Source: Parcubacteria group bacterium | GTDB taxonomy: Bacteria > Patescibacteriota > Minisyncoccia > Phycocordibacterales > Phycocordibacteraceae | Length of the DNA stretch: 64,000 nt | Assembly (NCBI GenBank): GCA_028286615.1 | Contig: JAQBRG010000002.1 | Location: 31,235 to 95,234, forward strand | Reading direction: 5' to 3' | In this document: one piece after another, positions 1 through 64,000 of the stretch | Layout: each line of letters opens with the position of its first letter | Numbering within the stretch: the first letter of the stretch is position 1 | Notes under the pieces: generated by a model | Seen by the model: only the letters and a program-made list of their open reading frames with translations | What the model was told of the DNA's origin: nothing | Databases searched by the model: none | Position numbers and translations under genes: made by a program

Positions 1-414
1 AAGCGTGCCCCATGGATACGGTTGTGTTGAAGACCATCCTTGATAACGAATGAGTACTTTCTGTCCAATAGGAAGAGACTCTCCCTTAACAACGAAGGGA
101 ACATACATCTTCTTCCAGTCCGGGATCATCATGGTTAGATGCTCCTCTTTGTTTTCAACCAAAGTTCCTACGAATGTTTCGCGGCTTCTTGTTACAACCT
201 CAACAACCTTGCCAACGGCACGGTTCTTCTTAGTACGTGAATCAACTTCAAATCCCGTATGCATAACCTTAACGGTGTCGTTAGGGAATGCACCTCCAAG
301 ATTCTCTCCAGATATGAAGAGATCCTCCTCTTCAGGGTCATATGAAAAGAAGCCCTTGCCGGTCTTCGTAATAGTTATCGGTCCTTCGTATATCTCCTTT
401 TCGGCCATTTGCAT
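1..414 (-). CDS. rnr: Partial CDS (N-terminal part; continues beyond window start): exoribonuclease R-like (cold-shock/S1-like N-terminal domains)
   Basis: Minus-strand translation from ATG at about 412-414: MQMAEKEIYEGPITITKTGKGFFSYDPEEEDLFISGENLGGAFPNDTVKV...RTKKNRAVGKVVEVVTRSRETFVGTL. It runs open to the window edge. The pattern resembles the RNase R N-terminus (GYGFLRVEG...KAVGKIVEVL). The overlapping plus ORF 50..430 is low-complexity and non-protein-like. Confidence 0.5.
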   Translation of the reverse strand, partial: MQMAEKEIYEGPITITKTGKGFFSYDPEEEDLFISGENLGGAFPNDTVKVMHTGFEVDSRTKKNRAVGKVVEVVTRSRETFVGTLVENKEEHLTMMIPDWKKMYVPFVVKGESLPIGQKVLIRYQGWSSTQPYPWGTL

Positions 415-570
415 CAACTTTAGCAGATAAAGCTGTTTCTGCTATGCTTTACGTGTCCCGGTTCATCCCCCCGACACGGGACCAGCTGAGACCTGCGGCG
501 ATTTTCTTCATCTGAAGGAGTCGCCGCTTTTTTGACATACATGTAGACACGTTGTATTAATGCAGACAGA

Positions 571-1455
571 GTGGTTGTGACCACGTTCATTGGGAGAAAG
601 ATTATGAATCCGTTTCGTTTATCTCTTGCGGTGTTCTGTGGCGCGCTAATCGGCGCACTCGTCGCGAGGAATGTGATCCCGGGATATTACTGGGCGTGGA
701 ATGTGCTTGGTGGGGGAATGTCAGGCGGTGTCATCGCGTGGATGGTGTGCGACTTCTCGGGCTTTCGAGCCGCCTTTTCGAAGGCGTTCCAAAAAGCTTG
801 GATCCAATTGCTGCCACCGAGGCAACGGCAGCCCCGCGTTGCGCCTCGCTCCTTTCACTCGTTTCCAACCTACCTAAGAGAACATGTTGTGTGGAATCAC
901 ACTCTCGCAGCATTGTGTGTAAGTAGCGGCGCGGCGACCCTCGTCGCTGTGACACTAAGTGCGCTGTTGTACAGCTTCCCGGAAGTGCACAAGAGTTTCG
1001 CACAATCGCCTTACACGACTGTGCTTAGTGAGTTACGATTCGTTATCCTGCCATCTTACTTTCTCACAGCATTGTTCGCGTTCCCGCTCGCCTCGTTCAT
1101 CTACACAATCAAAGTTCTCACGATGTCCCGCAAGACTCTTGTGGAGCTTCAACGGGATGAAGAGCCTGGAGATGTGGAAGCGAAGACGCAAATGATGAAA
1201 CGGGGATGCCTATACTGGAATCCCTTCTGCGCGCCTTTCTCTGTGGTTTGGTTTACGTTTCTGTTCCTCAAGTTCGTCGTGGTGCATCTCTATCGCTTCA
1301 CCGCCTCGAACGAACGCATTGCTGCTTTTCTGCTCGGCTCTATATTTGCCGTTGCAGGATATGGCTTCGGCCGGCCTGTTCTGTCGGCCTGCGCTGGGGC
1401 TCTCTGCGGTTTCAGCATCGCCCGCATCGAACGGTGGCGGTTGTCTCGAATATAA
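571..1455 (+). CDS. Hypothetical polytopic membrane protein (start may be 601, MNPFRL)
   Basis: 294-aa ORF with multiple hydrophobic segments. GC content and codon usage (CTG/GCG/GGC) are visibly higher than in neighbouring genes. Confidence 0.5.
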   Translation: MVVTTFIGRKIMNPFRLSLAVFCGALIGALVARNVIPGYYWAWNVLGGGMSGGVIAWMVCDFSGFRAAFSKAFQKAWIQLLPPRQRQPRVAPRSFHSFPTYLREHVVWNHTLAALCVSSGAATLVAVTLSALLYSFPEVHKSFAQSPYTTVLSELRFVILPSYFLTALFAFPLASFIYTIKVLTMSRKTLVELQRDEEPGDVEAKTQMMKRGCLYWNPFCAPFSVVWFTFLFLKFVVVHLYRFTASNERIAAFLLGSIFAVAGYGFGRPVLSACAGALCGFSIARIERWRLSRI

Positions 1456-1789
1456 GAAGTCGCGCTCTGGCCAAACGGTCGGGGCGCTTTCTTTGAATTA
1501 GCTGTCCTTATTTACATACACAAGAAAACAGCGTATAACCCGCAAGGCATCAGCAAAGGAGGCCAGCATGATAATTCTTAGAATCTGCTGGAAACTCCTG
1601 CAGATCTTGTACATCCGAATATTTATCGCAGAGTATCGTTTTCTCCGAACCTGCAAGTGGAAAATGTACTGTTTCCGTATGAACAAAACGAAACGGGGCA
1701 AGAAACTCAAGCGTCTTCTTGGGCTATGTGTGAGGCGTACATTCTGGAAAAAGTCTTCCCAGTACATCAAGCTAAGCTGCGTATCGTAT

Positions 1790-2230
1790 ATGGGGCGAGG
1801 GTACAGCGAAGTTGAGGACGCGAAGATTTATTGGGAAGCTCCTCTTGCGTTCACCATCTGGAGCGACAAGGGCCCGCTCTTCGCACTAGCCGTTGAGTTC
1901 TGGAACGACACTCTCTGCATTCGTCAGCTCCAAGGAGTTGGCGGAGCTTCAATACCCGAAGACCTTCGACACTGGCCGAATATGTTTGTAGAAGCGTGCT
2001 GTCTTTTTGCACGGAAAGCGAACTTCAAGCGAGTGCGGCTGTATCGGGCAAATCAGTCTCTCTTCTATGCCTATCCAGATGTATCAAAGGTCCCGCTTGA
2101 AAAACAAATCGAAGAGGTAAGCGCTATCCGGAAACGTATGACCCGTCGGTACGACTACACGGCAGAACAAGCCGGGTTTGTCATGATGCCGCGTTGGGGC
2201 GAATGGACTAACTTAAAGGTGCGGCACTGA
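1790..2230 (+). CDS. Hypothetical protein (track ORF 1568..2230; likely true start ATG 1790)
   Basis: The C-terminal 146 aa (MGRGYSEVEDAKIYWEAPLAF...) look protein-like. The N-terminal 74 codons of the track ORF are AT-rich, Cys/Arg/Ile-rich and overlap minus ORF 1498..1770, so are probably non-coding. Confidence 0.4.
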   Translation: MGRGYSEVEDAKIYWEAPLAFTIWSDKGPLFALAVEFWNDTLCIRQLQGVGGASIPEDLRHWPNMFVEACCLFARKANFKRVRLYRANQSLFYAYPDVSKVPLEKQIEEVSAIRKRMTRRYDYTAEQAGFVMMPRWGEWTNLKVRH

Positions 2231-2252
2231 TTCCTCAGGCCGCACCTTTTCC
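2216..2252 (+). terminator. Rho-independent terminator
   Basis: aaggtgcggc-actgattcctca-ggccgcacc followed by tttt, immediately after the stop at 2230. Confidence 0.6.
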
Positions 2253-2299
2253 CTTTGTATTTGACCCTTTGCTGGCTTTCTGTTACTCTGCCCGCACAT

Positions 2300-2800
2300 A
2301 TGTTGATGATCCGATTCCAGCGCATTGGCCGTAAGAACGACGCGGCTTTTCGCATGGCAGTGCTAGAAAAGACCGCCGGTCCTAAGGCGGGCAAGTACGT
2401 TGACCTCGTAGGAACCTATAACCCTAAGACCAAGGCCATGACGGTTAAGGCAGACCGCATCAAGGAGTGGATGGCAAAGGGAGCTCAGGTTTCACCTTCG
2501 CTCATGAACCTCCTTATTAACAAGGGAATCCTTGAAGGAACAAAGTCTGCTGTTATCTCTAAGCAGAATCTCGAGAAGCACATTGCAAAGCGCAAGGCTG
2601 AAGAAGAAGCTGCAGCCGCAAAGGCAGCTGAAGCTGCTGAGAAAGAAGCAGCCGCAACCAAGGCTGCTGAGGAGGCTGCAGCTGCAGCTCCTGCAGAGGA
2701 AGCCGCTCCTGAAGAAGTTGTTGCTGAGGTTACCGAAGAAGAGGCAGCACCAGCAGTTGAAGAAGCTGCTCCCGCAGAGACCGAAGAGGTTGCTGCGTAA
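2300..2800 (+). CDS. rpsP: 30S ribosomal protein S16 with Ala/Glu-rich C-terminal extension
   Basis: MLMIRFQRIGRKNDAAFRMAVLEKTAGPKAGKYVDLVGTYNP matches the S16 N-terminus (MLMIRLQR...). Start corrected to ATG 2300. C-terminal tail is AEEAAAAKAAEAAEKEAAATKAAEEAAAAAPAEEAAPEEVVAEVTEEE. Confidence 0.9.
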   Translation: MLMIRFQRIGRKNDAAFRMAVLEKTAGPKAGKYVDLVGTYNPKTKAMTVKADRIKEWMAKGAQVSPSLMNLLINKGILEGTKSAVISKQNLEKHIAKRKAEEEAAAAKAAEAAEKEAAATKAAEEAAAAAPAEEAAPEEVVAEVTEEEAAPAVEEAAPAETEEVAA

Positions 2801-2859
2801 GCGCTTTTCGCGCTCCCGTTCTCCTTATCCAATCCTATTTCTGTTAACGCTGTACGACT

Positions 2860-3156
2860 ATGGAACAAGATCACGCATTTCTCGAATACGTAATTAAGGC
2901 ACTCGTTGATAATCCTGACGCGGTTGTTATTAACCGCTCGGTAGATGAGATGGGTGTACTCCTTACCCTTACCGTCTCTCCAGACGACATGGGCAAGATA
3001 ATCGGACGTGACGGCACCATTGCTAAAGCACTCCGCACACTCCTTCGCGTTGTTGGTATGAAGCACAACGCTCGCGTGAATCTCAAGATCAACGAACCCA
3101 TGGGCGGCAAGAGGGAAGACCGGCCGCTTGATGAGGTAATCGAAGACCTCGGATAA
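2860..3156 (+). CDS. KH-domain RNA-binding protein (YlqC/UPF0109 family)
   Basis: 98 aa; VSPDDMGKIIGRDGTIAKALRTLLRVVG is a KH GxxG motif. Sits in the canonical rpsP-KH-(rimM)-trmD position. Confidence 0.8.
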   Translation: MEQDHAFLEYVIKALVDNPDAVVINRSVDEMGVLLTLTVSPDDMGKIIGRDGTIAKALRTLLRVVGMKHNARVNLKINEPMGGKREDRPLDEVIEDLG

Positions 3157-3188
3157 AAAGACAAGCGGCGAGAGCCGCTTTCTTTCGT

Positions 3189-3860
3189 ATGATTAAATTC
3201 CATCTCATAACCCTTTTCCCCGAAGCCTGTGACGCATACCTCAGTGCGTCTATTCTTGGACGCGCACGAGAAGCGAAGAAGATATCTGTTGCATACCAGA
3301 GCCCAAGAGATTTCGTAACAAACAAATGGGGCAAGGTTGATGAGCGTCCGTACGGTGGAGGTCCCGGTATGGTTATGACGGCGCTTCCTGTTGTGAAAGC
3401 GGTTAAGAAAGCTCTCGGCAAGCGCACCACTAAGAAAGCCATCATCTGGTTCACTCCCTCAGGCAAACAATTTACGAACAAAGATGCAGACGCGCTAGGG
3501 AAGTTAGATGAGGTTGTATTTGTCTGTGGACGATACGAAGGCATAGACGAACGCGCTGCAAAGATCCTCAAGACCATGGCGCCTCTCAAGAAGTTTGCGG
3601 TTGGCGAAGCGGTATACACCGGAGGCGAAGTACCTGCTATGGCCATGGTTGATGCGATAACCCGAAGAATCCCAGGCGTGCTTGGAAAGGACGAATCTGT
3701 TGAAGAGCGTCGTATAGCTGCGAGCGAGACGTTTACGCGTCCCGATGTACTTGAATGGGAAGGGAAGAAGTATCCAGTACCTCCCGTACTTAAGACCGGA
3801 GACCATAAAAAGATTGATGCGTGGCGCACGAAGAATATAAAAAAGAAGAAAGCCGGTTAA
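3189..3860 (+). CDS. trmD: tRNA (guanine37-N1)-methyltransferase
   Basis: MIKFHLITLFPEACDAYLSASILGRA...YGGGPGMVM...VFVCGRYEGIDERA are TrmD SPOUT motifs. Confidence 0.9.
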   Translation: MIKFHLITLFPEACDAYLSASILGRAREAKKISVAYQSPRDFVTNKWGKVDERPYGGGPGMVMTALPVVKAVKKALGKRTTKKAIIWFTPSGKQFTNKDADALGKLDEVVFVCGRYEGIDERAAKILKTMAPLKKFAVGEAVYTGGEVPAMAMVDAITRRIPGVLGKDESVEERRIAASETFTRPDVLEWEGKKYPVPPVLKTGDHKKIDAWRTKNIKKKKAG

Positions 3861-3868
3861 GACTTTCT

Positions 3869-4147
3869 TCAGTATTCGCGCCACATTTCGAAAGATATCG
3901 CTAGGCATATAAGTGCCAGGGCGTATTGGGTTAAAACATAGCCGTAAAATGTGGGCGTGGGCCAACGGATATCTTGTAAGACTCCAACCAACCAAATTGA
4001 GTCTGGCAAGAAATTTGCTCCAAGAACAATGCCGGTGGGTAACAAGCCAACGGCAATAACCAGAAGCTGTAGTGCAGCTAGTTTAATTACGCGCATCAGA
4101 TGTCCCTCCTCTTGAGCAAATAAAACACTCAGGAATATTGTTGTCAA
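3869..4147 (-). CDS. Hypothetical small membrane protein
   Basis: 92-aa ORF with two or three hydrophobic helices. No recognisable family. Confidence 0.3.
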   Translation of the reverse strand: MTTIFLSVLFAQEEGHLMRVIKLAALQLLVIAVGLLPTGIVLGANFLPDSIWLVGVLQDIRWPTPTFYGYVLTQYALALICLAISFEMWREY

Positions 4148-4201
4148 CGAATCTCTTCTACGGTACTGTGCCGGCAGACAACAGCTCTATGGAGAAACGA
4201 A

Positions 4202-5005
4202 ATGACGCACTCAAACGATGCGCTCAAGGAGCTGCTCGCTCAAGCAGTCATCCGTAACGGGCTTGTTTGGTTCGAGCCAGTCGAGAATTCGAAGATCGAA
4301 AACGGATGTCTGGTCCTCGGACTACGGACAGCCACGGGTAAGACCCAACGATTGATGGGAAAAGGTGAGCCGAGGCTCAATCTCAAAGAAGCCGGTATTC
4401 CTTTCGGGAAAAGACCGTCGGTAACCCTTCTGCGAAAGGTGCGCAGGTATCTCGCAAAGAGATCAGCCCGACTTTCCGTTGATAAACCGATAAGCCAAGA
4501 CTTCCTATTCCGTGTGTGGTCTGGCATGGATCTTATCGAAGCACTGATACCAAGCGCATACGTTGGAATCCTTGAGCTACAAGCGAGTCTTCCGTTCGCT
4601 TATCGACGCATAACCGAAAAAGATCTAGACAGGGTCTCGGCAAAGGTTGATGAGAGTGTGCAGACAGTACTGGATAAATGCACCGTTTCGATACATCTCG
4701 AGGCTGTGGTCCCGATTCCAGGTATCGATCTTGGCTCGCCGTTTCTGATTGGGCGTAAACCTTTGCTCAATCTCGTCACGCCGGCAGACTCACCGGAAGG
4801 CAAAGCGCTCGCGGTGTATGAGCTTTTCTATCAAGCTTTGGCGGAGGAGTGCCGTAAGGATAATCTCCACATAACACTTAAGAAGTTCTGGTGCCCAGCC
4901 TTCCTTGCAAAGTGGATAGTTGGTACCCGAAATGATTTTGGTAACCCAGACGAGCTTGCGATTGATTTCGTTCACACGTGCCGCGCTGTTCTAAAAGCTG
5001 CATAA
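4202..5005 (+). CDS. Hypothetical protein
   Basis: 267-aa ORF with protein-like composition and no recognised motif. Confidence 0.5.
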   Translation: MTHSNDALKELLAQAVIRNGLVWFEPVENSKIENGCLVLGLRTATGKTQRLMGKGEPRLNLKEAGIPFGKRPSVTLLRKVRRYLAKRSARLSVDKPISQDFLFRVWSGMDLIEALIPSAYVGILELQASLPFAYRRITEKDLDRVSAKVDESVQTVLDKCTVSIHLEAVVPIPGIDLGSPFLIGRKPLLNLVTPADSPEGKALAVYELFYQALAEECRKDNLHITLKKFWCPAFLAKWIVGTRNDFGNPDELAIDFVHTCRAVLKAA

Positions 5006-5142
5006 CCCCATGCAGTAAAGGCTCGTCCCTCACCGGACGGGCCTTTTACATAACATATTGACAAATACACCAATATGGTGTATGTTAGACCCTGGCTTTC
5101 ATTGCGCATCCTGCGCCTACGTACCTTTTAGGGGACATAAAT

Positions 5143-5640
5143 ATGCAACGAGTTTGGACCTTTCTGCTCGCCATGAGTGCCACGGCGCTCTTCCTGCTGA
5201 TCGCACCTGTCGTGTTCGCTCGGTTGGGCGACATCGACGTGATCCGCAAGACCTGCCTCGTCATCACCGCGGGCGGCGGCGCGCTCTTCCTGCTGTACTA
5301 CATCATGGCAGCGCACGACCTGCCGCGGCATGAGATGAAAAGGCTCGACCATCTGCTGTTCATCGGCAGCGGCACGATCATCTCGACCATCGCGGTCTTC
5401 CTGTTCTTCGCGTTCAAGGACGTCTCGATCCTGGCGATGTTGGGCTTCGGCCTCGTCCTGGCTCTCACCACGGTGTTCTGCGGCAAAAAGCTGCAGGAGG
5501 CCACGGAGGAAGCTGCGAAGCAGAAGGAAGCTTTGCTTGAACGCGCGAACGAAATCGTCCGTGACCAGCAAGCTCCGCTCCAGTCGGCCAAGGGTGCGCC
5601 CTTCGGCTATGACCTGCACATCGACGCCGAGCCGTCCTAA
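5143..5640 (+). CDS. Hypothetical membrane protein, compositionally atypical (high GC)
   Basis: 165 aa with 3-4 TM helices plus a coiled C-terminus. DNA is about 60% GC with a CTG/GCG/GGC codon bias unlike the flanking genes. Confidence 0.55.
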   Translation: MQRVWTFLLAMSATALFLLIAPVVFARLGDIDVIRKTCLVITAGGGALFLLYYIMAAHDLPRHEMKRLDHLLFIGSGTIISTIAVFLFFAFKDVSILAMLGFGLVLALTTVFCGKKLQEATEEAAKQKEALLERANEIVRDQQAPLQSAKGAPFGYDLHIDAEPS

Positions 5641-5685
5641 CCAGGGCGCTCACGCATACTAGGCAACCCCGCCTCAACCTAACAA

Positions 5686-5717
5686 CGACCAGTTTCCTCA
5701 CGGAGCTGGTCGTTTTT
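5686..5717 (+). terminator. Rho-independent terminator
   Basis: cgaccag-tttcctcacggag-ctggtcg followed by ttttt. Confidence 0.55.
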
Positions 5718-5747
5718 GCTATTCCCATACCCCTTCTTCACCTTCCC

Positions 5748-5777
5748 TTGACGTACTCTGTGCTAAGCCGGTATACT
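5748..5777 (+). promoter_or_regulatory. Candidate sigma-70-type promoter upstream of rpoB
   Basis: TTGACG (5748-5753), 18-nt spacer, TATACT (5772-5777), about 150 nt upstream of the rpoB ATG. Confidence 0.35.
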
Positions 5778-5929
5778 CCTGGTACAGATTGAGTAACGGG
5801 GGCAGGCAGTGCGAAAAGCAGGAAAATACTTTAAAAACAGCGTCTCGAGACAACGAGAGACGTCGCCCGTTGTTATACGGGCGCTTCGGCGTTTCTTTCG
5901 TTTCGACACACATCTAATACGCCACAGAC

Positions 5930-8900
5930 ATGGAGCAAAAAAAGCTCGTGCCCAAGACGTTCGGCGCGTACCAGCCGCCGCGTGTAGATTTCCCAGACTT
6001 GGTTGGACACCAACGTGAATCTTTTAACTGGCTCTTGAAGGACGGCCTTCAGGAACTGTTCAAAGAGTTTTCTCCTATTCCAGACTATTCTGGAAAGAAG
6101 TTCGAACTTCGTATAGACGGATTCGAGATCGGCGAACCAAAAGCAGACGAAGAGTCTGCTCGTGAGAACATGCGCACCTACGAGGCGCCCGTTAAGATTT
6201 CAGTTACCCTTATCAACAAGACTTTCGGTTCTGAAAAGACCCAGGAGATCTTCCTTGCGGACATGCCAATGATGACACCGCACGGATCATTCATCGTTTC
6301 CGGTGTTGAGCGCGCAATCGTGCCTCAGCTCGCTCGTTCTTTCGGCGCATTCTTTGCTGCTGAGGAAGTGAAAGGAAAGCAGTACTTCGGTGCAAAGATT
6401 CTTCCGTCTCGCGGCGTATGGATCGAGATCGAAACTGACACCGACGGATCTATCTTCGTTAAGATCGACCGCAAGCGTAAGTTCCCAATCACGAACCTCC
6501 TTACCGTCTTCGGTGCTGGAGTTCGTGACGAGCTTCTAACCAAGTTCAAGGGAAACGAAGTAGCTCAGGCTGCTATCACCGCAACCCTCGCACACGACAC
6601 CGCACAGTCCATGGACGATGCGTTCGTTGAGATACATCGCCGTATGCGCGACGGAGATCTCGCTACCCCAGATAACGCCAAGCAGTACGTCAACGCGCTT
6701 TTTGCCCCCGAACGCTATGACCTCAACCGCGTTGGACGCCACCGCCTCAACGCCCGCTTCGGACTTCCAACCGACAAGAAAGCGCTCGACCAGCGTGTGC
6801 TTACCGTAGACGACCTTCTCCGCATCGTTGGAGAGATCGCTCGCATGAACCAGGACCCTAACGCGCAGCCAGACGACATCGATCACCTCGGCTTCCGTCG
6901 TGTTCGTTTCGTTGGAGAACTTCTCCAGGCACGTATGCGTGTTGGTATGTCTCGCATGAAGCGAAACATCCAGGACCGCATGTCCACAATTGAAAGCGAG
7001 ACTACGCTTCCTATGGCACTTGTTAACCCTCGTCCATTCCAGGCTTCAGTCCGTGAGTTCTTCACAGCCAACCAGCTTTCGCAGTTCATGGATCAGCAGA
7101 ACATTCTTGCTGAGCTTGAGAACATGCGAACTCTTTCAGCGCTCGGTCCCGGCGGACTCACTCGCGAGCGTGCAGGCTTCGAGGTTCGTGACGTGCACCC
7201 ATCGCACTACGGACGTCTCTGCCCAATCCACACGCCTGAAGGACAGAACATCGGTCTTATTCTCCGTCTCGCGCTTCATGCACGTACCAACGAGTTCGGT
7301 GTTATCGAAACACCATACGCAAAGGTTACGAAGGGAGTTGTTACCGACGAGATTGAATACCTCAACGCTCTTGATGAGGAGAATTACGTTATCGCCCACG
7401 GCGCTACGCCGCTAGACGCTAAGAAGCACATCGTTCCCGACACTATTGAAGCGCGCCGAGGTGGCGAGCCTGCAGTTGTTCGTCGCGACGAAATCGATTA
7501 CATCGATGCCTCGACGTACCAGATGTTCTCAGCTGCTACAGCTATGATCCCATTCGTTGATCATGACGACTCCAACCGTGCACTCATGGGTTCAAACATG
7601 CAGAAGCAAGCAACCCCTGTCCTCATTCCTGAGGCTCCTTTGGTTGCAACGGGTATTGAAGAGCACGCAGCACGTAACACAGGACGACTTGTTATCGCTC
7701 TTGAAAGCGGAACCGCTACATACGTAGACGCTCGTCGCATTCTCATTGAGGACGCAAAGGGCAAAATAAAGGAGTACCGCCTTCAGGGCCTTACACAGAC
7801 CAACCAGAACTCTGCCTTTAACCAGCGTCCTATCATCAAGACAGGCGACAAGGTTAAGAAGGGGGATGTGCTCGCAGACGCATCAAGTTCCGACCAGGGC
7901 CAGATGGCACTCGGACAGAACGTTCGCGTTGCCTTCATGTCTTGGAGCGGTGCTAACTACGAGGACGCCATCATCGTGTCTGAACGACTCGTTGAGCAGT
8001 CCAAGTTCACCACCGTTCACATTGAAGACTTCGAGTGTGCCGTTCGCGACACGAAGCTTGGAGCTGAAGTAACCACGCACGATATTCCTAACGTGGGAGA
8101 GCTTCGTCTTAAGAACCTCGATGAGGAAGGTGTGGTACGTATCGGTGCTGAAGTACGTCCCGGCGACATTCTCGTTGGAAAGGTAACTCCCAAGGGAGAG
8201 ACCCAGCTTACTCCTGAAGAACGTCTTCTTCGTTCTATCTTCGGAGACAAGGCTAAGGACGTGAAGGACACCTCACTTCGCATGGAAGGAGGAAAGCGTG
8301 GCCGTGTTATCGGCGTACGCGTCTTCTCACGCGAGAAGGGAGACCAGCTCGAAAGCGGCATCATCAAGAAGATTGTCGTAACAGTCGCACAGGTTCGTAA
8401 CGTATCGGTTGGAGACAAGCTCGCCGGTCGTCACGGAAACAAGGGAGTTATCTCCCGCGTGCTTCCCGTTGAAGACATGCCATACGACGAGGACGGAAAC
8501 CCAATCGACCTCATCCTTACGCCGCTCGGTGTGCCATCTCGTATGAACCTTGGACAGATTCTTGAGATGCACCTCGGTCTAGCAGCACACACGCTCGGAT
8601 ACCAGGCTATTGTTCCTCCATTTGCTGGAGCAACTGCTGACGAAATCCGCGACGAACTCGAAGCTGCCGGATTCTCCCGTAACGGAAAGATGCAGCTCTT
8701 CGATGGACGTACTGGCGAAGCATTCGCACAGACCATCTCAGTTGGCTACATGTATATCTTGAAACTCCATCACATGGTGGAAGACAAGATCCACATGCGC
8801 TCAATCGGTCCGTACTCCCTTATCACCCAGCAGCCGCTCGGAGGAAAGGCACAGAACGGAGGACAGCGTTTCGGAGAAATGGAAGTGTGGGCGCTCTTGG

Positions 8901-9106
8901 GTTACGGATCTGCGTACACTCTTCGAGAAATGCTCACCATCAAATCGGACGATATCCAGGGACGCTCTGCGACCTTCGATGCAATCGTGAAGGGCGAGCC
9001 CGTTTCTCATGCAGGAACACCGGCATCCTTCTCGGTACTTACTAACCAGATCCGCGGTCTCGCGCTCGATATTGAACCTATCGAAGACGCGGCCTTGGAC
9101 GCCTAA
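5930..9106 (+). CDS. rpoB: DNA-directed RNA polymerase subunit beta
   Basis: 1058 aa with conserved RpoB blocks (GPGGLTRERAGFEVRDVHPSHYGRLCPIHTPEGQNIGL; GDKLAGRHGNKGVISRV; GGQRFGEMEVWAL). Confidence 0.97.
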   Translation: MEQKKLVPKTFGAYQPPRVDFPDLVGHQRESFNWLLKDGLQELFKEFSPIPDYSGKKFELRIDGFEIGEPKADEESARENMRTYEAPVKISVTLINKTFGSEKTQEIFLADMPMMTPHGSFIVSGVERAIVPQLARSFGAFFAAEEVKGKQYFGAKILPSRGVWIEIETDTDGSIFVKIDRKRKFPITNLLTVFGAGVRDELLTKFKGNEVAQAAITATLAHDTAQSMDDAFVEIHRRMRDGDLATPDNAKQYVNALFAPERYDLNRVGRHRLNARFGLPTDKKALDQRVLTVDDLLRIVGEIARMNQDPNAQPDDIDHLGFRRVRFVGELLQARMRVGMSRMKRNIQDRMSTIESETTLPMALVNPRPFQASVREFFTANQLSQFMDQQNILAELENMRTLSALGPGGLTRERAGFEVRDVHPSHYGRLCPIHTPEGQNIGLILRLALHARTNEFGVIETPYAKVTKGVVTDEIEYLNALDEENYVIAHGATPLDAKKHIVPDTIEARRGGEPAVVRRDEIDYIDASTYQMFSAATAMIPFVDHDDSNRALMGSNMQKQATPVLIPEAPLVATGIEEHAARNTGRLVIALESGTATYVDARRILIEDAKGKIKEYRLQGLTQTNQNSAFNQRPIIKTGDKVKKGDVLADASSSDQGQMALGQNVRVAFMSWSGANYEDAIIVSERLVEQSKFTTVHIEDFECAVRDTKLGAEVTTHDIPNVGELRLKNLDEEGVVRIGAEVRPGDILVGKVTPKGETQLTPEERLLRSIFGDKAKDVKDTSLRMEGGKRGRVIGVRVFSREKGDQLESGIIKKIVVTVAQVRNVSVGDKLAGRHGNKGVISRVLPVEDMPYDEDGNPIDLILTPLGVPSRMNLGQILEMHLGLAAHTLGYQAIVPPFAGATADEIRDELEAAGFSRNGKMQLFDGRTGEAFAQTISVGYMYILKLHHMVEDKIHMRSIGPYSLITQQPLGGKAQNGGQRFGEMEVWALLGYGSAYTLREMLTIKSDDIQGRSATFDAIVKGEPVSHAGTPASFSVLTNQIRGLALDIEPIEDAALDA

Positions 9107-9121
9107 CCTCTCACCTGACTT

Positions 9122-12100
9122 ATGGCACCACAACACAATTTCTCTGGGAATTCTTCGGGTCCGAAGAGGACAGGCGGTCCACGCCGAAACGAATGGAATG
9201 CGCTCAAGCTTTCGCTTGCGTCTCCTGAGCGTATCCTCGAATGGTCTCGTGGCGAGATCACCAAGCCGGAAACCATCAACTACCGCACCCAGCGCTCTGA
9301 AAAGCACGGACTCTTCGACGAGAAGATCTTCGGCCCTGAAAAGGACTACGAGTGTTACTGCGGCAAGTACAAGGGTATCCGTTACAAGGGCATCATCTGT
9401 GACAAGTGTGGCGTTGAAATAACCCGCAGCATCGTTCGTCGCGAACGCATGGGTCACATCGAGCTCGTTACGCCAGTTGCGCACATCTGGTTCCTTCGCT
9501 CAATGCCTTCACGTATGGCACTTCTTCTTGGAGTTCCTGCGGCAGACCTTGAGAAGGTTATCTACTTCGCGGGCTACATCGTTACGAAAGTAAACGAGGA
9601 CACGAAGCGTCGCATGCTTGCTGAGCTTGAGAGCGAGTACAAGACCAAGCACAAGGCACTTCAGGAAGAGAAGGAACGTGACGCTCTTAAGGAGCGCATG
9701 ACCACAGCTAAGACTGAGATTGAAAGCGTTGTGGTTGGACGCGTCTTTGACGAGATAACCTACCACCGCTTCTCAGTTCGTTACAGCACGCTCTTCGAAG
9801 CTAAGATCGGAGCCGAGGCTATTTACGACATATTCAAGAACCTCGACCTCAACAAGCTGAAGATTCAGCTCGAAGAGAAGTATCCGAAGTCTGCAGCAGC
9901 AGGCAAGGAGAAGCTCGCAAAGCAGATTGCGCTTGTTACAAACATGATCGCTGCGAAGATTCGTCCTGAATGGATGTTCCTCACGAAGATTCCTGTTATC
10001 CCGCCAGCACTTCGTCCTATGGTTGCGCTCGAGGGAGGACGTCACGCAACATCTGACGTGAACGACCTGTACCGTCGTGTTATCAACCGCAACAACCGTT
10101 TGAAGAAGCTCATCGACATCCACGCGCCTGAGGTTATTCTCCGCAACGAGAAGCGTATTCTTCAGGAAGCCGTTGACGCACTTCTCGACAACTCTATTCG
10201 AAAGAGCGGAGCGAGCGCCGGAGCACTAACTCCAGCACAGCGCCGCCCACTCAAGTCTCTCGCCGACTACCTTAAGGGAAAGCAGGGATACTTCCGCCAG
10301 AACCTTCTTGGAAAGCGCGTGGACTACTCAGGCCGTTCCGTTATTGTTGTGGGTCCTGACCTCGAGCTCGACGAGTGTGGTCTTCCTAAGCACATGGCGC
10401 TTGAGCTCTTCCGCCCATTCGTTATTGCAGGACTTCTGCAGCGCGAACTCGCGTTCAACATCCGTGGCGCCGGTCGTCTTATCGAAGACGGCGTAGCTGA
10501 GGTATGGGAAATCCTTGAAGAGGCAATCGCAGGGAAGTATGTTCTCTTGAACCGCGCTCCTACGCTTCACCGCCAGGGAATCCAGGCATTCCGTCCTCGT
10601 CTTATTGAAGGCGATGCTATCCAGCTTCACCCTCTCGTGTGTCCTGCGTTCAACGCAGACTTCGACGGAGACCAGATGGCTATCCACGTTCCTCTTTCTG
10701 AAGAGGCGCAGTGGGAAGCGAAGAACATGATGAGCGCTAACAAGAACATCTTGAAGCCAGGTTCTGGAAAGATGGTTGTTCTTACAGAGAAGCCGCTTGA
10801 TATCGTGCTCGGAACATACTGGCTTACGAAGGAAATTCCAGGAGCAATGGGCGAGGGCAATTACTTTGCTTCTCCTAACGCGGCTATCCTTGCGCATGAA
10901 TACAACGGAGTAGACCTTCGTGCACTCATCCACGTGATGCCAACACCTGAGAAGGCTAAGTACGCACAGTTCGAAGGAAAGACTTTCGAGACAACCGTTG
11001 GACGTCTTCTCTTCAACACCGTGCTTCCTGCAGACTATCCGTTCGTGAACGATGCCATCACCAAGAAGGTACTCTCAGCGATCATGATGGACTGTATCGT
11101 TCGCTACGGACTCGATGCTATTCCAGGTATCGTGAACAAGGTTAAGAAGTTCGGATTCGAATACGCAACCAAGTCTGGCGTGTCCTGGTCTGTTGACGAC
11201 GTGTCCGTGCCTGAGGGCAAGGGTGCTGTTATCGCAGCCGCACGTAAGAAGGTTGAAGCCGTTGAAGAGAACTTCGAGAACGGACTCCTCTCATCTGATG
11301 AGAAGCGCCGTATGGTTATTGAGATCTGGCACGGCACCAAGACTGAAGTTGAGAAACTCGTCGAGGAAGCGCTTGATCCTATGGGTTCGGTTGCAGACAT
11401 GGTGCGCTCAGGCGCCCGCGGTACGCTCGGCAACCTTACGCAGATGGCCGGTATGAAGGGTCTTATCCAGAACACGGCCGGCGAGACTATCGAAGTGCCT
11501 ATCGTTAACTCGATGACCGAAGGATTCAACCCTGTTGAGTACTTCATGTCGACACACGGTGCACGTAAGGGTCTTACCGACACCGCGCTCGGAACTGCTC
11601 GCGCTGGATACCTCACACGTCGTCTCTTCGACGTTGCGCAGGACTCTATCGTGACTGAAAAGGATTGTGGAACGAAGCGTGGTATTACGGTTGGCCGTGT
11701 GTCAGCTTCTGGTATCACTATCGATTTCGCTGAAGCCATTCGTGGACGCGTTCTCTCAAGTGAGGCGGGAGGTTTCAAGAAGAATCATTATCTTCTTCCA
11801 GAAGAAGCTCGTGCCATTGCCGAGAACACGGAAGTTGAGAACGTTATGCTTCGCTCACCTATGTCCTGCGAAACTCGCTATGGTATCTGTGGCATGTGTT
11901 ACGGAATGGACCTCACGACACAGCTCCCTGTTGATCTTGGAGAAGCGGTTGGTACGGTTGCCGCTCAGGCAATCGGCGAGCCGGGAACCCAGCTCACTAT
12001 GCGTACCTTCCACGCCGGAGGAACCGCGTCCGTTGGAGGAGACATTACCTCAGGTCTCCCTCGTGTTGAGGAAGTCTTCGAGAAGCGCTCTCCAAAGAAC

Positions 12101-12877
12101 GCAGCAGCCGTGTCTCGCACCGATGGATTCGTTGTTGAGATGCGCGAGGAGAACCGTGACCGCATCATCGTGGTTGCCGTTGAAGCTGGACAGGAGAAGA
12201 AGAAGGGAAAGAACGATGGAACATCTATCGAGTACGTCCTTCCATATCCTCGCCAGTCACTCGTTAAGGTTGGAGACAACGTGAAGAAGGGCCAGATTAT
12301 GTCAGACGGTTCTGCCGATCTCGACGAGCTCTTCGAACACGCAGGCCGCTCAGTGGTGCAGGAGTACATCATTGCTGAGACCAGCAAGATCTACGAACTC
12401 CAGGGAGCGTCTGTGTCTCGCAAGCACCTTGAAGTTGTTGTTAAGCAGATGTTCAGCCGTGCCAAGGTTACCGACGCCGGAGATTCCGATTGGTCTGTTG
12501 GCGACGTGGTTGAGCACTGGGAATTCGAAGAAGAGCGCAAGCTTATGGAAGACGATGGAAAGATTGCACCAAAGGTTCGAGAAATGGTTCTCGGTATCAA
12601 GGAGTCCGCACTCTCACGTCGCTCATTCCTTTCAGCTGCGTCCTTCGAGCAGACCACCAAGATTCTTATCAACGCATCTCTTAAGGGATCTGTTGATACG
12701 CTTCGCGGTCTTAAGGAGAACGTTATCCTTGGACGCCTTATCCCCGCAGGTACCGGATTCGCCGGAAGCCAGAAGTTCGCCCACATCCAGAAGATGCAGG
12801 AGCGCCGTGCTGCAGAGCAACGAGTTGTTGATGCAGAACGCCTAGCCGCAGAAGTTGCCGCTACGAACGAGGCATAA
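9122..12877 (+). CDS. rpoC: DNA-directed RNA polymerase subunit beta prime
   Basis: 1251 aa with N-terminal Zn finger [10 protein letters not shown]...CDKCGVE, catalytic [15 protein letters not shown], and [12 protein letters not shown]. Confidence 0.97.
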
Positions 12878-12895
12878 GAAGTTTAGTGCGACAAA

Positions 12896-12930
12896 AGAAA
12901 CACCAGCTGAGAGGCTGGTGTTTCTTTTTG
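12896..12930 (+). terminator. Rho-independent terminator after rpoC
   Basis: aaacaccagc-tgagag-gctggtgttt followed by ctttttg. Confidence 0.65.
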
Positions 12931-13011
12931 CAACCTCAGACAACTTGCATAGTTACTGTTTTTGTGTTACTTTATATACAGGAACTGAACATCGAAAAAC
13001 GAGGTATTTAC

Positions 13012-14016
13012 ATGGCCCAGGCCCATACGAAAATCGATGCCGGCCTCAAGGCCGTTGTAATCGCCGCCGCTGGTTGCGAGTCTGCGCTTATGCGCAAGGC
13101 TGCCTTCCAGCAAGCTCAGCGCATGGAAAAGAGCGTGTATATCGGTGTGGTGATTCTGCAAGCTCTCGAAAGGGAGGAGTCGAATGACTGCAAAGTTGAG
13201 GGCCTCATCGCTCTCGGGTTTCAAGGCGTGCTCAGCGAACGGGTTCACGCGCTGCTCTCGAAGCTCATGATCAGTCATGAGCACTCGGGGAAAATCGCTG
13301 TGGCTGCGATCAATGCGTTCCTCGCCCTTCGTGGTGAAGCTGCGCATGCGATTTCGGCCGTCACGATGGTCCTCTCTTCGGACTGCGAAGCTGACTACCA
13401 GTACGGCGCGAAGAATGCCGCGATGAACACCCTCGTGAATATGGGGGAGCGCGGAAATCCTGCCGCCCCTGTTCTCGCGCAGTACATTCTGAACGAGAAC
13501 GAACGCGAGGAAAACCGAAGCATGGCTTGCTATGTCCTTCGGGACATCAAGGCCACGCCTGAGCAAGTGTCGGTGTCGCTGGCCAAATGTCTTCTCATGA
13601 AAGAAGCCAGCGTGGTCAGCTCCGCGCTCGACGTGCTCGAAAGGATTGGCGTCTCGAAAGAAGCGCTGCCGCACCTGATGAAGGCCTTGGAATACGAAGA
13701 CCCTGTTACGGGCCGGGTACGGAATCGAACTCCTGGAATTTTCGGGATGGGCACCTCTGACATGCACGAGTTTGCATGCAATCTGCTCGGAAGTCTTGGT
13801 AAGGATGCGAAAGAGGCCATCCCCATGTTGGAAGAGCTTCTGACTCGTTCTACTGATTTCCCCGGGAACCATCCTCATTCGCCCCCGTACGCGTACCGTG
13901 GGCAAGGCCGGCCTCGGAAGGTTCCTGAAGCTCCGCCTCCACCCCCGTCTCTTCGCTTCACTAGCGAAAGGGCGAAGGAAGCTGCCCGAAAGGCCCTTGT
14001 GGCTATCAGGGGATAA
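13012..14016 (+). CDS. HEAT/PBS-lyase-like repeat protein, hypothetical (track ORF 12886..14016; start ATG 13012)
   Basis: MAQAHTKIDAGLKAVVIAAAG... with repeated alpha-helical units (LGSLGKDAKEAIPMLEELL). High-GC composition. The antisense ORF 12967..13905 is Arg-rich junk. Confidence 0.5.
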   Translation: MAQAHTKIDAGLKAVVIAAAGCESALMRKAAFQQAQRMEKSVYIGVVILQALEREESNDCKVEGLIALGFQGVLSERVHALLSKLMISHEHSGKIAVAAINAFLALRGEAAHAISAVTMVLSSDCEADYQYGAKNAAMNTLVNMGERGNPAAPVLAQYILNENEREENRSMACYVLRDIKATPEQVSVSLAKCLLMKEASVVSSALDVLERIGVSKEALPHLMKALEYEDPVTGRVRNRTPGIFGMGTSDMHEFACNLLGSLGKDAKEAIPMLEELLTRSTDFPGNHPHSPPYAYRGQGRPRKVPEAPPPPPSLRFTSERAKEAARKALVAIRG

Positions 14017-14023
14017 AACCCAA

Positions 14024-14067
14024 ACCGCCGCCAGATGCAGAAATGCACTGGCGGCGTTCTATTTGCA
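14024..14067 (+). terminator. Rho-independent terminator
   Basis: accgccgccag-atgcagaaatgca-ctggcggcg followed by ttctatttg. Confidence 0.5.
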
Positions 14068-14107
14068 TACGAAAACAGGTTTCATATCTGAGGGTATAAT
14101 TTAGTTT

Positions 14108-14638
14108 ATGAAAATACTTCTTATTAGACACGGAGAGACAACCGGAGATCTCGAAGACCGTTATGGTGGAATATATGACGATCACCTCACTGAACTAGGT
14201 CAGCAACAGTTACATGAGACTGCTCAACAACTGGTTGGTGTACAGGTTGATAGGCTCTACACCAGCACACTTATACGAGCACAAGAATCTGCAAAGATTC
14301 TCAATGAAGTTCTTAAGACCGAGATAGAACTGGTTGATGGTCTACGGGAGCGCGACTACGGTGTCTTGGGCGGTCTAACTAAAGAGGAAGCGATTGAGAA
14401 ATATCCTGATGCTGTAGAGAAACATAAAGATCCTGCCAATACTGATCCTGAAGGAGAAAGTCTCACAAACTTCACTGAAAGAGTACTAAGCACATTCAAG
14501 TCTCTTGCGCAGCAGGGCGGAGAGATTGTCGTGATGGTGTCCCACGGTGGCCCGATTAAAACGATTATGAGGCATCTGAATATGCAGATTCCTCCCAAGC
14601 TTGGAGACGGAGAAATTATTGAAATTCAGCTACCTTAG
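14108..14638 (+). CDS. Histidine phosphatase family protein (phosphoglycerate-mutase-like)
   Basis: MKILLIRHGETTGD has the RHG catalytic motif. Length is 176 aa, with VSHGGPI near the C-terminus. Confidence 0.75.
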   Translation: MKILLIRHGETTGDLEDRYGGIYDDHLTELGQQQLHETAQQLVGVQVDRLYTSTLIRAQESAKILNEVLKTEIELVDGLRERDYGVLGGLTKEEAIEKYPDAVEKHKDPANTDPEGESLTNFTERVLSTFKSLAQQGGEIVVMVSHGGPIKTIMRHLNMQIPPKLGDGEIIEIQLP

Positions 14639-14833
14639 AATTGTAAATCTACTAGACAGAATGATGTCAAACGAAAACCCGCACAAGGCGGGCTTTCTCG
14701 GAACCCCTCACAGGGTATGTGCACAATTGTACGCCTTGAAATTCACGTTGCAATACTAGCTCCATAATCCTTAATGGTGTTGTTTTATGCAGGGTAGATG
14801 CTGGCCATACTCCTATCATCTTTTTGAAGTAGA

Positions 14834-16531
14834 ATGGAAGGAATGGCTGGCGATACCGTAGAACTCATAAAGCAGAAACTCAATATTCTGGAGGTGGTAA
14901 AGCCCTATGTGAAGCTAACGAAAGCAGGGAAGGACTGGAGGGGACTCTCTCCTTTCAATAAGGAAAAGACTCCTTCTTTCTTCGTGTCTCCAGATCGCGG
15001 TACCTTCTTTTGCTTCTCCTCAGGGCAGGGAGGCGACATGTTTACCTTCGTACAGAAAATGGAAGGTGTGGACTTCACCGGCTCTCTCAAGATTCTCGCT
15101 GAGAAGGCGGGTATTGAGATAACACGCGAGAGAACGGTTGATAGATCTCGATTGGATAAGCTGCGTGAAGCTCTGGCTCGAGCTGAACAACTCTTTGTAG
15201 AAGCACTAGAACCAACGGGAGAAGCATACAAGTACGCACTCTCTCGAGGACTAACGCCTGAGAGTATTAAGACCTGGAACATAGGTCTCGCTCCTGATGC
15301 ATGGCGCACCGTTCTAGAGCGCCTGAACGCAGAAGGGTTCTCTGTTGCGGAACTTGCCGCCGCCGGACTCATTAAAGAAGCAGATGGTAAGAGCGGTACC
15401 TGGTACGACAGATTCCGTAACCGGCTTATGTTTCCTATTAAAGATCCCGCAGGACGCACGGTTGCCTTTACAGGTCGCGCGCTATCTCCAGACGAACAGG
15501 CAAAGTATTTAAATAGTCCTGAGACCGAGCTCTACAAGAAGCACGAAGTTCTCTTTGGTATGGAGAAAGCAAAGGATGCTATTCGAACCCGTGGCTTTGC
15601 GGTGCTTGTTGAAGGGCAGATGGATTTGCTCATGCTGCACCAGATAGGATTCCAGAATACTATCGCGCTCTCAGGTACCGCGCTTTCCAAAGAACACCTT
15701 ACCCTTATAAAGCGCTACGCAGACAATCTCATGCTCGCGCTTGATGCAGACCGAGCGGGACTCGCAGCTTCTATGAAGAATGCTATTGCAGCACTTCGCT
15801 CCGGTATGCGTGTTAAGGCAGTACGCATGCCTGAAGGAAAGGACCCGGCAGATCTAGCGAGCGAAGATCCAGAGGGATTCAAAAAACGAGTGGCTGAAGC
15901 TGAGCCTGTTGTTGAGTTCTTCCTCTCAGTGCTTGCAGCGAGCGAGACCGATCCGCATCGCCTTATTCTGGCTGCGGAACGAACCGTACTTCCGCTCATC
16001 CAGGCCTTCCAAAGCCCTATGGAACAGGAGCATTTTATTGCCGTAACAGCGCGCAGTCTTGGCATAGCGCCAGACGCCGTACGAGCTTCTCTGAGCCGTC
16101 TTCCTCGGGAAGGGAACCTTGACTCCGGTCCCGTGTTTCAAGCTCCTAGAGAGGTTCCTGTAGCCCCAAAACTCACACAGGGAGCTGAACGATACGGCCT
16201 TCTACTTCAGGCAGTTGTTGCCAATTATCCGGACACAGAACTTGCTGAAATGCTCAAAAGCGAGTATTCTCGTATTATCGGAGCGGCGTTCCCAGACGAT
16301 CCTATCCCTGAGCGAATCGTATTCGAATCAGGGCAAGCCTTTGGCGAGGACCCGGGACTACACGCAGCAGACGACCTCATACGTTCCTTTGAAAAAGCGG
16401 TCCTCGGAGAGAGGCTCGCTGAAGCTACTATGCGCCTCCGCATGGCAGAGACCTCAAAAGATACCGACGCGATTATACAAGCGGCAGATGATTGCCGAGA
16501 TCTTGCAAAGCGTTTCGCATCGTTTTCATAA
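14834..16531 (+). CDS. dnaG: DNA primase
   Basis: Zn-ribbon-like N-terminus, Toprim region (EGQMDLLMLHQIG...LALDADRAG). Lies in the classic dnaG-rpoD operon. Zn ligands are substituted (see findings). Confidence 0.85.
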   Translation: MEGMAGDTVELIKQKLNILEVVKPYVKLTKAGKDWRGLSPFNKEKTPSFFVSPDRGTFFCFSSGQGGDMFTFVQKMEGVDFTGSLKILAEKAGIEITRERTVDRSRLDKLREALARAEQLFVEALEPTGEAYKYALSRGLTPESIKTWNIGLAPDAWRTVLERLNAEGFSVAELAAAGLIKEADGKSGTWYDRFRNRLMFPIKDPAGRTVAFTGRALSPDEQAKYLNSPETELYKKHEVLFGMEKAKDAIRTRGFAVLVEGQMDLLMLHQIGFQNTIALSGTALSKEHLTLIKRYADNLMLALDADRAGLAASMKNAIAALRSGMRVKAVRMPEGKDPADLASEDPEGFKKRVAEAEPVVEFFLSVLAASETDPHRLILAAERTVLPLIQAFQSPMEQEHFIAVTARSLGIAPDAVRASLSRLPREGNLDSGPVFQAPREVPVAPKLTQGAERYGLLLQAVVANYPDTELAEMLKSEYSRIIGAAFPDDPIPERIVFESGQAFGEDPGLHAADDLIRSFEKAVLGERLAEATMRLRMAETSKDTDAIIQAADDCRDLAKRFASFS

Positions 16532-16570
16532 ACTATATTACTCGTGTTTCTACACTAACTCCTTTTCCCT

Positions 16571-17854
16571 ATGGCTACATCGAAAAAGAAGGTTGCAAAG
16601 AAAGCAGCACCAAAAAAGGTTGCCGCAAAGAAACCTGTTAAGAAAGCCGCTCCTAAGAAAGCGGTTAAGAAGGCTGCACCTGCTAAGTCCGCCAAGAAAG
16701 TTCCTGCAAAGAAGGGAGCGCTTTCAAAGAACGGAAAAGCAATGGCCGTTGTGCGTGTTGCTGCAGGAGGCGCTAAAGCCAAGCTTGCTGTTGAGAAGGG
16801 AGACAAGGCTGAGAAGCTCGTACAGAAAGGAAAGGAGCGCGGCTACATTACCTACTCTGAGATTATTAAGGAGTTCCCGTACGTTGAAGACGACGTTAAC
16901 TTCCTTGAAGAACTCTACGAGCGTTTCGCAAGCAACGGCATCGACATCCTTGAAGGAGGCATGCTCGAAGATACAACTGACCAGTATCTCGCTACCCGCA
17001 ACATCAAGGGACGAGACTCTGCTACCTACGACTCCATCCAGATCTATCTTCGCGAGATTGGACAGTATCCTCTTCTAACCGCAAGCGAAGAAAGGGAACT
17101 GGCTAAGCGCATTGAGAAGGGAGAGGACGAAGCTCGCAACATCCTTGCGCGTTCTAACCTCCGTCTCGTTGTGTCTATCGCAAAGAAGTACGTAGGCCGT
17201 TCTCCGGACCTTACGCTCCTAGACCTTATCCAGGAAGGAAACCTCGGTCTCTTCAAGGCCGTAGACAAGTTCGATTGGAACAAGGGATTCAAGTTCTCAA
17301 CATACGCTACGTGGTGGATTCGCCAGGCTATTACACGAGCTCTTGCTGACCAGTCCCGCACCATCCGTATTCCGGTGCACATGGTTGAAACCATCGCTAA
17401 GTACAAGCAGATCTCTCGCCGTCTCGCACAGGCTCTAGGACGTGATCCTCAACCAGAAGAGATTGCTATTGAGATGGGTGTTGAGGTAGACAAGATCTAC
17501 CAGATCGAGAAAATAAACCAGGATACTCTTTCTCTTGAGAACCCTATTGGTTCAGATGATGACGATCGTTCAACCCTTGGTGACTTTATCGCAGATGACA
17601 AGATTCCTTCTCCGGTACAGGAGTCTTCAGAACGTATTCTTGGAGAGCAGGTTCGAGACATTCTCGAAGACCTCTCACCAAAGGAACGCAAGATTCTTGA
17701 GATGCGACACGGTCTTCTAGACGGCGTGTACCATACTCTTGAAGAGGTTGGAAAAGAATTCGGTGTTACTCGAGAGCGTATTCGCCAGATTGAGGCGAAG
17801 GCACTGGAGAAGATAAGGACGCATGAGAAGGCGAGGAGGTTGAAGAGTTATTAA
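16571..17854 (+). CDS. rpoD: RNA polymerase primary sigma factor (sigma-70 family) with Lys/Ala-rich histone-H1-like N-terminal extension
   Basis: Regions 1.2 through 4 are present ([23 protein letters not shown]; [18 protein letters not shown]; [14 protein letters not shown]; [18 protein letters not shown]). N-terminus is [43 protein letters not shown]. Confidence 0.92.
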
Positions 17855-17862
17855 AATTTAGT

Positions 17863-17888
17863 AAAAAGCCCGCTATGCGGGCTTTTTA
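17863..17888 (+). terminator. Rho-independent terminator after rpoD
   Basis: aaaaagcccgc-tatg-cgggcttttt. Confidence 0.7.
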
Positions 17889-18075
17889 CTAAACATACAG
17901 TTGTCTAAAAAAGTATCGAAGGATCTATTCGGATTAATAAAGATAAAAGCTCGGGAATGACTTAGAGACATGGATCCCTTTGAGATGAGTTCTCCGTCCA
18001 AGGCTTGTTAGAAAGTGTCAAATCGAGTTAATACTGCTACGCTCAATAAAAGGCATATAATAAACCTCGCCTCAT

Positions 18076-20139
18076 ATGAATATAGACAAGATCAGCATCA
18101 AAAATTTCCGTCTTCTTCAAGACGTATCTCTCTCGCTTGAAAAAGCGACAACGCTTATTGTGGGTAGGAATAACAGCGGAAAGACTTCTTTAACAGAGCT
18201 TATTCGCAGACTCCTCTCTGAAAAAAATGTATCGTTTCGTCTTGAAGACTTTTCTTTATGTGCACATGAGGAGTTTTGGAGTGCCTTTACTCTCCTTCAT
18301 GAAGAGACGACTGATGAGGAGGTTCGCAAAGCTCTTCCTGTTATTGAAGTATTGATGACAGTGAGTTATGAGAAAAACTCCGTCGACTTTGGTCCGCTTT
18401 CGAATTTCATAATTGATTTGAATCCAGATTGCACGTCCGCAATAATCGCAATCTCTTATCAGTTGGGAGACGGCAAAGTCAAAAACTTATTTGAAGGTCT
18501 TGAGTTTGATCAATCAGCACGTGGCGCTTTCTTTTTGGCAATGAAAGAACGTATCCCAAAGCTCTACAGTATCAGCCTAAATGCAATCGATCCGAACGAT
18601 ATTACGAATACTAAGGAGTTAGAATGGTCTAAGCTCCACACACTTTTAAATGTTGGTTTTATTAATGCACAAAGAGGACTGGATGACGAGACATATAAGG
18701 ACAAAGATATTCTCGGAAAGATTCTTGAGATTCTCTTTACAACAGCACTTGCAGAATCAGCTGACGAAAGTGACCGAAAGACTGCTCAAGATTTGGAAAT
18801 AGCCGTAAAAGGAGTTCAACATGATATTGATTTAGACTTCAATGAGAACCTAAGGAAGCTCGTGCCCGCCTTATCATTATTTGGTTATCCGGGTCTTGCG
18901 GATCCAGGACTTCTAACGGAAACAACCCTGGATGTTAAACGGCTCCTGAAAGACAACACAAAAATTAGATACACCGGCGTAAACGGCATAAGTCTACCTG
19001 AGGCCTTTAATGGTTTAGGTGCACGTAATCTTATATTCATACTCCTCAAACTTTTGGAGTTTTTCAAGACTTACAAGGCTAGTGCAGATACTCCAGGAAT
19101 TCAAGTGGTTTTTATAGAGGAGCCCGAGGCGCATCTGCATCCACAGATGCAAGAAGTCTTTATAAGACAGCTAGATGCCATAGCAAAGGTCTTTGCTGAG
19201 AAATATAACGGCGGTAATCCATGGCCTGTTCAGTTTGTTGTATCGACTCACTCATCCCATATTGCAAACGAGGCTTCTTTCGACGCTACAAGGTACTTTA
19301 TTTCAACTCCAGAAGAAGTTTCTGGAAAAGTATTCTGTAAAACACGAATTAAGGATCTGCGTGTAGGTTTGGATGGAGCTTCTGTTCCCGACAGAAACTT
19401 TTTGCATCAGTACATGACGTTGACTAAATCCGACCTGCTTTTTGCTGACAAGGCAATCTTAATTGAAGGGACGTCTGAACGTCTAATGCTGCCAAAGATT
19501 ATTCAACATGTAGATTTGTCTCAAGCTGAAGATGTAAAACTCGGTAGCCAATATATCACCGTCGTGGAGGTTGGCGGAGCTTATGCCCAAATCTTTTTTG
19601 AGCTTTTGAATTTTCTGGAACTTCGTACACTTATTTTAACTGATATTGATTCAGTGAAGACTGAGAGTGGAGCGGATACTGCTCACAAGAAGGCGTGCAT
19701 TGTTTCTGAAGGTGAACAGAGTTCAAATTCCTGCATAAATAATTGGTTTGTAGATGTTGAGTCTGTTCCCCAGCTTCTTTCAAAGACTTCGGACCAGAAG
19801 ATTGTGGGTATAAAGCGAATTGCTTACCAGGTTCCGGAAGCTGAAGGAGAGAGTTGCGGACGAAGTTTCGAGGGAGCTTTTATGCTCGCTAACCCCGTTC
19901 TTTTTGGTCTGGAGGGTAAGAGTATCCCTGAACGGGAGGCCGAAGTGTGGGATTTGACTAAGGGAATTCGGAAAACTCAGTTTGCTCTCAAGTACGGTAT
20001 TAATGAGACTGAATGGACCGCACCTTTATATATTCGTGAAGGGTTGCAATGGTTAGCAGGTGAACCGTCGGGTGTTCCGCATGCGACAACTGTAACAGTT
20101 GAAGAAACACACGATAACCACGAACAGAATATTTCTTAA
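18076..20139 (+). CDS. OLD-family ATP-dependent endonuclease (N-terminal ABC/AAA_15-type ATPase plus C-terminal Toprim), GajA-like
   Basis: Walker A: MNIDKISIKNFRLL...GRNNSGKTSLTE. Walker B: VVFIEEPEAHLHPQMQ. Toprim Glu: AILIEGTSERLMLPKI. Toprim DxD: LILTDIDSV. Confidence 0.8.
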   Translation: MNIDKISIKNFRLLQDVSLSLEKATTLIVGRNNSGKTSLTELIRRLLSEKNVSFRLEDFSLCAHEEFWSAFTLLHEETTDEEVRKALPVIEVLMTVSYEKNSVDFGPLSNFIIDLNPDCTSAIIAISYQLGDGKVKNLFEGLEFDQSARGAFFLAMKERIPKLYSISLNAIDPNDITNTKELEWSKLHTLLNVGFINAQRGLDDETYKDKDILGKILEILFTTALAESADESDRKTAQDLEIAVKGVQHDIDLDFNENLRKLVPALSLFGYPGLADPGLLTETTLDVKRLLKDNTKIRYTGVNGISLPEAFNGLGARNLIFILLKLLEFFKTYKASADTPGIQVVFIEEPEAHLHPQMQEVFIRQLDAIAKVFAEKYNGGNPWPVQFVVSTHSSHIANEASFDATRYFISTPEEVSGKVFCKTRIKDLRVGLDGASVPDRNFLHQYMTLTKSDLLFADKAILIEGTSERLMLPKIIQHVDLSQAEDVKLGSQYITVVEVGGAYAQIFFELLNFLELRTLILTDIDSVKTESGADTAHKKACIVSEGEQSSNSCINNWFVDVESVPQLLSKTSDQKIVGIKRIAYQVPEAEGESCGRSFEGAFMLANPVLFGLEGKSIPEREAEVWDLTKGIRKTQFALKYGINETEWTAPLYIREGLQWLAGEPSGVPHATTVTVEETHDNHEQNIS

Positions 20140-21881
20140 TGAGTCTTACATCTACAAAAAATCCGGCAGAAGAAGCAGCACAAGCAGCCCTTGATGCTGT
20201 ATATAGATGTATCACTGAACGCAAGAGCTTTATCCTCGAGGCAGGCGCAGGTGCAGGAAAAACATATTCGCTGATAAAATCTTTAGAGTTTCTATTAAAG
20301 AATTCTGGTCCAGAACTCAGAAGGCGACAGCAAAAAATAGCCTGTATTACTTTCACAAACGTTGCAAAAAACGAGATAGAATCGAGAACAGATAAAAACC
20401 CTATTATTCACTCGGATACAATCCACGCCTTCTGTTGGTCTTTAATTAGGAATTTTCAGCCAGAATTGAGAGTAGCATTACCATCTATAGGTAAATGGGC
20501 TGAAAGAATGACTGTAACCGAGGTTACAGATCTTGGATTAAGAGAAGTTGTCTATGACTTGGGATATCCTTCGATTGAGGAACATCAGATCAATCTGTAT
20601 CACGACGACGTGCTTGATTTAATTGTTACCCTCTTAGAAAAGCCAAAGTTTAGAACTTTTTTTCTTAGTCAGTATCCAGTTTTATTTATAGACGAGTATC
20701 AAGATACGAATAAGAAATTTGCAGACGCAATTCAAAGGCATTTCCTTGGGAAAGATGAACCCATACTGATAGGTTTTTTTGGAGACCACTGGCAGAAAAT
20801 CTACGGTGATGGTTGTGGAAAAATTGAACACGAGAGTCTGGATATTATTGAGAAGAATTCAAATTTTAGATCTGTTCCTGCCGTGGTAAACGTGCTTAAT
20901 GCCTTAAGGCAGGAACTTCCGCAAGAAGTCAAGGATCCTGACGCAGCAGGAACTGCAGCAGCGTATCATACGAATAATTGGGCAGGCGTTAGACGTACAG
21001 GCGCTCATTGGAATGGTGATGTGTCGTCGGAAGCAGCACATGCTTATCTCCTGAACTTAAGAACTAACTTGATAACACAAGGTTGGGATTTCGATCCCAC
21101 TAAGACTAAGATATTAATGCTTACACATAATGTGCTGGCTGAAGAGCAAGGGTACAAGAACTTCGCAGATGTATTTGAGAGAAATGAATCGTTTATAAAA
21201 AAAGAGGATAAATATGTTGCTTACTTTGTTGATACTCTCGAGCCTTTATGTGCTGCTTACGAAAATAAGAAGTTCGGGGATATGTTCACAGTTCTTGGTG
21301 GACGTAAACCCTTAATGATTACTCATCAAGATAAAATAAAATGGTCTGAAAGCATGAATGGACTTATTGCACTTAGACATACCGGTACAATAGGTCAGAT
21401 AGTTGAATATATTAGAGACAAGAAATACCCACGTTTACCAGAGGTTCTGGAGCGTAAAGAAAAGGAATTTGAGGATTTTGTTCTAGAGGATGGAGCTGAA
21501 GAACCTAAGAGTATTGGACGGCTTCGCGCACTTAAGAAGATTATGTACAAGGAGGTAATTTCATTTGCGCAATTTAGCAATGCTTATACTCCATTTGCGA
21601 CGAAACACAGTGTTAAAGGTGCTGAATTCGAAAATGTCCTCATTGTCTTGGGTCGTGGTTGGAGTCAGTATAATTTTGATCAAATGCTTACGTGGATGAA
21701 TACCACGGTTCCTGTAGATAAAATAGATACGTTTGAGCGTTCAAGGAACCTCTTTTATGTTTGCAGCTCTAGACCAAAGAAACGGTTAGCGCTTCTCTTC
21801 ACTCAAAAACTTGAGGATTATTCGCTCGGAGCACTAAGCACATTATTTGGATCTGAGGTCCATGCTTTACCTAATATTTAG
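20139..21881 (+). CDS. UvrD/PcrA-like SF1 helicase, GajB-like partner of the OLD nuclease
   Basis: Motif I AGAGAGKTYS, Ia ITFTNVAKNE, II FIDEYQDTN, III FGDHWQKIY, and C-terminal VKGAEFENVLIV. The start ATG overlaps the upstream stop (TAATG). Confidence 0.8.
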   Translation: MSLTSTKNPAEEAAQAALDAVYRCITERKSFILEAGAGAGKTYSLIKSLEFLLKNSGPELRRRQQKIACITFTNVAKNEIESRTDKNPIIHSDTIHAFCWSLIRNFQPELRVALPSIGKWAERMTVTEVTDLGLREVVYDLGYPSIEEHQINLYHDDVLDLIVTLLEKPKFRTFFLSQYPVLFIDEYQDTNKKFADAIQRHFLGKDEPILIGFFGDHWQKIYGDGCGKIEHESLDIIEKNSNFRSVPAVVNVLNALRQELPQEVKDPDAAGTAAAYHTNNWAGVRRTGAHWNGDVSSEAAHAYLLNLRTNLITQGWDFDPTKTKILMLTHNVLAEEQGYKNFADVFERNESFIKKEDKYVAYFVDTLEPLCAAYENKKFGDMFTVLGGRKPLMITHQDKIKWSESMNGLIALRHTGTIGQIVEYIRDKKYPRLPEVLERKEKEFEDFVLEDGAEEPKSIGRLRALKKIMYKEVISFAQFSNAYTPFATKHSVKGAEFENVLIVLGRGWSQYNFDQMLTWMNTTVPVDKIDTFERSRNLFYVCSSRPKKRLALLFTQKLEDYSLGALSTLFGSEVHALPNI

Positions 21882-22026
21882 CTTGAATTAGATAATTTGC
21901 AGCAATTTCTCTTTGCGTCAAATCCGAATTTCAAATGATTTCGTATCATACAAAGTATCACTGTTGTTTCTCGAGTTACCGAGGCATCAAGTCATAAGTG
22001 CAAAATTGCGCTAAGATTGCCTCTAC

Positions 22027-22830
22027 ATGAGGCTTTTTATTACCGACGACTGTAATGTAACGTGGGATCCGAAAGTTGATTACTTTCTCTACGGCGGCAT
22101 CGTTGTGCCTGATTCGGAAGCACGAGTACTTGCCGAACAGCTTCTTACCCTCAAGGCAGGAGCCGGGATTCGGAAGGAGAGGCCAGTTAAGTGGAGTAAT
22201 AACAAATGGAAGGGTGAAGCTCTTTTTAATGAAAAGATTCATGCAGCAATAAAAAATCAGGTATTGGACTTGGTGCGTTCATCGGGTGCGAGGATTATTG
22301 TATGTGTAAGCCCGCAAGGTTTTTATCATACAGGCACAATGAAGGGAGAAAAGGTACGGATGGCAATTGATGTTGAAACGCAGAAACGAACACAGCAGTA
22401 TGCGCTTAATGACGTTGTCGCTAAATTCCACTCTTATCTTGAGGAGGTAGATGATCAAGGCATGATCCTTGCCGACAAGTTCGGTCAGGGGGTTAAGGCT
22501 CACATGGACGAGCACTGCATGAATTCTTTTCCTAGGGGAAGAACTCCTACGCCACGTATAATTCATCCAATAATCCAGCTTGATAATGAGGAGAGCCATC
22601 TGCACCAGATAAACGATGTTGTTCTGGGATCGATTTATTTCTCTCTTCGAGAAATGGGTTTCAACTTTCTGCCAGCGATTCGTGACAACTTCTGGATGCG
22701 AGAGGTGGGGGATTATTCATCTATCCTCTACAAAGGATTTAATATATATCCTTTAAGACCCGCTAAGCGAGGCCTGGTTGCAAGTAACCAAGCACTAGAG
22801 CAAAAGTTTAATCGTCTAATTACTGTATAA
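22027..22830 (+). CDS. Hypothetical protein in defence island (possible divergent DUF3800-like)
   Basis: 267 aa. N-terminal MRLFITDDCN loosely resembles the LFIDESG N-terminus of the DUF3800 protein at 41553..42272. No other motif recognised. Confidence 0.45.
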   Translation: MRLFITDDCNVTWDPKVDYFLYGGIVVPDSEARVLAEQLLTLKAGAGIRKERPVKWSNNKWKGEALFNEKIHAAIKNQVLDLVRSSGARIIVCVSPQGFYHTGTMKGEKVRMAIDVETQKRTQQYALNDVVAKFHSYLEEVDDQGMILADKFGQGVKAHMDEHCMNSFPRGRTPTPRIIHPIIQLDNEESHLHQINDVVLGSIYFSLREMGFNFLPAIRDNFWMREVGDYSSILYKGFNIYPLRPAKRGLVASNQALEQKFNRLITV

Positions 22831-22843
22831 TTTAAATAAAGTT

Positions 22844-23167
22844 ATGAATGTCATAAGGGGAACACTTCATCGAGACAATTCAAGAGATAGTTACTGGTCC
22901 CGGATTTTGCTGAAGTCGTCTGAGAATAAAGGCGAGACTTTCGTATATGTATGTGCCTCGTATGAGTATTTAAATTACACATTAAATATTAAGACACTTA
23001 CAGATGAAGCTCTCCATGGATGGGTAGACGACGTCATCATCGAATGGACTGCAAAGGGAGACTCTATTTTTAAGAAACCTTTTCATATAGATGTAAAAGC
23101 TATCACAGAAGAAGGTCGTTTAAATGGTCTGGCATATCTAAGAAAGGAGGTAGTTCCCGCTGTTTAA
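22844..23167 (+). CDS. Hypothetical protein (107 aa)
   Basis: ORF 14 nt downstream of the previous gene with protein-like composition and no recognised family. Confidence 0.4.
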   Translation: MNVIRGTLHRDNSRDSYWSRILLKSSENKGETFVYVCASYEYLNYTLNIKTLTDEALHGWVDDVIIEWTAKGDSIFKKPFHIDVKAITEEGRLNGLAYLRKEVVPAV

Positions 23168-23235
23168 TATTTATCTTGTCCACATTTTAATTTCAGCATT
23201 TTCTTAACTTTATTTTAAATGGATTTAAGCCATAT

Positions 23236-24129
23236 ATGAGAGACTTTGTCTCTAACGCTCAAAATATGGAAACTGATATAATATTCTCAATGCCCGCAAG
23301 TGCCACTAACCGAATAGCTTCAAAACTCGAAACTGAGCCATACTTCAAAGAGAAGGATTTCTTGCTCTATAACGGAGACTCTATAGAGCTTCTGAATCAA
23401 ATGCCAGAAGAGTCTATAGATATGGTTTTCGCAGATCCTCCCTACAATCTTTCGAATGGAGGGTTTACTGTACATGCTGGAAAAATGGTAAGTGTTAATA
23501 AAGGGGATTGGGATAAGAGTAAGGGATTCGAAGACGACTACGATTTTCATTTTCGCTGGCTGCAAGCTGTACGGCGCGTATTAAAACCTCACGGAACCTT
23601 ATGGGTTAGCGGAACATACCACTCTATCTATCAATGTGGCCACGCGCTGCAAGCGCTAGATTTTCATATTCTGAACGATATCTCTTGGTTTAAACCGAAT
23701 GCGTCTCCCAACTTAAGTGGACGTTTCTTTACTGCTAGTCACGAGACAATTATCTGGGCTAGAAAGGAGAAAAAGGCTAAACACATTTTCAACTACAAGT
23801 TAATGAAAGAAGGGAACTGGCCAGAAGATGCTCTTAAGAAACCAGGCCTTCAAATGCGATCTGTATGGTCTATGGGAACTCCAAAACCTTCTGAAAAGAA
23901 GCATGGGAAGCATCCTACTCAGAAGCCGATAGATCTTCTTAAAAGAATTGTGCTATCAAGCACAAACGAGGGCGATGTCGTGCTTGATCCTTTCACAGGC
24001 AGCTCAACAACTGGTCTAGCTTCAATTACGCACGGACGCAAATTCATAGGTATTGATCTCGAGAAAGATTATCTTGATCTATCTATAAAAAGATATAAAG
24101 ATATCAACATGAATCCAAACCTGCTCTAG
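23236..24129 (+). CDS. DNA methyltransferase, beta-class amino-MTase (N6-adenine or N4-cytosine)
   Basis: Motif IV DPPY (VFADPPYNL) precedes motif I (VLDPFTGSSTTG), the beta-class order. NDISWFKPN is also present. Confidence 0.85.
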   Translation: MRDFVSNAQNMETDIIFSMPASATNRIASKLETEPYFKEKDFLLYNGDSIELLNQMPEESIDMVFADPPYNLSNGGFTVHAGKMVSVNKGDWDKSKGFEDDYDFHFRWLQAVRRVLKPHGTLWVSGTYHSIYQCGHALQALDFHILNDISWFKPNASPNLSGRFFTASHETIIWARKEKKAKHIFNYKLMKEGNWPEDALKKPGLQMRSVWSMGTPKPSEKKHGKHPTQKPIDLLKRIVLSSTNEGDVVLDPFTGSSTTGLASITHGRKFIGIDLEKDYLDLSIKRYKDINMNPNLL

Positions 24130-24131
24130 TT

Positions 24132-24932
24132 ATGCCCAAGAAACCATCATGGAAAGAAGAAGCTTGGGATACTCTACTAAAAAAGCTTTGGGACAATCGA
24201 GCTGAAGGAGTTACTTCTGTTGTGTATACAAAGGCTGATTTAAATCCAATTCTTTCGCAATACACACAATCTGGTCAAGGAGAGATACGAATATTCAACT
24301 CAAGTTCGAACGGACTCAATGCCTTAAAGCTTAGAGGTGTTAAGAAAATTCCTCTAACGAGAGATAGTTGGAGAATTGTTGAACGACCAGCAGCTATTGA
24401 ACTAAATGAACCTTCTGAAGGTGGCAAGTTTACTGCACAGCAAGAATTAACAGCTGGAATGATAGCGGGTATAGATGAGTCTATGCGTCATCGTTCTAAT
24501 CCTGGCGAGACAACGTTATTGGCTATAGCTAATCATATTGGAATAATTGCAGACTTTTACAACCTCAAGGACAAGGGGGTTTTGTTTACTGGAGGTAGAC
24601 AAAAAGCCGGTATTCATTTGGTCGTTGGGGATGCTGAACTAGACATGACCAAAGCTCAGATAGAAATCGATGGAGGGTTTGAATGGCGAGATAGTGTAGT
24701 AATTGCCGAAATGAAGAGCTCGTTTAAGCAAAAAGACTTCGACGTAAACCAAGCTCTTATTCCTATGCTGAAATGGCAGAAGTTACTTGTTGCCAAGAAA
24801 GTCTACTCTTTAGTTATGTTGGCTCAAACTAATAGGACTGGTATCGAATATTGGGCATATGATTTTGCGCATGAAGGGAAAGGTATTGGAATGAAAATAT
24901 CAAAGAGTAAAAAGTATCTTGTTGAAATATAA
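24132..24932 (+). CDS. Putative type II restriction endonuclease (PD-(D/E)xK candidate), cognate to the methyltransferase
   Basis: Starts 3 nt after the MTase stop. Candidate catalytic signature IEIDGG...(13 aa)...VVIAEMK. No other family assignment. Confidence 0.4.
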   Translation: MPKKPSWKEEAWDTLLKKLWDNRAEGVTSVVYTKADLNPILSQYTQSGQGEIRIFNSSSNGLNALKLRGVKKIPLTRDSWRIVERPAAIELNEPSEGGKFTAQQELTAGMIAGIDESMRHRSNPGETTLLAIANHIGIIADFYNLKDKGVLFTGGRQKAGIHLVVGDAELDMTKAQIEIDGGFEWRDSVVIAEMKSSFKQKDFDVNQALIPMLKWQKLLVAKKVYSLVMLAQTNRTGIEYWAYDFAHEGKGIGMKISKSKKYLVEI

Positions 24933-25473
24933 GTACGAAGTACGAGAAAGCAGTCGAGCAAAGCATGTACGTATAACCGTCCGTGAGAATGGGCAGGTAG
25001 TTATAACTAAACCAAAGAGAATGCCTTCATCGAAGGTAGAAGCTTTCGTTGCCAAACATGCGGACTGGATTGAAAGGGCGCAAGAGCGAATAGAGAAAAG
25101 AAAGCCAAGGCTTCCTAAGGAACAACTTCCACGTATACGTCGTAACTCGAAAGCATATAAAGAAGCTCAAGAACAAGCTCGTACTCTCGTCACAGCCCGC
25201 CTCATACATTTCAATAAGGTCTACAATTTCACATACGGCACCATATCCATACGTAACCAAAAGACTCGGTGGGGAAGTTGTTCAGCAAAAGGAAACCTTA
25301 GCTTTAACTACCGTATAGCTTTTCTTCCTCCAGAACTGGCAGACTACATAATTGTGCATGAGCTCTGCCACACGAAAGAGCATAATCATTCGCCTCGCTT
25401 CTGGGTAGAAGTAGCTCGCACTATCCCAAACTATTTAGCCTTACGAAACCAACTTCGAACCTATAGATTCTAA
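24919..25473 (+). CDS. DUF45/YgjP-like (WLM/M48-like) zinc-dependent hydrolase
   Basis: HExxH motif IIVHELCHTKEHNHSPRFW is characteristic of the DUF45 family. The ORF overlaps the upstream one by 14 nt. Confidence 0.65.
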   Translation: MLKYKYEVRESSRAKHVRITVRENGQVVITKPKRMPSSKVEAFVAKHADWIERAQERIEKRKPRLPKEQLPRIRRNSKAYKEAQEQARTLVTARLIHFNKVYNFTYGTISIRNQKTRWGSCSAKGNLSFNYRIAFLPPELADYIIVHELCHTKEHNHSPRFWVEVARTIPNYLALRNQLRTYRF

Positions 25474-25486
25474 AGAGTAAACAAAG

Positions 25487-25516
25487 GCCGCTCGAGCTGG
25501 GGCTCGAGCGGTTTTG
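25487..25516. terminator. Bidirectional rho-independent terminator between convergent genes
   Basis: ccgctcgagc-tggg-gctcgagcgg followed by tttt, with an A-run upstream so it serves both strands. Confidence 0.7.
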
Positions 25517-25530
25517 GTATTAACCAAGAA

Positions 25531-26106
25531 TTAGTATCGACGCCAGGCTCTTTCAGAACGTTTCTCGTAGATGATGGTGCGCGGATCTTCGCACACCGTC
25601 CACTCTTGTCCCGCCTCTTTTTTCTCAAACCGCGTTCTGGTCTGACTATCGTTGGATTTGAAATAGGCCAACTTGTCGTTGTGGAAGAGTTGGTGGCGTG
25701 GGAAAGTGCCGTTGAGTTTCACCAGATCCTGGCTCTCCCAGAGCACAGTCTCAATTGCAGTAGAGCCGCGCCGTTCCAGAATCTGTGTAACGCGATAGAA
25801 AGGAAGATTGGCGACCTGATCCAAAGCGTCCTTGTAGTTCGCATAGAGTCCCCACGGCCTTGCCAGAGACCCCTTTGCATTGGTGGCGATCACGAAGGCC
25901 AGATGGTCGCCTTTAATTGGCGTTAGCTGCCCCTCGGATGGGGGAGTCCAGCGTAAGCCGGGACTCCTTGCAACAAACGTCACTCCTTCGCGCAAATGAA
26001 AGAAAAGGTCTGCAACGTGCCGACCCTCTACTTTAATAAAGCCGAAGTTCTTCCCGTCACCCGCAATAAAGCGAGAAACGTATCCTGTGTCGAATTTAAA
26101 GGACAT
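25531..26106 (-). CDS. Cold-shock-domain (CSD) fusion protein, hypothetical C-terminal domain
   Basis: N-terminal YVSRFIAGDGKNFGFIKVEGRHVADLFFHLRE resembles the CSD core (GFGFI...FFH). About 120 aa of unknown function follow. Confidence 0.5.
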   Translation of the reverse strand: MSFKFDTGYVSRFIAGDGKNFGFIKVEGRHVADLFFHLREGVTFVARSPGLRWTPPSEGQLTPIKGDHLAFVIATNAKGSLARPWGLYANYKDALDQVANLPFYRVTQILERRGSTAIETVLWESQDLVKLNGTFPRHQLFHNDKLAYFKSNDSQTRTRFEKKEAGQEWTVCEDPRTIIYEKRSERAWRRY

Positions 26107-26203
26107 GTTAACCTCACTTCAAATGGGTTGTTTGCTGAATGTATTTAAGCACGTATAAGTACATACGTCAATAAACAGGGAGATTACGAGTCTTTGTCGT
26201 AAA

Positions 26204-29179
26204 ATGAATGTAATGGCATCAAGCGCAGCATTCGACGAGGCATACAAGAAGCTCAATAAGGAGCAGAAATTGGCCGTAGACAGCATAGACGGCCCTGTCT
26301 TTGTAATTGCGGGACCTGGCACGGGAAAGACCCAGGTTCTCACCCTACGCGTTGCGAACATCCTCCAGAAGACCGATACGCCCCCAGACGCTATCTTGGC
26401 CCTCACCTTTACGGAAAGTGCCGCTTCCAATATGCGAGAGCGTCTCTCGGCTATGATTGGCGGCACAACCGCCTGGAAGGTCCGTATGCACACCTTCCAC
26501 GGCTTTGCCGAGTCTCTTATCAGCCGATACCCAGATGCCTTCCCAAGGATTGTAGGAGGGCAGGTAGCAAGCGATGCTGAACGGGCTGAGATTATTGAGG
26601 CCGCCATACTCACAAGCGAAGTTACGCATCTTCGTCCCTATGGCGACCCTCTCTACTACTACCGTTTCGTTAGCGGTGCTATTCCAACGCTTAAGCGAGA
26701 AAACGTAACTCCAGAGAAGCTGCTCGAGCGAATAATAGAAGCTGAAGCAGACTTTGAAGCTATTCCAGACAAGTTCAATACAAAAGGAAAGTACGAAGGG
26801 AAGATGAAAGGAGATTTCTTAACCCTTCAGAAGAAGATAGAAAAGACCCGAGATCTCCTTACGGTATATAAAGCATATGAAGCAGGACTAACCGCACGCA
26901 AGCGCTACGACTTTGATGATCTTATTCTTGAAGCAGTACGAGGCTTAACCGAAGACGAGAACCTTCGTCTCCAGGTACAGGAAAGCACGCAGTATGTGTT
27001 AGCAGACGAACATCAGGACGCTAACGCCGCACAGAACGCACTCCTTGAACTCCTTACGGACTACGACGCTCGTCCCAATCTCTTTATTGTGGGAGACGAG
27101 AAGCAGGCTATCTATCGTTTCCAAGGAGCAGACCTCGATAACGTGCACTATTTCCGTGAACGCTTTACCGACACGAAGATAATCGCACTCATAGAGAACT
27201 ATCGCTCAACCCAAAGCATTCTCGATACCGCCCTCTCCCTCATTGTCGCGTCTCCAGACGAGCGTCTTTCTCGCGCTCCCTTGGTTGCTAAGAGCGATGC
27301 AAAGGCGAGACCTATAAGCGTTGTTGCGTGCGAGACTCCTGAACAAGAGGGTGCAGAACTTGCTACACGTATTAAAGCTCTAATAGAAGAAGGAACTAAA
27401 GCAGAAGACATTGCAGTGTTTGGGCGCACCAATAGCGACGTTAGTTTCCTAGTAGAAGAACTTAAGAAAGCAGACATAGCCGTGAGTGCAGGAGGAGAAA
27501 CAAGCGCGCTTAGGAACCGTTACGTACAGGCGCTCATACGACTCCTTAAAGCCATTGCAGAACCGAGAGACGAGAATCTTATTGGCATAATGACGCTCCC
27601 CGCATTCCCGCTTTCAGCTGCAGATGTGTGGCGCGTTATGCAGTATGCAAAGAAGGAACGTATGCCCGTACTTTCTCTTATGCGTTCTCCTGAGAAACTA
27701 AAGGAAGCTCGCCTTGGAGACGAAGCCGCAGCACTCGCGCTTGGTGCTCTTATAGAACAGCTCGTACGTGTAGCAACCATAGAGCGTCCTGCTGTTGTAG
27801 CTGAAGAAGCACTACGTCTTTCAGGTATTCTTCCTCGTATCCTTGGAGCACCAGACCGCGCAGAATCCCTAGCAGCTATTCGTGCACTACTCCGTACTCT
27901 TGAAGACCTTTCTCGAAGGGAGCACGACGCCATGCTCGCGCGTTCCCTCCAGATCCTAGATCTATACGAAGAAAGGAATATCTCTCTTACAGGAGACGTA
28001 ACAGAAGCTCCTGGAAAGGTTAAGGTTATGACCGTACACAAAGCAAAGGGAAGAGAGTTCCTCTACACCTTCATTCCTCGCCTCACAGAAAGCAGCTGGT
28101 CTACCCGTTCCCGTCCTGAGCATTTCCATCTGCCAGACATTCTTTCAGGAAGTGCAGAACTTGAAGACGAACGCCGCCTCCTCTACGTTGCTATTACGCG
28201 CGCCAAGAACCACGCAACCATTTCATACGCTGCAACTCGTAGCGACGGACGTGCTGACGCACCTTCTACGCTTCTTGAAGATCTAACAAAAGAACTGGTC
28301 CAAGAAGAAGTATCAAAGGCTACGTACGAAGACCCGCTTCTCACAGAACGCACCCCGAAGCGCGAAGGGAACCAGCCTTCCAAAGACGATCTTGAAACTC
28401 TCAAGCACGCATTCATTTCTCAAGGCCTTTCAGCAACAGCTCTCAACAACTATTTAGAATGTCCCTGGAAGTATTTCTATGTGAACCTGCTGCGTATTCC
28501 TGAAGCGGAGAACAAGTTCATGCTGTATGGAACTGCTGTGCATGCGGCTCTCCACAGATACGCACTTGAACGCAAGAAGGGCATAGATATTGGAGCGGAG
28601 GGACTTATCTCTTCCTTCACCCACACCCTTACACGTTCTCCTCTCTCAGACGCTGAACTCAAAGAACTCCAAGCAAAGGGAGAACGGTCTCTAGGACTAT
28701 GGTGGGAAGACAGGCACGTGAGCTGGCCAGAGCGCACTGAAGCCGAGCTTGCTGTTGAAGCCAAGCTCAAGCTTACAGACGGTACGGAATTTACAGTTAA
28801 AGGAAAGCTAGATCGTATAGATGAAACGAGTAACGGAGCGTCAGTTGTGGACTACAAGACTGGAAAGCCTAGAAGCCGCAACGAGCTTATGGGAAATACC
28901 AAAGAAGGCGACGGCAATTACTATCGCCAGCTCGTCTTCTACAAGCTCCTTCTCGCACATACTGAAACTCCTCGCGTTATGCAGGACGGCATTATTGAAT
29001 TCGTAGAACCAGATGAGAAGGGAAGAATACGTACTGAACTGTTCCCTATATCAAATGAGGCGATGGATGAGCTTGAGGCTCTTGTTAAGAAATCTGCAGA
29101 AGAGATACTCACTCTTTCGTTCTGGAATGAGCCGTGTAACGAAGTTGCGTGTCCGTGGTGCTCGATTCGTTTCAGTTAA
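26204..29179 (+). CDS. UvrD-like helicase fused to C-terminal RecB-family (PD-(D/E)xK) nuclease with Cys cluster (AddA/AdnA-like helicase-nuclease)
   Basis: Motif I GPGTGKTQVLT, II LADEHQDAN. Nuclease motifs GKLDRIDE and VVDYKTGK. Terminal cysteines CPWKYF...EPCNEVACPWCS (Cx4Cx2C) resemble a 4Fe-4S nuclease-domain cluster. Confidence 0.8.
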   Translation: MNVMASSAAFDEAYKKLNKEQKLAVDSIDGPVFVIAGPGTGKTQVLTLRVANILQKTDTPPDAILALTFTESAASNMRERLSAMIGGTTAWKVRMHTFHGFAESLISRYPDAFPRIVGGQVASDAERAEIIEAAILTSEVTHLRPYGDPLYYYRFVSGAIPTLKRENVTPEKLLERIIEAEADFEAIPDKFNTKGKYEGKMKGDFLTLQKKIEKTRDLLTVYKAYEAGLTARKRYDFDDLILEAVRGLTEDENLRLQVQESTQYVLADEHQDANAAQNALLELLTDYDARPNLFIVGDEKQAIYRFQGADLDNVHYFRERFTDTKIIALIENYRSTQSILDTALSLIVASPDERLSRAPLVAKSDAKARPISVVACETPEQEGAELATRIKALIEEGTKAEDIAVFGRTNSDVSFLVEELKKADIAVSAGGETSALRNRYVQALIRLLKAIAEPRDENLIGIMTLPAFPLSAADVWRVMQYAKKERMPVLSLMRSPEKLKEARLGDEAAALALGALIEQLVRVATIERPAVVAEEALRLSGILPRILGAPDRAESLAAIRALLRTLEDLSRREHDAMLARSLQILDLYEERNISLTGDVTEAPGKVKVMTVHKAKGREFLYTFIPRLTESSWSTRSRPEHFHLPDILSGSAELEDERRLLYVAITRAKNHATISYAATRSDGRADAPSTLLEDLTKELVQEEVSKATYEDPLLTERTPKREGNQPSKDDLETLKHAFISQGLSATALNNYLECPWKYFYVNLLRIPEAENKFMLYGTAVHAALHRYALERKKGIDIGAEGLISSFTHTLTRSPLSDAELKELQAKGERSLGLWWEDRHVSWPERTEAELAVEAKLKLTDGTEFTVKGKLDRIDETSNGASVVDYKTGKPRSRNELMGNTKEGDGNYYRQLVFYKLLLAHTETPRVMQDGIIEFVEPDEKGRIRTELFPISNEAMDELEALVKKSAEEILTLSFWNEPCNEVACPWCSIRFS

Positions 29180-29190
29180 AACAATAAGAA

Positions 29191-29218
29191 AAACCGCCTG
29201 CATTGCAGGCGGTTTTTC
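29191..29218. terminator. Bidirectional rho-independent terminator
   Basis: aaaccgcctgc-attg-caggcggttttt. Confidence 0.7.
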
Positions 29219-29227
29219 TTTAACTGC

Positions 29228-29479
29228 TTACGCAGCTTCTCGCTGGTCAATAGCAGCCTGGCGCTGCATAGCACGTTCTTCCTCTGGAGTCTTAGCAGTA
29301 CCTACTACGTTACCGAGTGAGTCTCGTACGATTATGTTCTGCTCAGCCATAGGAACCACGTTCTCTGCGTCCATACCCTCAATTGCTCCTTCAGGAGCCT
29401 TGGGCTTTTCTTCAGATTTGAACGCGTTACTAATTTTATCGAAGGGATTTTCCATAGAGGTATCTAAGTTAATACGCAA
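29228..29479 (-). CDS. Hypothetical small acidic protein
   Basis: 83-aa ORF (MRINLDTSMENPFDKISNAF...) with no recognised motif. Confidence 0.35.
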   Translation of the reverse strand: MRINLDTSMENPFDKISNAFKSEEKPKAPEGAIEGMDAENVVPMAEQNIIVRDSLGNVVGTAKTPEEERAMQRQAAIDQREAA

Positions 29480-29515
29480 TTATTTTCCCATGTATAGCGA
29501 AAATATCAAGTAGGG

Positions 29516-30211
29516 CTATTGTCCCGCTTTAGATACCGCCTGGTCTATAATCCGCTTCAAGCTCTGGTACGGAATAGTACCGCTTATGGTTGAAGGCTTC
29601 TGTCCCTTAACAAGAAGTACCACGTAAGGAGATCCGTCTGCTCCTGCGTTAAGTGCATTAATGGCGTCGTCCGTTACGTGTTTGCTGAACTGGTGTGAGC
29701 TTAAGCAGGTATTAAAGGTGTCAACTGAAATACCGAGCTGGGTAACAACTGTAGGATAATCCTTTGGATCAAACTGGTTCTCAGCGGGAGCCTGTGCCTG
29801 AACTAAGTCTATAAAGCGCCAGAATGCATCAGGCGCGCCTAGAGAAGCTGCACATTCAGCAGCTTCAGCGTGTGAGAGGGAGTTAGGATGCATGTCCGCT
29901 AGAGGAAAGTGTCTATATACCCACGCAACTTGTCCGCCAGAAGCGTATTCGCTCATAAGCTGCTCAAGTGTTGTTTGAAGTTGCTTGCTGTATGAGGAGT
30001 CTATATCTCCATACTCAACGATTGTTACGGCTGCCTGAGGGTTTCCAATGAGGTGGTCGCTAGGTGTAACGGGACGAACTGCAGTTGGGTCTCCTGCACT
30101 AACTGCTTCTTGGTGAGATCTAACAACGAAGATGGTAATGGCGAGAATAATACCGGCAAGCACAATTGCGCCTGGAATGAGATAGCGCTCGCGTATAGAG
30201 GCTGGTTGCAT
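29516..30211 (-). CDS. Membrane-anchored DsbA-like thioredoxin-fold protein with SxxS in place of CxxC (track ORF 29516..30319; likely start 30211)
   Basis: TM helix LIPGAIVLAGIILAITIFVV. Then GNPQAAVTIVEYGDIDSSYSKQ aligns to the DsbA/BdbD active-site region (VTIVEFSDFQCPFC) but carries SSYS. Confidence 0.55.
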   Translation of the reverse strand: MQPASIRERYLIPGAIVLAGIILAITIFVVRSHQEAVSAGDPTAVRPVTPSDHLIGNPQAAVTIVEYGDIDSSYSKQLQTTLEQLMSEYASGGQVAWVYRHFPLADMHPNSLSHAEAAECAASLGAPDAFWRFIDLVQAQAPAENQFDPKDYPTVVTQLGISVDTFNTCLSSHQFSKHVTDDAINALNAGADGSPYVVLLVKGQKPSTISGTIPYQSLKRIIDQAVSKAGQ

Positions 30212-30608
30212 AAAAAAATCATAGCACGAGGATAAAAGATCATGCCCTCGGAACGCTGTTTCCGAGGGCAGAGGGCGAACTATTTGCTGGCGTAAGAGGC
30301 CGGTGTTCTTGAGGGGCACTGATTAGATAGCCTATCCAGGGGAACATCCATTGTCTCGAAGAGCAGGCTCCACATTCGAATTCGCTGGCACATGCTCAAC
30401 CAAGCATCTGGGCTGATAACGAGATCCGCCCGTGCGGGTAATCCAGCAACAAGTTGCTTTTACTCCAGCTTTTTCGCTGGCTTGTTTAGCAATGGTTTTC
30501 AGGCCGTCTCCAGCACGATCAGGAAAGATCTCAGAAAGGATTTTCAACGCACATCCTCCATTAACTTATGCTGAATGCAGCATGCTACAGAAAACGGGAT
30601 TATGCAAC

Positions 30609-31187
30609 CTAGAAAGGAAGGGTGTGTGTAAATCCGGGTTGATCAAGAGGACGAGTCCAAGAAGACGTATCAATCTTCATCTCTCGAATATCTTTGAGGT
30701 CTTTGTATTTAAGGGCCTGATTCTTTATAGCGTAATCAAATATCTCACGGGTTATGCGTACGTCTTGGATACAATACTCACGCACCTTGTCATACAACCC
30801 CTGTTGCCACCATTCAACAGACTTAAGACCGTCTCCAGACTTGCTAACCTTGAGGGTTGCTTCGGCAATAGACTGAAGGCGGATACGTCGTCCGAGTACT
30901 TTCTGCACTTCAACCAGAAGATCGAGAGAACGAATCTTGGTTAAGTCTCCTGCGTAGTAGTGGTTGAGGAGAGGAATGTCGAAAGAGTCAGAGTTGAAAC
31001 CAATAAGCATGTCTGCTTTCTCGATAATGGGCCAGAGTTTAGGAAGTTCTTCCTTTGAGTAGGAAGAGTATTCCCCGGTCTCTGAGTCATGAATAGCAAC
31101 AACAGCCAAGTCTAGACGCGTAACATCCTGGCGTGCTAAAGACGGGAGAAGGTTCGCAGTTTCTATATCGAAAGTAATTTCCCTCAT
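30609..31187 (-). CDS. DEDD-family 3'-5' exonuclease (RNase T / DnaQ-like)
   Basis: Exo I FDIETANL (DxE), Exo II GFNSDSFDIPLL, Exo III YCIQDVRIT. Immediately downstream of hisS. Confidence 0.7.
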   Translation of the reverse strand: MREITFDIETANLLPSLARQDVTRLDLAVVAIHDSETGEYSSYSKEELPKLWPIIEKADMLIGFNSDSFDIPLLNHYYAGDLTKIRSLDLLVEVQKVLGRRIRLQSIAEATLKVSKSGDGLKSVEWWQQGLYDKVREYCIQDVRITREIFDYAIKNQALKYKDLKDIREMKIDTSSWTRPLDQPGFTHTLPF

Positions 31188-31196
31188 GCTTGTTGC

Positions 31197-32447
31197 TTAA
31201 GAGTTAATACGGCTGGCAACCTTGTCTTGAGCTAGCTCCTCTTCTTTGCTGTCTGCAAGAATCTTAAGCTTAACGGTTCCGGATGCGGCCTCGCTTTCCC
31301 CAAGAGCAATAAAATACGGGATGCCTCGCTTAACGGCTTCTTTAACCTGGTCTCCAAGTCCCTTAGTACCAACATTCACAAGAACCGAAACTCCTTGGGT
31401 ACGTAGATCGTCTGCAAATGCCTGAGCCGCACCAATATCGCTTTCTGAAGGAGTACCTATGAATAGTCTAGGAGCAGAAGAAGCTTTAGGAGCAATACCG
31501 TGTGTGGTAAGGAAGTCCATAAGTGTTACGTCTCCCATAGCTACACCAACTGCTGGAATTGGTTCTCCTCCAAAGAGTCCTACAAGATTGTCGTATCTGC
31601 CTCCGCCAAACAATGCGCGAGGGTTCTCGGGATTGGTGTCATAGATTTCAAACACAGTGCCAGTGTAGTAGTCAAAGCCGCGTACAATCTCTGGATCAAA
31701 TACTACGTTTGTCATACCGCGCATCTTGAATGCTTCGATAAGAGCAAGAAGCTTTGCTTTCTCTAAGGTAACGGAATCGCCTCCGTCGTTAAGAATCAGA
31801 TCAAGGGGATCAACGCGTCCTGCTAGACCTGCCGCAAATTCCTCAGCAGACATCTTTGCTTTTCGGTCTAGAAGTCGAAGGTAGTTTGCTTTAGCTTCTT
31901 TGGTGTCGTATCCGGCCGCAGCGCACGCAGCATCAAGAAGGGTGCGAGAGTTAATGCGGATAACAAAATCTTCATTCTTTGCACCAAGTTCTTGAAGTAG
32001 CTTTGAGGCAATAACAATAATCTCGCCATCAGCTTTAGCGTCCGCAATTCCAAGAAGGTCTACGTTTAACTGGAAGTGCTCACGCAGACGTCCACGTTGA
32101 GGGCGTTCGTATCTAAATACGTTAGGTATAGAAAACCAACGAAGAGGGAATACGAGTTCGCGACGCTTTCCCGCAACCATACGTGCAAGCGTAGGCGTCA
32201 TCTCAGGGCGAAGGGTCACGCGACGGCCTCCGCGGTCTTCAAAGGTATAGGTCTGTTCGCTAACGATTTCTTCTGAAGTCTTTGCTTCGTATAGCTCAGC
32301 TCGCTCAAGAGGAGATGCGTTGTATTCCTCGTACCCATGCGCCTGGAGCACTTTGCGGAAGACATCAAATACCGCAGAAAGCTGTGCCCATTCGTTAGGA
32401 TAGAAATCCCGCACGCCCTTGTAGGGGTCTGTTGAAAGCTCGCTCAT
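31197..32447 (-). CDS. hisS: Histidine--tRNA ligase
   Basis: Class II aaRS motifs (RDFYPNEW; LRPEMTPTLARM; FRYERPQRGRLREHFQLNVDLLG) plus a C-terminal anticodon-binding domain. Confidence 0.92.
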   Translation of the reverse strand: MSELSTDPYKGVRDFYPNEWAQLSAVFDVFRKVLQAHGYEEYNASPLERAELYEAKTSEEIVSEQTYTFEDRGGRRVTLRPEMTPTLARMVAGKRRELVFPLRWFSIPNVFRYERPQRGRLREHFQLNVDLLGIADAKADGEIIVIASKLLQELGAKNEDFVIRINSRTLLDAACAAAGYDTKEAKANYLRLLDRKAKMSAEEFAAGLAGRVDPLDLILNDGGDSVTLEKAKLLALIEAFKMRGMTNVVFDPEIVRGFDYYTGTVFEIYDTNPENPRALFGGGRYDNLVGLFGGEPIPAVGVAMGDVTLMDFLTTHGIAPKASSAPRLFIGTPSESDIGAAQAFADDLRTQGVSVLVNVGTKGLGDQVKEAVKRGIPYFIALGESEAASGTVKLKILADSKEEELAQDKVASRINS

Positions 32448-32467
32448 TGAGGCTAGTGTAGCAAATT

Positions 32468-33043
32468 TTAGACGCCTTCCCCAGCTTTTTCTAATGTCTT
32501 ATGCAGCTCTGAAATCTCACGCATAATTAAGTCCCGCATCCCTTCGGGGTTCTCAATAGCAGACATAACGAAGCTATTAGAATCTTCTCCTGCCGTCTCT
32601 ACTTTAACCGTGCCGTATCCGATTAGGGTACCGAAGAGACCGTAGACACCAGTTGTAACATCCTGTACTCGTCCGAGAAGGAAGCTTGCTACTCGCCTGT
32701 TAAAGAATCCGTATTGGCTAATCTCAACAATACGCATGTTCGTAATAACCCACATGTTGAGATAGTACTGAGTGAACATATTGAATGCTCCTATCCAAAG
32801 CAATAACCACCACAATCCTAAGAAGGTACGGAACAAAGATGCGTTAAAGGGAAGTGTTGCGGGATCAAATGCCGGCGCTTGTCCCTGAAGCGTAACGCTC
32901 GCAAGCCATGTGTATGCATGCGGAAGGAGTGTAGGAAGCCATGCCAGAAGGACTACAGGGATAAGAGAAACCACGAACACAAACCAATGCTTACGTATGG
33001 TCTTAATAACGTGTTCTCCAGGCTCTAGTTCAAATTCTTCCAT
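32468..33043 (-). CDS. Membrane protein with bacterial PH-like (bPH_2/YdbT-like) domain
   Basis: Two TM helices followed by a soluble domain. EPGEHVIKTIRKHWFVF is typical of the bPH_2 family. Confidence 0.45.
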   Translation of the reverse strand: MEEFELEPGEHVIKTIRKHWFVFVVSLIPVVLLAWLPTLLPHAYTWLASVTLQGQAPAFDPATLPFNASLFRTFLGLWWLLLWIGAFNMFTQYYLNMWVITNMRIVEISQYGFFNRRVASFLLGRVQDVTTGVYGLFGTLIGYGTVKVETAGEDSNSFVMSAIENPEGMRDLIMREISELHKTLEKAGEGV

Positions 33044-33046
33044 ATA

Positions 33047-33295
33047 TTAATGTAGACCGCTTGCCGCATAGAGAGCGAAAACTGCCGAGACAGCAACATG
33101 CACAGCAAGAGCAGGAATAGCTATCGCAGAACGATGTCCGTATCTGAACCAGTGATACGCAGCAACAAGGGTATAGATAACCCAAAGAATGAAGAGAAGG
33201 GTAAACAGAACCGGCACGACTTTATGAAAGTTAATAGCACCAACAAGACTGGGCACCTGAATGCCAGGAATGGTGGAGGTGGAAACAGAATCCAT
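33047..33295 (-). CDS. Hypothetical small membrane protein
   Basis: 82 aa with two hydrophobic helices. Probably co-transcribed with the downstream bPH gene. Confidence 0.4.
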   Translation of the reverse strand: MDSVSTSTIPGIQVPSLVGAINFHKVVPVLFTLLFILWVIYTLVAAYHWFRYGHRSAIAIPALAVHVAVSAVFALYAASGLH

Positions 33296-34053
33296 TACGT
33301 ATAGTGTGCCACGACCAGTCGAGCCCGGCCATACTGGTCAGTGCGTATCTCTGTGTCCGTAGCCTTTCCCGAATGAATGAGCCTTCGCGCCTCCTCAATG
33401 TTTTCTATATCTGCCTCTAGCCACAGCTCCCCATCTTTTTTTAGATAGGAAGGAGTTTCAGTAGCAATACGACGTATTAAGTCGAGACCGTCTTCTCCAG
33501 AAAAGAGTGCCTCGGCAGGTTCGAAGCCTGTAACACTCTCGTCGAGAGATCGTTCGCTTGGAATATAGGGAGGGTTTGATACAACGACGTCGAATCTCTT
33601 TCCATTAAAAGCTGCATATAGATCGCTAATTCGTATGTCTGCACGAGTATCATCCAATCCATTCTTTTCTATATTTTGTTTAATTTGCTCAACATGCTCT
33701 GGCATAAGCTCGCTAAACGAAACGTCCGCGGAAGGGAACTTAGCCAGTACCGCCAAACCAATAGCTCCAGAACCAGCACAGAGATCGAGTATGGAAAAAG
33801 GCTCCTTTCCAAAACGTTCTTGTAGACGAGCAATTAGTTCCTCGGTCCAGTGTTCAGTCTCAGGACGGGGAATGAGTGGCTTGGAATTGAGGTGTATCTT
33901 AAGGCCCAAGAAGGGAATCCACCCAATTACATACGCCAAAGGCTCCCCAGCAACAAGGCGGGCTTTGTCTGCGGAAATATCTGTATTGGTATCTCCTTCG
34001 TACTTGTCGCGCAAAAGAAGCTGGATGTCCTCGTTAGAAGGGAGTATTGACAT
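33295..34053 (-). CDS. prmC: Release-factor glutamine N5-methyltransferase
   Basis: SAM motif ILDLCAGSGAIG and catalytic VVSNPPYIP (NPPY). Confidence 0.85.
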   Translation of the reverse strand: MSILPSNEDIQLLLRDKYEGDTNTDISADKARLVAGEPLAYVIGWIPFLGLKIHLNSKPLIPRPETEHWTEELIARLQERFGKEPFSILDLCAGSGAIGLAVLAKFPSADVSFSELMPEHVEQIKQNIEKNGLDDTRADIRISDLYAAFNGKRFDVVVSNPPYIPSERSLDESVTGFEPAEALFSGEDGLDLIRRIATETPSYLKKDGELWLEADIENIEEARRLIHSGKATDTEIRTDQYGRARLVVAHYT

Positions 34054-34403
34054 ATATTACATTAAGTGTATAGTATATACATATGAAAGAGAAAAACGGT
34101 ACCTCCCTCAAGAACCCTGGCTTCGTGAAGGATCGTCTTTCCCGCGAAGTCCATACGATACTTCGCGTCTGCCTCCACCAGTTCGATGATGTAGAAAAGG
34201 TAGCACAGGAAAGCTGTTTTGATGTAGATGCCGTTATGCAGCACCGCTCAGTTGCATCTCGCCCAGTCTTCGAAAAGAATGTGGCGGCAGCACAGTGGTC
34301 TAAGCCAGCCGTAATAGCTGGAAGCCATCGTCCCCTTACGCGTCCACAGAAAGGATACTTTATCCCAAGCGGGTACGCATCGAACCGCGGTTTTGCTTAA
34401 TAC

Positions 34404-34449
34404 ACACAAAAGAAAAGACCCTCCTTTTGGAGGGTCTTTTCTTTTGTGT
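34404..34449. terminator. Long perfect palindrome, bidirectional terminator (21-nt arms)
   Basis: acacaaaagaaaagaccctcc-tttt-ggagggtcttttcttttgtgt lies directly downstream of the minus-strand RRM gene. Confidence 0.65.
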
Positions 34450-34457
34450 CGTTGGAA

Positions 34458-34853
34458 TTAGTATCCGCCACGGTCATTGCCGCCACCGAAACCACCTCCG
34501 TATCCGCCACCACCTCCACGATTGTTTCCACCGCCGAAGCCTCCGCCACGGTTTCCACCGCCGAAGCCTCCACGATCATTGTTCTCGCGAGGAGGGCGAT
34601 CGCCTTGAGGACGCGCCATGGAAACTGAGAGCATACGCCCATCAAATTCCTTGCCGTCCCATCGTGTTACAGCAGCCTCAGCCTCAGGCTCAGATGCCAT
34701 TTCCACGAAACCGAATCCGCGTGAGCGGCCGGTCATACGATCGCTAATAATGCTTGCTGATACAACCGAGCCTGCTTCCTCAAAAGCGGCGCGGAGTTCG
34801 TCTTCGGTCGTACGGTAAGGAATACCGCCGACATATAGTTTGCTTGTTGCCAT
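34458..34853 (-). CDS. RRM-type glycine-rich RNA-binding protein
   Basis: RNP2 KLYVGGI, RNP1 RGFGFVEM, and a C-terminal GGFGGGNRGGGFGGGNNRGGGGGYGGGFGGGNDRGGY tail. Confidence 0.85.
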   Translation of the reverse strand: MATSKLYVGGIPYRTTEDELRAAFEEAGSVVSASIISDRMTGRSRGFGFVEMASEPEAEAAVTRWDGKEFDGRMLSVSMARPQGDRPPRENNDRGGFGGGNRGGGFGGGNNRGGGGGYGGGFGGGNDRGGY

Positions 34854-34986
34854 GTCTCTCTAGTGAACTTGAACTTAGTAACCTCGCTGATGCCGAACGC
34901 TTTTGGGGGCAATTTGGAGTTCTGCGAGTTAATTCGAGTATGCTACAAACACAGTTAAATAACAAGTTTAAGCGGTGTGCAGAGCC

Positions 34987-36036
34987 CTATAACACCGGCT
35001 CTCGTTTGCCTCGTTTGAAGAAGAGTCCTTCAAGAGAATATTTGTCGTATCCGTAGAAGATGAAGGCAATAGGAATACCAATGAGTACCAGGTGCGGCCA
35101 TACCGTTTCGCCGAAGTAATACAAAGAAAGAGCAAGCCAGAACTCAAGGAAGAGTGCGGTAAAACGTATCTCAATACCGAGCAAGAAGAAGAGACCAATA
35201 ACAATCTCAACTATTCCCGCACCAAGTACGAGGAAATGAGGCTCAAAGCCGAGAGTCTGCGCGAGGCTTAGGGCATGTCCGCCAAATTGTCCTGAAGCAA
35301 CTTGAAGCGCCAGGTGGTTGTGAAGGAACTTGGCATATATAGAGGCATACAAAAGGGAGATACCAAAAGATACGCGCAATATCATGAACGCAAACGGAGC
35401 AAACATACGCGTGTACTTGCTCATCGCGCCCGGCTTCTTTCCATGTCTAAGCGTATCGAGTCCCCAGGTATGCGCGCCAAGGATAAGGAGTACCAATATC
35501 TCGCCTAGGTAGTTTGCATACGTAAGCATGTACTCTCCGTGGAAATATACATTGGCGAGAAAGATAAGAAGAGCAACGCCTGCGGCAATGCGCGTGTACA
35601 GTCCAATAGTTATGAGTATTCCGGTAACAACGAAGAGGGCAACAATGAGTGGGGTGTAGGCTCCAAAGCTCGCAAGGAAAGGAAGTTCTGGTCCGTAACT
35701 TGCACCGAAGAATGCTGCAGCGAGAAAGGCGAGACCAATCGTCACGCGACTAACGAACGGTGCGTGCTTCTTCAGCTTCATAAGCATCGGATCAACTGCG
35801 TTCTCAAATCTTCGAGATATAGATATAAGGAACACAATCATAACCATGAGTATTCCTATGAAGGCCCAGAACACAAATAGATGCATGTCTGCCAAAAGGA
35901 CAGCAACCATATCAAATGGAGGCTTTGCAAGATCTTCTGATATTTGTCCCGGCGTGAGTACGTATACCTCGTGCGCTGATGCAACAAACGGCGCGAACAA
36001 TGTTGCCAGCAAGCTGAAGGAGAAAAATCTTTTCAT
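34987..36036 (-). CDS. Polytopic membrane protein with signal peptide (hypothetical)
   Basis: 349 aa. Signal-like N-terminus MKRFFSFSLLATLFAPFVASAHE followed by about 8 TM helices. Confidence 0.55.
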   Translation of the reverse strand: MKRFFSFSLLATLFAPFVASAHEVYVLTPGQISEDLAKPPFDMVAVLLADMHLFVFWAFIGILMVMIVFLISISRRFENAVDPMLMKLKKHAPFVSRVTIGLAFLAAAFFGASYGPELPFLASFGAYTPLIVALFVVTGILITIGLYTRIAAGVALLIFLANVYFHGEYMLTYANYLGEILVLLILGAHTWGLDTLRHGKKPGAMSKYTRMFAPFAFMILRVSFGISLLYASIYAKFLHNHLALQVASGQFGGHALSLAQTLGFEPHFLVLGAGIVEIVIGLFFLLGIEIRFTALFLEFWLALSLYYFGETVWPHLVLIGIPIAFIFYGYDKYSLEGLFFKRGKREPVL

Positions 36037-36057
36037 GAAGGAAGTATAGCGTGCTAA

Positions 36058-37872
36058 TTAAATCTTTCTCAACATATTCTTCTCAATATCTTCGAAGGTA
36101 CCTCCAACTTTCTTTCCAGGATTAAAGATATTCTCTGGATCAAAGATCTTCTTGGTGTCTGCAAACAGCATAACCATCTCGGTGCCAAAGAGCATTGGAA
36201 GGTATGGCGTACGGATAATCCCGTCGTTGTGTTCGCCGGTTGTGGTACCGCCATATTTAATAACAAGCTCGTACACCTTAGGAGAAAGCTCAAGAATAAC
36301 GCTGCGTGTCTCGGGCTTTGAGAGATCCATAAGGGGAATGATATGGAAGTTTCCGTTTCCAATGTGCCCGGCAATCGTATATATAAGTTTGTACTGCGCG
36401 AGAAGGGTGTTGAGCTCGGGCAAGAACTGCGGGTAGCAATCGGGAGGCACAACAAAATCGTCTATGAAAGGAGCGGCATAAAGGCCTTTTGAGTGCTGGC
36501 GTAAGAGCGCAAAGCTTTCGCGACGAATAATCCAGTACTTCTCTGAAGCTCTGTCGTTCTTGTTGATGCGTGTCTGCAAGTTCATGTCTGCAAGCGCAAC
36601 GCGTGCGCGCTCCGCAACATGAAGTGCATCTTCGGGAGTGTCTTCAGAAAACTCGGCCATTAACACAAGCTTCGGTACGCCGCCTTGAAGAACCAATCCA
36701 ACCTCAGGAAGGAACGAGAAACCGAGACGCATTGCGCGCACAAGACCCAAGCGCGCGAGCAGTCCAGGAAGGAATCGTATAGCGAGCTTGAACGTGTGGT
36801 CATCGTAGGACTCGAAAGATTCAGGATTGAAGGGAAGTACACGCCGTACAATCTCAGGCAACACGTTGAGATCTGAAAGGAAGATAACCAGCATGGCGCG
36901 TGAACGTTCTTCTTTAACCAAGCGAAGCCTGGCTTTGGTAACAAGGGCGAGCGTGCCCTGCGCTCCTGTTATGAGCTTTGCAAGATTAAAGCGCCCGTTC
37001 ACATCGATATCCCAAAGCGCATACCCAGCTGAGTTCTTTGAAACCTTTGGCTTCGCATTCTTAATGGTCTCCTTGTTGTCTTCAAGAAGCTTTGAGAGGT
37101 TCCTATATATGTCTCCTTCAAAGCTGTGGAGCTTTTGCTTCGCAAGAAGCTCGTTCTTTGAAAGAGCTTTGAACGTTGTTTCCGTACCGTCTGAAAGCAC
37201 TACGTCGAGTTCCTCAACGTAGTCATGGGTCTTGCCGTATTCAAGCGTGCGTTCGCCTCCTGAATCGTTATTAACAATCCCGCCCATAGCGCAGATCTCT
37301 CGGGACGCTGGGTATGAAGGCATGAGTTGCCCAAGTCCGTCTATCTTCTTAGCGAGCGTAGCCTTTTCGAAGTCTCGGTAATACACGCCGGGTTCAGTAA
37401 CGGCGTAGCCGTCTCCAACCTCAACGATATGATTCATGTGCTTTGTGAACACCGCAACCACCGAATCAGTAAGCGGACCTCCTGACATATCCGTTCCTGC
37501 AGATCGTGCGGTTACCGACACTGTCTTTCCTTTACGTCTTTCGTCTCGCACAACCTTAACCAATGCGGATACGTCATGCGCATCTTTTGGATACACCACG
37601 AGTTCCGGGGTCTTGGTGAATACGCTGGTGTCTCGACTATATTTTCCTCGCTCAGCAAGATCTTCAGATACCTCGCCATGTACTCGCGCTTTTATTGCAG
37701 TATATAGATCCGAATGCGTAACAGGCACAGAAGCTGACACTACTTCCTTAACCTCTTTTACTGCCTTCACTTTTTCAAATCCATGTACGTGCAGCAATTC
37801 ACGCACTATTGCATACGCAACCAGAACGGTTGCGAGAGTAGCGCCTAGGGTAGCAAGGTAAATTGGAAGCAT
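36058..37872 (-). CDS. FAD-linked oxidase (GlcD / D-lactate dehydrogenase-like) with N-terminal TM anchor
   Basis: FAD-binding PCMH region (VVYPKDAHDVSALVKVVRDE...TARSAGTDMSGGPL) and a C-terminal FAD-oxidase domain (HIGNGNFH, EHNDGIIR). Confidence 0.75.
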   Translation of the reverse strand: MLPIYLATLGATLATVLVAYAIVRELLHVHGFEKVKAVKEVKEVVSASVPVTHSDLYTAIKARVHGEVSEDLAERGKYSRDTSVFTKTPELVVYPKDAHDVSALVKVVRDERRKGKTVSVTARSAGTDMSGGPLTDSVVAVFTKHMNHIVEVGDGYAVTEPGVYYRDFEKATLAKKIDGLGQLMPSYPASREICAMGGIVNNDSGGERTLEYGKTHDYVEELDVVLSDGTETTFKALSKNELLAKQKLHSFEGDIYRNLSKLLEDNKETIKNAKPKVSKNSAGYALWDIDVNGRFNLAKLITGAQGTLALVTKARLRLVKEERSRAMLVIFLSDLNVLPEIVRRVLPFNPESFESYDDHTFKLAIRFLPGLLARLGLVRAMRLGFSFLPEVGLVLQGGVPKLVLMAEFSEDTPEDALHVAERARVALADMNLQTRINKNDRASEKYWIIRRESFALLRQHSKGLYAAPFIDDFVVPPDCYPQFLPELNTLLAQYKLIYTIAGHIGNGNFHIIPLMDLSKPETRSVILELSPKVYELVIKYGGTTTGEHNDGIIRTPYLPMLFGTEMVMLFADTKKIFDPENIFNPGKKVGGTFEDIEKNMLRKI

Positions 37873-37969
37873 CGTATGAAAGTGCAGTTCGTATATGTAG
37901 AATACCGCATTTATATATCGGCACCGTACTGCTTACGTGCATAACAGCACTCACGTAAAAGAAGAACAA

Positions 37970-38956
37970 TTATTTTCGGCTGGCCTTCTGAAAACGAAGC
38001 GAAGAATAATACGCAGCTGCAACAAACACGATACCGATACCGCCAGTTATAATCTCTGGCACTTCAAAGAGAAGACCGCTAAACATACACGCAGCAAGTC
38101 CAAAGATTGCCCAGTGCGCGCCATGTTCGAGGTACACCAACGTATCAAGCGTCTTCATCTTAACGAAGTAAATCGTAAGAGAACGAACGAACCAGGCACC
38201 AATACCAAGACCCGCAACGATAACGGGAATAGCAGTTGTAAGGGCAAAGGCTCCAACAACGCTATCAAGCGAGAACGCTGAATCGAGCACGTTGAGGTAG
38301 AGGAAGAGAGAAAGTCCTGCGGCTCCAGCCTGCGCTACTCCAGCAGAGAAGGAGTTCGCAAGTCCCTGCATAGAGATGAAGAGGATTATGCCCGTAATGC
38401 CAGCAACGAGTACGGTTGCTTGCTCTTCGCCAACAAGAAATGAAATGAGGATCAAGCTCAATAGTGCAATACCAATCTCAATGGCCTCGATGCGTCCCCA
38501 CTTAACAAGTTTTCGTTCTATAAGCTTGATCCAGTGCACGCCCTTGGTCTCGTCAAAGAAATACTTAAGCGAAACCATGAGAAGGAAGGTTGCTCCAAAC
38601 GCGTAAATTGCATGCTTAGCTCCTTCAAGCAGGTGTCCATACGCTTCAGGGTTAAATGCTGCGAGCTTGGCAACCATAAGTGGAGACATCCACACGCTTG
38701 CTGACACTATAAGTATGGGAAGGATGAGACGAGTACCAAATACAGCGATAAGCATTCCCCAAGTAAGGAATCGCTTCTGCCACTTGGGAGTCATGGTGGT
38801 AAGCACCTTTGCATTCACTACCGCGTTATCAAAGGAAAGGGTAACTTCAAGTGCCGTGAGGAGCAGGGCAGTAATAAGCGCCCATGGACCAAGACCAATT
38901 AAGATGCCGAGCAAGATAACCGCCGAGCCTATAAGCGGAACAAGGAAAAACTTCAT
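37970..38956 (-). CDS. TerC/DUF475-family integral membrane protein (track ORF to 39160; likely start at MKFFLV, about 38956)
   Basis: LEVTLSFDNAVVNAKVL and ALLSLILISF have the DUF475/TerC-like topology. The upstream 68 codons are non-hydrophobic and unconserved-looking. Confidence 0.6.
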   Translation of the reverse strand: MKFFLVPLIGSAVILLGILIGLGPWALITALLLTALEVTLSFDNAVVNAKVLTTMTPKWQKRFLTWGMLIAVFGTRLILPILIVSASVWMSPLMVAKLAAFNPEAYGHLLEGAKHAIYAFGATFLLMVSLKYFFDETKGVHWIKLIERKLVKWGRIEAIEIGIALLSLILISFLVGEEQATVLVAGITGIILFISMQGLANSFSAGVAQAGAAGLSLFLYLNVLDSAFSLDSVVGAFALTTAIPVIVAGLGIGAWFVRSLTIYFVKMKTLDTLVYLEHGAHWAIFGLAACMFSGLLFEVPEIITGGIGIVFVAAAYYSSLRFQKASRK

Positions 38957-39070
38957 GGCTCGATTGTAGCATTTATAAGCGATATATAGATTTGATAGCG
39001 GAAAAGATATCCCCCAATCAAGATCTTGGCGACCTCTGTATACTGACCCCATATCCCTAGCAGTATTTTC

Positions 39071-39592
39071 ATGACCACCTCGCTCTACAACGTCACCATC
39101 CCCGTATTCATCAAAGGTCTTGAGAATATGGCTATTTTCTTCGACAAGACGCTTATACACGCGGAAAACAAGAAGTTTGATGTAAACACCCTATTAACAT
39201 CACGACTTTCGCCAGACCAATTCCCATTCGCAAAACAAATTCAGCTAGCCTCAGACGCGGCGAAAGCATTCCCAGCACGCCTGAAGGGAGAGGATCCAGT
39301 TTCAATGCCAGACACAGAAACCACAATTGAGGAACTCCGCGAACGTCTTTTGAAGACCGTGGCCGTTCTGAAGGAGATTAAGCCGGAGGATATTGATGGG
39401 AACGAAGACACCCAAGTACGTATTAAATGGTTCCCAGGAAAGTACATTACAGGCTTCTCATATGCCACTGAATATGCGCTTCCAAACTTCTTCTTCCACA
39501 TGACCACGGCATACGCGATCTTGCGTCATAATGGCGTAGATCTTGGGAAATCTGACTATCTTGGAGCTCTTTCTCTCGAAGACGACGCATAA
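39071..39592 (+). CDS. DUF1993-family protein (DinB/YfiT-like fold)
   Basis: 173 aa. MTTSLYNVTIPVFIKGLENM and FFFHMTTAYAILRHNGVDLGKSDYLG are typical of DUF1993. Confidence 0.5.
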   Translation: MTTSLYNVTIPVFIKGLENMAIFFDKTLIHAENKKFDVNTLLTSRLSPDQFPFAKQIQLASDAAKAFPARLKGEDPVSMPDTETTIEELRERLLKTVAVLKEIKPEDIDGNEDTQVRIKWFPGKYITGFSYATEYALPNFFFHMTTAYAILRHNGVDLGKSDYLGALSLEDDA

Positions 39593-39612
39593 ATGGTATA
39601 CTCGGATTATCT

Positions 39613-40566
39613 ATGGAAGTATCGACTGAATCAGCGGCAATTAAGGTTGTTGACCTAAAAAAGGCATACAAAGGCAAGGGTAAAGGGGACCCGTCAGTAG
39701 ACGCTCTCAAGGGGATTAATCTCACGATTGAAAAGGGAGAATTCTTCGCACTCCTAGGCCCTAACGGTGCTGGCAAGACCACACTCATCAGCATTCTCTC
39801 AAGTCTTATCGTTAAAACTTCAGGAGAGGCGTACATCAGCGGCCTGTCTCTAGACAAGAATGCGGACGAAGCAAAGGCACACATCGGTCTCGTGCCCCAG
39901 GAATTTAACTTCAATATCTTCGAGACCCCGCTCGATATTGTAGTTTCGCAGGCTGGGTACTACGGTATTCCTCGCAAGATAGCTATTGAACGAGCAGAAC
40001 CAGTTCTCACAGCACTTGGTCTATGGGACAAGCGCAACACGCAGTCCATGAAGCTCTCTGGAGGTATGAAGCGCCGTCTACTTATTGCTCGTGCACTAGT
40101 CCATCAGCCTAAAGTGCTTCTGCTCGACGAACCAACGGCTGGAGTTGATGTAGAGCTTCGTCGCGGCATGTGGGAATTCCTTAGGAAGCTAAACGAAGAA
40201 GGGACTACTATCGTTCTCACCACGCACTACCTTGAAGAAGCTGAGCAGCTTTGCCGCCGTGTAGCAATCATCAACAAGGGAGAGATTATAAAAGAGGGAA
40301 GCGTGAAGGAATTGCTCAAGCAATTGAACTTTGTAACGCTTGTACTTGATACGCAAGAAGCAATAATCCCAGCTCAGGTAGCACTGGTACGAGATATGCC
40401 CGTTAAGGTGGTGGATGATACAACGCTCGAACTGACCCTTAAGCCAGGCGAGACGGTGAACGATTACATTCGCCAGATGTCTAAGATCGGCGTTCATATC
40501 CTTAATATTCGCAACAACGGAAGTCGCCTTGAAGAGATATTCGTGAACCTTATCGAGAAGAATTAG
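39613..40566 (+). CDS. ABC transporter ATP-binding protein
   Basis: Walker A GPNGAGKTT, signature LSGGMKRRL, Walker B LLLDEPTAGVD. Confidence 0.9.
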   Translation: MEVSTESAAIKVVDLKKAYKGKGKGDPSVDALKGINLTIEKGEFFALLGPNGAGKTTLISILSSLIVKTSGEAYISGLSLDKNADEAKAHIGLVPQEFNFNIFETPLDIVVSQAGYYGIPRKIAIERAEPVLTALGLWDKRNTQSMKLSGGMKRRLLIARALVHQPKVLLLDEPTAGVDVELRRGMWEFLRKLNEEGTTIVLTTHYLEEAEQLCRRVAIINKGEIIKEGSVKELLKQLNFVTLVLDTQEAIIPAQVALVRDMPVKVVDDTTLELTLKPGETVNDYIRQMSKIGVHILNIRNNGSRLEEIFVNLIEKN

Positions 40567-40567
40567 T

Positions 40568-41341
40568 ATGAAAAACTCTCCCGCACTCATCGGATTCAAT
40601 ACCATGGCTCGCAAAGAGCTGGTGCGTATTTTCCGCATCTGGTCTCAGACGCTGCTCCCACCCGTTGTTACCACAACCCTCTACTTCGTTATCTTCGGTG
40701 CATTCATCGGCTCACAAGTCGCACCCATCGCAGGATATTCATATATGCAGTTCATCATGCCCGGACTCATTATGATGACGATTATTACGAGTGCGTACAT
40801 GAACACGGTCTCTACCTTCTACTTCACGAAGTGGCAGAACACCATTGATGAGCTTCTTGTCTCACCTATGCCTCGCTGGTCTATTATTGCTGGCTATATT
40901 TTCGGAGGCGTGGCTCGCGCGATGATCGTGGGTGTGTTGGTGCTCATTGTTTCGCTCTTCTTCACACACCTACATGTGGCGAACCCGTTCATTATCTTCG
41001 CTGCAGCCTTTATGACAGCTCTCCTGTTCTCTCTAGCGGGTCTGGTGAACGGTATCTTCGCGAAGACCTTTGATGCGATTTCCATCGTGCCAACCTTTGT
41101 ACTTACACCGCTTACATACCTAGGGGGAGTCTTCTACTCAGTCTCGATGCTTCCTCCTATATTCCAGACCATCTCGTTCTTTAACCCTATTCTTTATATG
41201 GTTAATGCATTTAGATATGGATTCCTAGGTATATCAGATGTAAGTGTAGGACTATCGTTTGCGATTATGGGAGGAATATCAGTGGTACTTCTTGTACTAT
41301 CGCTCTGGCTCTTTAAGAGAGGTGTTGGCTTAAAGAATTAA
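40568..41341 (+). CDS. ABC-2 type transporter permease
   Basis: 257 aa with six TM helices. Starts 2 nt after the ATPase stop. Confidence 0.8.
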   Translation: MKNSPALIGFNTMARKELVRIFRIWSQTLLPPVVTTTLYFVIFGAFIGSQVAPIAGYSYMQFIMPGLIMMTIITSAYMNTVSTFYFTKWQNTIDELLVSPMPRWSIIAGYIFGGVARAMIVGVLVLIVSLFFTHLHVANPFIIFAAAFMTALLFSLAGLVNGIFAKTFDAISIVPTFVLTPLTYLGGVFYSVSMLPPIFQTISFFNPILYMVNAFRYGFLGISDVSVGLSFAIMGGISVVLLVLSLWLFKRGVGLKN

Positions 41342-41416
41342 GTGAAAACTTCACAGGGAATCTACGAAGTGATATATTTTTAGTGCCGGCGTTGCCGGAA
41401 TGAGAAGGGGGTTAGG

Positions 41417-41565
41417 TGCCCAATACGGGTGTCCGGGCCCCTTTCGCCCTATCTAGCAAGGTTGGTTTGAAAACCAATAATGTTAAGATAATTTTACGCA
41501 TATCTACTTGGGTATGTGATAGATGGAAAGGAGTCTGTGCCCATTATGGGTGTCAGGGTCCTTTT
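41417..41565. repeat. Two imperfect direct repeats (about 30 nt, 25/30 identical) about 120 nt apart in a convergent intergenic region
   Basis: Copy A is gtgcccaatacgggtgtccgggcccctttc (41417-41446). Copy B is gtgcccattatgggtgtcagggtccttttc (41537-41565). Each carries a ccc-N5-ggg mini-hairpin. Confidence 0.4.
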
Positions 41566-42272
41566 CTTTTTTGCACATTGTCAGGATTATCTAACTTATA
41601 AATAGAGACGTATTCTAGACTACAGTCGTGTGTCGTATCTACCAGTACATCTTTTGCCAACTTTCCTAAATAGTCAGCAAACTGAACAAAATCGGAATAA
41701 TCAGAATCTACCTGGGTAATATGTGAAAGTGACGGCAGATAGGATTTTTTTCTAAGATAATCTTTCAAGTTTTGCTCGTCCCTTTCATTTAACAGAAATC
41801 TGTCGAAGACAACTTCTATTTCTAGCCCTTTAGAAAATAATCCAGCATTATTCCTAGGCAAAATATCTTTCAAGAAGGTCTCCAGAGACCTTCTAATAAG
41901 AAAATTACTAAACCTCTTCGGGTTATGGCTAAACTTTTCATTACCCACTTCTAAATATGGGCCAGTATAGTTCTTCTTTGTTATGTGAAATATTCCTAAT
42001 TCGATACCTGGATTCTCGCTACATATTTCAAATAACTCACATAATTTCTTTTTGAATTTTGGAGTGATATATCGTTTTAGTTCTTTCCCCGCATCCTGAA
42101 AATAGCGGAAGCGAGAAAGGTGCTGCGAGATAACCTTTAGACTGCTGCGCGTAACAGCAACTATGTTCAATTGGTAGAAAGTACTGCTGTCGGGAGATTC
42201 CAAAGAACCCGGGTCTCCGCTTTCGTCTATGAAAAGGAATATTCGTTCTGGATTCTCTGGGTCTATATACAC
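41553..42272 (-). CDS. DUF3800-family protein
   Basis: N-terminal ERIFLFIDESGDPGS is the DUF3800 hallmark. Length is 239 aa. Confidence 0.6.
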   Translation of the reverse strand: MYIDPENPERIFLFIDESGDPGSLESPDSSTFYQLNIVAVTRSSLKVISQHLSRFRYFQDAGKELKRYITPKFKKKLCELFEICSENPGIELGIFHITKKNYTGPYLEVGNEKFSHNPKRFSNFLIRRSLETFLKDILPRNNAGLFSKGLEIEVVFDRFLLNERDEQNLKDYLRKKSYLPSLSHITQVDSDYSDFVQFADYLGKLAKDVLVDTTHDCSLEYVSIYKLDNPDNVQKRKGP

Positions 42273-42313
42273 GCGAGAAGTATACAGAAGAGAGATATGA
42301 GAAAAATGAAACG

Positions 42314-42356
42314 CGGCCGAGGCGTATATCTTCTTTGAAGATATACGCCTCGGCCG
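42314..42356. other. 20-bp perfect inverted repeat (stem-loop), probable terminator of the kinase/regulator operon on the minus strand
   Basis: cggccgaggcgtatatcttc-ttt-gaagatatacgcctcggccg. On the minus strand it is followed by a T-rich tract (tttcatttttctc). Confidence 0.45.
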
Positions 42357-42551
42357 ACTATCCGTGTCTCCGTATCATAGGCGCAGTGTGTTAGCGCTTG
42401 TAACGGTTAATGTCTCCATCGAGGTAGCATGCACCAAGACGGAATTGAAAGAGCAGATGAGGCGCAGTTAGTCAGAAGTGCGCATGATGCGCGAGCCGCG
42501 GCGATGCCTCGTGCAAGTAGTATGCACAAGTGTATATGAGTAAAAGATGAA

Positions 42552-43673
42552 CTAGGTAAAGTCTACAGAAACTTCGTTCATGCTGTCCGGACCTTCTTGC
42601 TCGTCAACACTCGGAGTCTCAGTTTTTACCCCAGGAAGCATTACTTTAATAGCTGTACCACGACCTAAAGCACTACGGATGTTAACAGTGCCGTGGTGCA
42701 TGCGTATGATCTCATTCACGATAGCGAGGCCAAGGCCCGAACTTCCAGTACCAATATTGCGTGCACGAGACGTATCGCCTCTATAGAACGGTTCAAATAT
42801 GTGAAAAAGATCCTTCTGGGCTATACCAATACCTGTGTCTGAGACAGTTACTGAAACGGCGCCGTCATCATTCCCGGATACGATAATCTCAACCTTTCCA
42901 TTGCTATCTGCCGGAGTGTAGTTAAGAGCATTCTTGGTTAGGTTAGTTACAACCTGCTCAAGTGCCGTTATGTTCCCGACAATAGGTTTGTGCGGCTCTA
43001 TAGTCGTTACGAGCTCAATGCCGCGGGAGTTTGCCATAGCTTGGTGACGCGCTGCAATAGTGGTGGCAACTGCCCCCATATCAACCGGCTCCATCTTTAA
43101 GTTCCGAGGTCTTGTGAGTGTGTCGAAGGTAAGGATGTTGTTAATAATCTCGGAGATACGATCGAGCTCCTCGATGGTGTCTTCGAAGGTTTGTTTTATA
43201 TATAGAGGCAAAGTCTGGTCGAACAGGGCAACTTCCGTATTGGTCTTGATAATCGCAAGCGGCGTACGTATTTCATGCGCAACGTTTCCGATGAATTGTT
43301 TCTGGGCACCGAGCGAGTTACGGGTTGGCCACAACGCAAAGCGGCCAAGCACGAAACCAAACGCTGTAATCACAAGCGCGATCAAGACAAAGAAATACCA
43401 GAAGGAACTGAAACCTACCCGTTCAATAGCATCAGGAAGCGATTCAACTGTTGTTCCTGTCAGTGCCCGTTCCTGAGCACGTTCTCCCAAGACAGTTATG
43501 GTCTTGTCTTGGGCGTACTGAATGCTCCACCCAAAGACAACCAGCATGGCTATGGCCAGCAGGAATGTAAGAACCGCGATATGTGTAGCGGCCCGAAAGA
43601 ATAGATTAGCCTTGTACCTATGAATTAAGGCGGTAGCCCACGCCACGTACTGTCTCAAATAGGGGATTGTCAT
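42552..43673 (-). CDS. Sensor histidine kinase
   Basis: Two TM helices, H-box VAHEIRTPL, N-box NLTKNALNYT, G-box GTGSSGLGLAIV. The annotated start overlaps the regulator by 56 nt, so the true start may be internal. Confidence 0.85.
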   Translation of the reverse strand: MTIPYLRQYVAWATALIHRYKANLFFRAATHIAVLTFLLAIAMLVVFGWSIQYAQDKTITVLGERAQERALTGTTVESLPDAIERVGFSSFWYFFVLIALVITAFGFVLGRFALWPTRNSLGAQKQFIGNVAHEIRTPLAIIKTNTEVALFDQTLPLYIKQTFEDTIEELDRISEIINNILTFDTLTRPRNLKMEPVDMGAVATTIAARHQAMANSRGIELVTTIEPHKPIVGNITALEQVVTNLTKNALNYTPADSNGKVEIIVSGNDDGAVSVTVSDTGIGIAQKDLFHIFEPFYRGDTSRARNIGTGSSGLGLAIVNEIIRMHHGTVNIRSALGRGTAIKVMLPGVKTETPSVDEQEGPDSMNEVSVDFT

Positions 43674-44292
43674 TGTAGGTATCGAGCTTCTTACGAAGGT
43701 TCTTCATATGTACATCAAGTACATTACTAAAGCCAGGGAAGTCGAAGCTCCACACATGATCCATAATACTCTCTCGAGACATGGCTTCGCCAGGGTGGCG
43801 GAGGAAGAATTCAAGAAGAGAATACTCCTTAAGGGTTAGCTGGAGCTCCTCTCCTGCTTTCGTAACAACTCGCCTAGAAGGGTCAAGGACGATATCGCGC
43901 ACCTCAAGCTTAGTTGAGATGGACTGCTCAGGACGACGAAGCACCGCGTTAATGCGTGCTACAAGCTCGTCAAAGGAGAATGGCTTCGCGAGGTAGTCGT
44001 CAGCGCCGCAGTTAAGAAGCTCAACTTTGTACTCCGTTTCGTCTCGAGCGGTAAGGATGATAATCGGAGTCTTAACTCCTTCAGCACGGGCATCTCGCGT
44101 GATGGTGGCCCCATCTACGCCAGGGAGCATAAGATCTAGGAGAATAAGATCGTACTCGTCGCGATAGAGGAGAATGCGCGTTCGAGCCTTGTCGCTCTCT
44201 GCTATCCAGTCCACCGCGAAGCCCTTGGATTCAAGTCCTCGCTTTAAGCCTTCAGCAAGCTTGACCTCATCTTCAACAATTAGGATACGCAT
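43618..44292 (-). CDS. OmpR-family response regulator
   Basis: Receiver MRILIVEDEVKLAEGL with phospho-acceptor region ILLDLMLPG. Winged-helix C-terminus (ETVRGVGYRL). Confidence 0.9.
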   Translation of the reverse strand: MRILIVEDEVKLAEGLKRGLESKGFAVDWIAESDKARTRILLYRDEYDLILLDLMLPGVDGATITRDARAEGVKTPIIILTARDETEYKVELLNCGADDYLAKPFSFDELVARINAVLRRPEQSISTKLEVRDIVLDPSRRVVTKAGEELQLTLKEYSLLEFFLRHPGEAMSRESIMDHVWSFDFPGFSNVLDVHMKNLRKKLDTYNDNPLFETVRGVGYRLNS

Positions 44293-44390
44293 AAATAAAG
44301 GTAGTTAGATGTAACAGTCTATACTAAAGCCTATCCTGGATGAAGCCTTCATGAAGGATATGTAACGAATCTATAAGGTAAAATACACCC

Positions 44391-44924
44391 ATGAACCCTA
44401 GTGACAATACGACAACTGGTTTCCATCTTTTCCTGATGCCTTCAGGGGAACTTAAAGAGACTCTTTCCGGAGTTATTAAGACGTTGGCAGAGAGATACCA
44501 GGGAGTGCTTTTTGAGCCACACGTAACGCTGATGAAAATACCCGAAGGGAACGAAGAGCAGGTGATATCTCTTGCACAGAGTTTTGCACAAAACAGCACG
44601 CCTATAACACTTTCTCTAGAAGACATGGGTATGGAAGAGACATTCTTCCGTGCTCTATACTTGAAAGTTAATCCGAACGAAGCCCTCGAAGCATTGCATG
44701 CTAGAGCAGCGAATGTATTCGGACTTAACGACGCTGGTGCCTTTACTCCGCACCTAAGTCTCTTCTATGGAAACGTACCAGAAGATCTTAAAAGGGAAAT
44801 GGTGTCCTCACTAACCCTTCCATTACCTCTCACCTTTATTGCAGAATCTTTACACGTATACAAAACAGGAGGCACTACAGAACAATGGGAACAGATTGCG
44901 GAATATCCGTTCCCTAAGTCTTAG
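44391..44924 (+). CDS. 2H phosphoesterase superfamily protein (LigT / cyclic phosphodiesterase-like)
   Basis: Two H-x-T/S-x motifs: PHVTLM and PHLSLF. Confidence 0.6.
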   Translation: MNPSDNTTTGFHLFLMPSGELKETLSGVIKTLAERYQGVLFEPHVTLMKIPEGNEEQVISLAQSFAQNSTPITLSLEDMGMEETFFRALYLKVNPNEALEALHARAANVFGLNDAGAFTPHLSLFYGNVPEDLKREMVSSLTLPLPLTFIAESLHVYKTGGTTEQWEQIAEYPFPKS

Positions 44925-45670
44925 TCCTGAGAGATTAGGTTTTTAACAAACTCCTCAGTATCTTCGGGCCCTGCTACGGCATGAGTTGGAATACCCGTTT
45001 CTTTTACAACCTCATCGTTTCCGTTAGGACCGAGCTCGTCTCCTATATAAAGCATTTCTGAAATTGGTACGTTGAGATGCTCGCTCAGTTTGCGTACTCC
45101 AAACGCCTTGTTGATACCATGCTTTGTTATGTCTATGGTTGTGGCACCTCCGCGCTTAACGTCGAAGTCTGGAAGCTGTGCAGATATTATTTCCCGAAGA
45201 GCATTTCGTTTCTCCCCGCTTGGATCCCATGCTTCTTTTTCCTCAACTGGTGCTTGCTGTCCAAGGGCGGATAGTGCAACCTGTGCCCCGCGGTTCTCAA
45301 TACGAGGTCCATGAGAAGGAATGCTTTGGTCAATAATATACGTTTCTTTCAAGACCTTCTCTAGCACCTCTTCAATCTTCGCTTCTTCTTGAGCACTAAG
45401 CCTTTCTTCGTATACAAGTGTCCATGCGTCGCGGTATTCGTGCAGTGCGGCGCCCGATGTGGGCATGAGATACAGCTTGTGCAAATCGGTGTCTTTAGGC
45501 AGCTGGTCAACAACTTGTTTCAAAAACTGCTCTAGTTTTCCTCCAGATATAATCCCAACACTCGTATGCGAAAGAAGCTCCTTCAGACTGCTCGCCATTG
45601 ATGGCGTAATTTCAGACTTGCTTCGTGCAAGTGTTCTGTCTATGTCGAACATAACAACGCGAGGAATCAT
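44921..45670 (-). CDS. HAD-IIB phosphatase/mutase resembling eukaryotic-type phosphomannomutase (PMM)
   Basis: VVMFDIDRTLARSKSEITPSMASSLKELLSHTSVGIISGGKLEQFLKQV aligns with the PMM2 N-terminus (LFDVDGTLTAPRQKITKEM...IGVVGGSDFEKVQEQL). C-terminal YIGDELGPNGNDEVV...AVAGPEDT aligns with FFGDKTMPGGNDHEI...TAPEDT. Confidence 0.65.
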   Translation of the reverse strand: MIPRVVMFDIDRTLARSKSEITPSMASSLKELLSHTSVGIISGGKLEQFLKQVVDQLPKDTDLHKLYLMPTSGAALHEYRDAWTLVYEERLSAQEEAKIEEVLEKVLKETYIIDQSIPSHGPRIENRGAQVALSALGQQAPVEEKEAWDPSGEKRNALREIISAQLPDFDVKRGGATTIDITKHGINKAFGVRKLSEHLNVPISEMLYIGDELGPNGNDEVVKETGIPTHAVAGPEDTEEFVKNLISQD

Positions 45671-47589
45671 AGATTGGGAAGTAGTTTCTTCATAAGCTTC
45701 TCCTTTGAAAGGGTGGCAACACCAAGAGAAGTATCCGCGCCTCCGTAATAGATATAGAGCGTATCGTCTCTAAGCACGATACCGCACGAAAAGACCACAT
45801 TCGGCACCATGCCCTCACGTTCCCAAGGGAGTACTGGCTCAAGTATTGGAGCAACGGTTCTTGCGATAACGGTAGTACCCGCCTCGTCCAGAAGTGCAGC
45901 ACCTAAGCGGTATTCGTGGTCTCCACCCACACCATGGTAAATAAAGAGCCAGCCTTCAGGAACTTTAATAGGTTGTGATGCAGCACCGACTTTAATGGCG
46001 TCCCACATTCCTGGTCGTGGGCCCATAAGCTCGATACAGCGGTTCGTCTCTCGGTTAGGGGGTAGTGTATCAAGTTCGTCGAGACAGATGTCTGGATCAA
46101 TGCGATGCATAAACAGGAACTTGCCAGCAACTGGCTCAGGGAATATCGCAATGTCTTTGTTGTTCATGCCCGCTGGAGTAACAAGCAAAGGGGTACTCCA
46201 CGCATCAAAACGTTTTGCGACAAAGTCTTCTACTGAAATACTGCTGTACGCACCACGTGTCTCATGCTCTCCATCGTATGCGGTGTAGCAAAGATGCACT
46301 CGATTCTCAAACACAATTGCTCTCGGATCTTCGCAGCCAGAGTTGCCATCTGGCTTCCCGTGCTTCTTCTCAAAGTCTTCTCGAGGAGCGTATGCTGGAA
46401 CATCTGAACGTTCATCCACATGCAGGCCGTCTGCAAGACGCGCATAACCCATAACCGAAGTGTTCTCTGCACCCATGGCTCGATACAGAAGATGTACAGA
46501 ACCTTCTACATCAATTGCTGCTGCGTTACATACTGAACGGGTCTCCCAAGCATTTTGTGTAGGGGAAAGTATAGGATTGCCCTCGAAACGAGTTGCGAAA
46601 GCAGCGCGGCCCTCTGGGGTCATGGTCTCAAGAAGATCTGAGAGCGAGAGAGTAGCAAGGGCTGAAGAGGTATCTGCAGCTCCGTAGTAGACAGAAAGAA
46701 TATCGCCCTCAATAACCGCGCTAGTGGGGAAGACTATGTTGCTAACAAGCCCGTACCGCTCGTATGACTCCTCGGGCACCATGAAAGGATAGCTAGTGCA
46801 GCCAATAATCTTTTGAGGATCATTTGCGTCAAGAAGAAGTGCCTCAACGCCAAAGAGACGTTTGTGCTCGTCGTAGTAATTCTGAATGTGAGAATAAATA
46901 AGAAGCCAGCCTTGAGGAATGCGTACCGGGGTTGCAGCAATCTCCATGTGCTCTGTATCAGAACGACGCACATCAGGAAGCGCGTGCTCAGCGAGGTTCT
47001 CGTGCCATTCTTTCCAGAATTCTGGATTCCAGAAGTCCTCAACCTGCTTTGCGCGAGCGATACCAATAGTTGGATGAGAATTAGCTTCAGTCCAATCGGT
47101 ATGCGCAGTTAACAACAGTACAACCTCTCCATTTATACGTTCAGGGAAAAGCGTGGCAGCTTTTGCATTAAAAGGCGTAACAAGATGCTTCTCAGTTAGA
47201 GTCGTGGGGCTGTCGCCAACAGCTACCGCAACTTTGATATTGTCGGGACCAAAAGGGTAACCTCCGAGGGCGGTGTAGAACACATACCATTTTCCTTCGA
47301 AGTACGTAGCTCGGGGATCTTCGCAACCATAGTGTTCCCATTCTTCAGTTGGAGATATAACCTGCTGGGACTCATCGAATACTGCCGTCTTGGTCGCTGC
47401 ATACCCAACAGTTGAAAAGGCTCGCCCTGGAGTCCGAATGGCATCTGGTTCCGCATGAGCTCTGTAGAACACGTGTCGCGTACCATCTTTGACAACAACT
47501 GAAGGATTGAATGCGCCAACAGCCTCAAATGCACGCCCACTGTTTGGAGCGATTATAGGATTCTCTGGTGAGCGTTTAACAACAAGCAT
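45667..47589 (-). CDS. Glycoside hydrolase family 130 (mannoside phosphorylase-like), tandem duplicated GH130 domains
   Basis: Two copies of GH130 signatures (FNPSVVVKDG...HVFYRA; YGCEDPRATYFEGKWYVFYTA; GCEDPRAIVFENRVHLCYTAY; EGWLFIYHGVG). Confidence 0.8.
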   Translation of the reverse strand: MLVVKRSPENPIIAPNSGRAFEAVGAFNPSVVVKDGTRHVFYRAHAEPDAIRTPGRAFSTVGYAATKTAVFDESQQVISPTEEWEHYGCEDPRATYFEGKWYVFYTALGGYPFGPDNIKVAVAVGDSPTTLTEKHLVTPFNAKAATLFPERINGEVVLLLTAHTDWTEANSHPTIGIARAKQVEDFWNPEFWKEWHENLAEHALPDVRRSDTEHMEIAATPVRIPQGWLLIYSHIQNYYDEHKRLFGVEALLLDANDPQKIIGCTSYPFMVPEESYERYGLVSNIVFPTSAVIEGDILSVYYGAADTSSALATLSLSDLLETMTPEGRAAFATRFEGNPILSPTQNAWETRSVCNAAAIDVEGSVHLLYRAMGAENTSVMGYARLADGLHVDERSDVPAYAPREDFEKKHGKPDGNSGCEDPRAIVFENRVHLCYTAYDGEHETRGAYSSISVEDFVAKRFDAWSTPLLVTPAGMNNKDIAIFPEPVAGKFLFMHRIDPDICLDELDTLPPNRETNRCIELMGPRPGMWDAIKVGAASQPIKVPEGWLFIYHGVGGDHEYRLGAALLDEAGTTVIARTVAPILEPVLPWEREGMVPNVVFSCGIVLRDDTLYIYYGGADTSLGVATLSKEKLMKKLLPNL

Positions 47590-47592
47590 GAA

Positions 47593-48753
47593 TTAGACAG
47601 TAGTGAGTAGTGGCGCTTGGTTGTGCAAGATGGAATCAATAAAGGAAGAAAGCTTAGCTCCTGCTGTACAGACTACCGAATCACCTCCGCCATAATACAC
47701 CTGAAGAGTGTCGTTCTGGATAGTAGCGCCGCAGGCATATACCACGCCTGGCTTACCCTCATTCTCGTAGTCTTCAACTGGCTCAAGTATGGGTCGAGGA
47801 GAACGAGCCAAGACCTTTGTTGGATCGTCTAGATCAAGAAGCATAGCCCCCATCTTATATTTGTGAGGCTGGCCCTTTTCCATGGCGTGATACAGAAGGA
47901 GCCACCCCCTATCAGTTCGCATGGGAGGGGGTCCTGCACCGCGCACTCGATCATGCCAGACTCCAGAGGACTCGTCTGCTGTGTCTGAACGAGCTCCTTC
48001 GTAACTTGATATGAAGGGCTTTGTCTTTCCAACATTATCCAACTCATCTACGTACTCAATTTCAACTTTCGGAAAGATGCTGTGTAGTATTGCGAATTTT
48101 CCATGTATCTTCTCTGGGAAAAGCATCCAGTTCTTATGTACTTGGTTAGGAGCAGAAAGGAATACTGGCTTAGTCCAGTTCCACTTTTTCTTCGCTAACT
48201 CATCTGCAAGAATTGAAGTAACCGCCATGCGCAAAGATTGCCAGTTATGAAAGGCAGAGAACGTGAGATATACACGGTCTTCAATCTGTACTGCACGCGG
48301 ATCTTCACACCCGCCCCAACTTCCTCCTGAAGCTACCAAGTTTGGGTAAGTCTTTTCGATATACGCGCGGTCCGTTGGGCGAAGAGCATCCTGGCCATCA
48401 AGAGAAAAGACCGGGTAGGGAAGTCGATCGTCTACAACTACTCCATCTTTTGATGTGGCATGACCTATGCGAGACACTCCATCTTTTCCAATTGCTCGAT
48501 AGAAAAGATGCGTAAGTCCATTTACGATAACTGCCCCAGGATTCATAACTCCCGCTGCCTCCCACTCGTGAGAAGTTGGAGAAAGGATAGGATTTCCTTT
48601 TGCGCGATTTAGTCGAAGGACTTCAAGAGCGACTCTGAATCCTTTCTCTACGCGCTCTATCCACAAGAACTGCCATATCCCGTACAGGAAGAGAATGGTG
48701 GTTACGCTTGCCGCGATTATCGCTGGAATAATAACTAGGAAGTCGCTATCCAT
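47593..48753 (-). CDS. Glycoside hydrolase family 130 protein with N-terminal transmembrane anchor
   Basis: TM helix VIIPAIIAASVTTILFLYGIWQFLWI. GH130 motifs MNPGAVIVNG...HLFYRAIG, GGCEDPRAVQIEDRVYLTFSAF, RGWLLLYHAM. Confidence 0.8.
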   Translation of the reverse strand: MDSDFLVIIPAIIAASVTTILFLYGIWQFLWIERVEKGFRVALEVLRLNRAKGNPILSPTSHEWEAAGVMNPGAVIVNGLTHLFYRAIGKDGVSRIGHATSKDGVVVDDRLPYPVFSLDGQDALRPTDRAYIEKTYPNLVASGGSWGGCEDPRAVQIEDRVYLTFSAFHNWQSLRMAVTSILADELAKKKWNWTKPVFLSAPNQVHKNWMLFPEKIHGKFAILHSIFPKVEIEYVDELDNVGKTKPFISSYEGARSDTADESSGVWHDRVRGAGPPPMRTDRGWLLLYHAMEKGQPHKYKMGAMLLDLDDPTKVLARSPRPILEPVEDYENEGKPGVVYACGATIQNDTLQVYYGGGDSVVCTAGAKLSSFIDSILHNQAPLLTTV

Positions 48754-48755
48754 AG

Positions 48756-49112
48756 TTATGTTATACGGCCGAAGTCGTCTTCAACTCGTTCAATATCGTT
48801 CTCGTCGAACTCCCCACGCGCAATCTCCAAGACTTTGATGCCAGCAGGGCCGCCCGTAAGACGATGAAGGGTATCTACTGGAATCTCAATCCGGTCTCCA
48901 ACGGATACTTCTTTCTCCACGTCTCCAATATGAACGGTGCCGCTACCCTCTATAACTTGCCAAAACTCAGAGCGTCTCGAATGTTTCTGTAGAGAGAATC
49001 GCTTCTCAGGGTGTACCGTCAGAATCTTAACGGTACACGGTTCGTTATGTATGAATTGGTCAAATCCACCCCAGGGACGGTCTTCGTGGTATGTGTCTAG
49101 GTTCATGGCCAT
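48756..49112 (-). CDS. Cupin-domain protein, type II mannose-6-phosphate isomerase-like
   Basis: EDRPWGGFDQF is the RPWG motif of cupin-type MPI. Metal-binding pattern QKHSRRSEFWQVIEGSG...H. Length 118 aa. Confidence 0.65.
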   Translation of the reverse strand: MAMNLDTYHEDRPWGGFDQFIHNEPCTVKILTVHPEKRFSLQKHSRRSEFWQVIEGSGTVHIGDVEKEVSVGDRIEIPVDTLHRLTGGPAGIKVLEIARGEFDENDIERVEDDFGRIT

Positions 49113-49177
49113 TTACATACAGCATAGAGCATAAAAGGACATTAAGGGCCTCTTATGCGTGTATAACAAGACATATC

Positions 49178-49678
49178 TTAGTTGCTAAGACAGAATTTGG
49201 CGCTGCCTGGAATAGGACCCTCTGCATGTCCATCAGCACATACGGTTACGCGTGCTGTGGCGAAATCTTGAACGATGGTGTATCCCGTATCGTAGTTTTC
49301 TCCTGAGGCACACGTTGGGGCCGTACATGTGTTAAACCCTTCCTTTGGATCCATAGGCAATTCGCTCATGTATGTAGGCACAAGACATGGCCTAATGTCG
49401 AAGCCGCTTTGCGAATTAGCCATAGGAAGTTTAACTGCGGGTAACGACGCGCAGGAGCCTTTAGGAAAGATACCCCTGTTATCAGCAAGACGCTGACCAA
49501 TACCGTTAAGTATGGCTGCCACGTTCGCTTCACGTTGCGAGTTTCTTGCCTGAGCAAACTGCCTCATGGGATTAATAGACACAATCACAACAGTTGCCAG
49601 AATTGCGAGCATGCCAATAACGACAAGAATTTCGATGAGGGTAAAACCTCGCTGCACAGGGTTGGTAGTAATATGCAT
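49178..49678 (-). CDS. Type IV pilin / pseudopilin (prepilin-type N-terminal cleavage/methylation domain)
   Basis: Leader plus RGFTLIEILVVIGMLAILATVV is the class III signal peptide. Length 166 aa. Confidence 0.8.
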   Translation of the reverse strand: MHITTNPVQRGFTLIEILVVIGMLAILATVVIVSINPMRQFAQARNSQREANVAAILNGIGQRLADNRGIFPKGSCASLPAVKLPMANSQSGFDIRPCLVPTYMSELPMDPKEGFNTCTAPTCASGENYDTGYTIVQDFATARVTVCADGHAEGPIPGSAKFCLSN

Positions 49679-49750
49679 GGAATTATTATTAGTCTGGTAC
49701 GCCTAGAGCATACGCAAACACACCCCTGGTTTCTGCTAGAAAACGATAAA

Positions 49751-50116
49751 TTATTTATGAAATGTGAATTGCCGCTCTACGACTACAGATTCTGATCGCC
49801 CTTGAGTAGCGACAGTATAAGAATCGCCATGCAATTCAACGCTTAAAACACTGCACGTTAGATCTCGGTCAAGCGTTAGAACGTCACCTGATGGAGCTGG
49901 TCTGTAAGAAGGAATTATTTTCAGCTTCCTTTGCACAAGCTCAGCACATGCTATAGCCTGTGCTTTTGCTTGTGTGTGGAGTTCTGCTTCAAAAAGTGTG
50001 AGCCTAAGAGAAATAATCTCTCTAGCTCCTTGAAGAACAAGGACTATAAGCACTGAACTAATGACCAGGATGCTAATTAACGCTGCGTACCCTCGATGTA
50101 GTTTGGTACTCTTCAT
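49751..50116 (-). CDS. Hypothetical small pilus-associated protein (hydrophobic N-terminus, no canonical G-FTLIE)
   Basis: 121 aa. N-terminal YAALISILVISSVLIVLVL. Embedded in the pilin operon and overlaps the upstream gene by 4 nt. Confidence 0.4.
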   Translation of the reverse strand: MKSTKLHRGYAALISILVISSVLIVLVLQGAREIISLRLTLFEAELHTQAKAQAIACAELVQRKLKIIPSYRPAPSGDVLTLDRDLTCSVLSVELHGDSYTVATQGRSESVVVERQFTFHK

Positions 50117-50535
50117 GGCAGATAAAGTCGCGCACTGTATGTTGTCGAGGCAATCGAGAATGAATACTCATAAATTTCAGATATAGATACCTTAAAATCA
50201 GTAACAACAATATTGTTACTATTTAAAGGCATGGCAACTGTATTTTTCTTTAAAATAAAGTCTCCTTCGTCACTATAAAACTTCACTACATCACCCGTGT
50301 TGTTTTGAAGGACTAAGATCTCTGAGGAAGTGTCACCCGTCTGAACAATAAATCCTTGGTCTTCAAACGAAGATATTTTTGCAAGTATAAACAAAGCCTC
50401 TTCCTTGGAGACTATTTCAATATGGTTTTCTTCAGCTGAGCTTTGGACTTGTAAATAGCAAGCAATTAGACCAGAAACCAAGATGCTAAACAGTGCGATG
50501 TATATGAGTGTTTCAAATAAGGTAAATGCACGCAT
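50113..50535 (-). CDS. Pseudopilin / minor pilin
   Basis: MRAFTLFETLIYIALFSILVSGLIA is a prepilin-type N-terminus. Confidence 0.7.
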   Translation of the reverse strand: MRAFTLFETLIYIALFSILVSGLIACYLQVQSSAEENHIEIVSKEEALFILAKISSFEDQGFIVQTGDTSSEILVLQNNTGDVVKFYSDEGDFILKKNTVAMPLNSNNIVVTDFKVSISEIYEYSFSIASTTYSARLYLP

Positions 50536-50537
50536 AA

Positions 50538-52007
50538 CTAAGAGCCAGCTATGGCTGTTAAATACCCAAAACCCAAGCTATTCGAAGAGGCTACATATAA
50601 AGTGCCGCCATGACATTTAAGTGCGCTTGCCGTCTGGTTAACCCCAAGAGGCGTCTGATATATCTGTTTGGTGTTAGCGGTGTTATATGTGTCCCATATA
50701 CCAAGCTCGTTCCCGGTAAGAAGAAATGCAAGATCTCCCTGAGACTCAATCCCATACACATTCTTATAGGTGTGTTGGGTGTAGCTATTTCCTAACCCGC
50801 CGTCTGGTTTGAGGTCGAAAGAATAAAATTCAGGCACCGTATCATTTACGTGTGTTCTTACAAAGAGAAGACGATCTCCAGAAATAGCGAGATCTCGAGG
50901 GTATGCGATACCCGGTACTTGAAGTCCTGTTCCAACTTTCTTAATGGATCGTGGGTTGCTAATGTCTAGGACCAGTAAGTCTACGCCAGTATTGCTGTGA
51001 TCTTCCGTAGCGACATATGCATAATTCCCTTGCACAAGAATTGCCTCAACACCAAGTCCTATACGATAGCTTCCAAGTAGAACCAGTCGCGCAGGATTCC
51101 TAGCATCAAGAATATTGAACTCGCTACCTGCTTTTGTCTTTACTAATCCAACGTAGAGTCGATGTTGGTAATAGGTAAGACTTTGAACCGCTGCGCTGCG
51201 CCCGTTCGCATCTATAGCTTTAGGAGTCGAGGATGTCGGGAATTTATAACTGCTAAGGAAAGACGATTTGTTACTCGCACTGAGTTTATAAGTTCTAATC
51301 TGATCACACGAAGATGCTGTTCTGCATGTGACTGCACTAGCGCTTCCGAAGGAGTTTCCTGCGTATGCATATCCATCTCCAATCTCTACAGCGGAAAACC
51401 CAACTGTACTCATCGGTGCATTATCAAAGCTCGCAATTGTTTTCGGAGAAGCTGGGTTTACGAGGTTCACAAAAAAGATAGTCGGATCACTTACCCTTGA
51501 AGTAGACTGAACTGTAATTGCCGCTAAAGTGTCTGAGAAAGCGAGGTCAGTAATTGGATAGGAGCCCTTGGGAGTAACACGAGCACTCGAAACAGCACGA
51601 GCACGAGACCAATCTCCTGTGGGTACGGGATCGCAATCTGAATTAAGATTTTCAGTATTTGTAATTGCTGAACGTACTGATGCAAAGCGTGTCTCACCCA
51701 TACCATCCTCCCAGGAAATTGTGGCCGAGAATTTCTTTGTGGCCCCGTTTGCCGTTGAAGAAGAGGCACCGCTTGTCTCATAAGAACCTATGGTAGTAGT
51801 CCCAATGGTAATTATGTTTGAGAAATTACCCTTTGCTCGTATCCGTGCATCATCAAGCATTTCAGAAACTTGGTCTATTGCAGTACCGCGTAAGGCAATA
51901 TTTTCAAGCATCGTTGGGGTACCAAGCACCACTAACAAAACCGCTACTAGTGTGCTGATACCAATAGCAAACGCAATAAGTATTTCAAGAGTAGAAAAGC
52001 CTCGCAT
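50538..52007 (-). CDS. Large pilin-like protein with prepilin N-terminus and beta-propeller-like (LVIVD-type) repeats, candidate tip adhesin
   Basis: MRGFSTLEILIAFAIGISTLVAVLLVVLG. Its 489 aa include repeated blocks ending in ...YAYVA..., ...LLVLDISNP... and ...LYVASSN... Confidence 0.65.
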   Translation of the reverse strand: MRGFSTLEILIAFAIGISTLVAVLLVVLGTPTMLENIALRGTAIDQVSEMLDDARIRAKGNFSNIITIGTTTIGSYETSGASSSTANGATKKFSATISWEDGMGETRFASVRSAITNTENLNSDCDPVPTGDWSRARAVSSARVTPKGSYPITDLAFSDTLAAITVQSTSRVSDPTIFFVNLVNPASPKTIASFDNAPMSTVGFSAVEIGDGYAYAGNSFGSASAVTCRTASSCDQIRTYKLSASNKSSFLSSYKFPTSSTPKAIDANGRSAAVQSLTYYQHRLYVGLVKTKAGSEFNILDARNPARLVLLGSYRIGLGVEAILVQGNYAYVATEDHSNTGVDLLVLDISNPRSIKKVGTGLQVPGIAYPRDLAISGDRLLFVRTHVNDTVPEFYSFDLKPDGGLGNSYTQHTYKNVYGIESQGDLAFLLTGNELGIWDTYNTANTKQIYQTPLGVNQTASALKCHGGTLYVASSNSLGFGYLTAIAGS

Positions 52008-52018
52008 ATAAGTAGAAG

Positions 52019-52462
52019 TTATTCATTGACGCGGATGCCGCCTTCAGAATTTATAAATATGGTATCCATATGATCTGGATATACGAGATGCATTGAGCCC
52101 GGATTTAAGACCCCACCATCTTGTGCACTGAATACGATCTCGGTTAGGCCTTCCACGTGAAAATCTTGTTCTTGATTTACACGCTCCCCATCGTTTGTAC
52201 GGTCTACATACGAGGAGCCTTCAAATCGAACGAAAGAATTATTTATGTAGATAACCCCGTGAGAGGGAGGGTGTGCGCATGATTCAGCACACGCACCCTG
52301 AAGCGTGTCTGCGCGGGCACGTCGGAGCATCTCCACCACTATTTCTGTCTCGTTACGGTTCTGTGCACGGGTAAGGCTCGTAACTTCAACAACACTCATC
52401 ACTAAGCCAATAGAAACCAGAGCAAGCACTATAAGAGTCTCGAATATTGTGAAGCCCCTCAT
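52019..52462 (-). CDS. Pseudopilin / minor pilin
   Basis: MRGFTIFETLIVLALVSIGLVMSVVEV is a prepilin-type N-terminus. Confidence 0.75.
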   Translation of the reverse strand: MRGFTIFETLIVLALVSIGLVMSVVEVTSLTRAQNRNETEIVVEMLRRARADTLQGACAESCAHPPSHGVIYINNSFVRFEGSSYVDRTNDGERVNQEQDFHVEGLTEIVFSAQDGGVLNPGSMHLVYPDHMDTIFINSEGGIRVNE

Positions 52463-52464
52463 AG

Positions 52465-53538
52465 TTAACGGATGCCTACATCCTGAGTTATCTGGTACAC
52501 AGGCGTAATGATTGCTAAAGCAATGAAGCCAACCATAAGACCGATGACAATCATCAATACCGGCTCAATGAGAGTCGCAAGATCTTTTGAAAGCTGCTCC
52601 AGCTCCTCCTCATACATACGTTCGATAATCGAGAGGCTTTGATGGAGCGTGCCAGTTGCCTCTCCTGTTGAAAGCAGTTGTATGCAAGAAAGGGGAATCA
52701 GACGAGTCTGAGACTTGAATGCGTCTGAAATTTTCCCTCCTGCTCGCACTGTCTGCACAGCTTGTATGAGAACTTCTCTGTACAACAAAGAAGGGCTCGC
52801 TTCCGCAGCAAGGGCGAGCGCTGGCATGAGTTGTACACGATTAGCGACTAACGTGGATAGGACATGACCCAAAGACGTTAAGGCATGTGCCTTAAACACA
52901 CGCCCAAGAAGTGGAATGGCGTAAAGAAATTTCTCACGAGCACGTTGTATGTGCTCGTATCGCTGTGCCCACCAAAACACCGAGATAAGAATTATTATTC
53001 CCATAAACACATACAGCCCATAATCCGACGTGAAGTTGCTCACCTTAATAAGTAATCGAGTTGAAAAGGGAAGCTCTGATTTGAAGCCTTCGAACAGAGG
53101 AACTATTTTTGGAAACGCGTAGGTAGTTAGCATTATGCAGATTCCAATGGTTGATATCACAATAATGCCAGGATATATAAGAGCACTTAACGCCTTTTGA
53201 CGTACTGTACGTTGTTTCTTTAGTGTTAAGCCTGCGTGCTCAAGGCTATCCGCAAGAGTGCCACTACTCTCTCCCATGCGAATAAGGGTTATGGTGAAGT
53301 GATCAAAATGTCGCGGAAATTCGTTGAGTGCATCCGCGAGCGCTCGTCCAGCGGACACAGCCTTAGCAAGTGAGGTAATGATAAAGACAGTTCCTTTATT
53401 TCTTTCTGTCTCTTGCATAAAGTCGAGTGCAGTAAGAAGCGGCATGCCAGATGCGAGGAATGTTGAAAGCTGGCGCGCGAAGAGAATGCGTTCCTGAGCC
53501 CCAAACATAAGGAAAAGAGGTCTCTCGTTATTGCGCAT
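52465..53538 (-). CDS. Type IV pilus / T2SS platform protein (PilC/GspF family)
   Basis: 357 aa with duplicated GspF domains and three TM segments (ARQLSTFLASGMPLLTAL ... LATLIEPVLMIVIGLMVGFIALAI). Confidence 0.85.
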   Translation of the reverse strand: MRNNERPLFLMFGAQERILFARQLSTFLASGMPLLTALDFMQETERNKGTVFIITSLAKAVSAGRALADALNEFPRHFDHFTITLIRMGESSGTLADSLEHAGLTLKKQRTVRQKALSALIYPGIIVISTIGICIMLTTYAFPKIVPLFEGFKSELPFSTRLLIKVSNFTSDYGLYVFMGIIILISVFWWAQRYEHIQRAREKFLYAIPLLGRVFKAHALTSLGHVLSTLVANRVQLMPALALAAEASPSLLYREVLIQAVQTVRAGGKISDAFKSQTRLIPLSCIQLLSTGEATGTLHQSLSIIERMYEEELEQLSKDLATLIEPVLMIVIGLMVGFIALAIITPVYQITQDVGIR

Positions 53539-54769
53539 GGCAGACTCGTAAGACCTCAGAGAGGGTGGTAATACCGCTTGCCGCTTTTCGTATTCCGTCG
53601 AGCATCAGTGAGTGCAAACCTAACGGCGTACCTATACTCCCTCCAAATATATCTTCAGGATCACCAAACAAGACCTCGGGAACTAAGTCACGAGGCTCGA
53701 CCACCTCGTAAAGCCCAACTCGTCCCTTAAAGCCATTTGCGCAGGACGCACACCCAACCCCTTTAAAGAGTTTCTGAGGAATCCTCTCATTTGCAGGCAG
53801 CATCTCAGAAAGCAGGTGTTGTTCATTTAACGACGGAGTATGTTCAACTTTGCATTCTGCACATATACGACGTACTAGTCTTTGGGCAATAATCAGTCTG
53901 ACTGTAGAGGCAAGGAGATAGGGCTCAACCCCAAGATCGAGAAGACGAGGAATCGAGGTGAGCGCATCAGTAGCATGTAGCGTCGACAAGACCAGGTGCC
54001 CTGTAAGAGCAGCGTTTATGGCCAGTCCGGCGGTCTCCCTATCTCGTATCTCTCCAACAATGAGCACATCTGGATCCTGCCGAAGAATTGCACGTAGGCC
54101 AGTTGAGAAGGTTAATCCTGCGCTGTGATTAGTTTCAATTTGGCGTACACCAGGAAGAGAATACTCGATAGGGTCTTCAATCGATACTAGAGAACGGTCA
54201 GGAATATTAAGTATTTTCGCAAACGTATAAAGTGATGACGTTTTTCCGCTGCCTGTAGGGCCTGTAACAAGAATGAGGCCGTGTGGGTGAGTAAGGGTGT
54301 TTTCTATCTTTACGCGATGCTCATCCATAAAACCAAGACCTTCAAGAGTCATGGACTCTGATCGAGGAGAAAGAAGACGTAGAACAACGTTGCCGCCATG
54401 ATACGTAGGCATAATTGATACTCGGATATCGAGCCAGTCGTGAGAAGACAGAGCAAATCTAAATCGGCCGTCCTGAGGAAGCTGGTGCTCATCCGTTCGT
54501 AACCCAGCTAACACACGAACTCGTGAAAGAAGCTCTGCGTGTATCTTTTGCGGGAACTTGTAGCGTTCTTCAAGAATTCCGTCACAACGGAATCGTATTC
54601 TTACTGATTCTCCCTCGGGGTCCATGTGTAGATCAGAGGTTCCAGCAACTTGTGCCTCACCGATCAAAGCATCTAAAAGAGCTATTACTGAAAGTCGATC
54701 ACCATTTGAAAGTTCTCTGTTAACTGCTGTATTTTTTTGACGACTCTTACGTGTTGTTTGTTCTGGCAT
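53528..54769 (-). CDS. Type IV pilus assembly ATPase (PilB/GspE family)
   Basis: Walker A LVTGPTGSGKTSSLY, Asp box ILRQDPDVLIVGEIRD, His box. C-terminal tetra-Cys CAECK...CASC. Confidence 0.9.
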   Translation of the reverse strand: MPEQTTRKSRQKNTAVNRELSNGDRLSVIALLDALIGEAQVAGTSDLHMDPEGESVRIRFRCDGILEERYKFPQKIHAELLSRVRVLAGLRTDEHQLPQDGRFRFALSSHDWLDIRVSIMPTYHGGNVVLRLLSPRSESMTLEGLGFMDEHRVKIENTLTHPHGLILVTGPTGSGKTSSLYTFAKILNIPDRSLVSIEDPIEYSLPGVRQIETNHSAGLTFSTGLRAILRQDPDVLIVGEIRDRETAGLAINAALTGHLVLSTLHATDALTSIPRLLDLGVEPYLLASTVRLIIAQRLVRRICAECKVEHTPSLNEQHLLSEMLPANERIPQKLFKGVGCASCANGFKGRVGLYEVVEPRDLVPEVLFGDPEDIFGGSIGTPLGLHSLMLDGIRKAASGITTLSEVLRVCHAQ

Positions 54770-54832
54770 GGATAGGAGAGTACCCTATGCCGATTAAATC
54801 CATTTAAGATTCTCTTAAGATAAAACTGAATC

Positions 54833-55141
54833 CTATGTATCTTCTGCCTTTCGACCCCATCGCCAAACAGGACGTTCACCGTATCGATAGCAAATTCGTA
54901 TAAGTCCGAACGTTAAGAACGCAATCCAGGCTATAAATTCAAGGATACTGAAAAGATTGTTGCGTAAGTCAGCACCCCCTGTCTCTGTGGTCGTCCCAAG
55001 CCAGCCCATGAACAGGATTACAGATCCTGCATACAGAAAACCAAAGATGAGAGTAATGAGCCAACCTTGCCAGGTAACGGGTACCCAACCCCAACCGTAA
55101 TCTTTAGCACGAAACCATAGTCTTTTCTGCGATTTCTTCAT
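54833..55141 (-). CDS. Hypothetical small membrane protein
   Basis: 102 aa, Trp-rich, with two TM helices. Confidence 0.4.
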   Translation of the reverse strand: MKKSQKRLWFRAKDYGWGWVPVTWQGWLITLIFGFLYAGSVILFMGWLGTTTETGGADLRNNLFSILEFIAWIAFLTFGLIRICYRYGERPVWRWGRKAEDT

Positions 55142-55275
55142 GCGCTTATCGTAACATCTTGCATTACTAATTTTTTGTACTACACTCTATACAAATCTAC
55201 TCTTAATATCTGTAAAATGATCTTGAGAGGAAGATGCAATGAGCTTCGGCCTACCCCTTAGGGGGTTAAATGGAA

Positions 55276-55683
55276 TTAGCTGCCAAAGAGTCTTTCTCTG
55301 GCAGCTTTTTTCGCTGCCTCGAATTCAGAATCAGAAAGTGTATGCATTTTCCACTTGAGACGTTTTGAGCTCACAGGTCTAGTTTGCGACAAAATTGCGG
55401 CCGCTTCTGTTTCTCTTACTTCTCCTAGTGGATAGTAGAAAACAGAATCCTTAATCTGTGAACTTAGCGGGATACCAATAAACAGGTTCTTATTAAACTT
55501 TCTTACAATTAAGATAGGTCTTAAGAAATCACCACCGCTACCGTTCTCCTCATGGCCTACATTCTTGCCTAAGTGACAAAGCCAGACCTCTTTGACCCGA
55601 AAGCGCGGAATATCTGACGGCAATCTCGAATCAATTTGTTTCTTTAATAAATGCCACCTATCTAGATCTTCTTGTTTTGACAT
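55276..55683 (-). CDS. MazF/PemK-family toxin-like endoribonuclease (orphan)
   Basis: VWLCHLGKNVGHEENGSGGDFLRPILIVRKFNKNLFIGIPLSS matches the MazF/PemK pattern (W...G.E..G.RP.LV.S........V.PLTS). Confidence 0.55.
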   Translation of the reverse strand: MSKQEDLDRWHLLKKQIDSRLPSDIPRFRVKEVWLCHLGKNVGHEENGSGGDFLRPILIVRKFNKNLFIGIPLSSQIKDSVFYYPLGEVRETEAAAILSQTRPVSSKRLKWKMHTLSDSEFEAAKKAARERLFGS

Positions 55684-55736
55684 GGGCAGATTATGCCCTT
55701 TTGAGTTAAGAGAATTATGACGAGAGCTCCAAGCAA

Positions 55737-56000
55737 TTACATGTCATACACCGAATGGTCTCCAATCGAGAGAAATATGGCTGATTGGTCTTGTGTCTCC
55801 CATATAAAGATAATGCGAAAGCGATAATTTACGGAAAAGCTTAAACGTCCCTGAAGTTTTCCTTTGAGCTTATGTACCTTGAGAAGGGAGTGTTGCTTAA
55901 TATTCCGGAATAACTCTATCTTTTGGAAGACCTCCTCCTGGAGAGCTTTTGGAAGCTTCTTAAACTGACGCTTGAACTGCGGAGCGTAGGATACTTTCAT
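55737..56000 (-). CDS. RelE/ParE-family type II toxin
   Basis: 87 aa. MKVSYAPQFKRQFKKLPKALQEEVFQKIELF...NYRFRIIFIW is the RelE/YoeB-like architecture. Confidence 0.7.
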   Translation of the reverse strand: MKVSYAPQFKRQFKKLPKALQEEVFQKIELFRNIKQHSLLKVHKLKGKLQGRLSFSVNYRFRIIFIWETQDQSAIFLSIGDHSVYDM

Positions 56001-56003
56001 GAG

Positions 56004-56225
56004 TTATTCTCCAAGAAGTATTTTTCTAGCATCGTCTCCACGTAGAATCTTGCCGCTTGCTACTTCACGTTCGGCTCGAAGGACAGCCTCAATGGCTTCT
56101 TCCTCAGCAAACCAGGCAAGTGCGCGACGCATCACGTCAGCTTTGTTAGAGCCAGCCCCATTTGCCACAAGGGCGTCTAGACTTTCCTGAAGCTCAGCTG
56201 TTAGGGGTACAGATATTGTAGCCAT
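56004..56225 (-). CDS. Ribbon-helix-helix antitoxin
   Basis: 73 aa. MATISVPLTAELQESLDAL forms an RHH beta-strand plus helix. The gene ends 4 nt before the RelE start. Confidence 0.6.
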   Translation of the reverse strand: MATISVPLTAELQESLDALVANGAGSNKADVMRRALAWFAEEEAIEAVLRAEREVASGKILRGDDARKILLGE

Positions 56226-56414
56226 ATTTTGTCTTATAAATTAATATGATTATATATTACTCCCAATTCAGCCTAAATCAAGGGGTTTGCGGTGACGAGC
56301 TACTTGAATTTTAAGGGAAATAATGGGTGATTTAGTGAGCAAATAAGCCATATTATATCCTTGACAACCCAAACACCATTTGAGTCTAGATACGTCAAAA
56401 CAGAACACCAGCCC

Positions 56415-56443
56415 TTGACAGGTATGTCAATAGGTGCTAGTAT
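56415..56443 (+). promoter_or_regulatory. Candidate sigma-70-type promoter for the 3D-domain gene
   Basis: TTGACA (56415-56420), 17-nt spacer, TAGTAT (56438-56443). Confidence 0.4.
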
Positions 56444-56478
56444 AGCTCTACGAGTTCGTCTTCGGACGTCTCGTATAT

Positions 56479-57096
56479 ATGCCTTTTATTGCAATAGCCC
56501 TTATGGGCTTTTTCCTTTTGCCAGGTAGCGCAGGAACGCCCGCGCATGCAGAAATGACGCAAGTCACTGCAGCGCCCGCACCTGAGATCGTTGCTCCGGA
56601 GCTTACCCATAACAAGGTGGCCACCGCGCATGAATCAGGTCCTACGCTTACTGTGCATATGACGTCGTACAACGCTGTGCCTGAGCAGACAGACGGAGAT
56701 CCGTTTACTGCAGCCAGCGGGATGTTCTCGAACCCCGAGATCATCGCGGCACGATCACAGGACCTCGCGGCAGAGTTGCCGTTCGGTACTGTAGTCAAAA
56801 TAGAGCGCACTGCGAAGGACACTCCGTCCTGCCGCTTTAGCGAAGTTGAACACCTTATCGGGTACCGCGTGATTGGAGACACCATGAACGCGCGTATGAC
56901 TAACAAAATCGACGTGCTGTTTGACCCAACCGATACGGTTATGGTTAACGGCAAGGCGATGAACCCTAGTCGTGTGCTCGGTGTGTGTCAGGGAGTGTCA
57001 GTAACGGTGGTTGGCCATGTTAACCCCAAGAACGCACCTCAGACCCAGGCCGAACTCGTAACAATGTTCAGCGATGCTTCACTTGCAATGCGCTAA
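56479..57096 (+). CDS. Secreted 3D-domain protein (MltA-type 3D domain; YuiC-like cell-wall-binding/lytic)
   Basis: Signal peptide, then HMTSYNAVPEQTDGDPFTAASG, the 3D-domain Asp triad. High-GC composition. Confidence 0.6.
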   Translation: MPFIAIALMGFFLLPGSAGTPAHAEMTQVTAAPAPEIVAPELTHNKVATAHESGPTLTVHMTSYNAVPEQTDGDPFTAASGMFSNPEIIAARSQDLAAELPFGTVVKIERTAKDTPSCRFSEVEHLIGYRVIGDTMNARMTNKIDVLFDPTDTVMVNGKAMNPSRVLGVCQGVSVTVVGHVNPKNAPQTQAELVTMFSDASLAMR

Positions 57097-57130
57097 TTTA
57101 ATGCACATGGGCAATGAAGCCCTCACGCAA

Positions 57131-57160
57131 AACCCGCCTTCCGGCGGGTTTTGCTGTTTG
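57131..57160 (+). terminator. Rho-independent terminator
   Basis: aaacccgcc-ttcc-ggcgggtttt followed by gctgttt. Confidence 0.65.
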
Positions 57161-57175
57161 GTATACTAGACAACT

Positions 57176-58447
57176 ATGAACAGATCTTTCCTTACATTTT
57201 CCAAATTCGTTGTGCTGGGTAGCCTCATGCTTGCTGTTGCAGCAGCGCCTCTTTCAACATACGCCGCAAGCTCGTCTAAAAGTTCTAAAACGAGCAACAG
57301 TTCTTCGTTTGAAGTATCCGGATGGATACCGTACTGGCGTGCTGACGCAGGAACGAATGATGCTAACTCGCATCTCAGTCAGTTAACTGAGATAAATCCT
57401 TTCGGCTACATCGTTAAATCGGATGGAAGCCTTAACGATGCCATGAACGTAAATAGCTCTACGTGGCAGAAGCTTATTAAGAACGCAAAGAAGAAGGGAG
57501 TACGCGTCGTACCAACCCTTATGTGGAGCGATACTGCTTCCATTCACGCTATTCTCTCAGATCCTCAGAAACGCGCGGCGCACATAAAGAATATTGTCGC
57601 AGCGGTTGAGAAGAACAACTTTGACGGTGTAGACATAGACTACGAGGGAAAGAAAGCAGAGACCCGCACCTACTACTCCGCCTTTCTCAAAGAGCTTTCT
57701 GTAGCATTAGCAAAGGAGAAGACCAAGAAAACGCTCGCCTGTACTATCGAAGCACGCATGCCTCTTGAGGCACGCTTCGCTGGCACACCACCCGCAAATA
57801 TAGAGTACGCGAACGATCTTCCTGAGATAAACAAGTACTGCGACAGAGTACGTATCATGACCTACGACCAACAGACCGCAGACCTCCAGTTAAATGCAGT
57901 CGCACGCGCTGCTGGCGAGATCTACGCGCCTGTTGCAGACACGGCATGGGTTGAGAAGGTGGTGAACTATATGGCTCGGGATATAGACAAGAAGAAGATG
58001 GTTATCGGCATCGCAACCTATGGCTACATCTATCAGGTAATGCCATTCACTACAGGTAACGGTTTTGACTACACCAAGATAGAGGCATTCAATCCGCAGT
58101 ACGCTGTAGACCTCGCAAAGGAATACAACATAACGCCAACACGTAACCGTGCAGGGGAACTCTCGTTCTCTTACGTACCAAAGAACACGCCGGCGGCCCT
58201 TCCTTCTCAGAGCTTCCTTGAAGCACTTGCACCCAAGGGCACTGCATCAGGAGATCTTGCCGCTGCAGGAGCCCTTGCCCTTGCTAAGAAGCAGAAGCGC
58301 CAAGCACCTGTGCAGTACCTAACATGGAGCGATGACGGTGCTATCAAGCAGAAAGTAGATCTGGCAAAGAGGCTCGGGCTCAAGGGTGTAGCCGTCTTCA
58401 AGTTCGATGGCGGGGAAGATCCTGATATGTGGAGCGTACTCAAATAA
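57176..58447 (+). CDS. Secreted glycoside hydrolase family 18 protein (chitinase-like / cell-wall hydrolase)
   Basis: Signal peptide, then GH18 catalytic motif FDGVDIDYEG (DxDxE) and GWIPYW. Confidence 0.75.
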   Translation: MNRSFLTFSKFVVLGSLMLAVAAAPLSTYAASSSKSSKTSNSSSFEVSGWIPYWRADAGTNDANSHLSQLTEINPFGYIVKSDGSLNDAMNVNSSTWQKLIKNAKKKGVRVVPTLMWSDTASIHAILSDPQKRAAHIKNIVAAVEKNNFDGVDIDYEGKKAETRTYYSAFLKELSVALAKEKTKKTLACTIEARMPLEARFAGTPPANIEYANDLPEINKYCDRVRIMTYDQQTADLQLNAVARAAGEIYAPVADTAWVEKVVNYMARDIDKKKMVIGIATYGYIYQVMPFTTGNGFDYTKIEAFNPQYAVDLAKEYNITPTRNRAGELSFSYVPKNTPAALPSQSFLEALAPKGTASGDLAAAGALALAKKQKRQAPVQYLTWSDDGAIKQKVDLAKRLGLKGVAVFKFDGGEDPDMWSVLK

Positions 58448-58487
58448 AGTATTCTCACGCGCTCCCACCGTGATTTTATGAGGAATT

Positions 58488-58512
58488 CACCCGGCCTTCA
58501 GCCGGGTTTCCT
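58488..58512 (+). terminator. Rho-independent terminator
   Basis: cacccggc-cttca-gccgggt followed by ttcctt. Confidence 0.45.
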
Positions 58513-58524
58513 TATAAATAAGGC

Positions 58525-59775
58525 ATGGCCATACCACAGACATCAACTTGGGTCTCAGATACAAAGCTGCCACAGTTCCCGAAACTCAAAGAAGATATTA
58601 GTACCGAAGTTCTCGTTATTGGAGGAGGTCTCGCCGGACTCTTAAGTGCGTATCTGCTCGCTAAGGCGAAGAAGGAGGTTGTTGTTATAGAGAAAGGCAG
58701 ACTCTCACAGATGGGTACTGGATACACTACCGGCTTCTTGTCGCAGATAGTTGATACTGATTACAGCGATCTTATAGACATGTTCGGAAAGAAAGGAGCA
58801 AAAGATGTTTGGAATTCTCATGGAAAGGCAATTGACCTAATCGAACGTATTGTTGAGGACGAAGAAATAGACTGCGAATTTAATCGCTGCAACAATTATA
58901 TCTACGCAAACTCCAGGAGCGAGTGGAGAGATCTTAAGACTGAATACGAAGCCATGAGGACTCTTGGCTTTTCTGTTACAGACACGCCAACTGATCTCGG
59001 CTTTAGCAATAAGGGTGTTATAACCGTTGAGAATCAAGGCAAATATCACGCCGTTAAGTTCGTGGCCGGCCTCGTACAGGCTCTAGAACGTATGGGTGTA
59101 CAAATCTTCGAACTAACGGAAGCCAAAGAGCACAGCAAGGGCAAGGGGTTAGCTAAGGTTTCAGCCGGGAAGTACACCATAGCGGCAGACTGGACCATAA
59201 CCGCAACCTACCAGCCGTTTGATAACCCCAAGGAAGTGTTCCTAAAGAAAGGAATGTATAAGTCCTACATCATTGAGCTTGAGGCACCCAAAGGGTCGTA
59301 TCCAGAGGGTACGTACGAGGATGCAGACAATCCATACCAATATTTCCGAGTAGATCGTATGCATGAGCATGACCGTATTATTCTTGGTGGCATGGATCAT
59401 CGTGCGGAGCTTAAATTTTCAGAGGAGCGTATCTTCTCAGAGCTTGAGAACTATGCAGAGGAGCTGTTTGGAGAGAGATACAAGCTTGTACGAGAATGGT
59501 CTGGATATATTTTGGAACCACTTGATGGGCTTGCTTACATCGGCCAAGTTGCGCCGCGCCGCCTTCTTGCAACAGCGTTCTCAGGTAACGGCATGACGTA
59601 TAGCGCCATTAGCGCCATGATATTTAGGGACATAATTGGAGGCAAGAAGAACCCGTATGCTGGTCTTTATGAACCAAGCCGTGTTCCAAACATGACGCAG
59701 CTTTGGAAGAAGGGCAGGGACTACACCGAGGAACTCTTTAGAGGTGTGGCAAAGATTGCGACGAAAGGATCTTAA
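58525..59775 (+). CDS. FAD-dependent oxidoreductase (DAO / glycine-oxidase-like)
   Basis: Rossmann motif EVLVIGGGLAGLLSAYLLAKAKKEVVVIEK. Confidence 0.75.
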   Translation: MAIPQTSTWVSDTKLPQFPKLKEDISTEVLVIGGGLAGLLSAYLLAKAKKEVVVIEKGRLSQMGTGYTTGFLSQIVDTDYSDLIDMFGKKGAKDVWNSHGKAIDLIERIVEDEEIDCEFNRCNNYIYANSRSEWRDLKTEYEAMRTLGFSVTDTPTDLGFSNKGVITVENQGKYHAVKFVAGLVQALERMGVQIFELTEAKEHSKGKGLAKVSAGKYTIAADWTITATYQPFDNPKEVFLKKGMYKSYIIELEAPKGSYPEGTYEDADNPYQYFRVDRMHEHDRIILGGMDHRAELKFSEERIFSELENYAEELFGERYKLVREWSGYILEPLDGLAYIGQVAPRRLLATAFSGNGMTYSAISAMIFRDIIGGKKNPYAGLYEPSRVPNMTQLWKKGRDYTEELFRGVAKIATKGS

Positions 59776-60056
59776 TCGTCCGCGATTTCAGGAGGCGCCA
59801 GACGATCCATAAGAGCCATGTAGAAAGGAGCGCGTTCGCTAATATCGTTAGCGTCGTTAATGAGCGTGATTACATCTCTCGGGTTGAAATGGCCTACTTG
59901 TTTCCTGGCTTCTTCAAGGTCTGCAGGATCTATGTCTGCCCCTGAGATAACTGAGCGAATCTCAGCGAGCTTTTCAGGCAGGGCAGTAACTTTCTCAGGC
60001 TTTGGCCCAATCTCAGCGTTTGGTAAATAGTGCACGTTATTAGGTCCTTCATTCAT
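59772..60056 (-). CDS. Hypothetical small acidic protein
   Basis: 94-aa ORF, convergent with the previous gene and overlapping it by 4 nt. Confidence 0.35.
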   Translation of the reverse strand: MNEGPNNVHYLPNAEIGPKPEKVTALPEKLAEIRSVISGADIDPADLEEARKQVGHFNPRDVITLINDANDISERAPFYMALMDRLAPPEIADD

Positions 60057-60081
60057 ATACCGTATTCTATCAATTCCAGCG

Positions 60082-60966
60082 TTAGTCGAAAAGAGACACT
60101 AAATACGTATCAATCTCTCTTTGGTCTAAATCGTAAAAGTATTTGTTCTCGTCATGGAGCTTCTCAGCTAAGTCTGTACCAACAAAGCGCCAATGCCATG
60201 GCTCGTATTGGTAGTACGCATTGCCTTTAGGGTACGAGAGTATAAACCCGTAACGCCAGGCGTTCTCCGTAAGCCATTTATAACCAGGAGACGTGTCGAA
60301 ATTAATGGCGAGCCCTGCTATAGCTGGCGTGGTGAGGTCAAGCGTAGTGCCCAGCTGGTGTTCTGAGTACCCCTGTTCGGCTGAGAAGCGGTTTGCTCCA
60401 ACGCCGTACGTAAGACGATAGCTTGCTTTAAGCTCGGCCTGCGTACCAAAGGAACGATAGGCAGAAACAACCTTGAGCGTCGCGGTGTCTTTTTCTGCAG
60501 CCTTTAGCATTCTCTCTAGATAGGGAAGTGCGTCTCCATGGAATTCAAGTTCGCGGCCTTCCTCAAGCACATATTCGGAATCAATCGTTCCTAGCTTTGA
60601 AGGAATGTAGTTCTCGTTGAGGAAGTACACTTTTGAATACTTTTCTAAGAGCTGCTTGTCCGTATTGGCTAGCTTGTCTAACGTCTCAACTTTGTCAGCG
60701 AGCGAGGCAAGCTGCTGAACGGAAGAGCGGTTCTCTTCTTTTGCGGAATCAAGATCTTTTGAGAGACCCTCTTTCTCTCTAGCTTCTTCAGCAAGTGTCT
60801 CCTGTGCTTTTATATATGCTGCAGTTGTCGAAGCTAGTTCAGTTTGTGTTGCACCTAGTTCCTGTTTGGTTCGTTCGTGCCCGCTATAGCTCCAGAAGGA
60901 GAAGCCCCCGAGTCCTATAACAAGAAGCCCGAGCACTCCGCTAATAGCTAGTACAGGAGGCGTCAT
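60082..60966 (-). CDS. VanY-type D-alanyl-D-alanine carboxypeptidase (peptidase M15B) with N-terminal TM and coiled coil
   Basis: VSAYRSFGTQ, SAEQGYSEHQLGTTLDL and EPWHWRFVG are the Zn-binding H/D/H motifs of M15. Confidence 0.75.
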   Translation of the reverse strand: MTPPVLAISGVLGLLVIGLGGFSFWSYSGHERTKQELGATQTELASTTAAYIKAQETLAEEAREKEGLSKDLDSAKEENRSSVQQLASLADKVETLDKLANTDKQLLEKYSKVYFLNENYIPSKLGTIDSEYVLEEGRELEFHGDALPYLERMLKAAEKDTATLKVVSAYRSFGTQAELKASYRLTYGVGANRFSAEQGYSEHQLGTTLDLTTPAIAGLAINFDTSPGYKWLTENAWRYGFILSYPKGNAYYQYEPWHWRFVGTDLAEKLHDENKYFYDLDQREIDTYLVSLFD

Positions 60967-61026
60967 GCGGGGAGTGTAGCATATGCGTGCACTAGTGGCG
61001 CGCGTAAGGTACTATCGATATTCTAT

Positions 61027-61440
61027 ATGGCCAAAAGCAAATTCATTCCCGGAGATTTCAAATTAAATGTAAAGCGTTCAAGTGCAGGCCTCGGGCTTTT
61101 TGCTGGCGAACCTATTCCAAAAGGCGTTTGCGTCATTGAGTACGTAGGGCGGGTTGTCTCAAAGGAAGAGTCCGAGACAAGCAAGAGCAAATACTTATTT
61201 GAAATCAGCAAGAACAAGACTCTAGACGGAAAGCCAAAAATTAACAAAGCGGGGTACATTAACCATTCCTGCAAACCTAACTGTGAGGCAGAGATTAACA
61301 AAGCTCGAGTATTCATTCTTACGACGCGAGCCATTAAAGAAGGAGAAGAGCTGAACTACGATTACGGAAAAGAGTATTTCGATGAGCATATAAAGCCCTT
61401 TGGCTGCAGATGCGCAAAGTGTAAGCCGGTAAAGGGATAG
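61027..61440 (+). CDS. SET-domain protein-lysine methyltransferase
   Basis: GYINHSCKPNCE (NHSC), EELNYDYG (ELxYDY), and post-SET cysteines CRCAKCKP. Confidence 0.8.
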   Translation: MAKSKFIPGDFKLNVKRSSAGLGLFAGEPIPKGVCVIEYVGRVVSKEESETSKSKYLFEISKNKTLDGKPKINKAGYINHSCKPNCEAEINKARVFILTTRAIKEGEELNYDYGKEYFDEHIKPFGCRCAKCKPVKG

Positions 61441-61443
61441 AAA

Positions 61444-61468
61444 AAAGCGCCCCGAGGGGCGCTTTTCC
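61444..61468. terminator. Bidirectional rho-independent terminator
   Basis: aaagcgcccc-gag-gggcgctttt. Confidence 0.65.
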
Positions 61469-61669
61469 TTAAATGCGGCTGACCTTGATTGCATTAAGTC
61501 CCTTAGGGCCTTCTGCAGTCTCAAATGACACTTTGTCACCTGTTTGAAGATCGTCGAATTTGACGTTCACAAGCTCGTTAGAGTGGAAAAAGAGGTCTTT
61601 GTCCATTCCGTCGCGCTTGATGAATCCGAATCCCTTGTCGGTAAGACCGGCAATTGTTCCTTCCATCAT
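61469..61669 (-). CDS. Cold-shock protein (CspA family); track ORF extends to 61705 via alternative start, likely start MMEG
   Basis: GTIAGLTDKGFGFIKRDGMDKDLFFHSNEL is the canonical CSD RNP motif. Confidence 0.85.
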   Translation of the reverse strand: MMEGTIAGLTDKGFGFIKRDGMDKDLFFHSNELVNVKFDDLQTGDKVSFETAEGPKGLNAIKVSRI

Positions 61670-61880
61670 ATTGTGAGTAAGATCGATGCACCTGATAACT
61701 ATCAAGTGCAGGAGGCTGAAGAGGGAAACTCGACTCGTCTTCTTTACTCAGCACTGCGTTTGACCTAGTCAATTTACAATACTTTGTTTTCGGTGTCAAA
61801 CATCCTGCTCTTCATTATTCAGTATCTGGTATGATAAGAGATATCCTATGGGCAAGAAACATCTGATCCAGCACGTTCAT

Positions 61881-62438
61881 ATGGAGAATAGAGGTTTTAC
61901 CCTTATTGAACTTATGGTTGTTATAGCCATAATCGGTCTCCTTAGTACCATACTATTCTCTTCGTTTACGCTCGCTCAGGTAAAGGCACGAGATGCTGGA
62001 CGCCTCCAGACCATGCATTCAATGCAGCAGGCTCTCGAACTATTTTATTCCAAATACAACGCGTATCCTTGCGGTGCTCTGCCAGCACCTTCTCCCGGGA
62101 TCACCGTTGCTACTGATGGGGATTGGCTGCATACAGGCACACAACCTGACACCTTCCTTGATGGATATCCAACAACATGGGCCCAGCCTTGTGGAGGCGC
62201 GTACCCGTGGCACGGGATTGTCGCTGAAGCCCTGCTTCCTGCCGTAAAAGATGGAAATGGAAGTTACTACGCATATGACGTATCGGTAGATCGACAGAAG
62301 TACATTCTCTATGTAAATCTTCAGGATCCTGTTAATGCTACAAGGATGGCAAACGATGGGGGACTCAGAAGTTGTTATTACGAGATAGGAAATGGAGTTG
62401 GAACGATGACGCCGCAGTGGCTCTGTCCTTCTCCGTAG
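61881..62438 (+). CDS. Type IV pilin (prepilin-type N-terminal domain); track ORF starts 61848
   Basis: MENRGFTLIELMVVIAIIGLLSTILF is a class III signal and could be the major pilin. A strong terminator follows. Confidence 0.8.
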   Translation: MENRGFTLIELMVVIAIIGLLSTILFSSFTLAQVKARDAGRLQTMHSMQQALELFYSKYNAYPCGALPAPSPGITVATDGDWLHTGTQPDTFLDGYPTTWAQPCGGAYPWHGIVAEALLPAVKDGNGSYYAYDVSVDRQKYILYVNLQDPVNATRMANDGGLRSCYYEIGNGVGTMTPQWLCPSP

Positions 62439-62455
62439 TGGCTATAAGGCGCTAT

Positions 62456-62492
62456 AAACAGAAACTGCCCTCATAAGGGCAGTTTCTGTTTA
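62456..62492. terminator. Bidirectional rho-independent terminator
   Basis: aaacagaaactgccc-tcataa-gggcagtttctgttt. Confidence 0.7.
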
Positions 62493-62658
62493 TCGTGCTT
62501 TCTTCGCTGCTGCTTTAATCGCGAGGCGCTTGGCGGTCTTGTGCGGATGCTTGCGTACCTTCTTCGGGCTAACCCCGTGGCTGTTCTTTCCCATATAAAT
62601 GTATCTATGTGTTAGTGGTTGCGTACACCATACTACGGAGTGCCATAAAATGCTCGTG

Positions 62659-63507
62659 CTAGTGGAGGGTAGCTCCTCCTCGCTTCAAGGTCTCAATCTT
62701 TCGCTTTATATCAGCCACGGTCTTTTGGAGGTCTTCAACCTTTTGCTCGCTGTCTCGTTTGCGGCGGGTAGCGTCTTCTCCTTCACGTTCTGCACCGGTA
62801 ACTTTCTGCTGTTCTTGCTCCAGTTTTCGTTTCTCTTCAGCAAGAGCACGAGTCTCAAGAGCAAGTTCGCTCTCAAAGTCCTTTTCCTCCTGCTCGTTTC
62901 GGCTAATAGCTGTTTTGAGGTTCGCAATCTCCCGTTCCTTTGTGATGTCTGTGCCGGTGCTGCTTCGCGCTTCTTGCTTGCTCTCACGTATCTTGCCCTC
63001 AAGGGTTGCGATGTCGCGAGATAGGGCTCGCAGCGCTTCTTGTTTCTGTGCCAATTCGCTTTCAAGTTTCGTGTGCTCGCTTCTTGTCTGTTCTCCTTTC
63101 AGGCTTAGGGATTTATGAGATTCTTGCAGTTGGCGTGTTGAACTAGCTAAGTCTTCTGTAAGCGTTCGGTGCTCGTCACGTGCTTTTCGTAGGTTTGACT
63201 CAAGTTCTCGTACTGAGCGTTCTTTTTCTTCAACGGTATGCTCTGGTTGTGAGGACGCTCTGTACGTAACTTGCTTGGATAGGCGAAGACGGTTCTCAGC
63301 AGCATCCTTTTCTCGCATCTGTATGGCAAGAGCGCTTTCAGCTCGCCTGAGATCTCCTTCGAGCTTTGCTACATCTATAGCAACGGTACGTGCATGCTGG
63401 CGTTCCTTGTCTTTCTTCTGTGCCTCTACTCGAGCTTCTAGCTTCGCGGCATCTCGAGCAGCATCCTTTTTCAACTGCTCCTGGTCTTTGCCGTAGGGGT
63501 CAATCAT
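62659..63507 (-). CDS. Coiled-coil protein, hypothetical (track ORF to 63558)
   Basis: About 280 aa of E/K/R/L-rich heptad-like sequence. The overlapping plus-strand ORFs are Ser/Arg-rich junk. Confidence 0.5.
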   Translation of the reverse strand: MIDPYGKDQEQLKKDAARDAAKLEARVEAQKKDKERQHARTVAIDVAKLEGDLRRAESALAIQMREKDAAENRLRLSKQVTYRASSQPEHTVEEKERSVRELESNLRKARDEHRTLTEDLASSTRQLQESHKSLSLKGEQTRSEHTKLESELAQKQEALRALSRDIATLEGKIRESKQEARSSTGTDITKEREIANLKTAISRNEQEEKDFESELALETRALAEEKRKLEQEQQKVTGAEREGEDATRRKRDSEQKVEDLQKTVADIKRKIETLKRGGATLH

Positions 63508-63560
63508 AGGGGAAGTGTAGTACGGAATAGAGGCTGTACCAATAGCGACTTGTATCAAAC

Positions 63561-63589
63561 AAAAGAGCCTCCCTGTGGAGGCTCTTTTG
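63561..63589. terminator. Bidirectional rho-independent terminator
   Basis: aaaagagcctcc-ctgt-ggaggctctttt. Confidence 0.65.
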
Positions 63590-63597
63590 TTCCTAGC

Positions 63598-63837
63598 TTA
63601 TTGCGCTGCAGATCGCAGGTGCATTGGAAGCCAGTCCATAAGCTTCTTGCGATGCTGGTCGAGAGACCAAGTATCGCTAATCTTAAATAGCTCAGGGTAC
63701 TTCTTGCTGAATTCTTTCAGGATAGGGAGGGAGGCGTGCGGGAACTCTGCTGGGAGTTCAGCATTATAAAACTTCAGAAACTCAGCAATAGAGAGCTTCT
63801 TCTCGCTTCGCTCACGATCCACGTCTACTCCTTTCAT
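63598..63837 (-). CDS. Hypothetical protein (79 aa)
   Basis: ORF (MKGVDVDRERSEKKLSIAEFLKFYNAELPAEFP...) ending just upstream of the terminator. Confidence 0.4.
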   Translation of the reverse strand: MKGVDVDRERSEKKLSIAEFLKFYNAELPAEFPHASLPILKEFSKKYPELFKISDTWSLDQHRKKLMDWLPMHLRSAAQ

Positions 63838-64000
63838 GGGTTGATAATACCATGATATCTCTTCTTAATCAAGACATGGGGTGGGTTGGGGCGTTTTTGT
63901 ATACAAAAAGTCGCAGGTAGAGGGTTGTAACCTCATGCCTGCGACCTTGCTTGTTTCTCGGCGTTCCTTAACGCGAGTACAGCGGCTTCAACGTAGCGAA

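Follow-up and report, generated by a model that had tools for sequence, protein, structure and literature searches.

A conserved, mobile two-gene cassette with a DUF3800 protein in a low-GC defence island downstream of rpoD in a Parcubacteria group bacterium

In a 64,000-nucleotide stretch of the genome of a Parcubacteria group bacterium (hereafter the window), we found a conserved, autonomous and horizontally mobile two-gene cassette at positions 22027-23167. Gene A (22027..22830, + strand, 267 aa) encodes a divergent DUF3800-family protein (PF12686) which is predicted to be an RNase H-fold nuclease, and gene B (22844..23167, + strand, 107 aa) encodes its small obligate partner, which represents a new family with an unmatched fold. 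Both open reading frames are present where a first-pass annotation of this DNA had placed them, and its proposal that they form a cassette was upheld by finding the pair again in unrelated genomes, where its neighbours are R-M, TIR and recombinase genes. B belongs to no known family or fold, and the pair is widely mobile. We consider A-B a credible candidate for a new conflict or defence module.

A variable, low-GC defence island

The cassette lies in a region (17.9-25.5 kb) described in the first-pass annotation as more AT-rich than its flanks, which proved correct: the GC content of 17890-24918 is 0.406, the lowest of all equal-sized stretches in the window (429 others; mean 0.484, sd 0.026, minimum 0.443). 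Measured per kilobase, GC is 0.386-0.428 between 18 and 25 kb and approximately 0.48-0.58 in the rpoC, dnaG, rpoD and helicase flanks, and codon usage follows the same pattern, with GC3 values of 0.31-0.43 in the island genes, 0.51 in rpoD and 0.59 in the first gene past the island. The flanking genes were identified as rpoC, dnaG and rpoD, with a conserved UvrD/PcrA-like helicase gene beyond the island. Hairpins are present at both ends, as had been proposed. At the left edge, 3' of rpoD, a bidirectional intrinsic terminator (17857..17893) consists of a perfect 17-nt inverted repeat with a 3-nt loop and A and T runs on either side, and gives weak matches to Rfam leader and terminator models on both strands. 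The right edge carries a bidirectional terminator (25481..25518) with a 10-bp stem (8 GC pairs), T-rich tails and T/A runs on both sides.

Synteny comparison showed the island to be variable: at the rpoD-helicase junction, 0 of 80 related rpoD loci carry any of its GajA, GajB, A, B, methyltransferase (MTase) or restriction endonuclease (REase) genes, and in at least 15 of the 80 the helicase starts less than 900 nt past rpoD. Alternative cargo occupies the same site in L015 and L019, and in L015 (the closest relative) it includes a low-GC type III R-M system. We found neither an integrase nor direct repeats flanking the island. Atypical composition together with presence/absence polymorphism at a conserved site, as seen in the GC statistics and the 80-locus synteny, marks a genomic island, and the low-GC region after rpoD is a defence island that was acquired horizontally and occupies a variable hotspot.

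The gene content of the island is best explained as a mosaic of three independent modules, namely Gabija, the A-B cassette and a type II R-M system, of which the Gabija and R-M parts are ordinary. The OLD/UvrD pair, previously described as Gabija-like, is canonical Gabija with full-length PADLOC matches to both of its overlapping genes. Specifically, GajA (18076..20139, + strand; OLD-family ATPase with TOPRIM nuclease; GC3 0.37) matches PADLOC PDLC00063 over residues 1-670 (1e-275) as well as Pfam AAA_15 (1.3e-52) and OLD-like_TOPRIM (9.4e-16), and GajB (20139..21881, + strand; UvrD-like helicase; GC3 0.33), whose start overlaps the GajA stop, matches PADLOC PDLC00113 (4.4e-246) and Pfam UvrD-helicase (4e-20). 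The annotated R-M module was likewise recovered, as an N6/N4 DNA methyltransferase (23236..24129, + strand; PF01555 5.9e-59; PADLOC MTase_II 4e-98) and a probable type II restriction endonuclease (24132..24932, + strand), a DUF6997 protein (PF22518 3.3e-17) which also matches PADLOC REase_II (4e-8) and has the lowest GC3 of the island (0.31). Judging from their sequences, these adjoining MTase and REase genes (23236-24932) would constitute a type II R-M system.

A YgjP-like metallopeptidase gene (24919..25473, + strand; PF01863 1.9e-46; GC3 0.39) overlaps the REase stop by 14 nt, and its membership of the island is uncertain. Since syntenic homologues are found at the same pre-helicase position in the two closest relatives, L015 and L019 (63% and 56% identity, respectively), YgjP may belong to the backbone. 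How far the foreign DNA extends on the right-hand side is uncertain.

The A and B proteins

The first-pass annotation assigned neither open reading frame to a family; this was right for B (22844-23167) and wrong for A (22027-22830), because A is a DUF3800 protein. The match of the window protein to PF12686 (17.7 bits, E 0.0059) lies below the Pfam gathering cut-off of 21 bits. Across the A family, 21 of 23 members match PF12686 at E<=0.01 (best 2.2e-7), several carry precomputed PF12686 matches, and 22 of the 23 match the PADLOC candidate profile PDC-M04A (best E 9.4e-10). In the 23-member alignment, D7, H101, D150, H163, Q184, Q194, N196 and D197 never vary, and position 8 is always D or E (the window protein has DD). 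All 14 A proteins examined retain the D-[D/E] and QxND motifs, at identities down to 30%, and in the window protein Q194-I-N-D197 falls within a helix (191-208). These motifs agree with the published DE (end of the first beta-strand) and QxxD motifs of DUF3800 (PMC7736814). The conserved part of A continues for about 60 aa past the Pfam domain, as a C-terminal extension (N213, L215, P216, G237, P242, R263).

The AlphaFold2 (AF2) model of A (pLDDT 92.1, pTM 0.90) finds RNase HII/H2 structures as its top Foldseek folds in the PDB (1eke, 3puf and 1io2; probability 0.92-1.0, with TM of only 0.29-0.48), and the predicted RNase HII-like fold agrees with earlier reports on DUF3800 (PMC7736814, PMC10910872). 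No relationship to RNase H is visible at the sequence level (probability 0.35% in hhalign against RNase HII of E. coli). We predict that A is an enzyme of the DUF3800 family whose fold is of the RNase H type and whose acidic motifs (D7-D8, D150, Q194xND197) are all intact, and regard it as a putative nuclease; in the literature consulted, we found no demonstrated activity for any DUF3800 protein.

By contrast with A, B has no family in Pfam, NCBIfam or PHROG and no consistent PADLOC model match, and its AF2 model (pLDDT 92.4) finds nothing in the PDB better than E 0.09. The B family comprises 116 clusters among 1.84 billion representatives and was not found in IMG/VR viral contigs. Residues D15, W18, S39, E41, Y42, W60, F76, H81, T88, G91 and G95 are invariant, and no DNA-binding or antitoxin-like signature was detected. 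With so many polar and aromatic positions invariant, B could be an enzyme or bind a ligand instead of being a simple inhibitor.

A and B form an obligate, co-evolving pair. Counting only loci where the positions of both genes are visible, A is followed by B at 1-17 nt in the window (where B starts 13 nt past A) and in each of the 10 distinct contexts retrieved first (19 loci), and L100-L104 and L108 show the same arrangement. Homologues of A led to the pair, and so, independently, did divergent homologues of B, and pairwise distances of A and B across 14 loci are correlated (r = 0.89, Mantel p = 2e-4). Both genes are under purifying selection: compared with L108, the closest A-B relative, pN/pS is 0.15 for A (0.13/0.86) and 0.20 for B. 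B is probably translationally coupled to A.

Genomic contexts of the cassette and the LOOT RNA

Elsewhere, the cassette is found among N6_N4 MTases, type I R-M and a serine recombinase (L001), an MTase, MutH and Dcm (L002), two ThsB-TIR genes (L095), a serine recombinase and an AAA_13 protein (L097), tyrosine integrases (L010), or tmRNA and tRNAs (L013), and in L004 it sits on an element splitting a comM-like gene. In L108, a tRNA-Arg lies upstream of A and an orthologue of the window MTase (64% identity) follows B. Three contexts (L008, L011, L013) have no recognisable defence gene within 8 kb of A-B.

In about half of the other A-B contexts, the orphan LOOT RNA (RF03000) lies beside the cassette, on either side and in either orientation. 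In L001, L007, L010, L097, L099 and L100 it is divergent from A and lies 126-234 nt upstream of it, whereas in L101 it lies downstream of B, at a distance of 70 nt. In L002 and L004 the distance to the cassette is 4.3-4.7 kb. Related background DNA (1.27 Mb) gave 0 LOOT matches. The window gave no Rfam RNA at E<=10 in the island or at gathering score over the 64 kb, and no LOOT with a custom, lineage-specific LOOT model run with filters off. The 145-nt spacer between Gabija and the cassette (21882..22026, + strand), presumed to hold the cassette promoter, has no detectable ncRNA (no Rfam match at E<=10; fold z-scores -1.7 and -1.5) and no conservation with respect to L108. The frequent location of A-B beside recombinases and LOOT would fit a role in element maintenance as well as it would fit one in conflict or defence.

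Candidate function and alternative explanations

The explanation that we favour, with a probability of roughly 0.5, is that A-B works autonomously as a toxin-antitoxin-like or abortive-infection module, with the predicted nuclease A under the control of B. B would bind and control A, as an inhibitor or as an infection sensor, and attack by a phage or MGE would release A to cut RNA or RNA/DNA-hybrid substrates; such release on attack is what would place the pair among toxin-antitoxin-like or abortive-infection conflict modules. The physical interaction, the direction of control and the anti-phage function are all putative elements of this model. In its favour are the neighbouring genes in the window and in the contexts described above, the weak match of A to PDC-M04A, the known links of DUF3800 to other systems and the Legionella DUF3800 gene (both discussed below). 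Several results count against it, namely the three contexts in which no defence gene was recognised, the missing sequence relationship of A to RNase H together with the low TM values, the pattern of invariant residues in B and its lack of an antitoxin-like signature, and the frequent position beside recombinases and LOOT. A-B resembles toxin-antitoxin (TA) and abortive-infection modules with an enzymatic component (type V and type VII TA) in being compact, co-inherited and probably translationally coupled, as well as in its patchy distribution and placement on islands and integrative elements, but differs from TA modules in having no homology to any known toxin or antitoxin.

DUF3800 domains have been described as effectors or accessories of type VII retrons, Cas12a2, Cas12a3 and type VI-F loci (PMC7736814, PMC10910872, PMC13594972, PMC12669027). 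A shares with these proteins the D-[D/E] and QxxD motifs and the RNase HII-like predicted fold, and A-B shares with these systems the defence or MGE contexts and the structured ncRNA at many loci. What differs is the partner of A, which is a dedicated small protein of a new family, as well as the C-terminal extension of A and, in the window protein, a Pfam score below the gathering cut-off. As for type VII retron features, the island has no RT, no msr/msd and no Rfam RNA, its recognisable ORFs being assigned to other families, and as for TPR-DUF3800 CRISPR features, there is no TPR match in A and there are no cas genes in 17.9-25.5 kb. The match of the window A to PADLOC PDC-M04 is partial and N-terminal (residues 9-77 of 267, profile positions 12-78 of 232, E 1.6e-4), and the partner differs from that of PDC-M04, because B matches no PADLOC profile consistently. 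To our knowledge, PDC-M04 is itself only a candidate phage-defence system. The DUF3800-associated RNA motifs (DUF3800-I to -XI, drum and skipping-rope; Weinberg 2017) show the same either-side, either-orientation pattern as LOOT beside A-B; however, the main text of that study does not include LOOT among its DUF3800 motifs, and the window cassette has neither LOOT nor another Rfam RNA.

DUF3800 proteins recur beside retrons, rare Cas12/Cas13 systems and at least 11 unrelated structured RNAs, and A-B may be a minimal, protein-only version (i.e., a predicted nuclease plus one small partner) that is compact enough for direct biochemistry and phage challenge. LOOT adjacency in sister loci suggests that the partner of enzymes in this family can be a protein, an RNA or the two together. 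More tentatively, A-B (with LOOT in many lineages) may be an undescribed defence system largely confined to CPR/Patescibacteria, in which a new small protein, with or without a structured RNA, governs a DUF3800 nuclease of RNase H fold; as a defence system, A-B is a candidate by guilt by association. If true, this would provide the first functional handle on the DUF3800-ncRNA partnership and on the orphan LOOT RNA. The locus also documents the stacking of Gabija, R-M and the candidate module at a hotspot next to rpoD in CPR genomes, which are ultra-small and whose defence repertoires are poorly charted.

An alternative that we consider possible but doubtful is that A-B is a plain addiction (toxin-antitoxin) module, with A as antidote and B as toxin or the reverse, which stabilises carrier islands and integrative elements and has no dedicated anti-phage role. 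This overlaps with our favoured explanation, as TA and abortive-infection roles are not mutually exclusive. The tight two-gene operon (1-17 nt gap), the co-evolution of A-B as a unit and its position at element edges beside serine recombinases or integrases (L001, L004, L006, L097-99, L010) are consistent with addiction, as is a Legionella Tn-seq study in which a strain-specific gene for a DUF3800 protein scored as essential and appeared in a list with antitoxins (10.1101/2020.10.01.323287). Yet neither protein matches a known family of toxins or antitoxins, the order and sizes of the two products (a 267-aa enzyme, then a 107-aa protein) are atypical of type II TA, and several loci (the window, L008, L011, L095) have no recombinase. 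Rather unlikely is a reading in which A-B and LOOT serve mobile elements, e.g., by RNase H-type processing of an RNA primer or RNA/DNA intermediate for replication or transfer, with the window copy a remnant that has lost the RNA. It would account for the specific occurrence of LOOT near A-B, for a Rep_O-like gene and serine recombinases in the same elements and for the RNA/DNA-hybrid chemistry that the predicted RNase H fold would imply. However, six contexts (the window, L108, L008, L011, L013, L095) keep A-B intact and under purifying selection with neither LOOT nor a recombinase, most loci have no linkage to a replication initiator, and B is absent from the IMG/VR viral contigs searched.

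The remaining alternatives attach A-B to its neighbours in the window. The earlier suggestion that it is an accessory of the Gabija pair (18076-21881, upstream of A-B) is effectively refuted, and we regard it as highly improbable: adjacency and a shared strand in the window are all that favours it, whereas tblastn with GajA and GajB gave no homologue in any of 27 further A-B loci, including L108, where the tRNA-Arg takes the upstream position. The spacer that separates GajB from A is not conserved, and Gabija is generally known as a self-sufficient two-gene system. A-B is thus not part of Gabija, since in the other loci searched it has no Gabija nearby and lies instead beside R-M, TIR and recombinase genes or tRNA/tmRNA sites. 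It is also improbable, if less so, that A-B is a controller or second effector of the adjoining type II R-M, with 22027-24932 forming one four-gene system. The conserved A-B-MTase order in L108 speaks for this, as do N6_N4 MTases within 5 kb of A-B in L001, L002, L097 and L100; but the latter are only 24-27% identical to the window MTase and vary in position and strand, no such MTase occurs in L004, L006, L008, L010, L011, L013 or L095, and no other A-B locus has a homologue of the DUF6997 REase. R-M genes are the commonest island cargo anyway. In the sub-lineage of the window, A-B travels with the type II R-M.

A foreign island between rpoD and a helicase gene

The computed composition of the window, which comes from a Parcubacteria-group MAG, bears out the low-GC island proposed in the first-pass annotation. 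GC content per kb was 0.386–0.428 over 18–25 kb and 0.48–0.58 in the flanks, and the stretch 17890–24918 (GC 0.406) lay below all 429 other windows of equal size (mean 0.484, sd 0.026, minimum 0.443). GC3 was 0.31–0.43 in island genes, 0.51 in rpoD and 0.59 in the gene just past the island. Both proposed delimiting terminators are real: a perfect inverted repeat of 17 nt (17857–17893) on the left and a GC-rich hairpin (25481–25518) on the right. The flanking genes are rpoC, dnaG and rpoD on one side and a UvrD/PcrA-like helicase-nuclease (26204–29179) on the other.

For a synteny comparison, we mapped the window proteins onto 80 rpoD loci of related genomes (Paceibacteria, Kaiserbacteria and other Parcubacteria). 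The backbone order was dnaG-rpoD-(variable)-helicase-d267, with the helicase downstream of rpoD in about 40 of the 80 loci and its start only ~50–900 nt from rpoD in at least 15 (e.g., L020, L052, L054, L058, L034, L078). Homologues of the island genes (GajA, GajB, A, B, methyltransferase [MTase] and restriction endonuclease [REase]) were found at this junction in none of the 80 loci. The rpoD-helicase gap of the window (8.35 kb) was the largest among the loci compared; the junction spans 17855–26203 in the window, 3314–9894 in L015 and 11117–17133 in L019, and is empty in many genomes. In L015, the closest locus by RpoD (93%), it holds other low-GC cargo, namely type III Mod and Res, and after these an S49 peptidase and a YgjP homologue at backbone GC, while in L019 the cargo ahead of YgjP comprises SOUL, RhuM-Fic, TfoX and a methyltransferase. 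As the cargo differs or is absent among relatives, the rpoD-helicase site is a variable hotspot. The island at this site is foreign DNA, but YgjP (24919–25473) may belong to the backbone rather than being imported. Neither an integrase nor att-like direct repeats flanking the island were found.

The island contains three modules. The reported OLD/UvrD pair is a Gabija system, with full-length PADLOC profile matches for GajA (18076–20139; 1e-275) and GajB (20139–21881; 4.4e-246). The reported R-M module consists of an N6_N4 MTase (23236–24129) next to a DUF6997 protein (24132–24932) that also matches PADLOC REase_II (4e-8), which together make a type II R-M system probable. Between the two lies the cassette of gene A (22027–22830) and gene B (22844–23167), both on the plus strand and identical to JWN64_70 and JWN64_71. 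The island, Gabija and R-M are themselves ordinary.

Some smaller features were also seen in the window. A 191-aa gene between the island and the helicase (25531–26106, minus strand; GC3 0.59) has a weak, sub-threshold match to a cold-shock domain, and no homologue was found at the same site in the 80 related loci. Opposite the 5' end of the helicase gene, an antisense ORF of 164 aa (26119–26613, minus strand) gave tblastn matches wherever the helicase occurs, and we rejected it as a shadow ORF of that conserved gene. Further GC dips (0.40–0.41 per kb) lie at 41001–42000, 50001–51000 and 55001–56000, and a gene between rpoC and dnaG (14108–14638) has a GC of 0.448; all of these could be further small acquired segments.

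Gene A, gene B and their pairing

Neither ORF of the cassette had been assigned to a family, an assessment that stands for B and fails for A. The A protein (267 aa) scored 17.7 bits against DUF3800, just under the threshold of 21; within its family (23 clusters found among 5.8 billion proteins), 21 of 23 members matched DUF3800 (best 2.2e-7) and 22 of 23 matched PDC-M04A, a component of the PADLOC phage-defence candidate PDC-M04 (best 9.4e-10). Residues D7, H101, D150, H163, Q184, Q194, N196 and D197 are invariant in the family, position 8 is D or E, and the motifs were kept in each of the 14 examined loci, even at 30% identity. The published DE and QxxD motifs of DUF3800 correspond to conserved A residues (PMC7736814).

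The AF2 model of A is confident (pLDDT 92.1, pTM 0.90), and its best matches among solved structures were archaeal and human RNase HII/H2 (probability 0.92–1.0, TM 0.29–0.48). In the model, D7/D8 close strand 1, D150 closes the strand 145–150 and D197 sits in the helix 191–208, an order that we take to be the one expected of an RNase H-type carboxylate set. A link to RNase H at the sequence level was rejected: the PDB profile search returned no match, and the probability from hhalign for E. coli RNase HII was 0.35%. An RNase HII/H2-like fold has previously been given for DUF3800 (PMC7736814, PMC10910872), and A likewise combines DUF3800 motifs with a predicted RNase H-type fold. A GC-rich hairpin with a 5-bp stem (GCCTC-TACAT-GAGGC, 22019–22033), after which comes TTTTTAT, spans the ATG of gene A; its conservation does not extend to L108, and it could be due to chance or be a translational or attenuation element.

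Searches of Pfam, PADLOC, NCBIfam and PHROGs gave no match for the B protein (107 aa) itself or for 28 relatives. Only 116 clusters turned up when 1.84 billion representatives were searched with a profile, and almost all of these are free-standing proteins of ~105 aa. The invariant residues of B are D15, W18, S39, E41, Y42, W60, F76, H81, T88, G91 and G95, and the motifs are RDxYW, CASYEYL and TxxGxxNG. AF2 modelled B confidently (pLDDT 92.4), but with no significant structural match in PDB or BFVD, and B was not found among viruses in IMG/VR. Two clusters (P0088, P0123) carry an uncharacterised C-terminal extension of ~300 aa, and the most divergent B (33% identity; L106, 392–1448) follows an unrelated 245-aa protein after a 1-nt gap; B may thus be a modular partner domain. 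An apparent third fusion (P0091) was rejected as a read-through into grpE. In the window, an 18-nt AT-rich inverted repeat (22831–22848 and 23201–23218; 89% complementary) brackets B almost exactly.

Contexts of the cassette were collected from A homologues (L001–L010) and, independently, from divergent B homologues (L011–L014, L095–L099, L100–L104). In all those with both positions on the contig, A precedes B on the same strand at a distance of 1–17 nt, the sole exception to the pairing being L106. An apparent truncation of A in L011 was a gene-calling artefact, as the full ORF begins at 7183. Pairwise distances of A and B are correlated (r = 0.89, Mantel p = 2e-4; 14 loci). In a comparison with the closest relative, L108 (amino-acid identity 80% for A and 71% for B), pS was 0.86, which means saturation at synonymous sites, against a pN of 0.13 (A) and 0.17 (B). 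The two genes are an obligate, mobile pair that is autonomous, co-inherited and under selection.

Genomic surroundings and the LOOT RNA

Elsewhere, the cassette is found next to varied genes: two MTases, a serine recombinase and type I R-M (L001); an MTase, an SNase-domain protein, MutH, Dcm and a recombinase (L002); tyrosine integrases (L010); two ThsB-TIR genes (L095); or housekeeping genes only (L008, L011). In L004 it forms the right end of an ~8.5-kb element with Dcm, an NgoFVII-type REase, the orphan structured RNA LOOT (Rfam RF03000), a Rep_O-like gene and a large serine recombinase; this element apparently splits a comM-like Mg-chelatase gene (pieces 1–745 and 9298–9774). Positions by tmRNA and tRNA genes are typical integration hotspots, and the cassette lies immediately downstream of smpB, tmRNA and two tRNAs in L013 (6488–7088) and 110 nt downstream of tRNA-Arg(TCT) in L108 (523–596). 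L006 and L097–L099 have a serine-recombinase element with an AAA_13 protein, in which an opposite-strand gene pair (146 aa and ~400 aa) directly follows the cassette (e.g., L006 1260–2893, L097 8334–9973, both minus strand), the large serine recombinase coming next. Recurrent neighbours (146-aa, ~400-aa, 244-aa, 189–192-aa and 579-aa proteins) had no Pfam families.

We located LOOT by Rfam searches and by a covariance model derived from six copies. In six loci (L001 7755–7874, L007 22–146, L010 2297–2415, L097 6929–7049, L099 1413–1533 and L100 4940–5060, all minus) it lies on the opposite strand, 126–234 nt upstream of A. In L101 (764–883, plus) it is on the same strand as B, 70 nt downstream, and in L002 (3580–3704, plus) and L004 (3207–3323, plus) it is 4.3–4.7 kb upstream. 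This amounts to 9 matches in 0.196 Mb of A-B loci, compared with none in related CPR DNA (1.27 Mb); among the 80 pattern-matched viral stretches listed, none held a real LOOT. The proteins adjoining LOOT are unrelated to each other, which leaves the cassette as its constant neighbour and led us to reject the idea that LOOT is a leader RNA belonging to some conserved gene. Published work links DUF3800 genes to 11 unrelated RNA motifs, which can lie on either flank of the gene and point either way (PMC5737381). The pattern seen here mirrors those associations. LOOT may be a further DUF3800-associated RNA; its linkage to A-B appears to be unreported.

The window itself had no LOOT match (custom covariance model, filters off), and a search for a known RNA next to A returned only terminator look-alikes from Rfam (island at E<=10, whole window at gathering score). 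Folding of the 145-nt GajB-A spacer (21882–22026) was not significant.

Predicted function and alternatives

We propose that A cleaves RNA or RNA/DNA hybrids as a metal-dependent nuclease, that translational coupling would supply B in fixed proportion to it, and that B would bind and control A. Together, A and B would then form a conflict module of the toxin-antitoxin-like or abortive-infection kind, a reading to which we assign a probability of about 0.5. In support of it, DUF3800 is the effector of type VII retrons (PMC7736814) and plays an accessory part at Cas12a2, Cas12a3 and type VI-F loci (PMC10910872, PMC13594972, PMC12669027), and in Legionella Tn-seq data a strain-specific DUF3800 gene came out as essential, as an antitoxin does (10.1101/2020.10.01.323287). 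A purely addictive role of A-B, although improbable, is the strongest of the alternatives.

A LOOT-linked function in element maintenance or replication is less probable still: the RNA is concentrated at A-B loci, but its absence from the window sub-lineage (window and L108) implies that it is not required in cis here. A role of A-B as an accessory to R-M seems quite unlikely. R-M methyltransferases were the commonest PADLOC families among 136 scanned neighbour genes; an orthologue of the window MTase (64% identity) occurs only in L108, directly after B, so A-B and R-M moved as a block in this sub-lineage only. The first-pass annotation had also considered A-B as an accessory of Gabija, its neighbour in the window. 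With GajA and GajB homologues in none of the 27 other A-B loci, the cassette does not behave as one, and we regard this option as highly improbable.

In the searched literature we found no description of the cassette and nothing useful on PDC-M04 or LOOT. Tentatively, the combination of DUF3800 and B, possibly with LOOT, might represent a CPR-centred candidate defence system. The cassette differs from other DUF3800 systems in having a new protein partner and no RT, TPR or Cas component.

What the first reader, a model, noticed from the sequence alone, without database searches (positions are those of the whole stretch)
18076..21881. Translationally coupled OLD-family ATPase/Toprim nuclease plus UvrD-like helicase: a Gabija-like (class 2 OLD) defence pair, both proteins larger than canonical GajA/GajB
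Seen in sequence: the 687-aa ORF has the ABC-type ATPase Walker A (GRNNSGKTS) and Walker B (VVFIEEPEAHLHPQ). It also has Toprim Glu (ILIEGTSERLML) and DxD (LTDIDS). The adjacent 580-aa ORF has SF1 helicase motifs I, Ia, II (FIDEYQD) and III. The two genes overlap at TAATG.

Established: the Gabija system pairs GajA (OLD ATPase-Toprim) with GajB (UvrD-like). Class 2 OLD nucleases are genomically paired with UvrD/PcrA-like helicases.

Inference: this is an anti-phage module in a lineage where such systems are poorly catalogued. Each protein carries about 80-100 extra residues, so it may be a variant.
Basis: partly seen in the sequence, partly recalled or inferred. Interest (0 to 1): 0.75.

Follow-up and report, generated by a model that had tools for sequence, protein, structure and literature searches.

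The report
Ordinary Gabija defence pair in CPR bacterium
The two overlapping genes are a standard Gabija anti-phage system (GajA nuclease plus GajB helicase-like partner) of a common, already catalogued long-form subfamily, carried on a small horizontally acquired island in a Patescibacteria (CPR) genome; it is real but ordinary.

Summary

The "larger than canonical" point holds only against B. cereus GajA/GajB. The best 120 homologues of each protein are the same size as here, and thousands more match. The same long pair sits on conjugative plasmids of cultured Proteobacteria.

The helicase is not housekeeping. The 80 reference genomes fetched around the flanking rpoD all lack the pair. It lies in a low-GC block inserted between rpoD and a conserved AddA-like gene, next to a Type II restriction-modification pair.

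Gabija has already been reported in about 1.5% of Paceibacteria genomes.

Mechanism is inferred by homology: a nucleotide-gated GajA-GajB DNA-nicking complex.

Verdict: real, correctly identified, not novel.

The parts
17857..17893 (+). Perfect 17-bp hairpin followed by a T run: the rpoD terminator. It marks the left edge of the low-GC inserted block.
   Evidence: Inverted repeat I3, 100% complementary. Sequence read. GC falls from 0.49 in rpoD to 0.38 in the intergenic stretch.
18076..20139 (+). gajA: class 2 OLD-family nuclease, 687 aa. N-terminal ABC-type ATPase with an inserted helical (dimerisation-like) region, followed by a C-terminal Toprim domain and a helical domain.
18163..18189 (+). 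GajA Walker A (P-loop) GRNNSGKTS, aa 30-38, including K36.
   Evidence: G30, R31, N32, N33, G35, K36, T37 and S38 are invariant in 36 homologues.
19105..19146 (+). GajA Walker B / D-loop VVFIEEPEAHLHPQ, aa 344-357.
   Evidence: Aligned to BcGajA LIEEPE and TsOLD IIEEPE. Invariant positions F346-E351.
19456..19491 (+). Toprim metal-binding glutamates E464 and E468 within ILIEGTSERLML. E464 corresponds to BcGajA E379 and BpOLD E400. E468 corresponds to BpOLD E404.
   Evidence: Residue-level HMMER alignments to 8wy4/8jq9 and 6nk8. E379A is the catalytically dead BcGajA mutant (PMC10781630). E400 and E404 are defined in PMC6755086. Both positions are invariant.
19636..19653 (+). Toprim DxD: D523 and D525 within LTDIDS, corresponding to BpOLD D455 and D457.
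   Evidence: Alignment to 6nk8 'LTDLD'. Both positions are invariant.
19855..19881 (+). CGRSFEGAF, aa 594-602. R596 and E599 are invariant and S597 is nearly so. Candidate counterpart of the class 2 metal-B residues T506-x-E508.
   Evidence: Conservation only. No residue-level alignment was obtained, so this assignment is an inference.
19969..19995 (+). RKTQFALKY, aa 632-640, with invariant K633. Probable counterpart of the BpOLD catalytic lysine K562 (GKGRFA).
   Evidence: Weak second-domain alignment to 6nk8 and 6njv, not significant on its own. K633, F636 and A637 are invariant.
20137..20141 (+). TAATG: the gajA stop codon overlaps the gajB start codon by one base. No Shine-Dalgarno-like sequence lies upstream, which fits translational coupling.
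   Evidence: The same TTTTAATG junction occurs in the two closest relatives, L087 and L089.
20139..21881 (+). gajB: SF1A UvrD-like protein, 580 aa, with helicase motifs I-VI intact.
   Evidence: PADLOC GajB PDLC00113 4.4e-246, residues 5-573 on model positions 4-571 of 579. Pfam UvrD-helicase and AAA_19. Best solved-structure hit by sequence is BcGajB, 2e-8. AF2 model pLDDT 86.6. Fold matches UvrD/PcrA/Rep and then BcGajB.
20238..20270 (+). GajB motif I (Walker A) EAGAGAGKTYS, aa 34-44.
   Evidence: Invariant positions E34-T42.
20685..20708 (+). GajB motif II, the DEXQD-box Walker B, FIDEYQDT, aa 183-190.
   Evidence: I184-T190 are invariant. The DEXQD box is named as the GajB NTPase motif in PMC10781630.
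22027..23167 (+). Not part of Gabija. A separate conserved two-gene module lodged in the same island: a DUF3800-like 267-aa gene (22027-22830) and a 107-aa partner (22844-23167).
   Evidence: The same pair occurs in L090, L091 and L092 without Gabija. It is absent from L087, where the methylase follows gajB directly.
23236..24932 (+). Co-resident Type II restriction-modification pair: an N6/N4 DNA methyltransferase (23236-24129) and a DUF6997 protein, the probable restriction enzyme (24132-24932).
   Evidence: Pfam N6_N4_Mtase 5.9e-59 and DUF6997 3.3e-17. PADLOC MTase_II 4e-98 and REase_II 4e-8. The genes are 2 bp apart. Low GC, 0.39-0.41.

Best explanation
This is a two-gene Gabija anti-phage system (class 2 OLD nuclease GajA plus UvrD-like GajB). 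It belongs to a widespread long-form subfamily of roughly 690 + 580 aa. It lies on a horizontally acquired low-GC island of about 7 kb, inserted between rpoD and a conserved AddA-like gene in a Patescibacteria (Paceibacteria/Kaiserbacteria-like) genome. The island also carries a Type II R-M pair and an unrelated two-gene module.

Shown here:
- The domain architecture of both proteins.
- Intact ATPase, Toprim and SF1 helicase motifs.
- The tight, translationally coupled gene pair.
- Conservation of that pair across phyla while the neighbours vary.
- The accessory, patchy distribution among close relatives.

Inferred from the B. cereus and Burkholderia homologues, which are only about 16-22% identical:
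- GajA tetramerises through its ATPase-inserted helical domain and docks GajB into a hetero-octamer.
- Nucleotide binding to the GajA ATPase keeps the Toprim nuclease off at normal NTP/dNTP levels.
- Phage replication lowers nucleotide pools, or otherwise triggers the complex.
- GajA then nicks or cleaves DNA by two-metal catalysis, using E464, E468, D523, D525 and probably S597, E599 and K633.
- GajB senses the DNA ends and hydrolyses (d)ATP/(d)GTP, which reinforces activation and stops phage propagation.
For: - Full-length, very high-scoring matches to curated GajA and GajB models, plus the Pfam architecture.
- Class 2 is treated as synonymous with GajA (PMC10568477).
- Catalytic residues map to BcGajA E379 and to BpOLD E400, E404, D455 and D457.
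- The C-terminal profile hits class 2 BpOLD and XccOLD first, and class 1 TsOLD does not appear at E<=1.
- By sequence, the best solved-structure hit for GajB is BcGajB.
- The pairing is conserved with otherwise different neighbours in Anaerolineales (beside BREX), Patescibacteria, cyanobacteria and a Sinorhizobium conjugative plasmid.
- Accessory nature: 0 of 80 reference loci around rpoD carry the pair. It is present at the same site in one related metagenomic lineage (L087: rpoD 92%, GajA 80%, GajB 81%). GC is 0.40-0.42 against 0.49-0.52 in the flanks.
- The mechanism model comes from PMC8136825, PMC10781630 and PMC10568477.
Against: - No experiment exists on this protein or on any member of this long-form subfamily that I could find, so the mechanism rests on distant homologues.
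- Characterised class 2 enzymes already differ from each other. BcGajA is a site-specific nickase, is inhibited by ATP and does not hydrolyse it. BpOLD is non-specific and does hydrolyse ATP (table in PMC10568477). Which behaviour applies here is unknown.
- The T506/E508 counterpart was not aligned, and the K562 counterpart was aligned only weakly.
- The GajB model resembles UvrD, PcrA and Rep more than BcGajB.
- CPR bacteria are generally thought to depend on scavenged nucleotides (my own knowledge, not tested here). The nucleotide-depletion trigger might therefore be tuned differently.
Confidence: 0.93

Rival explanations
1. A housekeeping DNA-repair or replication module: a PcrA/UvrD/Rep orthologue with an associated nuclease, serving the cell's own genome maintenance rather than defence.
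For: The helicase fold is closest to UvrD, PcrA and Rep. The pair sits beside core genes (dnaG, rpoD) and an AddA-like repair helicase-nuclease. Schiltz et al. originally speculated on a repair role for class 2 OLD proteins (PMC6755086).
Against: - NCBIfam PcrA, UvrD and Rep equivalogs score 39-45 bits against cut-offs of 911-1144.
- The pair is absent from all 80 related reference loci, several of which have rpoD directly abutting AddA.
- It has a low GC and GC3 signature.
- The same pair occurs on conjugative plasmids and next to BREX.
- It matches the defence models over their full length.
Confidence: 0.02
2. An OLD-family system of another class: stand-alone class 1 (P2 Old-like) sitting by chance next to a helicase, a retron-associated class 3, or a PARIS/Septu-type ABC ATPase system.
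For: The full-length sequence profile and phmmer rank class 1 TsOLD slightly above BcGajA. The retron Eco8 OLD and TsOLD are close structural neighbours. PADLOC AriA matches the ATPase half at 8e-51.
Against: - The helicase partner is conserved in every context examined, so the adjacency is not chance.
- No reverse transcriptase appears among the neighbours, and Rfam finds no RNA family in the window.
- ATPase and Toprim are fused in one protein, unlike PARIS.
- The PADLOC Old model gives 102 bits against 915 bits for GajA.
- The C-terminal profile finds class 2 structures and not TsOLD.
Confidence: 0.03
3. A mechanistically distinct long-form Gabija variant. The extra residues (about 60 in the GajA ATPase/dimerisation region and about 50 in the GajB accessory 2B-like region) would confer properties that the B. 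cereus system lacks, for example genuine helicase activity of GajB or a different trigger.
For: - The GajB model is closer to UvrD, PcrA and Rep (TMq about 0.5) than to BcGajB (0.36).
- BcGajB lacks the UvrD GIG motif, gating helix and separation pin, and does not unwind DNA (PMC10681800).
- The long form has a nearly invariant R-x-x-G-T-I-G motif at 413-419 in the 2B-like region.
- GajA has a nearly invariant segment at 264-300 that AF2 cannot place.
Against: - hhalign of the subfamily against E. coli UvrD aligns only motifs I-IV and does not align the GTIG region.
- The Foldseek ranking could simply reflect the conformational state or the size of the model.
- No coordinates were available for a superposition.
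- PADLOC already files this subfamily as plain GajA/GajB.
Confidence: 0.12

Closest known systems
Gabija (GajA/GajB) of Bacillus cereus VD045 (PDB 8SM3, 8U7I, 8J4T, 8JQB)
   Same: - The same two-gene architecture: an OLD-family ABC ATPase-Toprim nuclease followed by a UvrD-like SF1 protein.
- The catalytic Glu equivalent to E379 is E464, and the DxD and ATPase motifs are present.
- GajB carries the DEXQD box.
- BcGajB is the best solved-structure match for GajB by sequence.
   Different: - Only about 16-22% identity.
- GajA is 109 aa longer: about 64 extra residues between the Walker A and Walker B regions, about 30 between Walker B and DxD, and about 14 at the C-terminus. Residues 664-687 there are predicted with low confidence.
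- GajB is 86 aa longer, mostly between motifs IV and V, and its model looks more UvrD-like.
- The recognition sequence, ATP hydrolysis behaviour and oligomeric state are unknown here.
Class 2 OLD nucleases of Burkholderia pseudomallei and Xanthomonas campestris (PDB 6NK8, 6NJV; Schiltz et al. 2019)
   Same: - These are the best solved-structure hits for the C-terminal region by profile (5.9e-7 and 1.8e-5).
- E400, E404, D455 and D457 are conserved here as E464, E468, D523 and D525.
- The K562-like lysine (K633) lies in a matching K-x-x-F-A context.
- The gene lies in tandem with a helicase gene.
   Different: About 90 aa longer than those enzymes (594 and 595 aa). The T506-x-E508 counterpart appears as S597-x-E599 with different spacing from the DxD (72 residues against 49), and it was assigned by motif only.
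PADLOC GajA model PDLC00063 and GajB model PDLC00113 (the long-form Gabija subfamily), for example the pair on Sinorhizobium medicae plasmid NZ_CP149882
   Same: - End-to-end matches (1e-275 and 4e-246) to models of essentially the same length (679 and 579 positions).
- 52-63% identity to thousands of proteins of the same size in Bacteroidota, Chloroflexota, Cyanobacteria, Bacillota, Proteobacteria and Patescibacteria.
- The genes overlap or nearly abut in the same way.
   Different: Nothing architectural. The only differences are the host lineage (a CPR bacterium) and the insertion site.
Class 1 OLD (Thermus scotoductus OLD, PDB 6P74; P2 Old)
   Different: Class 1 genes stand alone, whereas here a helicase partner is conserved. 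The C-terminal profile does not find TsOLD. The PADLOC Old model scores about one ninth of the GajA model.

Membership tests
Gabija / class 2 OLD system | GajA is an OLD-family protein with an N-terminal ABC-type ATPase fused to a C-terminal Toprim nuclease domain. | tested here: met
   Pfam AAA_15 (residues 1-397) and OLD-like_TOPRIM (455-525). Walker A, Q-loop, signature, Walker B and H-loop motifs, plus the Toprim Glu and DxD, are present. The AF2 fold matches GajA and OLD structures.
Gabija / class 2 OLD system | A UvrD/PcrA/Rep-like SF1 helicase gene lies immediately downstream on the same strand, often overlapping. | tested here: met
   1-nt TAATG overlap. Pfam UvrD-helicase. The definition is taken from PMC6755086. 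The pairing is conserved in L082-L089 and L093.
Gabija / class 2 OLD system | Both proteins match curated GajA and GajB profile models. | tested here: met
   PADLOC PDLC00063 1e-275 (915 bits) and PDLC00113 4.4e-246 (816 bits), both over the full length.
Gabija / class 2 OLD system | Class 2 metal-A site and first metal-B residue: BpOLD E400, D455, D457 and E404. | tested here: met
   E464, D523, D525 and E468 align residue for residue to 6nk8 and to BcGajA E379. All four are invariant in 36 homologues.
Gabija / class 2 OLD system | Remaining class 2 catalytic residues: BpOLD T506, E508 and K562. | tested here: inconclusive
   K633 aligns to K562 only in a sub-threshold second domain. S597-x-E599, with invariant R596 and E599, is a motif-level candidate that was not aligned. 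No coordinates were available to check the geometry.
Gabija / class 2 OLD system | A class 2-type helical domain follows the Toprim core. | tested here: met
Gabija / class 2 OLD system | GajB carries the SF1A NTPase motifs, including the DEXQD-box Walker B. | tested here: met
   Motifs I, Ia, II (D185-E-Y-Q-D189), III, IV, V and VI are present and invariant in the subfamily. hhalign to E. coli UvrD gives 97.5% probability over motifs I-IV.
Gabija / class 2 OLD system | GajA and GajB assemble into a 4:4 complex. | not testable with these tools
   This needs co-expression with SEC-MALS or cryo-EM, or at least a multimer prediction. Only monomer models were possible here.
Gabija / class 2 OLD system | The system protects against phage, and both genes are required. 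| not testable with these tools
   This needs plaque assays. The context is consistent (a defence-type island with R-M), but that is not a test.
Class 1 OLD (P2 Old / TsOLD) | A stand-alone old gene with no associated helicase. | tested here: not met
   The helicase partner is present and conserved.
Class 3 OLD (retron Eco8-type) | An adjacent reverse transcriptase and retron non-coding RNA. | tested here: not met
   No RVT domain appears in the neighbouring ORFs. Rfam finds no family in the window.
PARIS (AriA/AriB) | The ABC ATPase and the Toprim nuclease are on separate polypeptides. | tested here: not met
   The two domains are fused in one 687-aa ORF. The AriA model matches only residues 1-397.
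Housekeeping UvrD / PcrA / Rep | Scores above the NCBIfam equivalog cut-offs and is conserved in synteny among related genomes. | tested here: not met
   Scores are 39-45 bits against cut-offs of 911-1144. The gene is absent from all 80 related rpoD loci.

The most novel reading that the evidence does not exclude
The long-form Gabija subfamily (about 690 + 580 aa), to which this pair belongs and for which I found no biochemical or structural study, might work differently from the B. cereus paradigm. Its GajB could retain UvrD-type dsDNA-binding or unwinding elements and act as a true helicase or translocase; the nearly invariant GTIG motif at 416-419 and the more UvrD-like predicted fold point that way. 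Its GajA carries a strictly conserved but unmodelled segment (264-300) that could be a new interface or sensor. In a CPR host that must scavenge nucleotides, the nucleotide-depletion trigger would also need a different set point.
Probability: 0.1. Interest if true: 0.45.

Novelty: already known. Interest (0 to 1): 0.15.

Why it matters
It matters little as a discovery. A routine PADLOC or DefenseFinder run would label this pair as Gabija. The proteins are already in NCBI as 'endonuclease of the OLD family' and 'helicase'. Gabija has also been counted before in Paceibacteria.

Its modest value is as a clean, well-bounded example of defence cargo in a reduced CPR genome, with three unrelated modules side by side: Gabija, a Type II R-M pair and a DUF3800 two-gene module. 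Close relatives differ at the same rpoD-AddA slot: one carries Type III R-M, one carries Gabija plus a methylase, and others carry nothing.

It is also a reminder that the structurally characterised B. cereus Gabija is the short end of the family. The most common long form remains uncharacterised.

Tried and rejected
- Megablast of the 3.8-kb pair against E. coli genomes, plasmids and phages found no match. The DNA is not a recent transfer from those collections.
- tRNA scan and Rfam scan of the whole window found nothing. There is no tRNA integration site and no retron RNA.
- Repeat search across 17700-26400 found no flanking direct repeats or att-like sites, only chance-level short repeats and two terminator hairpins. 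No integrase or transposase was seen among the ORFs scanned, so the insertion mechanism is unknown.
- The promoter scan gave fewer sigma-70-like sites than shuffled sequence (12 against 16.9) and none in the 220-bp stretch upstream of gajA. No promoter is claimed.
- The exact-sequence look-up of P0017 (Bacteroidota) was not on record.
- PHROGs gave nothing for the 267-aa, 107-aa, DUF6997 and 190-aa ORFs.
- The idea that the 267- and 107-aa ORFs are extra Gabija components was rejected. They recur as a pair without Gabija and are missing from the closest Gabija relative.
- The idea that the rpoD-AddA slot is a general defence hotspot is only weakly supported. The closest reference relative has Type III R-M there, but more distant ones carry transporters or SufB.
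- The equivalence of GTIG to the UvrD GIG motif was tested by hhalign against E. coli UvrD. The region does not align, so it is left open.
- The full-length sequence ranking that put class 1 TsOLD above BcGajA was examined. It disappears when only the Toprim/C-terminal region is used, and structure ranks BcGajA first.

Full report
OBSERVATION

The junction reads TTCTTAATGAGT, so the TAA stop of the first gene and the ATG of the second share one base. All quoted motifs are present at the positions implied. I additionally found the ABC Q-loop, a signature-like motif and the H-loop in the first protein, and SF1 motifs IV, V and VI in the second. Pfam gives AAA_15 (1.3e-52) plus OLD-like_TOPRIM (9.4e-16) for the first ORF, and UvrD-helicase (4e-20) plus AAA_19 for the second.

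WHAT IT IS

Against PADLOC-DB, the first protein matches GajA model PDLC00063 at E 1e-275 (915 bits). Residues 1-670 cover model positions 1-669 of 679. The second protein matches GajB model PDLC00113 at 4.4e-246 (816 bits), covering 4-571 of 579. The stand-alone Old model scores 102 bits, and the PARIS AriA model matches only the ATPase half.

NCBIfam equivalogs for PcrA, UvrD and Rep score 39-45 bits against cut-offs of 911-1144. The helicase is therefore not an orthologue of the housekeeping enzymes.

[quoted passage not shown] It treats class 2 as synonymous with GajA (PMC10568477). This locus meets that definition.

CLASS 1 OR CLASS 2?

By full-length sequence, the solved structures rank class 1 TsOLD (6P74) slightly above BcGajA. 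phmmer gives 3.8e-12 against 2.3e-9. A 36-sequence profile gives 63 against 49 bits. All of these are distant relatives, so I tested the nuclease half alone.

A profile of residues 440-687 finds class 2 BpOLD (6NK8, 5.9e-7) and XccOLD (6NJV, 1.8e-5) first, then BcGajA. TsOLD does not appear at E<=1.

The printed alignments map the catalytic residues as follows:
- BpOLD E400 and E404 map to E464 and E468.
- BpOLD D455 and D457 map to D523 and D525.
- BcGajA E379, the residue mutated in the catalytically dead E379A protein (PMC10781630), maps to E464.

All four positions are invariant in the subfamily. K562 aligns with invariant K633 (GKGRFA against RKTQFA), but only in a sub-threshold stretch. 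The T506-x-E508 counterpart is probably S597-x-E599, from conservation only.

THE HELICASE

BcGajB is the best solved-structure hit by sequence (2e-8), ahead of M. tuberculosis UvrD1 (1e-4). The AF2 model (pLDDT 86.6) has the SF1A fold. Foldseek ranks UvrD, PcrA and Rep (E 1e-17 to 5e-19, TMq about 0.5) above BcGajB (7.6e-13, TMq 0.36). hhalign of the subfamily against E. coli UvrD aligns motifs I-IV at 97.5% probability but nothing beyond residue 258.

ARE THE PROTEINS UNUSUALLY LARGE?

They are large only in comparison with B. cereus GajA (578 aa) and GajB (494 aa), or with BpOLD and XccOLD (594 and 595 aa).
- The best PADLOC models are 679 and 579 positions long.
- More than 5000 GajA homologues pass E<=1e-10. 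The top 120 are 673-748 aa at 54-63% identity (one is 80%). They are named from Bacteroidota, Anaerolineales, Nodosilinea and Patescibacteria.
- More than 3900 GajB homologues pass the same threshold. The top 120 are 566-612 aa and include Brevibacillus, Peribacillus, Nitrospirales, Micavibrio and Armatimonadota.
- tblastn finds the long GajA on 107 plasmids, 66 of them conjugative, from Sinorhizobium, Burkholderia, Phaeobacter, Rhizobium and others, at 52-54% identity over about 97% of its length.
- On S. medicae plasmid NZ_CP149882 a 675-aa 'ATP-dependent endonuclease' overlaps a 580-aa 'UvrD-helicase domain-containing protein' by 4 nt.

From the alignments, the extra GajA residues are spread out:
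- About 64 lie between the Walker A and Walker B regions, which is the ATPase and helical-insert part.
- About 30 lie between Walker B and DxD.
- About 14 lie at the C-terminus, where residues 664-687 are predicted with low confidence.

The extra GajB residues lie mostly between motifs IV and V. The size is a subfamily trait and does not mark a new variant.

HOST AND GENOMIC SETTING

The flanking genes are rpoB, rpoC, a HEAT-repeat protein, a histidine phosphatase, dnaG and rpoD upstream. Downstream lie an AddA-like UvrD/PD-(D/E)XK helicase-nuclease and a DsbA-like gene.

A scan of reference genomes with the rpoD protein returned 80 loci. All are Patescibacteria (Paceibacteria, Kaiserbacteria, Parcubacteria), and the best is 93% identical. 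NCBI names the exact GajA protein as coming from a 'Parcubacteria group bacterium'. An identical 8.8-kb contig exists in run SRR13312974.

tblastn of the window's proteins against the 80 loci shows a conserved order: rpoC-dnaG-rpoD-(gap of 60 bp to 6.5 kb)-AddA-like-DsbA. No locus has a GajA or GajB homologue, and in several rpoD directly abuts AddA.

GC drops from about 0.49-0.52 in rpoD, AddA and the neighbouring 190-aa ORF to 0.39-0.44 across gajA through the YgjP-like gene. GC3 falls as low as 0.31-0.37.

The closest relatives of this particular pair are themselves in CPR-like contigs.
- L087 and L088 carry dnaG-rpoD-GajA (80%)-GajB (81%)-MTase (80%) at the same site. They show the same low GC and the same TAATG junction, in a genome whose rpoD is 92% and rpoC 80% identical.
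- L089 carries the pair (79%) in a different context.
- Equally close genomes (L002, L004, L006; rpoD 92-93%) lack it.

That is the presence/absence pattern of an accessory element.

OTHER CARGO IN THE ISLAND

Downstream of gajB lie four further genes:
- A 267-aa ORF and a 107-aa ORF with no Pfam, PHROGs or strong PADLOC match.
- A Type II N6/N4 methyltransferase (PADLOC MTase_II 4e-98).
- Two base pairs further on, a DUF6997 protein with a weak REase_II match (4e-8). This is a probable Type II R-M pair.

The 267-aa protein belongs to a small DUF3800-like family. In three other contexts it is followed by a homologous 110-111-aa gene, never with Gabija. The pair is absent from L087. It is therefore an independent two-gene module and not a Gabija accessory.

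The YgjP-like gene at 24919-25473 is also found next to AddA in L002 and L006. It is probably backbone. No flanking repeats, integrase or tRNA mark the island.

HOW IT MOST LIKELY WORKS

The architecture, motifs, coupling and accessory distribution are shown. The rest is inferred by homology.

In B. cereus, GajA tetramerises and binds four GajB to form a complex of about 500 kDa that is required for defence (PMC10781630). GajA is a DNA-nicking endonuclease that is fully inhibited by physiological NTP/dNTP through its ATPase-like domain, and it is proposed to fire when phage replication depletes nucleotides (PMC8136825). GajB senses DNA termini and hydrolyses (d)ATP/(d)GTP (summarised in PMC10568477). 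It does not unwind DNA (PMC10681800).

I commit to this model for the present pair, with about 0.5 confidence in the details. Characterised class 2 enzymes already differ in specificity and ATP hydrolysis, and this subfamily is only about 16-22% identical to them.

COMPARISON WITH WHAT IS KNOWN, AND NOVELTY

The pair is a member of Gabija by every feature I could test. The quaternary structure and the phenotype could not be tested.

CPR defensomes have been surveyed. PMC12259885 analysed 3004 CPR genomes. Its source data give Gabija a frequency of 0.0146 in Paceibacteria and list an 'RM,Gabija,SoFIC' island in a Paceibacteria genome. The finding is therefore already known in kind, in subfamily and in lineage.

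RESIDUAL CURIOSITIES

Two points could make the long form mechanistically distinct.
- A nearly invariant R413-x-x-G-T-I-G419 motif lies in the GajB 2B-like region. It resembles the UvrD GIG motif that BcGajB lacks. hhalign does not support the equivalence.
- A nearly invariant GajA segment at 264-300 is one that AF2 cannot place.

I rate the 'distinct long-form mechanism' reading at about 0.1.

VERDICT

The feature is real and was correctly recognised as Gabija / class 2 OLD. It is not a variant and not in an uncatalogued lineage. Interest is low.

Noticed in passing
window 22027-22830 and 22844-23167 (+): A conserved two-gene module: a DUF3800-like 267-aa protein followed by a 107-aa protein with no known family. 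The same pair (267/268 aa + 110/111 aa; small partner 37-41% identical, E 1e-26 to 1e-33) occurs in a Pacebacteria genome next to a serine recombinase (L090) and in L091/L092 near a DNA methylase. It is never with Gabija. It is a possible uncharacterised defence or toxin-antitoxin-like pair, with only a weak PADLOC PDC-M04A hit (1.6e-4).
   Followed up: partly
window 41553-42272 (-): A second DUF3800 protein (Pfam PF12686, 1.5e-8) lies in another low-GC patch (41-43 kb, GC about 0.43), between an ABC-2 transporter pair and a histidine kinase.
   Followed up: no
window 23236-24129 and 24132-24932 (+): A Type II N6/N4 DNA methyltransferase is followed 2 bp later by a DUF6997 protein with a weak REase_II match (4e-8). 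The adjacency suggests that DUF6997 is the cognate restriction endonuclease. In L087 the homologous methylase (80%) is followed by a different 176-aa ORF.
   Followed up: partly
rpoD-AddA interval: window 17855-26203; L002 3311-9894; L087 6360-13000: The interval between rpoD and the AddA-like gene varies among related Paceibacteria from 60 bp to 6.5 kb. The closest reference relative (L002) carries a Type III R-M pair there (Mod 518 aa plus Res 782 aa). L087 carries Gabija plus a methylase. More distant relatives carry transporters or SufB. It may be a local hotspot for defence cargo in this clade, but the sample is small.
   Followed up: partly
window 18865-18975 (GajA aa 264-300): The segment FSLFGYPGL-DPGLLTETTLDV is almost invariant across 36 homologues, yet AlphaFold2 predicts most of it (aa 271-314) with pLDDT below 50. 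It probably becomes ordered only in the oligomer, or with GajB or DNA.
   Followed up: no
window 21375-21395 (GajB aa 413-419): A nearly invariant motif R-x-x-G-T-I-G lies in the helical 2B-like region of the long-form GajB. It resembles the UvrD GIG dsDNA-binding motif that B. cereus GajB lacks. hhalign against E. coli UvrD does not align this region, so the equivalence is unproven.
   Followed up: partly
window 24919-25473 (+) and hairpin 25481-25518: The YgjP-like metallopeptidase ORF overlaps the end of the DUF6997 gene by 14 nt if the TTG start is used. Homologues sit next to AddA in L002 (63%) and L006 (56%), so it is probably backbone despite its lowish GC (0.43). A strong terminator-like hairpin follows it.
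   Followed up: no
L082 1-18064 (Anaerolineales contig): A homologous long-form Gabija pair (55% and 53% identical) sits directly after a BREX-type cluster (BrxC/PglY, PglZ, a NERD/BrxD-like ATPase and a DEAD/Lhr helicase). It is followed by DUF6361 and another DEAD helicase gene. This is a large composite defence island.
   Followed up: no

Follow-up and report, generated by a model that had tools for sequence, protein, structure and literature searches.

A conserved, predicted four-gene GH130 operon of CPR bacteria with two variant active sites and a possible role in intracellular beta-1,2-mannoside turnover

The 64,000-nucleotide stretch of a Parcubacteria group genome analysed here (the window) encodes three GH130 modules beside a phosphomannomutase (PMM)-like HAD-IIB protein and a cupin resembling mannose-6-phosphate isomerases (PMI). 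This arrangement raises the question of which mannoside these proteins act on, by what chemistry, and whether the cell scavenges that mannoside or makes it. The four genes, in the order cupin, membrane-anchored GH130, tandem GH130 and HAD, occupy positions 44921-49112 of the minus strand (Table 1) and abut or overlap one another, with a 2-nt gap between the cupin and anchored GH130 genes, a 3-nt gap between the two GH130 genes, and a 4-nt overlap between the tandem GH130 and HAD genes. A first-pass annotation had placed these open reading frames correctly, and all the motifs that it quoted are present (GCEDPR three times, FNPS, MNPG, WLLLYH, DIDRTL and RPWG). A terminator-like hairpin with a 10-bp stem lies directly 3' of the HAD stop codon and is the probable end of the operon; the evidence is weak, as the consensus scan that found it returned 9 such sites in the region where shuffled sequence would give 4.5.

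Table 1. Positions of the operon, its parts and a possibly associated gene within the window
Feature	Position	Strand	Size or extent	Basis
FAD-linked oxidase, GlcD/YdiJ-like D-2-hydroxyacid dehydrogenase family	36058-37872	-	604 aa	Pfam, NCBIfam matches
Terminator-like hairpin	44887-44914	-		Consensus scan
HAD (PMM-like HAD-IIB)	44921-45670	-	249 aa	
Tandem GH130-GH130	45667-47589	-	640 aa	
C-terminal GH130 module (C module)	45670-46602	-	residues 330-640	Key-column alignment
N-terminal GH130 module, DHxE-type (N module)	46603-47589	-	residues 1-329	Key-column alignment
GH130 with N-terminal membrane helix (anchored module, SxR-type)	47593-48753	-	386 aa	
Transmembrane helix codons of anchored GH130	48658-48741	-	~residues 5-32	Hydropathy, homologues, AlphaFold2
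Cupin	48756-49112	-	118 aa	

The four-gene unit recurs as one block in more than 20 CPR loci, in Parcubacteria and other CPR, with flanks that vary between recurrences. Judged by gene order and spacing, the four genes form one operon, a conserved CPR module. In one locus (L092) the HAD and cupin are fused, and a 971-aa protein (P0244) joins all three GH130 modules as SxR::N::C, the order of the genes in the window; these fusions indicate functional coupling of the parts. Since synteny extends to unrelated genes, such as those for HisRS and an RRM protein, shared ancestry alone may account for much of it.

Residue roles taken from published work (PMC12814180, PMC7660257, PMC4599007) allow the three active sites to be compared directly. 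An N/R/E/D/K/Y/D set is common to all three modules, and the N and anchored modules retain the residues that bind mannose in subsites -1 and +1, together with the catalytic Asp. A Glu/Lys pair marks beta-1,2 enzymes and a Tyr/Arg pair marks those acting on beta-1,4-mannan or Man-beta1,4-GlcNAc (PMC7660257); all three modules have the former and none the latter, which argues against the host or partner mannans or N-glycans that the first-pass annotation had suggested as substrates. That annotation had also made its reading depend on the phosphate-binding residues and the catalytic Asp. The Asp is indeed present in every module, but the phosphate-binding Arg/His pair is found in the C module alone. 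One module (C) thus has the predicted features of an ordinary phosphorylase, and the other two represent widespread, undescribed active-site variants; neither variant pattern appears in any of the 15 sequence groups of one published GH130 survey. It is highly likely that the N and anchored modules are not ordinary phosphorylases. Purifying selection acts on the non-canonical modules too: mean pairwise identity is highest for the N module (66%; 12 orthologues) and reaches 54% for the anchored module, against 60% for the C module.

The 640-aa protein matches the GH130 profile PF04041 in two stretches (5.1e-82), as expected from the domain duplication originally noted, and no signal peptide was detected on it. 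Its C module (N355, R370, E420, D421, K478, H495-R496, K533, Y551-H552, D619) has the complete set of residues that defines beta-1,2-mannoside phosphorylases, whose reaction is reversible (beta-mannoside + Pi <-> alpha-Man-1-P). The best solved relatives of this module are Teth514_1788 (E 1.2e-51) and Teth514_1789 (E 8.5e-50). The NCBIfam beta-1,2-mannobiose phosphorylase model scores 378 bits over the whole protein, below its equivalog cut-off of 450 bits, with the best stretch in the C module. The N module preserves its sugar subsites and its catalytic Asp (N28, R43, E90, D91, K143, Y232, D306), and at its phosphate site Arg is replaced by T161, His by S233 and the Lys/Arg position by E213-H214-M215-E216. 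This pattern, with its conserved acidic D/E-H-x-E motif, holds over ~120 homologue clusters. Thr/Ser at the Arg/His positions together with the acidic motif make the N module look hydrolase-like.

The 386-aa protein (PF04041, 8.4e-34) likewise has intact sugar subsites (N71, R86, E150, D151, K207, Y288, H289, D358) and a remodelled phosphate site, in which the phosphate Arg is S225, the Lys/Arg position is V270 and R271 is a new invariant Arg that might still reach the site. Before the catalytic E-D lies an insertion of ~22 residues with an SGGSWGG motif at its end. Across 120 homologue clusters, position 202 of this type is Ser in 99, Asn in 10, Gly in 8, Ala in 3 and Arg in none, and position 243 is Arg in all 120. 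The AlphaFold2 model (mean pLDDT 89) matches Teth514_1788/1789 best (TM-score 0.81-0.83, normalised to the target). The N-terminal transmembrane helix originally proposed is real: residues 3-46 are helical in the model, mean Kyte-Doolittle hydropathy over 19 residues is 2.6, and 119 of the 120 closest homologue clusters have a comparable helix. Over 120 sequences, 6 Lys/Arg precede the helix and 390 fall within the 15 residues after it. By the positive-inside rule alone, the N-terminus is predicted to lie outside and the C-terminus inside, and this charge bias would place the enzyme part in the cytoplasm. Most SxR-type representatives carry an unannotated ~270-aa domain in place of the helix, and membrane anchoring is not essential to the type. 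The earlier proposal that the anchored enzyme could act in reverse, in glycan synthesis, is somewhat strengthened by the loss of the phosphate Arg, by the prediction that the enzyme faces the cytoplasm and by the biosynthetic genes that flank related loci, described below.

The HAD protein matches PF03332 PMM (9.1e-14, model positions 2-219 of 221) and TIGR01484. Its PMM2-type assignment holds in part: it aligns with PMM2 end to end (E about 1e-13) but is much closer to the Lactococcus lactis alpha-phosphoglucomutase PgmH (4BND; E 1.1e-41, 38% identity). Like PgmH and PMM1/PMM2, it has the HAD-IIB core, a PMM-type cap, full-length alignment and all catalytic motifs; D9-x-D11-x-T13, K18, R127, Q138, K145, K188, D211 and N218-D219 are invariant in orthologues. 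We therefore assign it as a predicted intact HAD-IIB phosphohexomutase of the PgmH/eukaryotic-PMM type, closest to PgmH. Unlike true PMMs, it reaches only 25% identity to a PMM. Unlike PgmH, which is reported to be glucose-specific, it has a genomic context and a PMI-cupin fusion that argue for mannose phosphates.

The cupin matches PF01050 MannoseP_isomer (7.7e-21, Pfam profile search) and aligns to positions 361-466 of the 467-position TIGR01479 GMP_PMI model, that is, its last ~106 positions. It is a stand-alone homologue of the C-terminal domain of type II (ManC/AlgA-type) mannose-6-phosphate isomerases; unlike the bifunctional ManC/AlgA, it has no guanylyltransferase domain. It shares with that domain RPWG, SLQxHxxRxExW, a later His and a DIxRxxDxxGR tail. 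Among 12 orthologues, RPWG (12-15), Q42, H44, E49, H83 and a DIxRxxDxxxR tail are invariant, and the Gln/His/Glu/His set, all present here, is what we take to be the metal ligands of the type II domain. The AlgA-type motif has three consecutive His, two of which are Ser and Arg in this cupin. A PDB search returned weak generic cupin matches only, and we know of no characterised stand-alone protein of this domain type.

The closest solved relatives of all three modules, in sequence and structure, are the GH130_6 enzymes Teth514_1788/1789 of Thermoanaerobacter sp. X-514 (PDB 9FJ8, 7FIP), respectively beta-1,2-oligomannan and beta-1,2-mannobiose phosphorylases, although identity is only 31-42%. 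Common to them and the modules are Asn/Asp/Asp of subsite -1, the catalytic Asp and the beta-1,2 Glu and Lys. The phosphate site is complete in the C module, whose third basic residue is Lys, as it is in Teth514_1789. Each system groups several adjacent GH130 genes with a neighbouring gene for a Man-1-P-using enzyme. Unlike the Teth514 pair, the CPR set includes a fusion of two modules and a membrane-anchored module, and the phosphate Arg is missing from two of the three; the partners are PMM and PMI rather than ManC and GT4, and there is neither the five-gene ABC importer nor the GH5 found in the Thermoanaerobacter cluster.

The mixture of modules with and without the phosphate Arg is reminiscent of the related propeller family GT108, in which Arg-to-His substitution abolishes phosphorylase activity and natural His enzymes, lacking the Arg, are GDP-Man transferases (PMC10913872). 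The Leishmania GT108 mannosyltransferase/phosphorylases MTP1-7 are likewise paralogous five-bladed propellers; they act in the mannogen cycle on beta-1,2-mannan in the cytosol, and are tied, as is the CPR module, to hexose-phosphate metabolism. However, GT108 is a different family (no phmmer match; Foldseek to MTP2 E about 1e-7, TM-score about 0.5-0.6), its Arg is replaced by His rather than by Ser/Asn/Gly/Ala or Thr/Ser, and it is eukaryotic, unlike the CPR module. In the GH130_3 beta-1,2-mannosidases BT3780 and BACOVA_03624 the basic phosphate ligands are also replaced and carboxylates appear, with the beta-1,2 Lys (K199), the Glu beside the catalytic Asp and that Asp retained (PMC4599007). 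These mannosidases match the N module more weakly (E 7e-11) than phosphorylases do. Their putative base Glu227 falls by residue spacing at the phosphate-Arg position, where the N module has Thr/Ser, whereas the N-module acids form the D/E-H-x-E motif at the third basic site; by spacing rather than alignment, these carboxylates may be equivalent to Glu268 of BT3780. Signal peptides are a feature of the surveyed group to which BT3780 belongs, although BT3780 itself showed none.

Neighbouring genes bear on the origin of the substrate. We read ~30 related loci and annotated neighbours in ~14, where they are biosynthetic: genes for small GT2, DedA/VTT, BacA, GtrA and CTP-transferase-like proteins recur. 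In L089 the end of a ManC gene is shared with a triple-GH130 gene, and the operon of these two further encodes a nucleotide-sugar dehydrogenase, an epimerase and a cellulose-synthase-like GT2 of 652 aa. MFS and ABC transporters lie close by in some related loci. No solute-binding protein or secreted glycosidase occurs in the window or the ~14 annotated loci, which speaks against the scavenging from a host or partner first envisaged. A FAD-linked oxidase is possibly associated with the operon. It lies ~7 kb away in the window; in 11 related loci an orthologue follows the HAD gene on its downstream side, immediately in nine of them and with a TerC gene in between in L001/L002. Orthologues are fused to the HAD gene in L007, L008, L009, L075, L084 and L087, and one lies upstream of the cupin in L090.

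We envision an operon that interconverts Man-beta1,2-Man glycosides and fructose-6-phosphate (Fru-6-P) inside the cell, a reading to which we give roughly even chances. Its biochemical skeleton is the firmer part and is likely: GH130 would yield Man-1-P, the HAD mutase would interconvert Man-1-P and Man-6-P, and the cupin Man-6-P and Fru-6-P. This route, already sketched in the first-pass annotation, gains support from strict co-occurrence in more than 20 CPR loci and from the fusions. The three modules may split labour on one beta-1,2-mannoside. In the hydrolase-like N module a carboxylate would replace phosphate as base or nucleophile activator; the SxR module, at the cytoplasmic membrane face, would use something besides free phosphate, the likeliest candidates being water or, for synthesis, a nucleotide sugar or Man-1-P as donor. 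The substrate would be a self-made intracellular or membrane-proximal pool. That it is endogenous rather than scavenged we hold tentatively, at a little short of even chances, because of the ManC-overlapping triple GH130, the recurrent biosynthetic neighbours and the missing solute-binding protein and secreted glycosidase. Several points count against such a pool. The bacterial GH130 phosphorylases characterised so far have, to our knowledge, all been given catabolic roles, the phosphate-rich cytoplasm favours phosphorolysis over synthesis, and the hydrolase-like module points to breakdown; the phosphoglucomutase kinship of the HAD protein counts against a mannose-phosphate pathway.

The catabolic precedent, the canonical C module, the hydrolase-like N module and a PMM and PMI leading to Fru-6-P would all suit salvage too, in which beta-1,2-mannooligosaccharides from host or environment are cut in the cytoplasm and Man-1-P enters glycolysis through the mutase and isomerase. 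Labour could then be divided as between the adjacent Thermoanaerobacter GH130 genes, which differ in chain-length preference (PMC4264767). We consider this unlikely, though the likeliest of the alternatives, as neither the window nor the annotated related loci pair the module with a dedicated sugar importer like that of Thermoanaerobacter, very small genomes broadly retain it, its informative neighbours are biosynthetic, and the authors of the Thermoanaerobacter study identified no natural beta-1,2-mannan source for that genus (PMC4264767). Those neighbours might rather reflect a module that sets the Man-1-P/GDP-Man pool for polyprenyl-phosphate-mannose and surface glycan synthesis (Fru-6-P -> Man-6-P -> Man-1-P), with the GH130 modules buffering or recycling mannose. 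In the polysaccharide-synthesis operon of L089, translation of ManC and of the triple GH130 is coupled, DedA and a small GT2 lie directly downstream in L092, GT2, GtrA, BacA and ABC-2 genes adjoin the module in L084 and L088, and GT2, GT4 and DedA in L090; the Thermoanaerobacter pair likewise sits with ManC and GT4 (PMC4264767). However, none of these CPR neighbours, ManC, GT2 and DedA included, occurs in the 64-kb window, a buffer made of three GH130 modules would be costly, and the synteny may largely be shared ancestry, so that this role seems rather improbable. More doubtful still is a HAD protein that is a housekeeping alpha-phosphoglucomutase like PgmH, incidentally beside GH130 genes that then form no single pathway. 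Its best solved match is 4BND, and the positions that we take to be PMM2 Arg21/Arg134/Arg141 are Lys/Gln/Lys in both. Against this stand its overlap with the tandem GH130 gene, its retention beside GH130 genes in most loci examined and its fusion to the cupin; eukaryotic PMMs of the same fold, moreover, accept both hexose phosphates.

Altogether, although the direction of the reactions is unproven, we favor, over scavenging, a beta-1,2-mannoside pool that the cell itself makes from Fru-6-P and turns over back to it. Were salvage true, the route would spare ATP in an organism whose sugar-kinase capacity is small.

Altogether, the sequences of the four module genes listed below establish the predicted skeleton of a pathway, Man-beta1,2-Man <-> Man-1-P <-> Man-6-P <-> Fru-6-P, with one bona fide phosphorylase. 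In transcription order the cupin, the membrane-anchored GH130, the tandem GH130 and the HAD genes are separated by a 2-nt gap, a 3-nt gap and, between the tandem GH130 and HAD genes, a 4-nt overlap. A terminator-like hairpin lies 3' of the stop codon of HAD, the last gene of the set, and the predicted layout is that of one operon. The families that a first-pass annotation had assigned to the four genes were borne out by strong Pfam and NCBIfam statistics. At NCBI, where the window belongs to a Parcubacteria-group MAG, both GH130 proteins (JWN64_98 and JWN64_97) are named "hypothetical protein" and the HAD protein "Eukaryotic phosphomannomutase". An Rfam scan of the window returned zero matches and a promoter scan was uninformative, with 7 sites against 6.6 expected.

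Positions in the window of the four module genes and of other genes discussed in the text
Feature	Length (aa)	Position	Strand	Match
Cupin	118	48756-49112	minus	PF01050 MannoseP_isomer, 7.7e-21
Anchored GH130	386	47593-48753	minus	PF04041, 8.4e-34
Tandem GH130	640	45667-47589	minus	PF04041, 5.1e-82, two domains
HAD protein	249	44921-45670	minus	PF03332 PMM, 9.1e-14; TIGR01484 HAD-IIB
Gabija system		18076-21881
GajA		18076-20139		PADLOC, E 1e-275
GajB		20139-21881		PADLOC, E 4e-246
N6/N4 DNA methylase		23236-24129
DUF6997/type II restriction-enzyme-like gene		24132-24932
FAD-linked oxidase		36058-37872		GlcD/YdiJ-like
ABC-2 transporter		39613-41341		DrrAB-like
DUF3800 gene		41553-42272
2H-phosphoesterase		44391-44924		LigT/CPDase-like
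Type IV pilus/pseudopilin set		49178-54769 and 61848-62438	minus
PilC-like protein		52465-53538
PilB-like ATPase		53528-54769
MazF/PemK-type toxin gene		55276-55683
GH18 protein	423	57176-58447		PF00704, 4e-32

Both GH130 proteins contain PF04041, and the AlphaFold2 model of the 386-aa protein (pLDDT 89) is a propeller whose top Foldseek matches are GH130 structures, with target-normalised TM-scores of 0.81-0.83. For all three modules (the anchored protein and the N and C halves of the tandem protein, residues 1-329 and 330-640) the closest solved structures are Thermoanaerobacter Teth514_1788 and Teth514_1789, the beta-1,2-oligomannan and beta-1,2-mannobiose phosphorylases, followed by Lin0857 and Uhgb_MS; UhgbMP and BfMGP are weak matches. 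Residues were compared in a MAFFT alignment of the three window modules, orthologues and solved sequences, with numbering anchored on HMMER alignments. Published work provided the roles of the proton-donor Asp and the -1 subsite Asn and Asp (PMC4264767), of the phosphate-binding pair R168/H231 and of the linkage pair, Y103/R150 for beta-1,4 and Glu/Lys for beta-1,2, in UhgbMP numbering (PMC7660257), of K184, R202 and R242 in Uhgb_MS (PMC12814180), and of the carboxylates that take the place of basic residues in BT3780 hydrolases (PMC4599007).

Common to all three modules are the -1 Asn, a +1 Arg, a Glu-Asp pair, the beta-1,2 Lys, a Tyr and the C-terminal Asp. The proton donor at the UhgbMP D104 position (D151 in the anchored, D91 in the N and D421 in the C module) and, in the same order, the -1 subsite Asn (N71, N28, N355) and Asp (D358, D306, D619) are invariant in all orthologues. 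Each module has the Glu, and the Lys at the R150 site, of GH130_4/_6-like beta-1,2 enzymes (E150/K207, E90/K143, E420/K478). An exhaustive search of 1.84 billion representative proteins returned 396 at E <= 1e-30, and among the best 150 of these the Glu is present in 150 and the Lys in 149. The first-pass annotation had read the cluster as salvage of host or partner mannans or N-glycans, a substrate that finds no support in a linkage signature that is Glu/Lys throughout; the GH130_1 and GH130_2 enzymes of beta-1,4 mannan and N-glycans were rejected for all three modules, which have Glu/Lys and not Tyr/Arg. Membership of GT108, the family of the Leishmania MTPs, was likewise rejected, as that family was absent among the phmmer matches in the PDB and gave Foldseek matches of E ~1e-7 at 12-14% identity.

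It is at the phosphate site that the modules part. The C module alone carries the phosphorylase residues set out by Li et al. 2020 (PMC7660257), namely H495-R496, K533 and H552 with no carboxylate base, and K533, at the third basic site, is the same residue as in Teth514_1789. These residues establish C as the one predicted bona fide phosphorylase among the three. The first-pass annotation had both GH130 proteins phosphorolysing mannosides; the catalytic Asp is in place in all three modules, and the Arg/His pair survives in C and is missing from the anchored and N modules. Read residue by residue, the alignment establishes that these two would bind the same sugars as C and would be unable to hold phosphate in the canonical way.

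In the N module T161 occupies the Arg site and S233 the His site, Arg and Lys are absent throughout residues 158-178 in the MAFFT and HMMER alignments alike, and the third basic site reads E213-H214-M215-E216. About 120 clusters of this type, which we call DHxE, share the consensus K-A-[L/F]-[T/S] ... [D/E]-H-x-E ... Y-S-[Y/H]. Mean pairwise identity is 66% for N, 60% for C and 54% for the anchored module; N is the most conserved of the three and is therefore not a decaying copy. GH130_3 mannosidases of the BT3780 type, a group with a signal peptide, use carboxylates (E227 and E268) in place of basic ligands. Set beside them by residue spacing, the N module carries its acids at 213 and 216, close to the third basic site; its Arg site holds Thr, and it lacks a signal peptide. 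By this analogy the acidic D/E-H-x-E motif suggests that the N module is hydrolase-like. In the survey of Li et al. (PMC7660257) none of the 15 GH130 meta-nodes combines the proton donor with loss of Arg/His and no carboxylate at the base position, and tandem GH130-GH130 proteins are rarities, only four to six being found.

In the anchored module, of the type we call SxR, S225 replaces the Arg and V270 the third basic residue; H289 is retained and no carboxylates have been gained. Directly after V270 comes a new Arg, R271, which is invariant in the 120 closest clusters of the anchored type (120/120) and is always preceded there by a hydrophobic residue or Pro, while the Arg site in the same clusters is Ser in 99, Asn in 10, Gly in 8, Ala in 3 and Arg in none. 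The non-canonical residues of the anchored and N modules are family traits and not accidents of one genome. A neighbour-joining tree separates three clades, each with Patescibacteria and Chloroflexi sequences. In Chloroflexi the counterpart of the anchored clade is a soluble protein with the canonical His-Arg ... Lys intact; the SxR type therefore derives from an ordinary phosphorylase. Among the best 150 of the 396 search matches, 97 are SxR-type, 50 canonical and 3 other. The helix-anchored form is that of all 120 closest clusters, those with a named source coming from Parcubacteria-group or unclassified bacteria; the majority of SxR-type representatives are helix-free and have instead an unannotated N-terminal domain of ~270 aa. 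This domain, which has no Pfam match and gives weak BNR and GH32N hints, possibly of a degenerate propeller, is found in L015 (3907-5775 of that locus), P0246, P0250, P0253 and ~60 other representatives from many CPR lineages.

The helix itself is present in 119 of 120 homologue clusters; over the 120 sequences there are 6 Lys/Arg in total before it against 390 in the 15 residues after it, and the positively charged N-region of a Sec-type signal is absent. By the positive-inside rule, the N-terminus is predicted to lie outside and the propeller in the cytoplasm. In GT108, phosphorolysis is lost when the Arg is changed to His, and the enzymes that naturally have His there are GDP-Man transferases (PMC10913872); all tested beta-1,2 GH130 phosphorylases have some GDP-Man transferase activity (PMC12814180). 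By analogy with these Arg-less GT108 enzymes, and given the GDP-Man activity within GH130, the SxR module could act as a transferase or synthase, or could alternatively be another hydrolase.

The HAD protein matches the Lactococcus lactis alpha-phosphoglucomutase 4BND over its full length (E 1.1e-41, 38% identity) and PMM2 and PMM1 far more weakly (1e-10 to 1e-16, 25% identity). It has the DxDxT motif, the motif III Lys, the motif IV GDxxxxGNDxE and the PMM-type cap with phosphate-binding residues of HAD-IIB PMM/PgmH enzymes, and D9, D11, T13, K188, D211 and N218-D219, together with R127, Q138 and K145 of the cap, are invariant in 14 orthologues. The first-pass annotation had aligned this protein to PMM2 and remarked on DIDRTL in place of DVDGTL. 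The replacement leaves DxDxT intact and the catalytic motifs hold without variation, but the closest solved relative is 4BND, not PMM2. Lys, Gln and Lys of the HAD protein occupy the positions of PMM2 Arg21, Arg134 and Arg141; the same Lys/Gln/Lys set is found in 4BND. Genomic context argues for Man-1-P/Man-6-P as the substrate, since the gene overlaps a GH130 gene by 4 nt and is fused to the cupin in L092, a related locus in another genome. A mannosyl-3-phosphoglycerate phosphatase or other HAD-IIB phosphatase was rejected, such matches being at subfamily level only and the full-length PgmH match much stronger.

The cupin, a stand-alone type II PMI domain by family and motif (PF01050, 74.9 bits against a cut-off of 23.6), aligns to the final ~106 positions of the model for bifunctional ManC/PMI and keeps RPWG, SLQxHxxRxExW, the later His and the DIxRxxDxxGR tail. 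Invariant residues are R12-G15 (the RPWG), Q42, H44, E49 and H83, of which the Gln/His/Glu/His set are presumably metal ligands. A PDB sequence search with the cupin returned weak generic cupins only (E ~0.005).

In a synteny scan with one genome per species, the order cupin, anchored GH130, tandem GH130, HAD recurs in ~12 Patescibacteria MAGs at 50-70% protein identity, and further homologue look-ups found the unit again with differing flanks. Natural fusions of three kinds tie the parts of the module together. Immediately upstream of its GH130 genes, L092 encodes a 362-aa HAD::cupin protein, whose identity is 38% to the HAD and 41.5% to the cupin of the window. The 971-aa protein P0244 joins the three types of GH130 module, arranged as the genes are in the window, and HAD::FAD-oxidase fusions occur in six relatives, 834-902 residues long as ORFs or gene calls. 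Apparent "stand-alone" N-type homologues at the two loci checked (L082 and L083) proved to be split or fragmented tandem genes. Dehalococcoidia retain the GH130 pair, single-domain and tandem, without cupin and HAD, and the relatives of the C module in Bathyarchaeota and Thorarchaeota are single-domain proteins; within 6 kb of the Chloroflexi and Bathyarchaeota GH130 genes there is no cupin, HAD or telling context. Neighbours are an FGGY kinase and nuo genes in L013 and a GT4 and an MFS transporter in L017.

The GlcD/YdiJ-like FAD-linked oxidase accompanies the module in most lineages, downstream of HAD in 11 loci, fused to the HAD mutase in six and upstream of the cupin in L090; loci where it tracks the module include L007, L008, L009, L075, L084, L087 and L090, and in the window it lies 7 kb from the operon. 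It is a D-2-hydroxyacid-dehydrogenase-like flavoenzyme, and its fusion partner is a phosphohexomutase.

In related loci the informative neighbours of the module are biosynthetic. The triple GH130 gene of L089, encoding a 971-aa fusion, overlaps the end of a ManC gene and closes what appears to be a polysaccharide-synthesis operon (1018-9916 of that locus), whose other genes encode a UDP-glucose/GDP-mannose dehydrogenase, a weak BcsS-like protein, an epimerase, a 652-aa cellulose-synthase-like GT2 and ManC. DedA and a small GT2 lie directly downstream in L092, GT2, DedA or GtrA, BacA and an ABC-2 transporter alongside in L084 and L088, GT2, GT4 and DedA in L090, and a cytidylyltransferase-like gene near the module in L093. 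Transport genes are inconsistent: L083 and L090 have MFS transporters close to the module, and L092 has genes of ABC exporter type. The window has no ManC, glycosyltransferase or sugar importer.

A set of small GT2 (~240 aa, which we reckon to be the size of a polyprenyl-phosphate glycosyltransferase), DedA/VTT, BacA, GtrA and DrrAB-like ABC-2 transporter genes recurs beside the module in L084, L088, L090 and L092, and of this set the window has the ABC-2 transporter only. Synteny of that transporter extends to 10 loci, but unrelated housekeeping genes share it, and the transporter was therefore not assigned to the module. Immediately upstream of the operon and on the same strand lies the type IV pilus/pseudopilin set, which includes several N-methyl pilins besides the PilB- and PilC-like genes. 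A link to the pilus genes was rejected, the pilin, response-regulator and kinase flanks being unconserved except in the closely syntenic L084. Downstream, the 2H-phosphoesterase gene converges on the HAD gene with a 4-nt overlap; neither it nor the MazF/PemK toxin or DUF3800 gene turned up next to the module at the other loci in the comparison. The GH18 gene, with no NCBIfam name and a weak match to the TIM barrel of the EndoS endo-beta-N-acetylglucosaminidase, lies 8 kb away from the GH130 genes and shows no synteny with them at other loci. The window also contains a complete Gabija anti-phage system in a low-GC island (0.40-0.42, against 0.44-0.55 in the rest of the window), followed by the methylase and restriction-enzyme-like genes.

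Two directions of flow through the predicted pathway can be weighed. The bacterium could scavenge beta-1,2-mannosides, or it could turn over a beta-1,2-mannoside of its own making. We favor self-made turnover, at a little short of an even chance, because the neighbours are biosynthetic and neither a solute-binding protein nor a secreted glycosidase was found among the annotated neighbours in related loci, and because beta-1,2-mannans have few reported source organisms and the module is retained in very small genomes. Scavenging we consider rather unlikely, though the margin between the two is modest.

Building on self-made turnover, we speculate, more doubtfully still, that CPR bacteria both synthesise and break down a beta-1,2-mannan of their own, or a beta-1,2-mannoside close to the membrane, via three specialised GH130 paralogues together with the mutase and mini-PMI. 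We envision that the Arg-less SxR module, membrane-tethered in Parcubacteria, would act as synthase or transferase, that the canonical module would return Man-1-P as a phosphorylase and the DHxE module would trim as a hydrolase, and that the PgmH-type mutase and mini-PMI would connect the polymer directly to Fru-6-P. Such a cycle would be a bacterial counterpart of the mannogen reserve cycle of Leishmania.

GH130 function is now predicted by a few residues, with Arg/His denoting phosphorolysis, a carboxylate at the Arg site hydrolysis, and Glu/Lys versus Tyr/Arg the linkage. Two large and strongly conserved CPR subfamilies of GH130, SxR and DHxE, match neither the phosphorylase nor the hydrolase rule, and both always accompany a canonical phosphorylase, in some cases within one polypeptide. 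Public names for these proteins are "hypothetical protein", "GH43/DUF377 family glycosyl hydrolase" or "beta-1,2-mannobiose phosphorylase" only; automatic annotation is therefore uninformative for some and probably wrong for others. Their function, once worked out, would extend the continuum of hydrolase, phosphorylase and transferase in the GH130 fold and would also explain why ~4 kb is kept for so rare a linkage in genomes of <1 Mb. Should the product be endogenous, the pathway would join the small number of carbohydrate reserve or envelope pathways that have been proposed for Parcubacteria.
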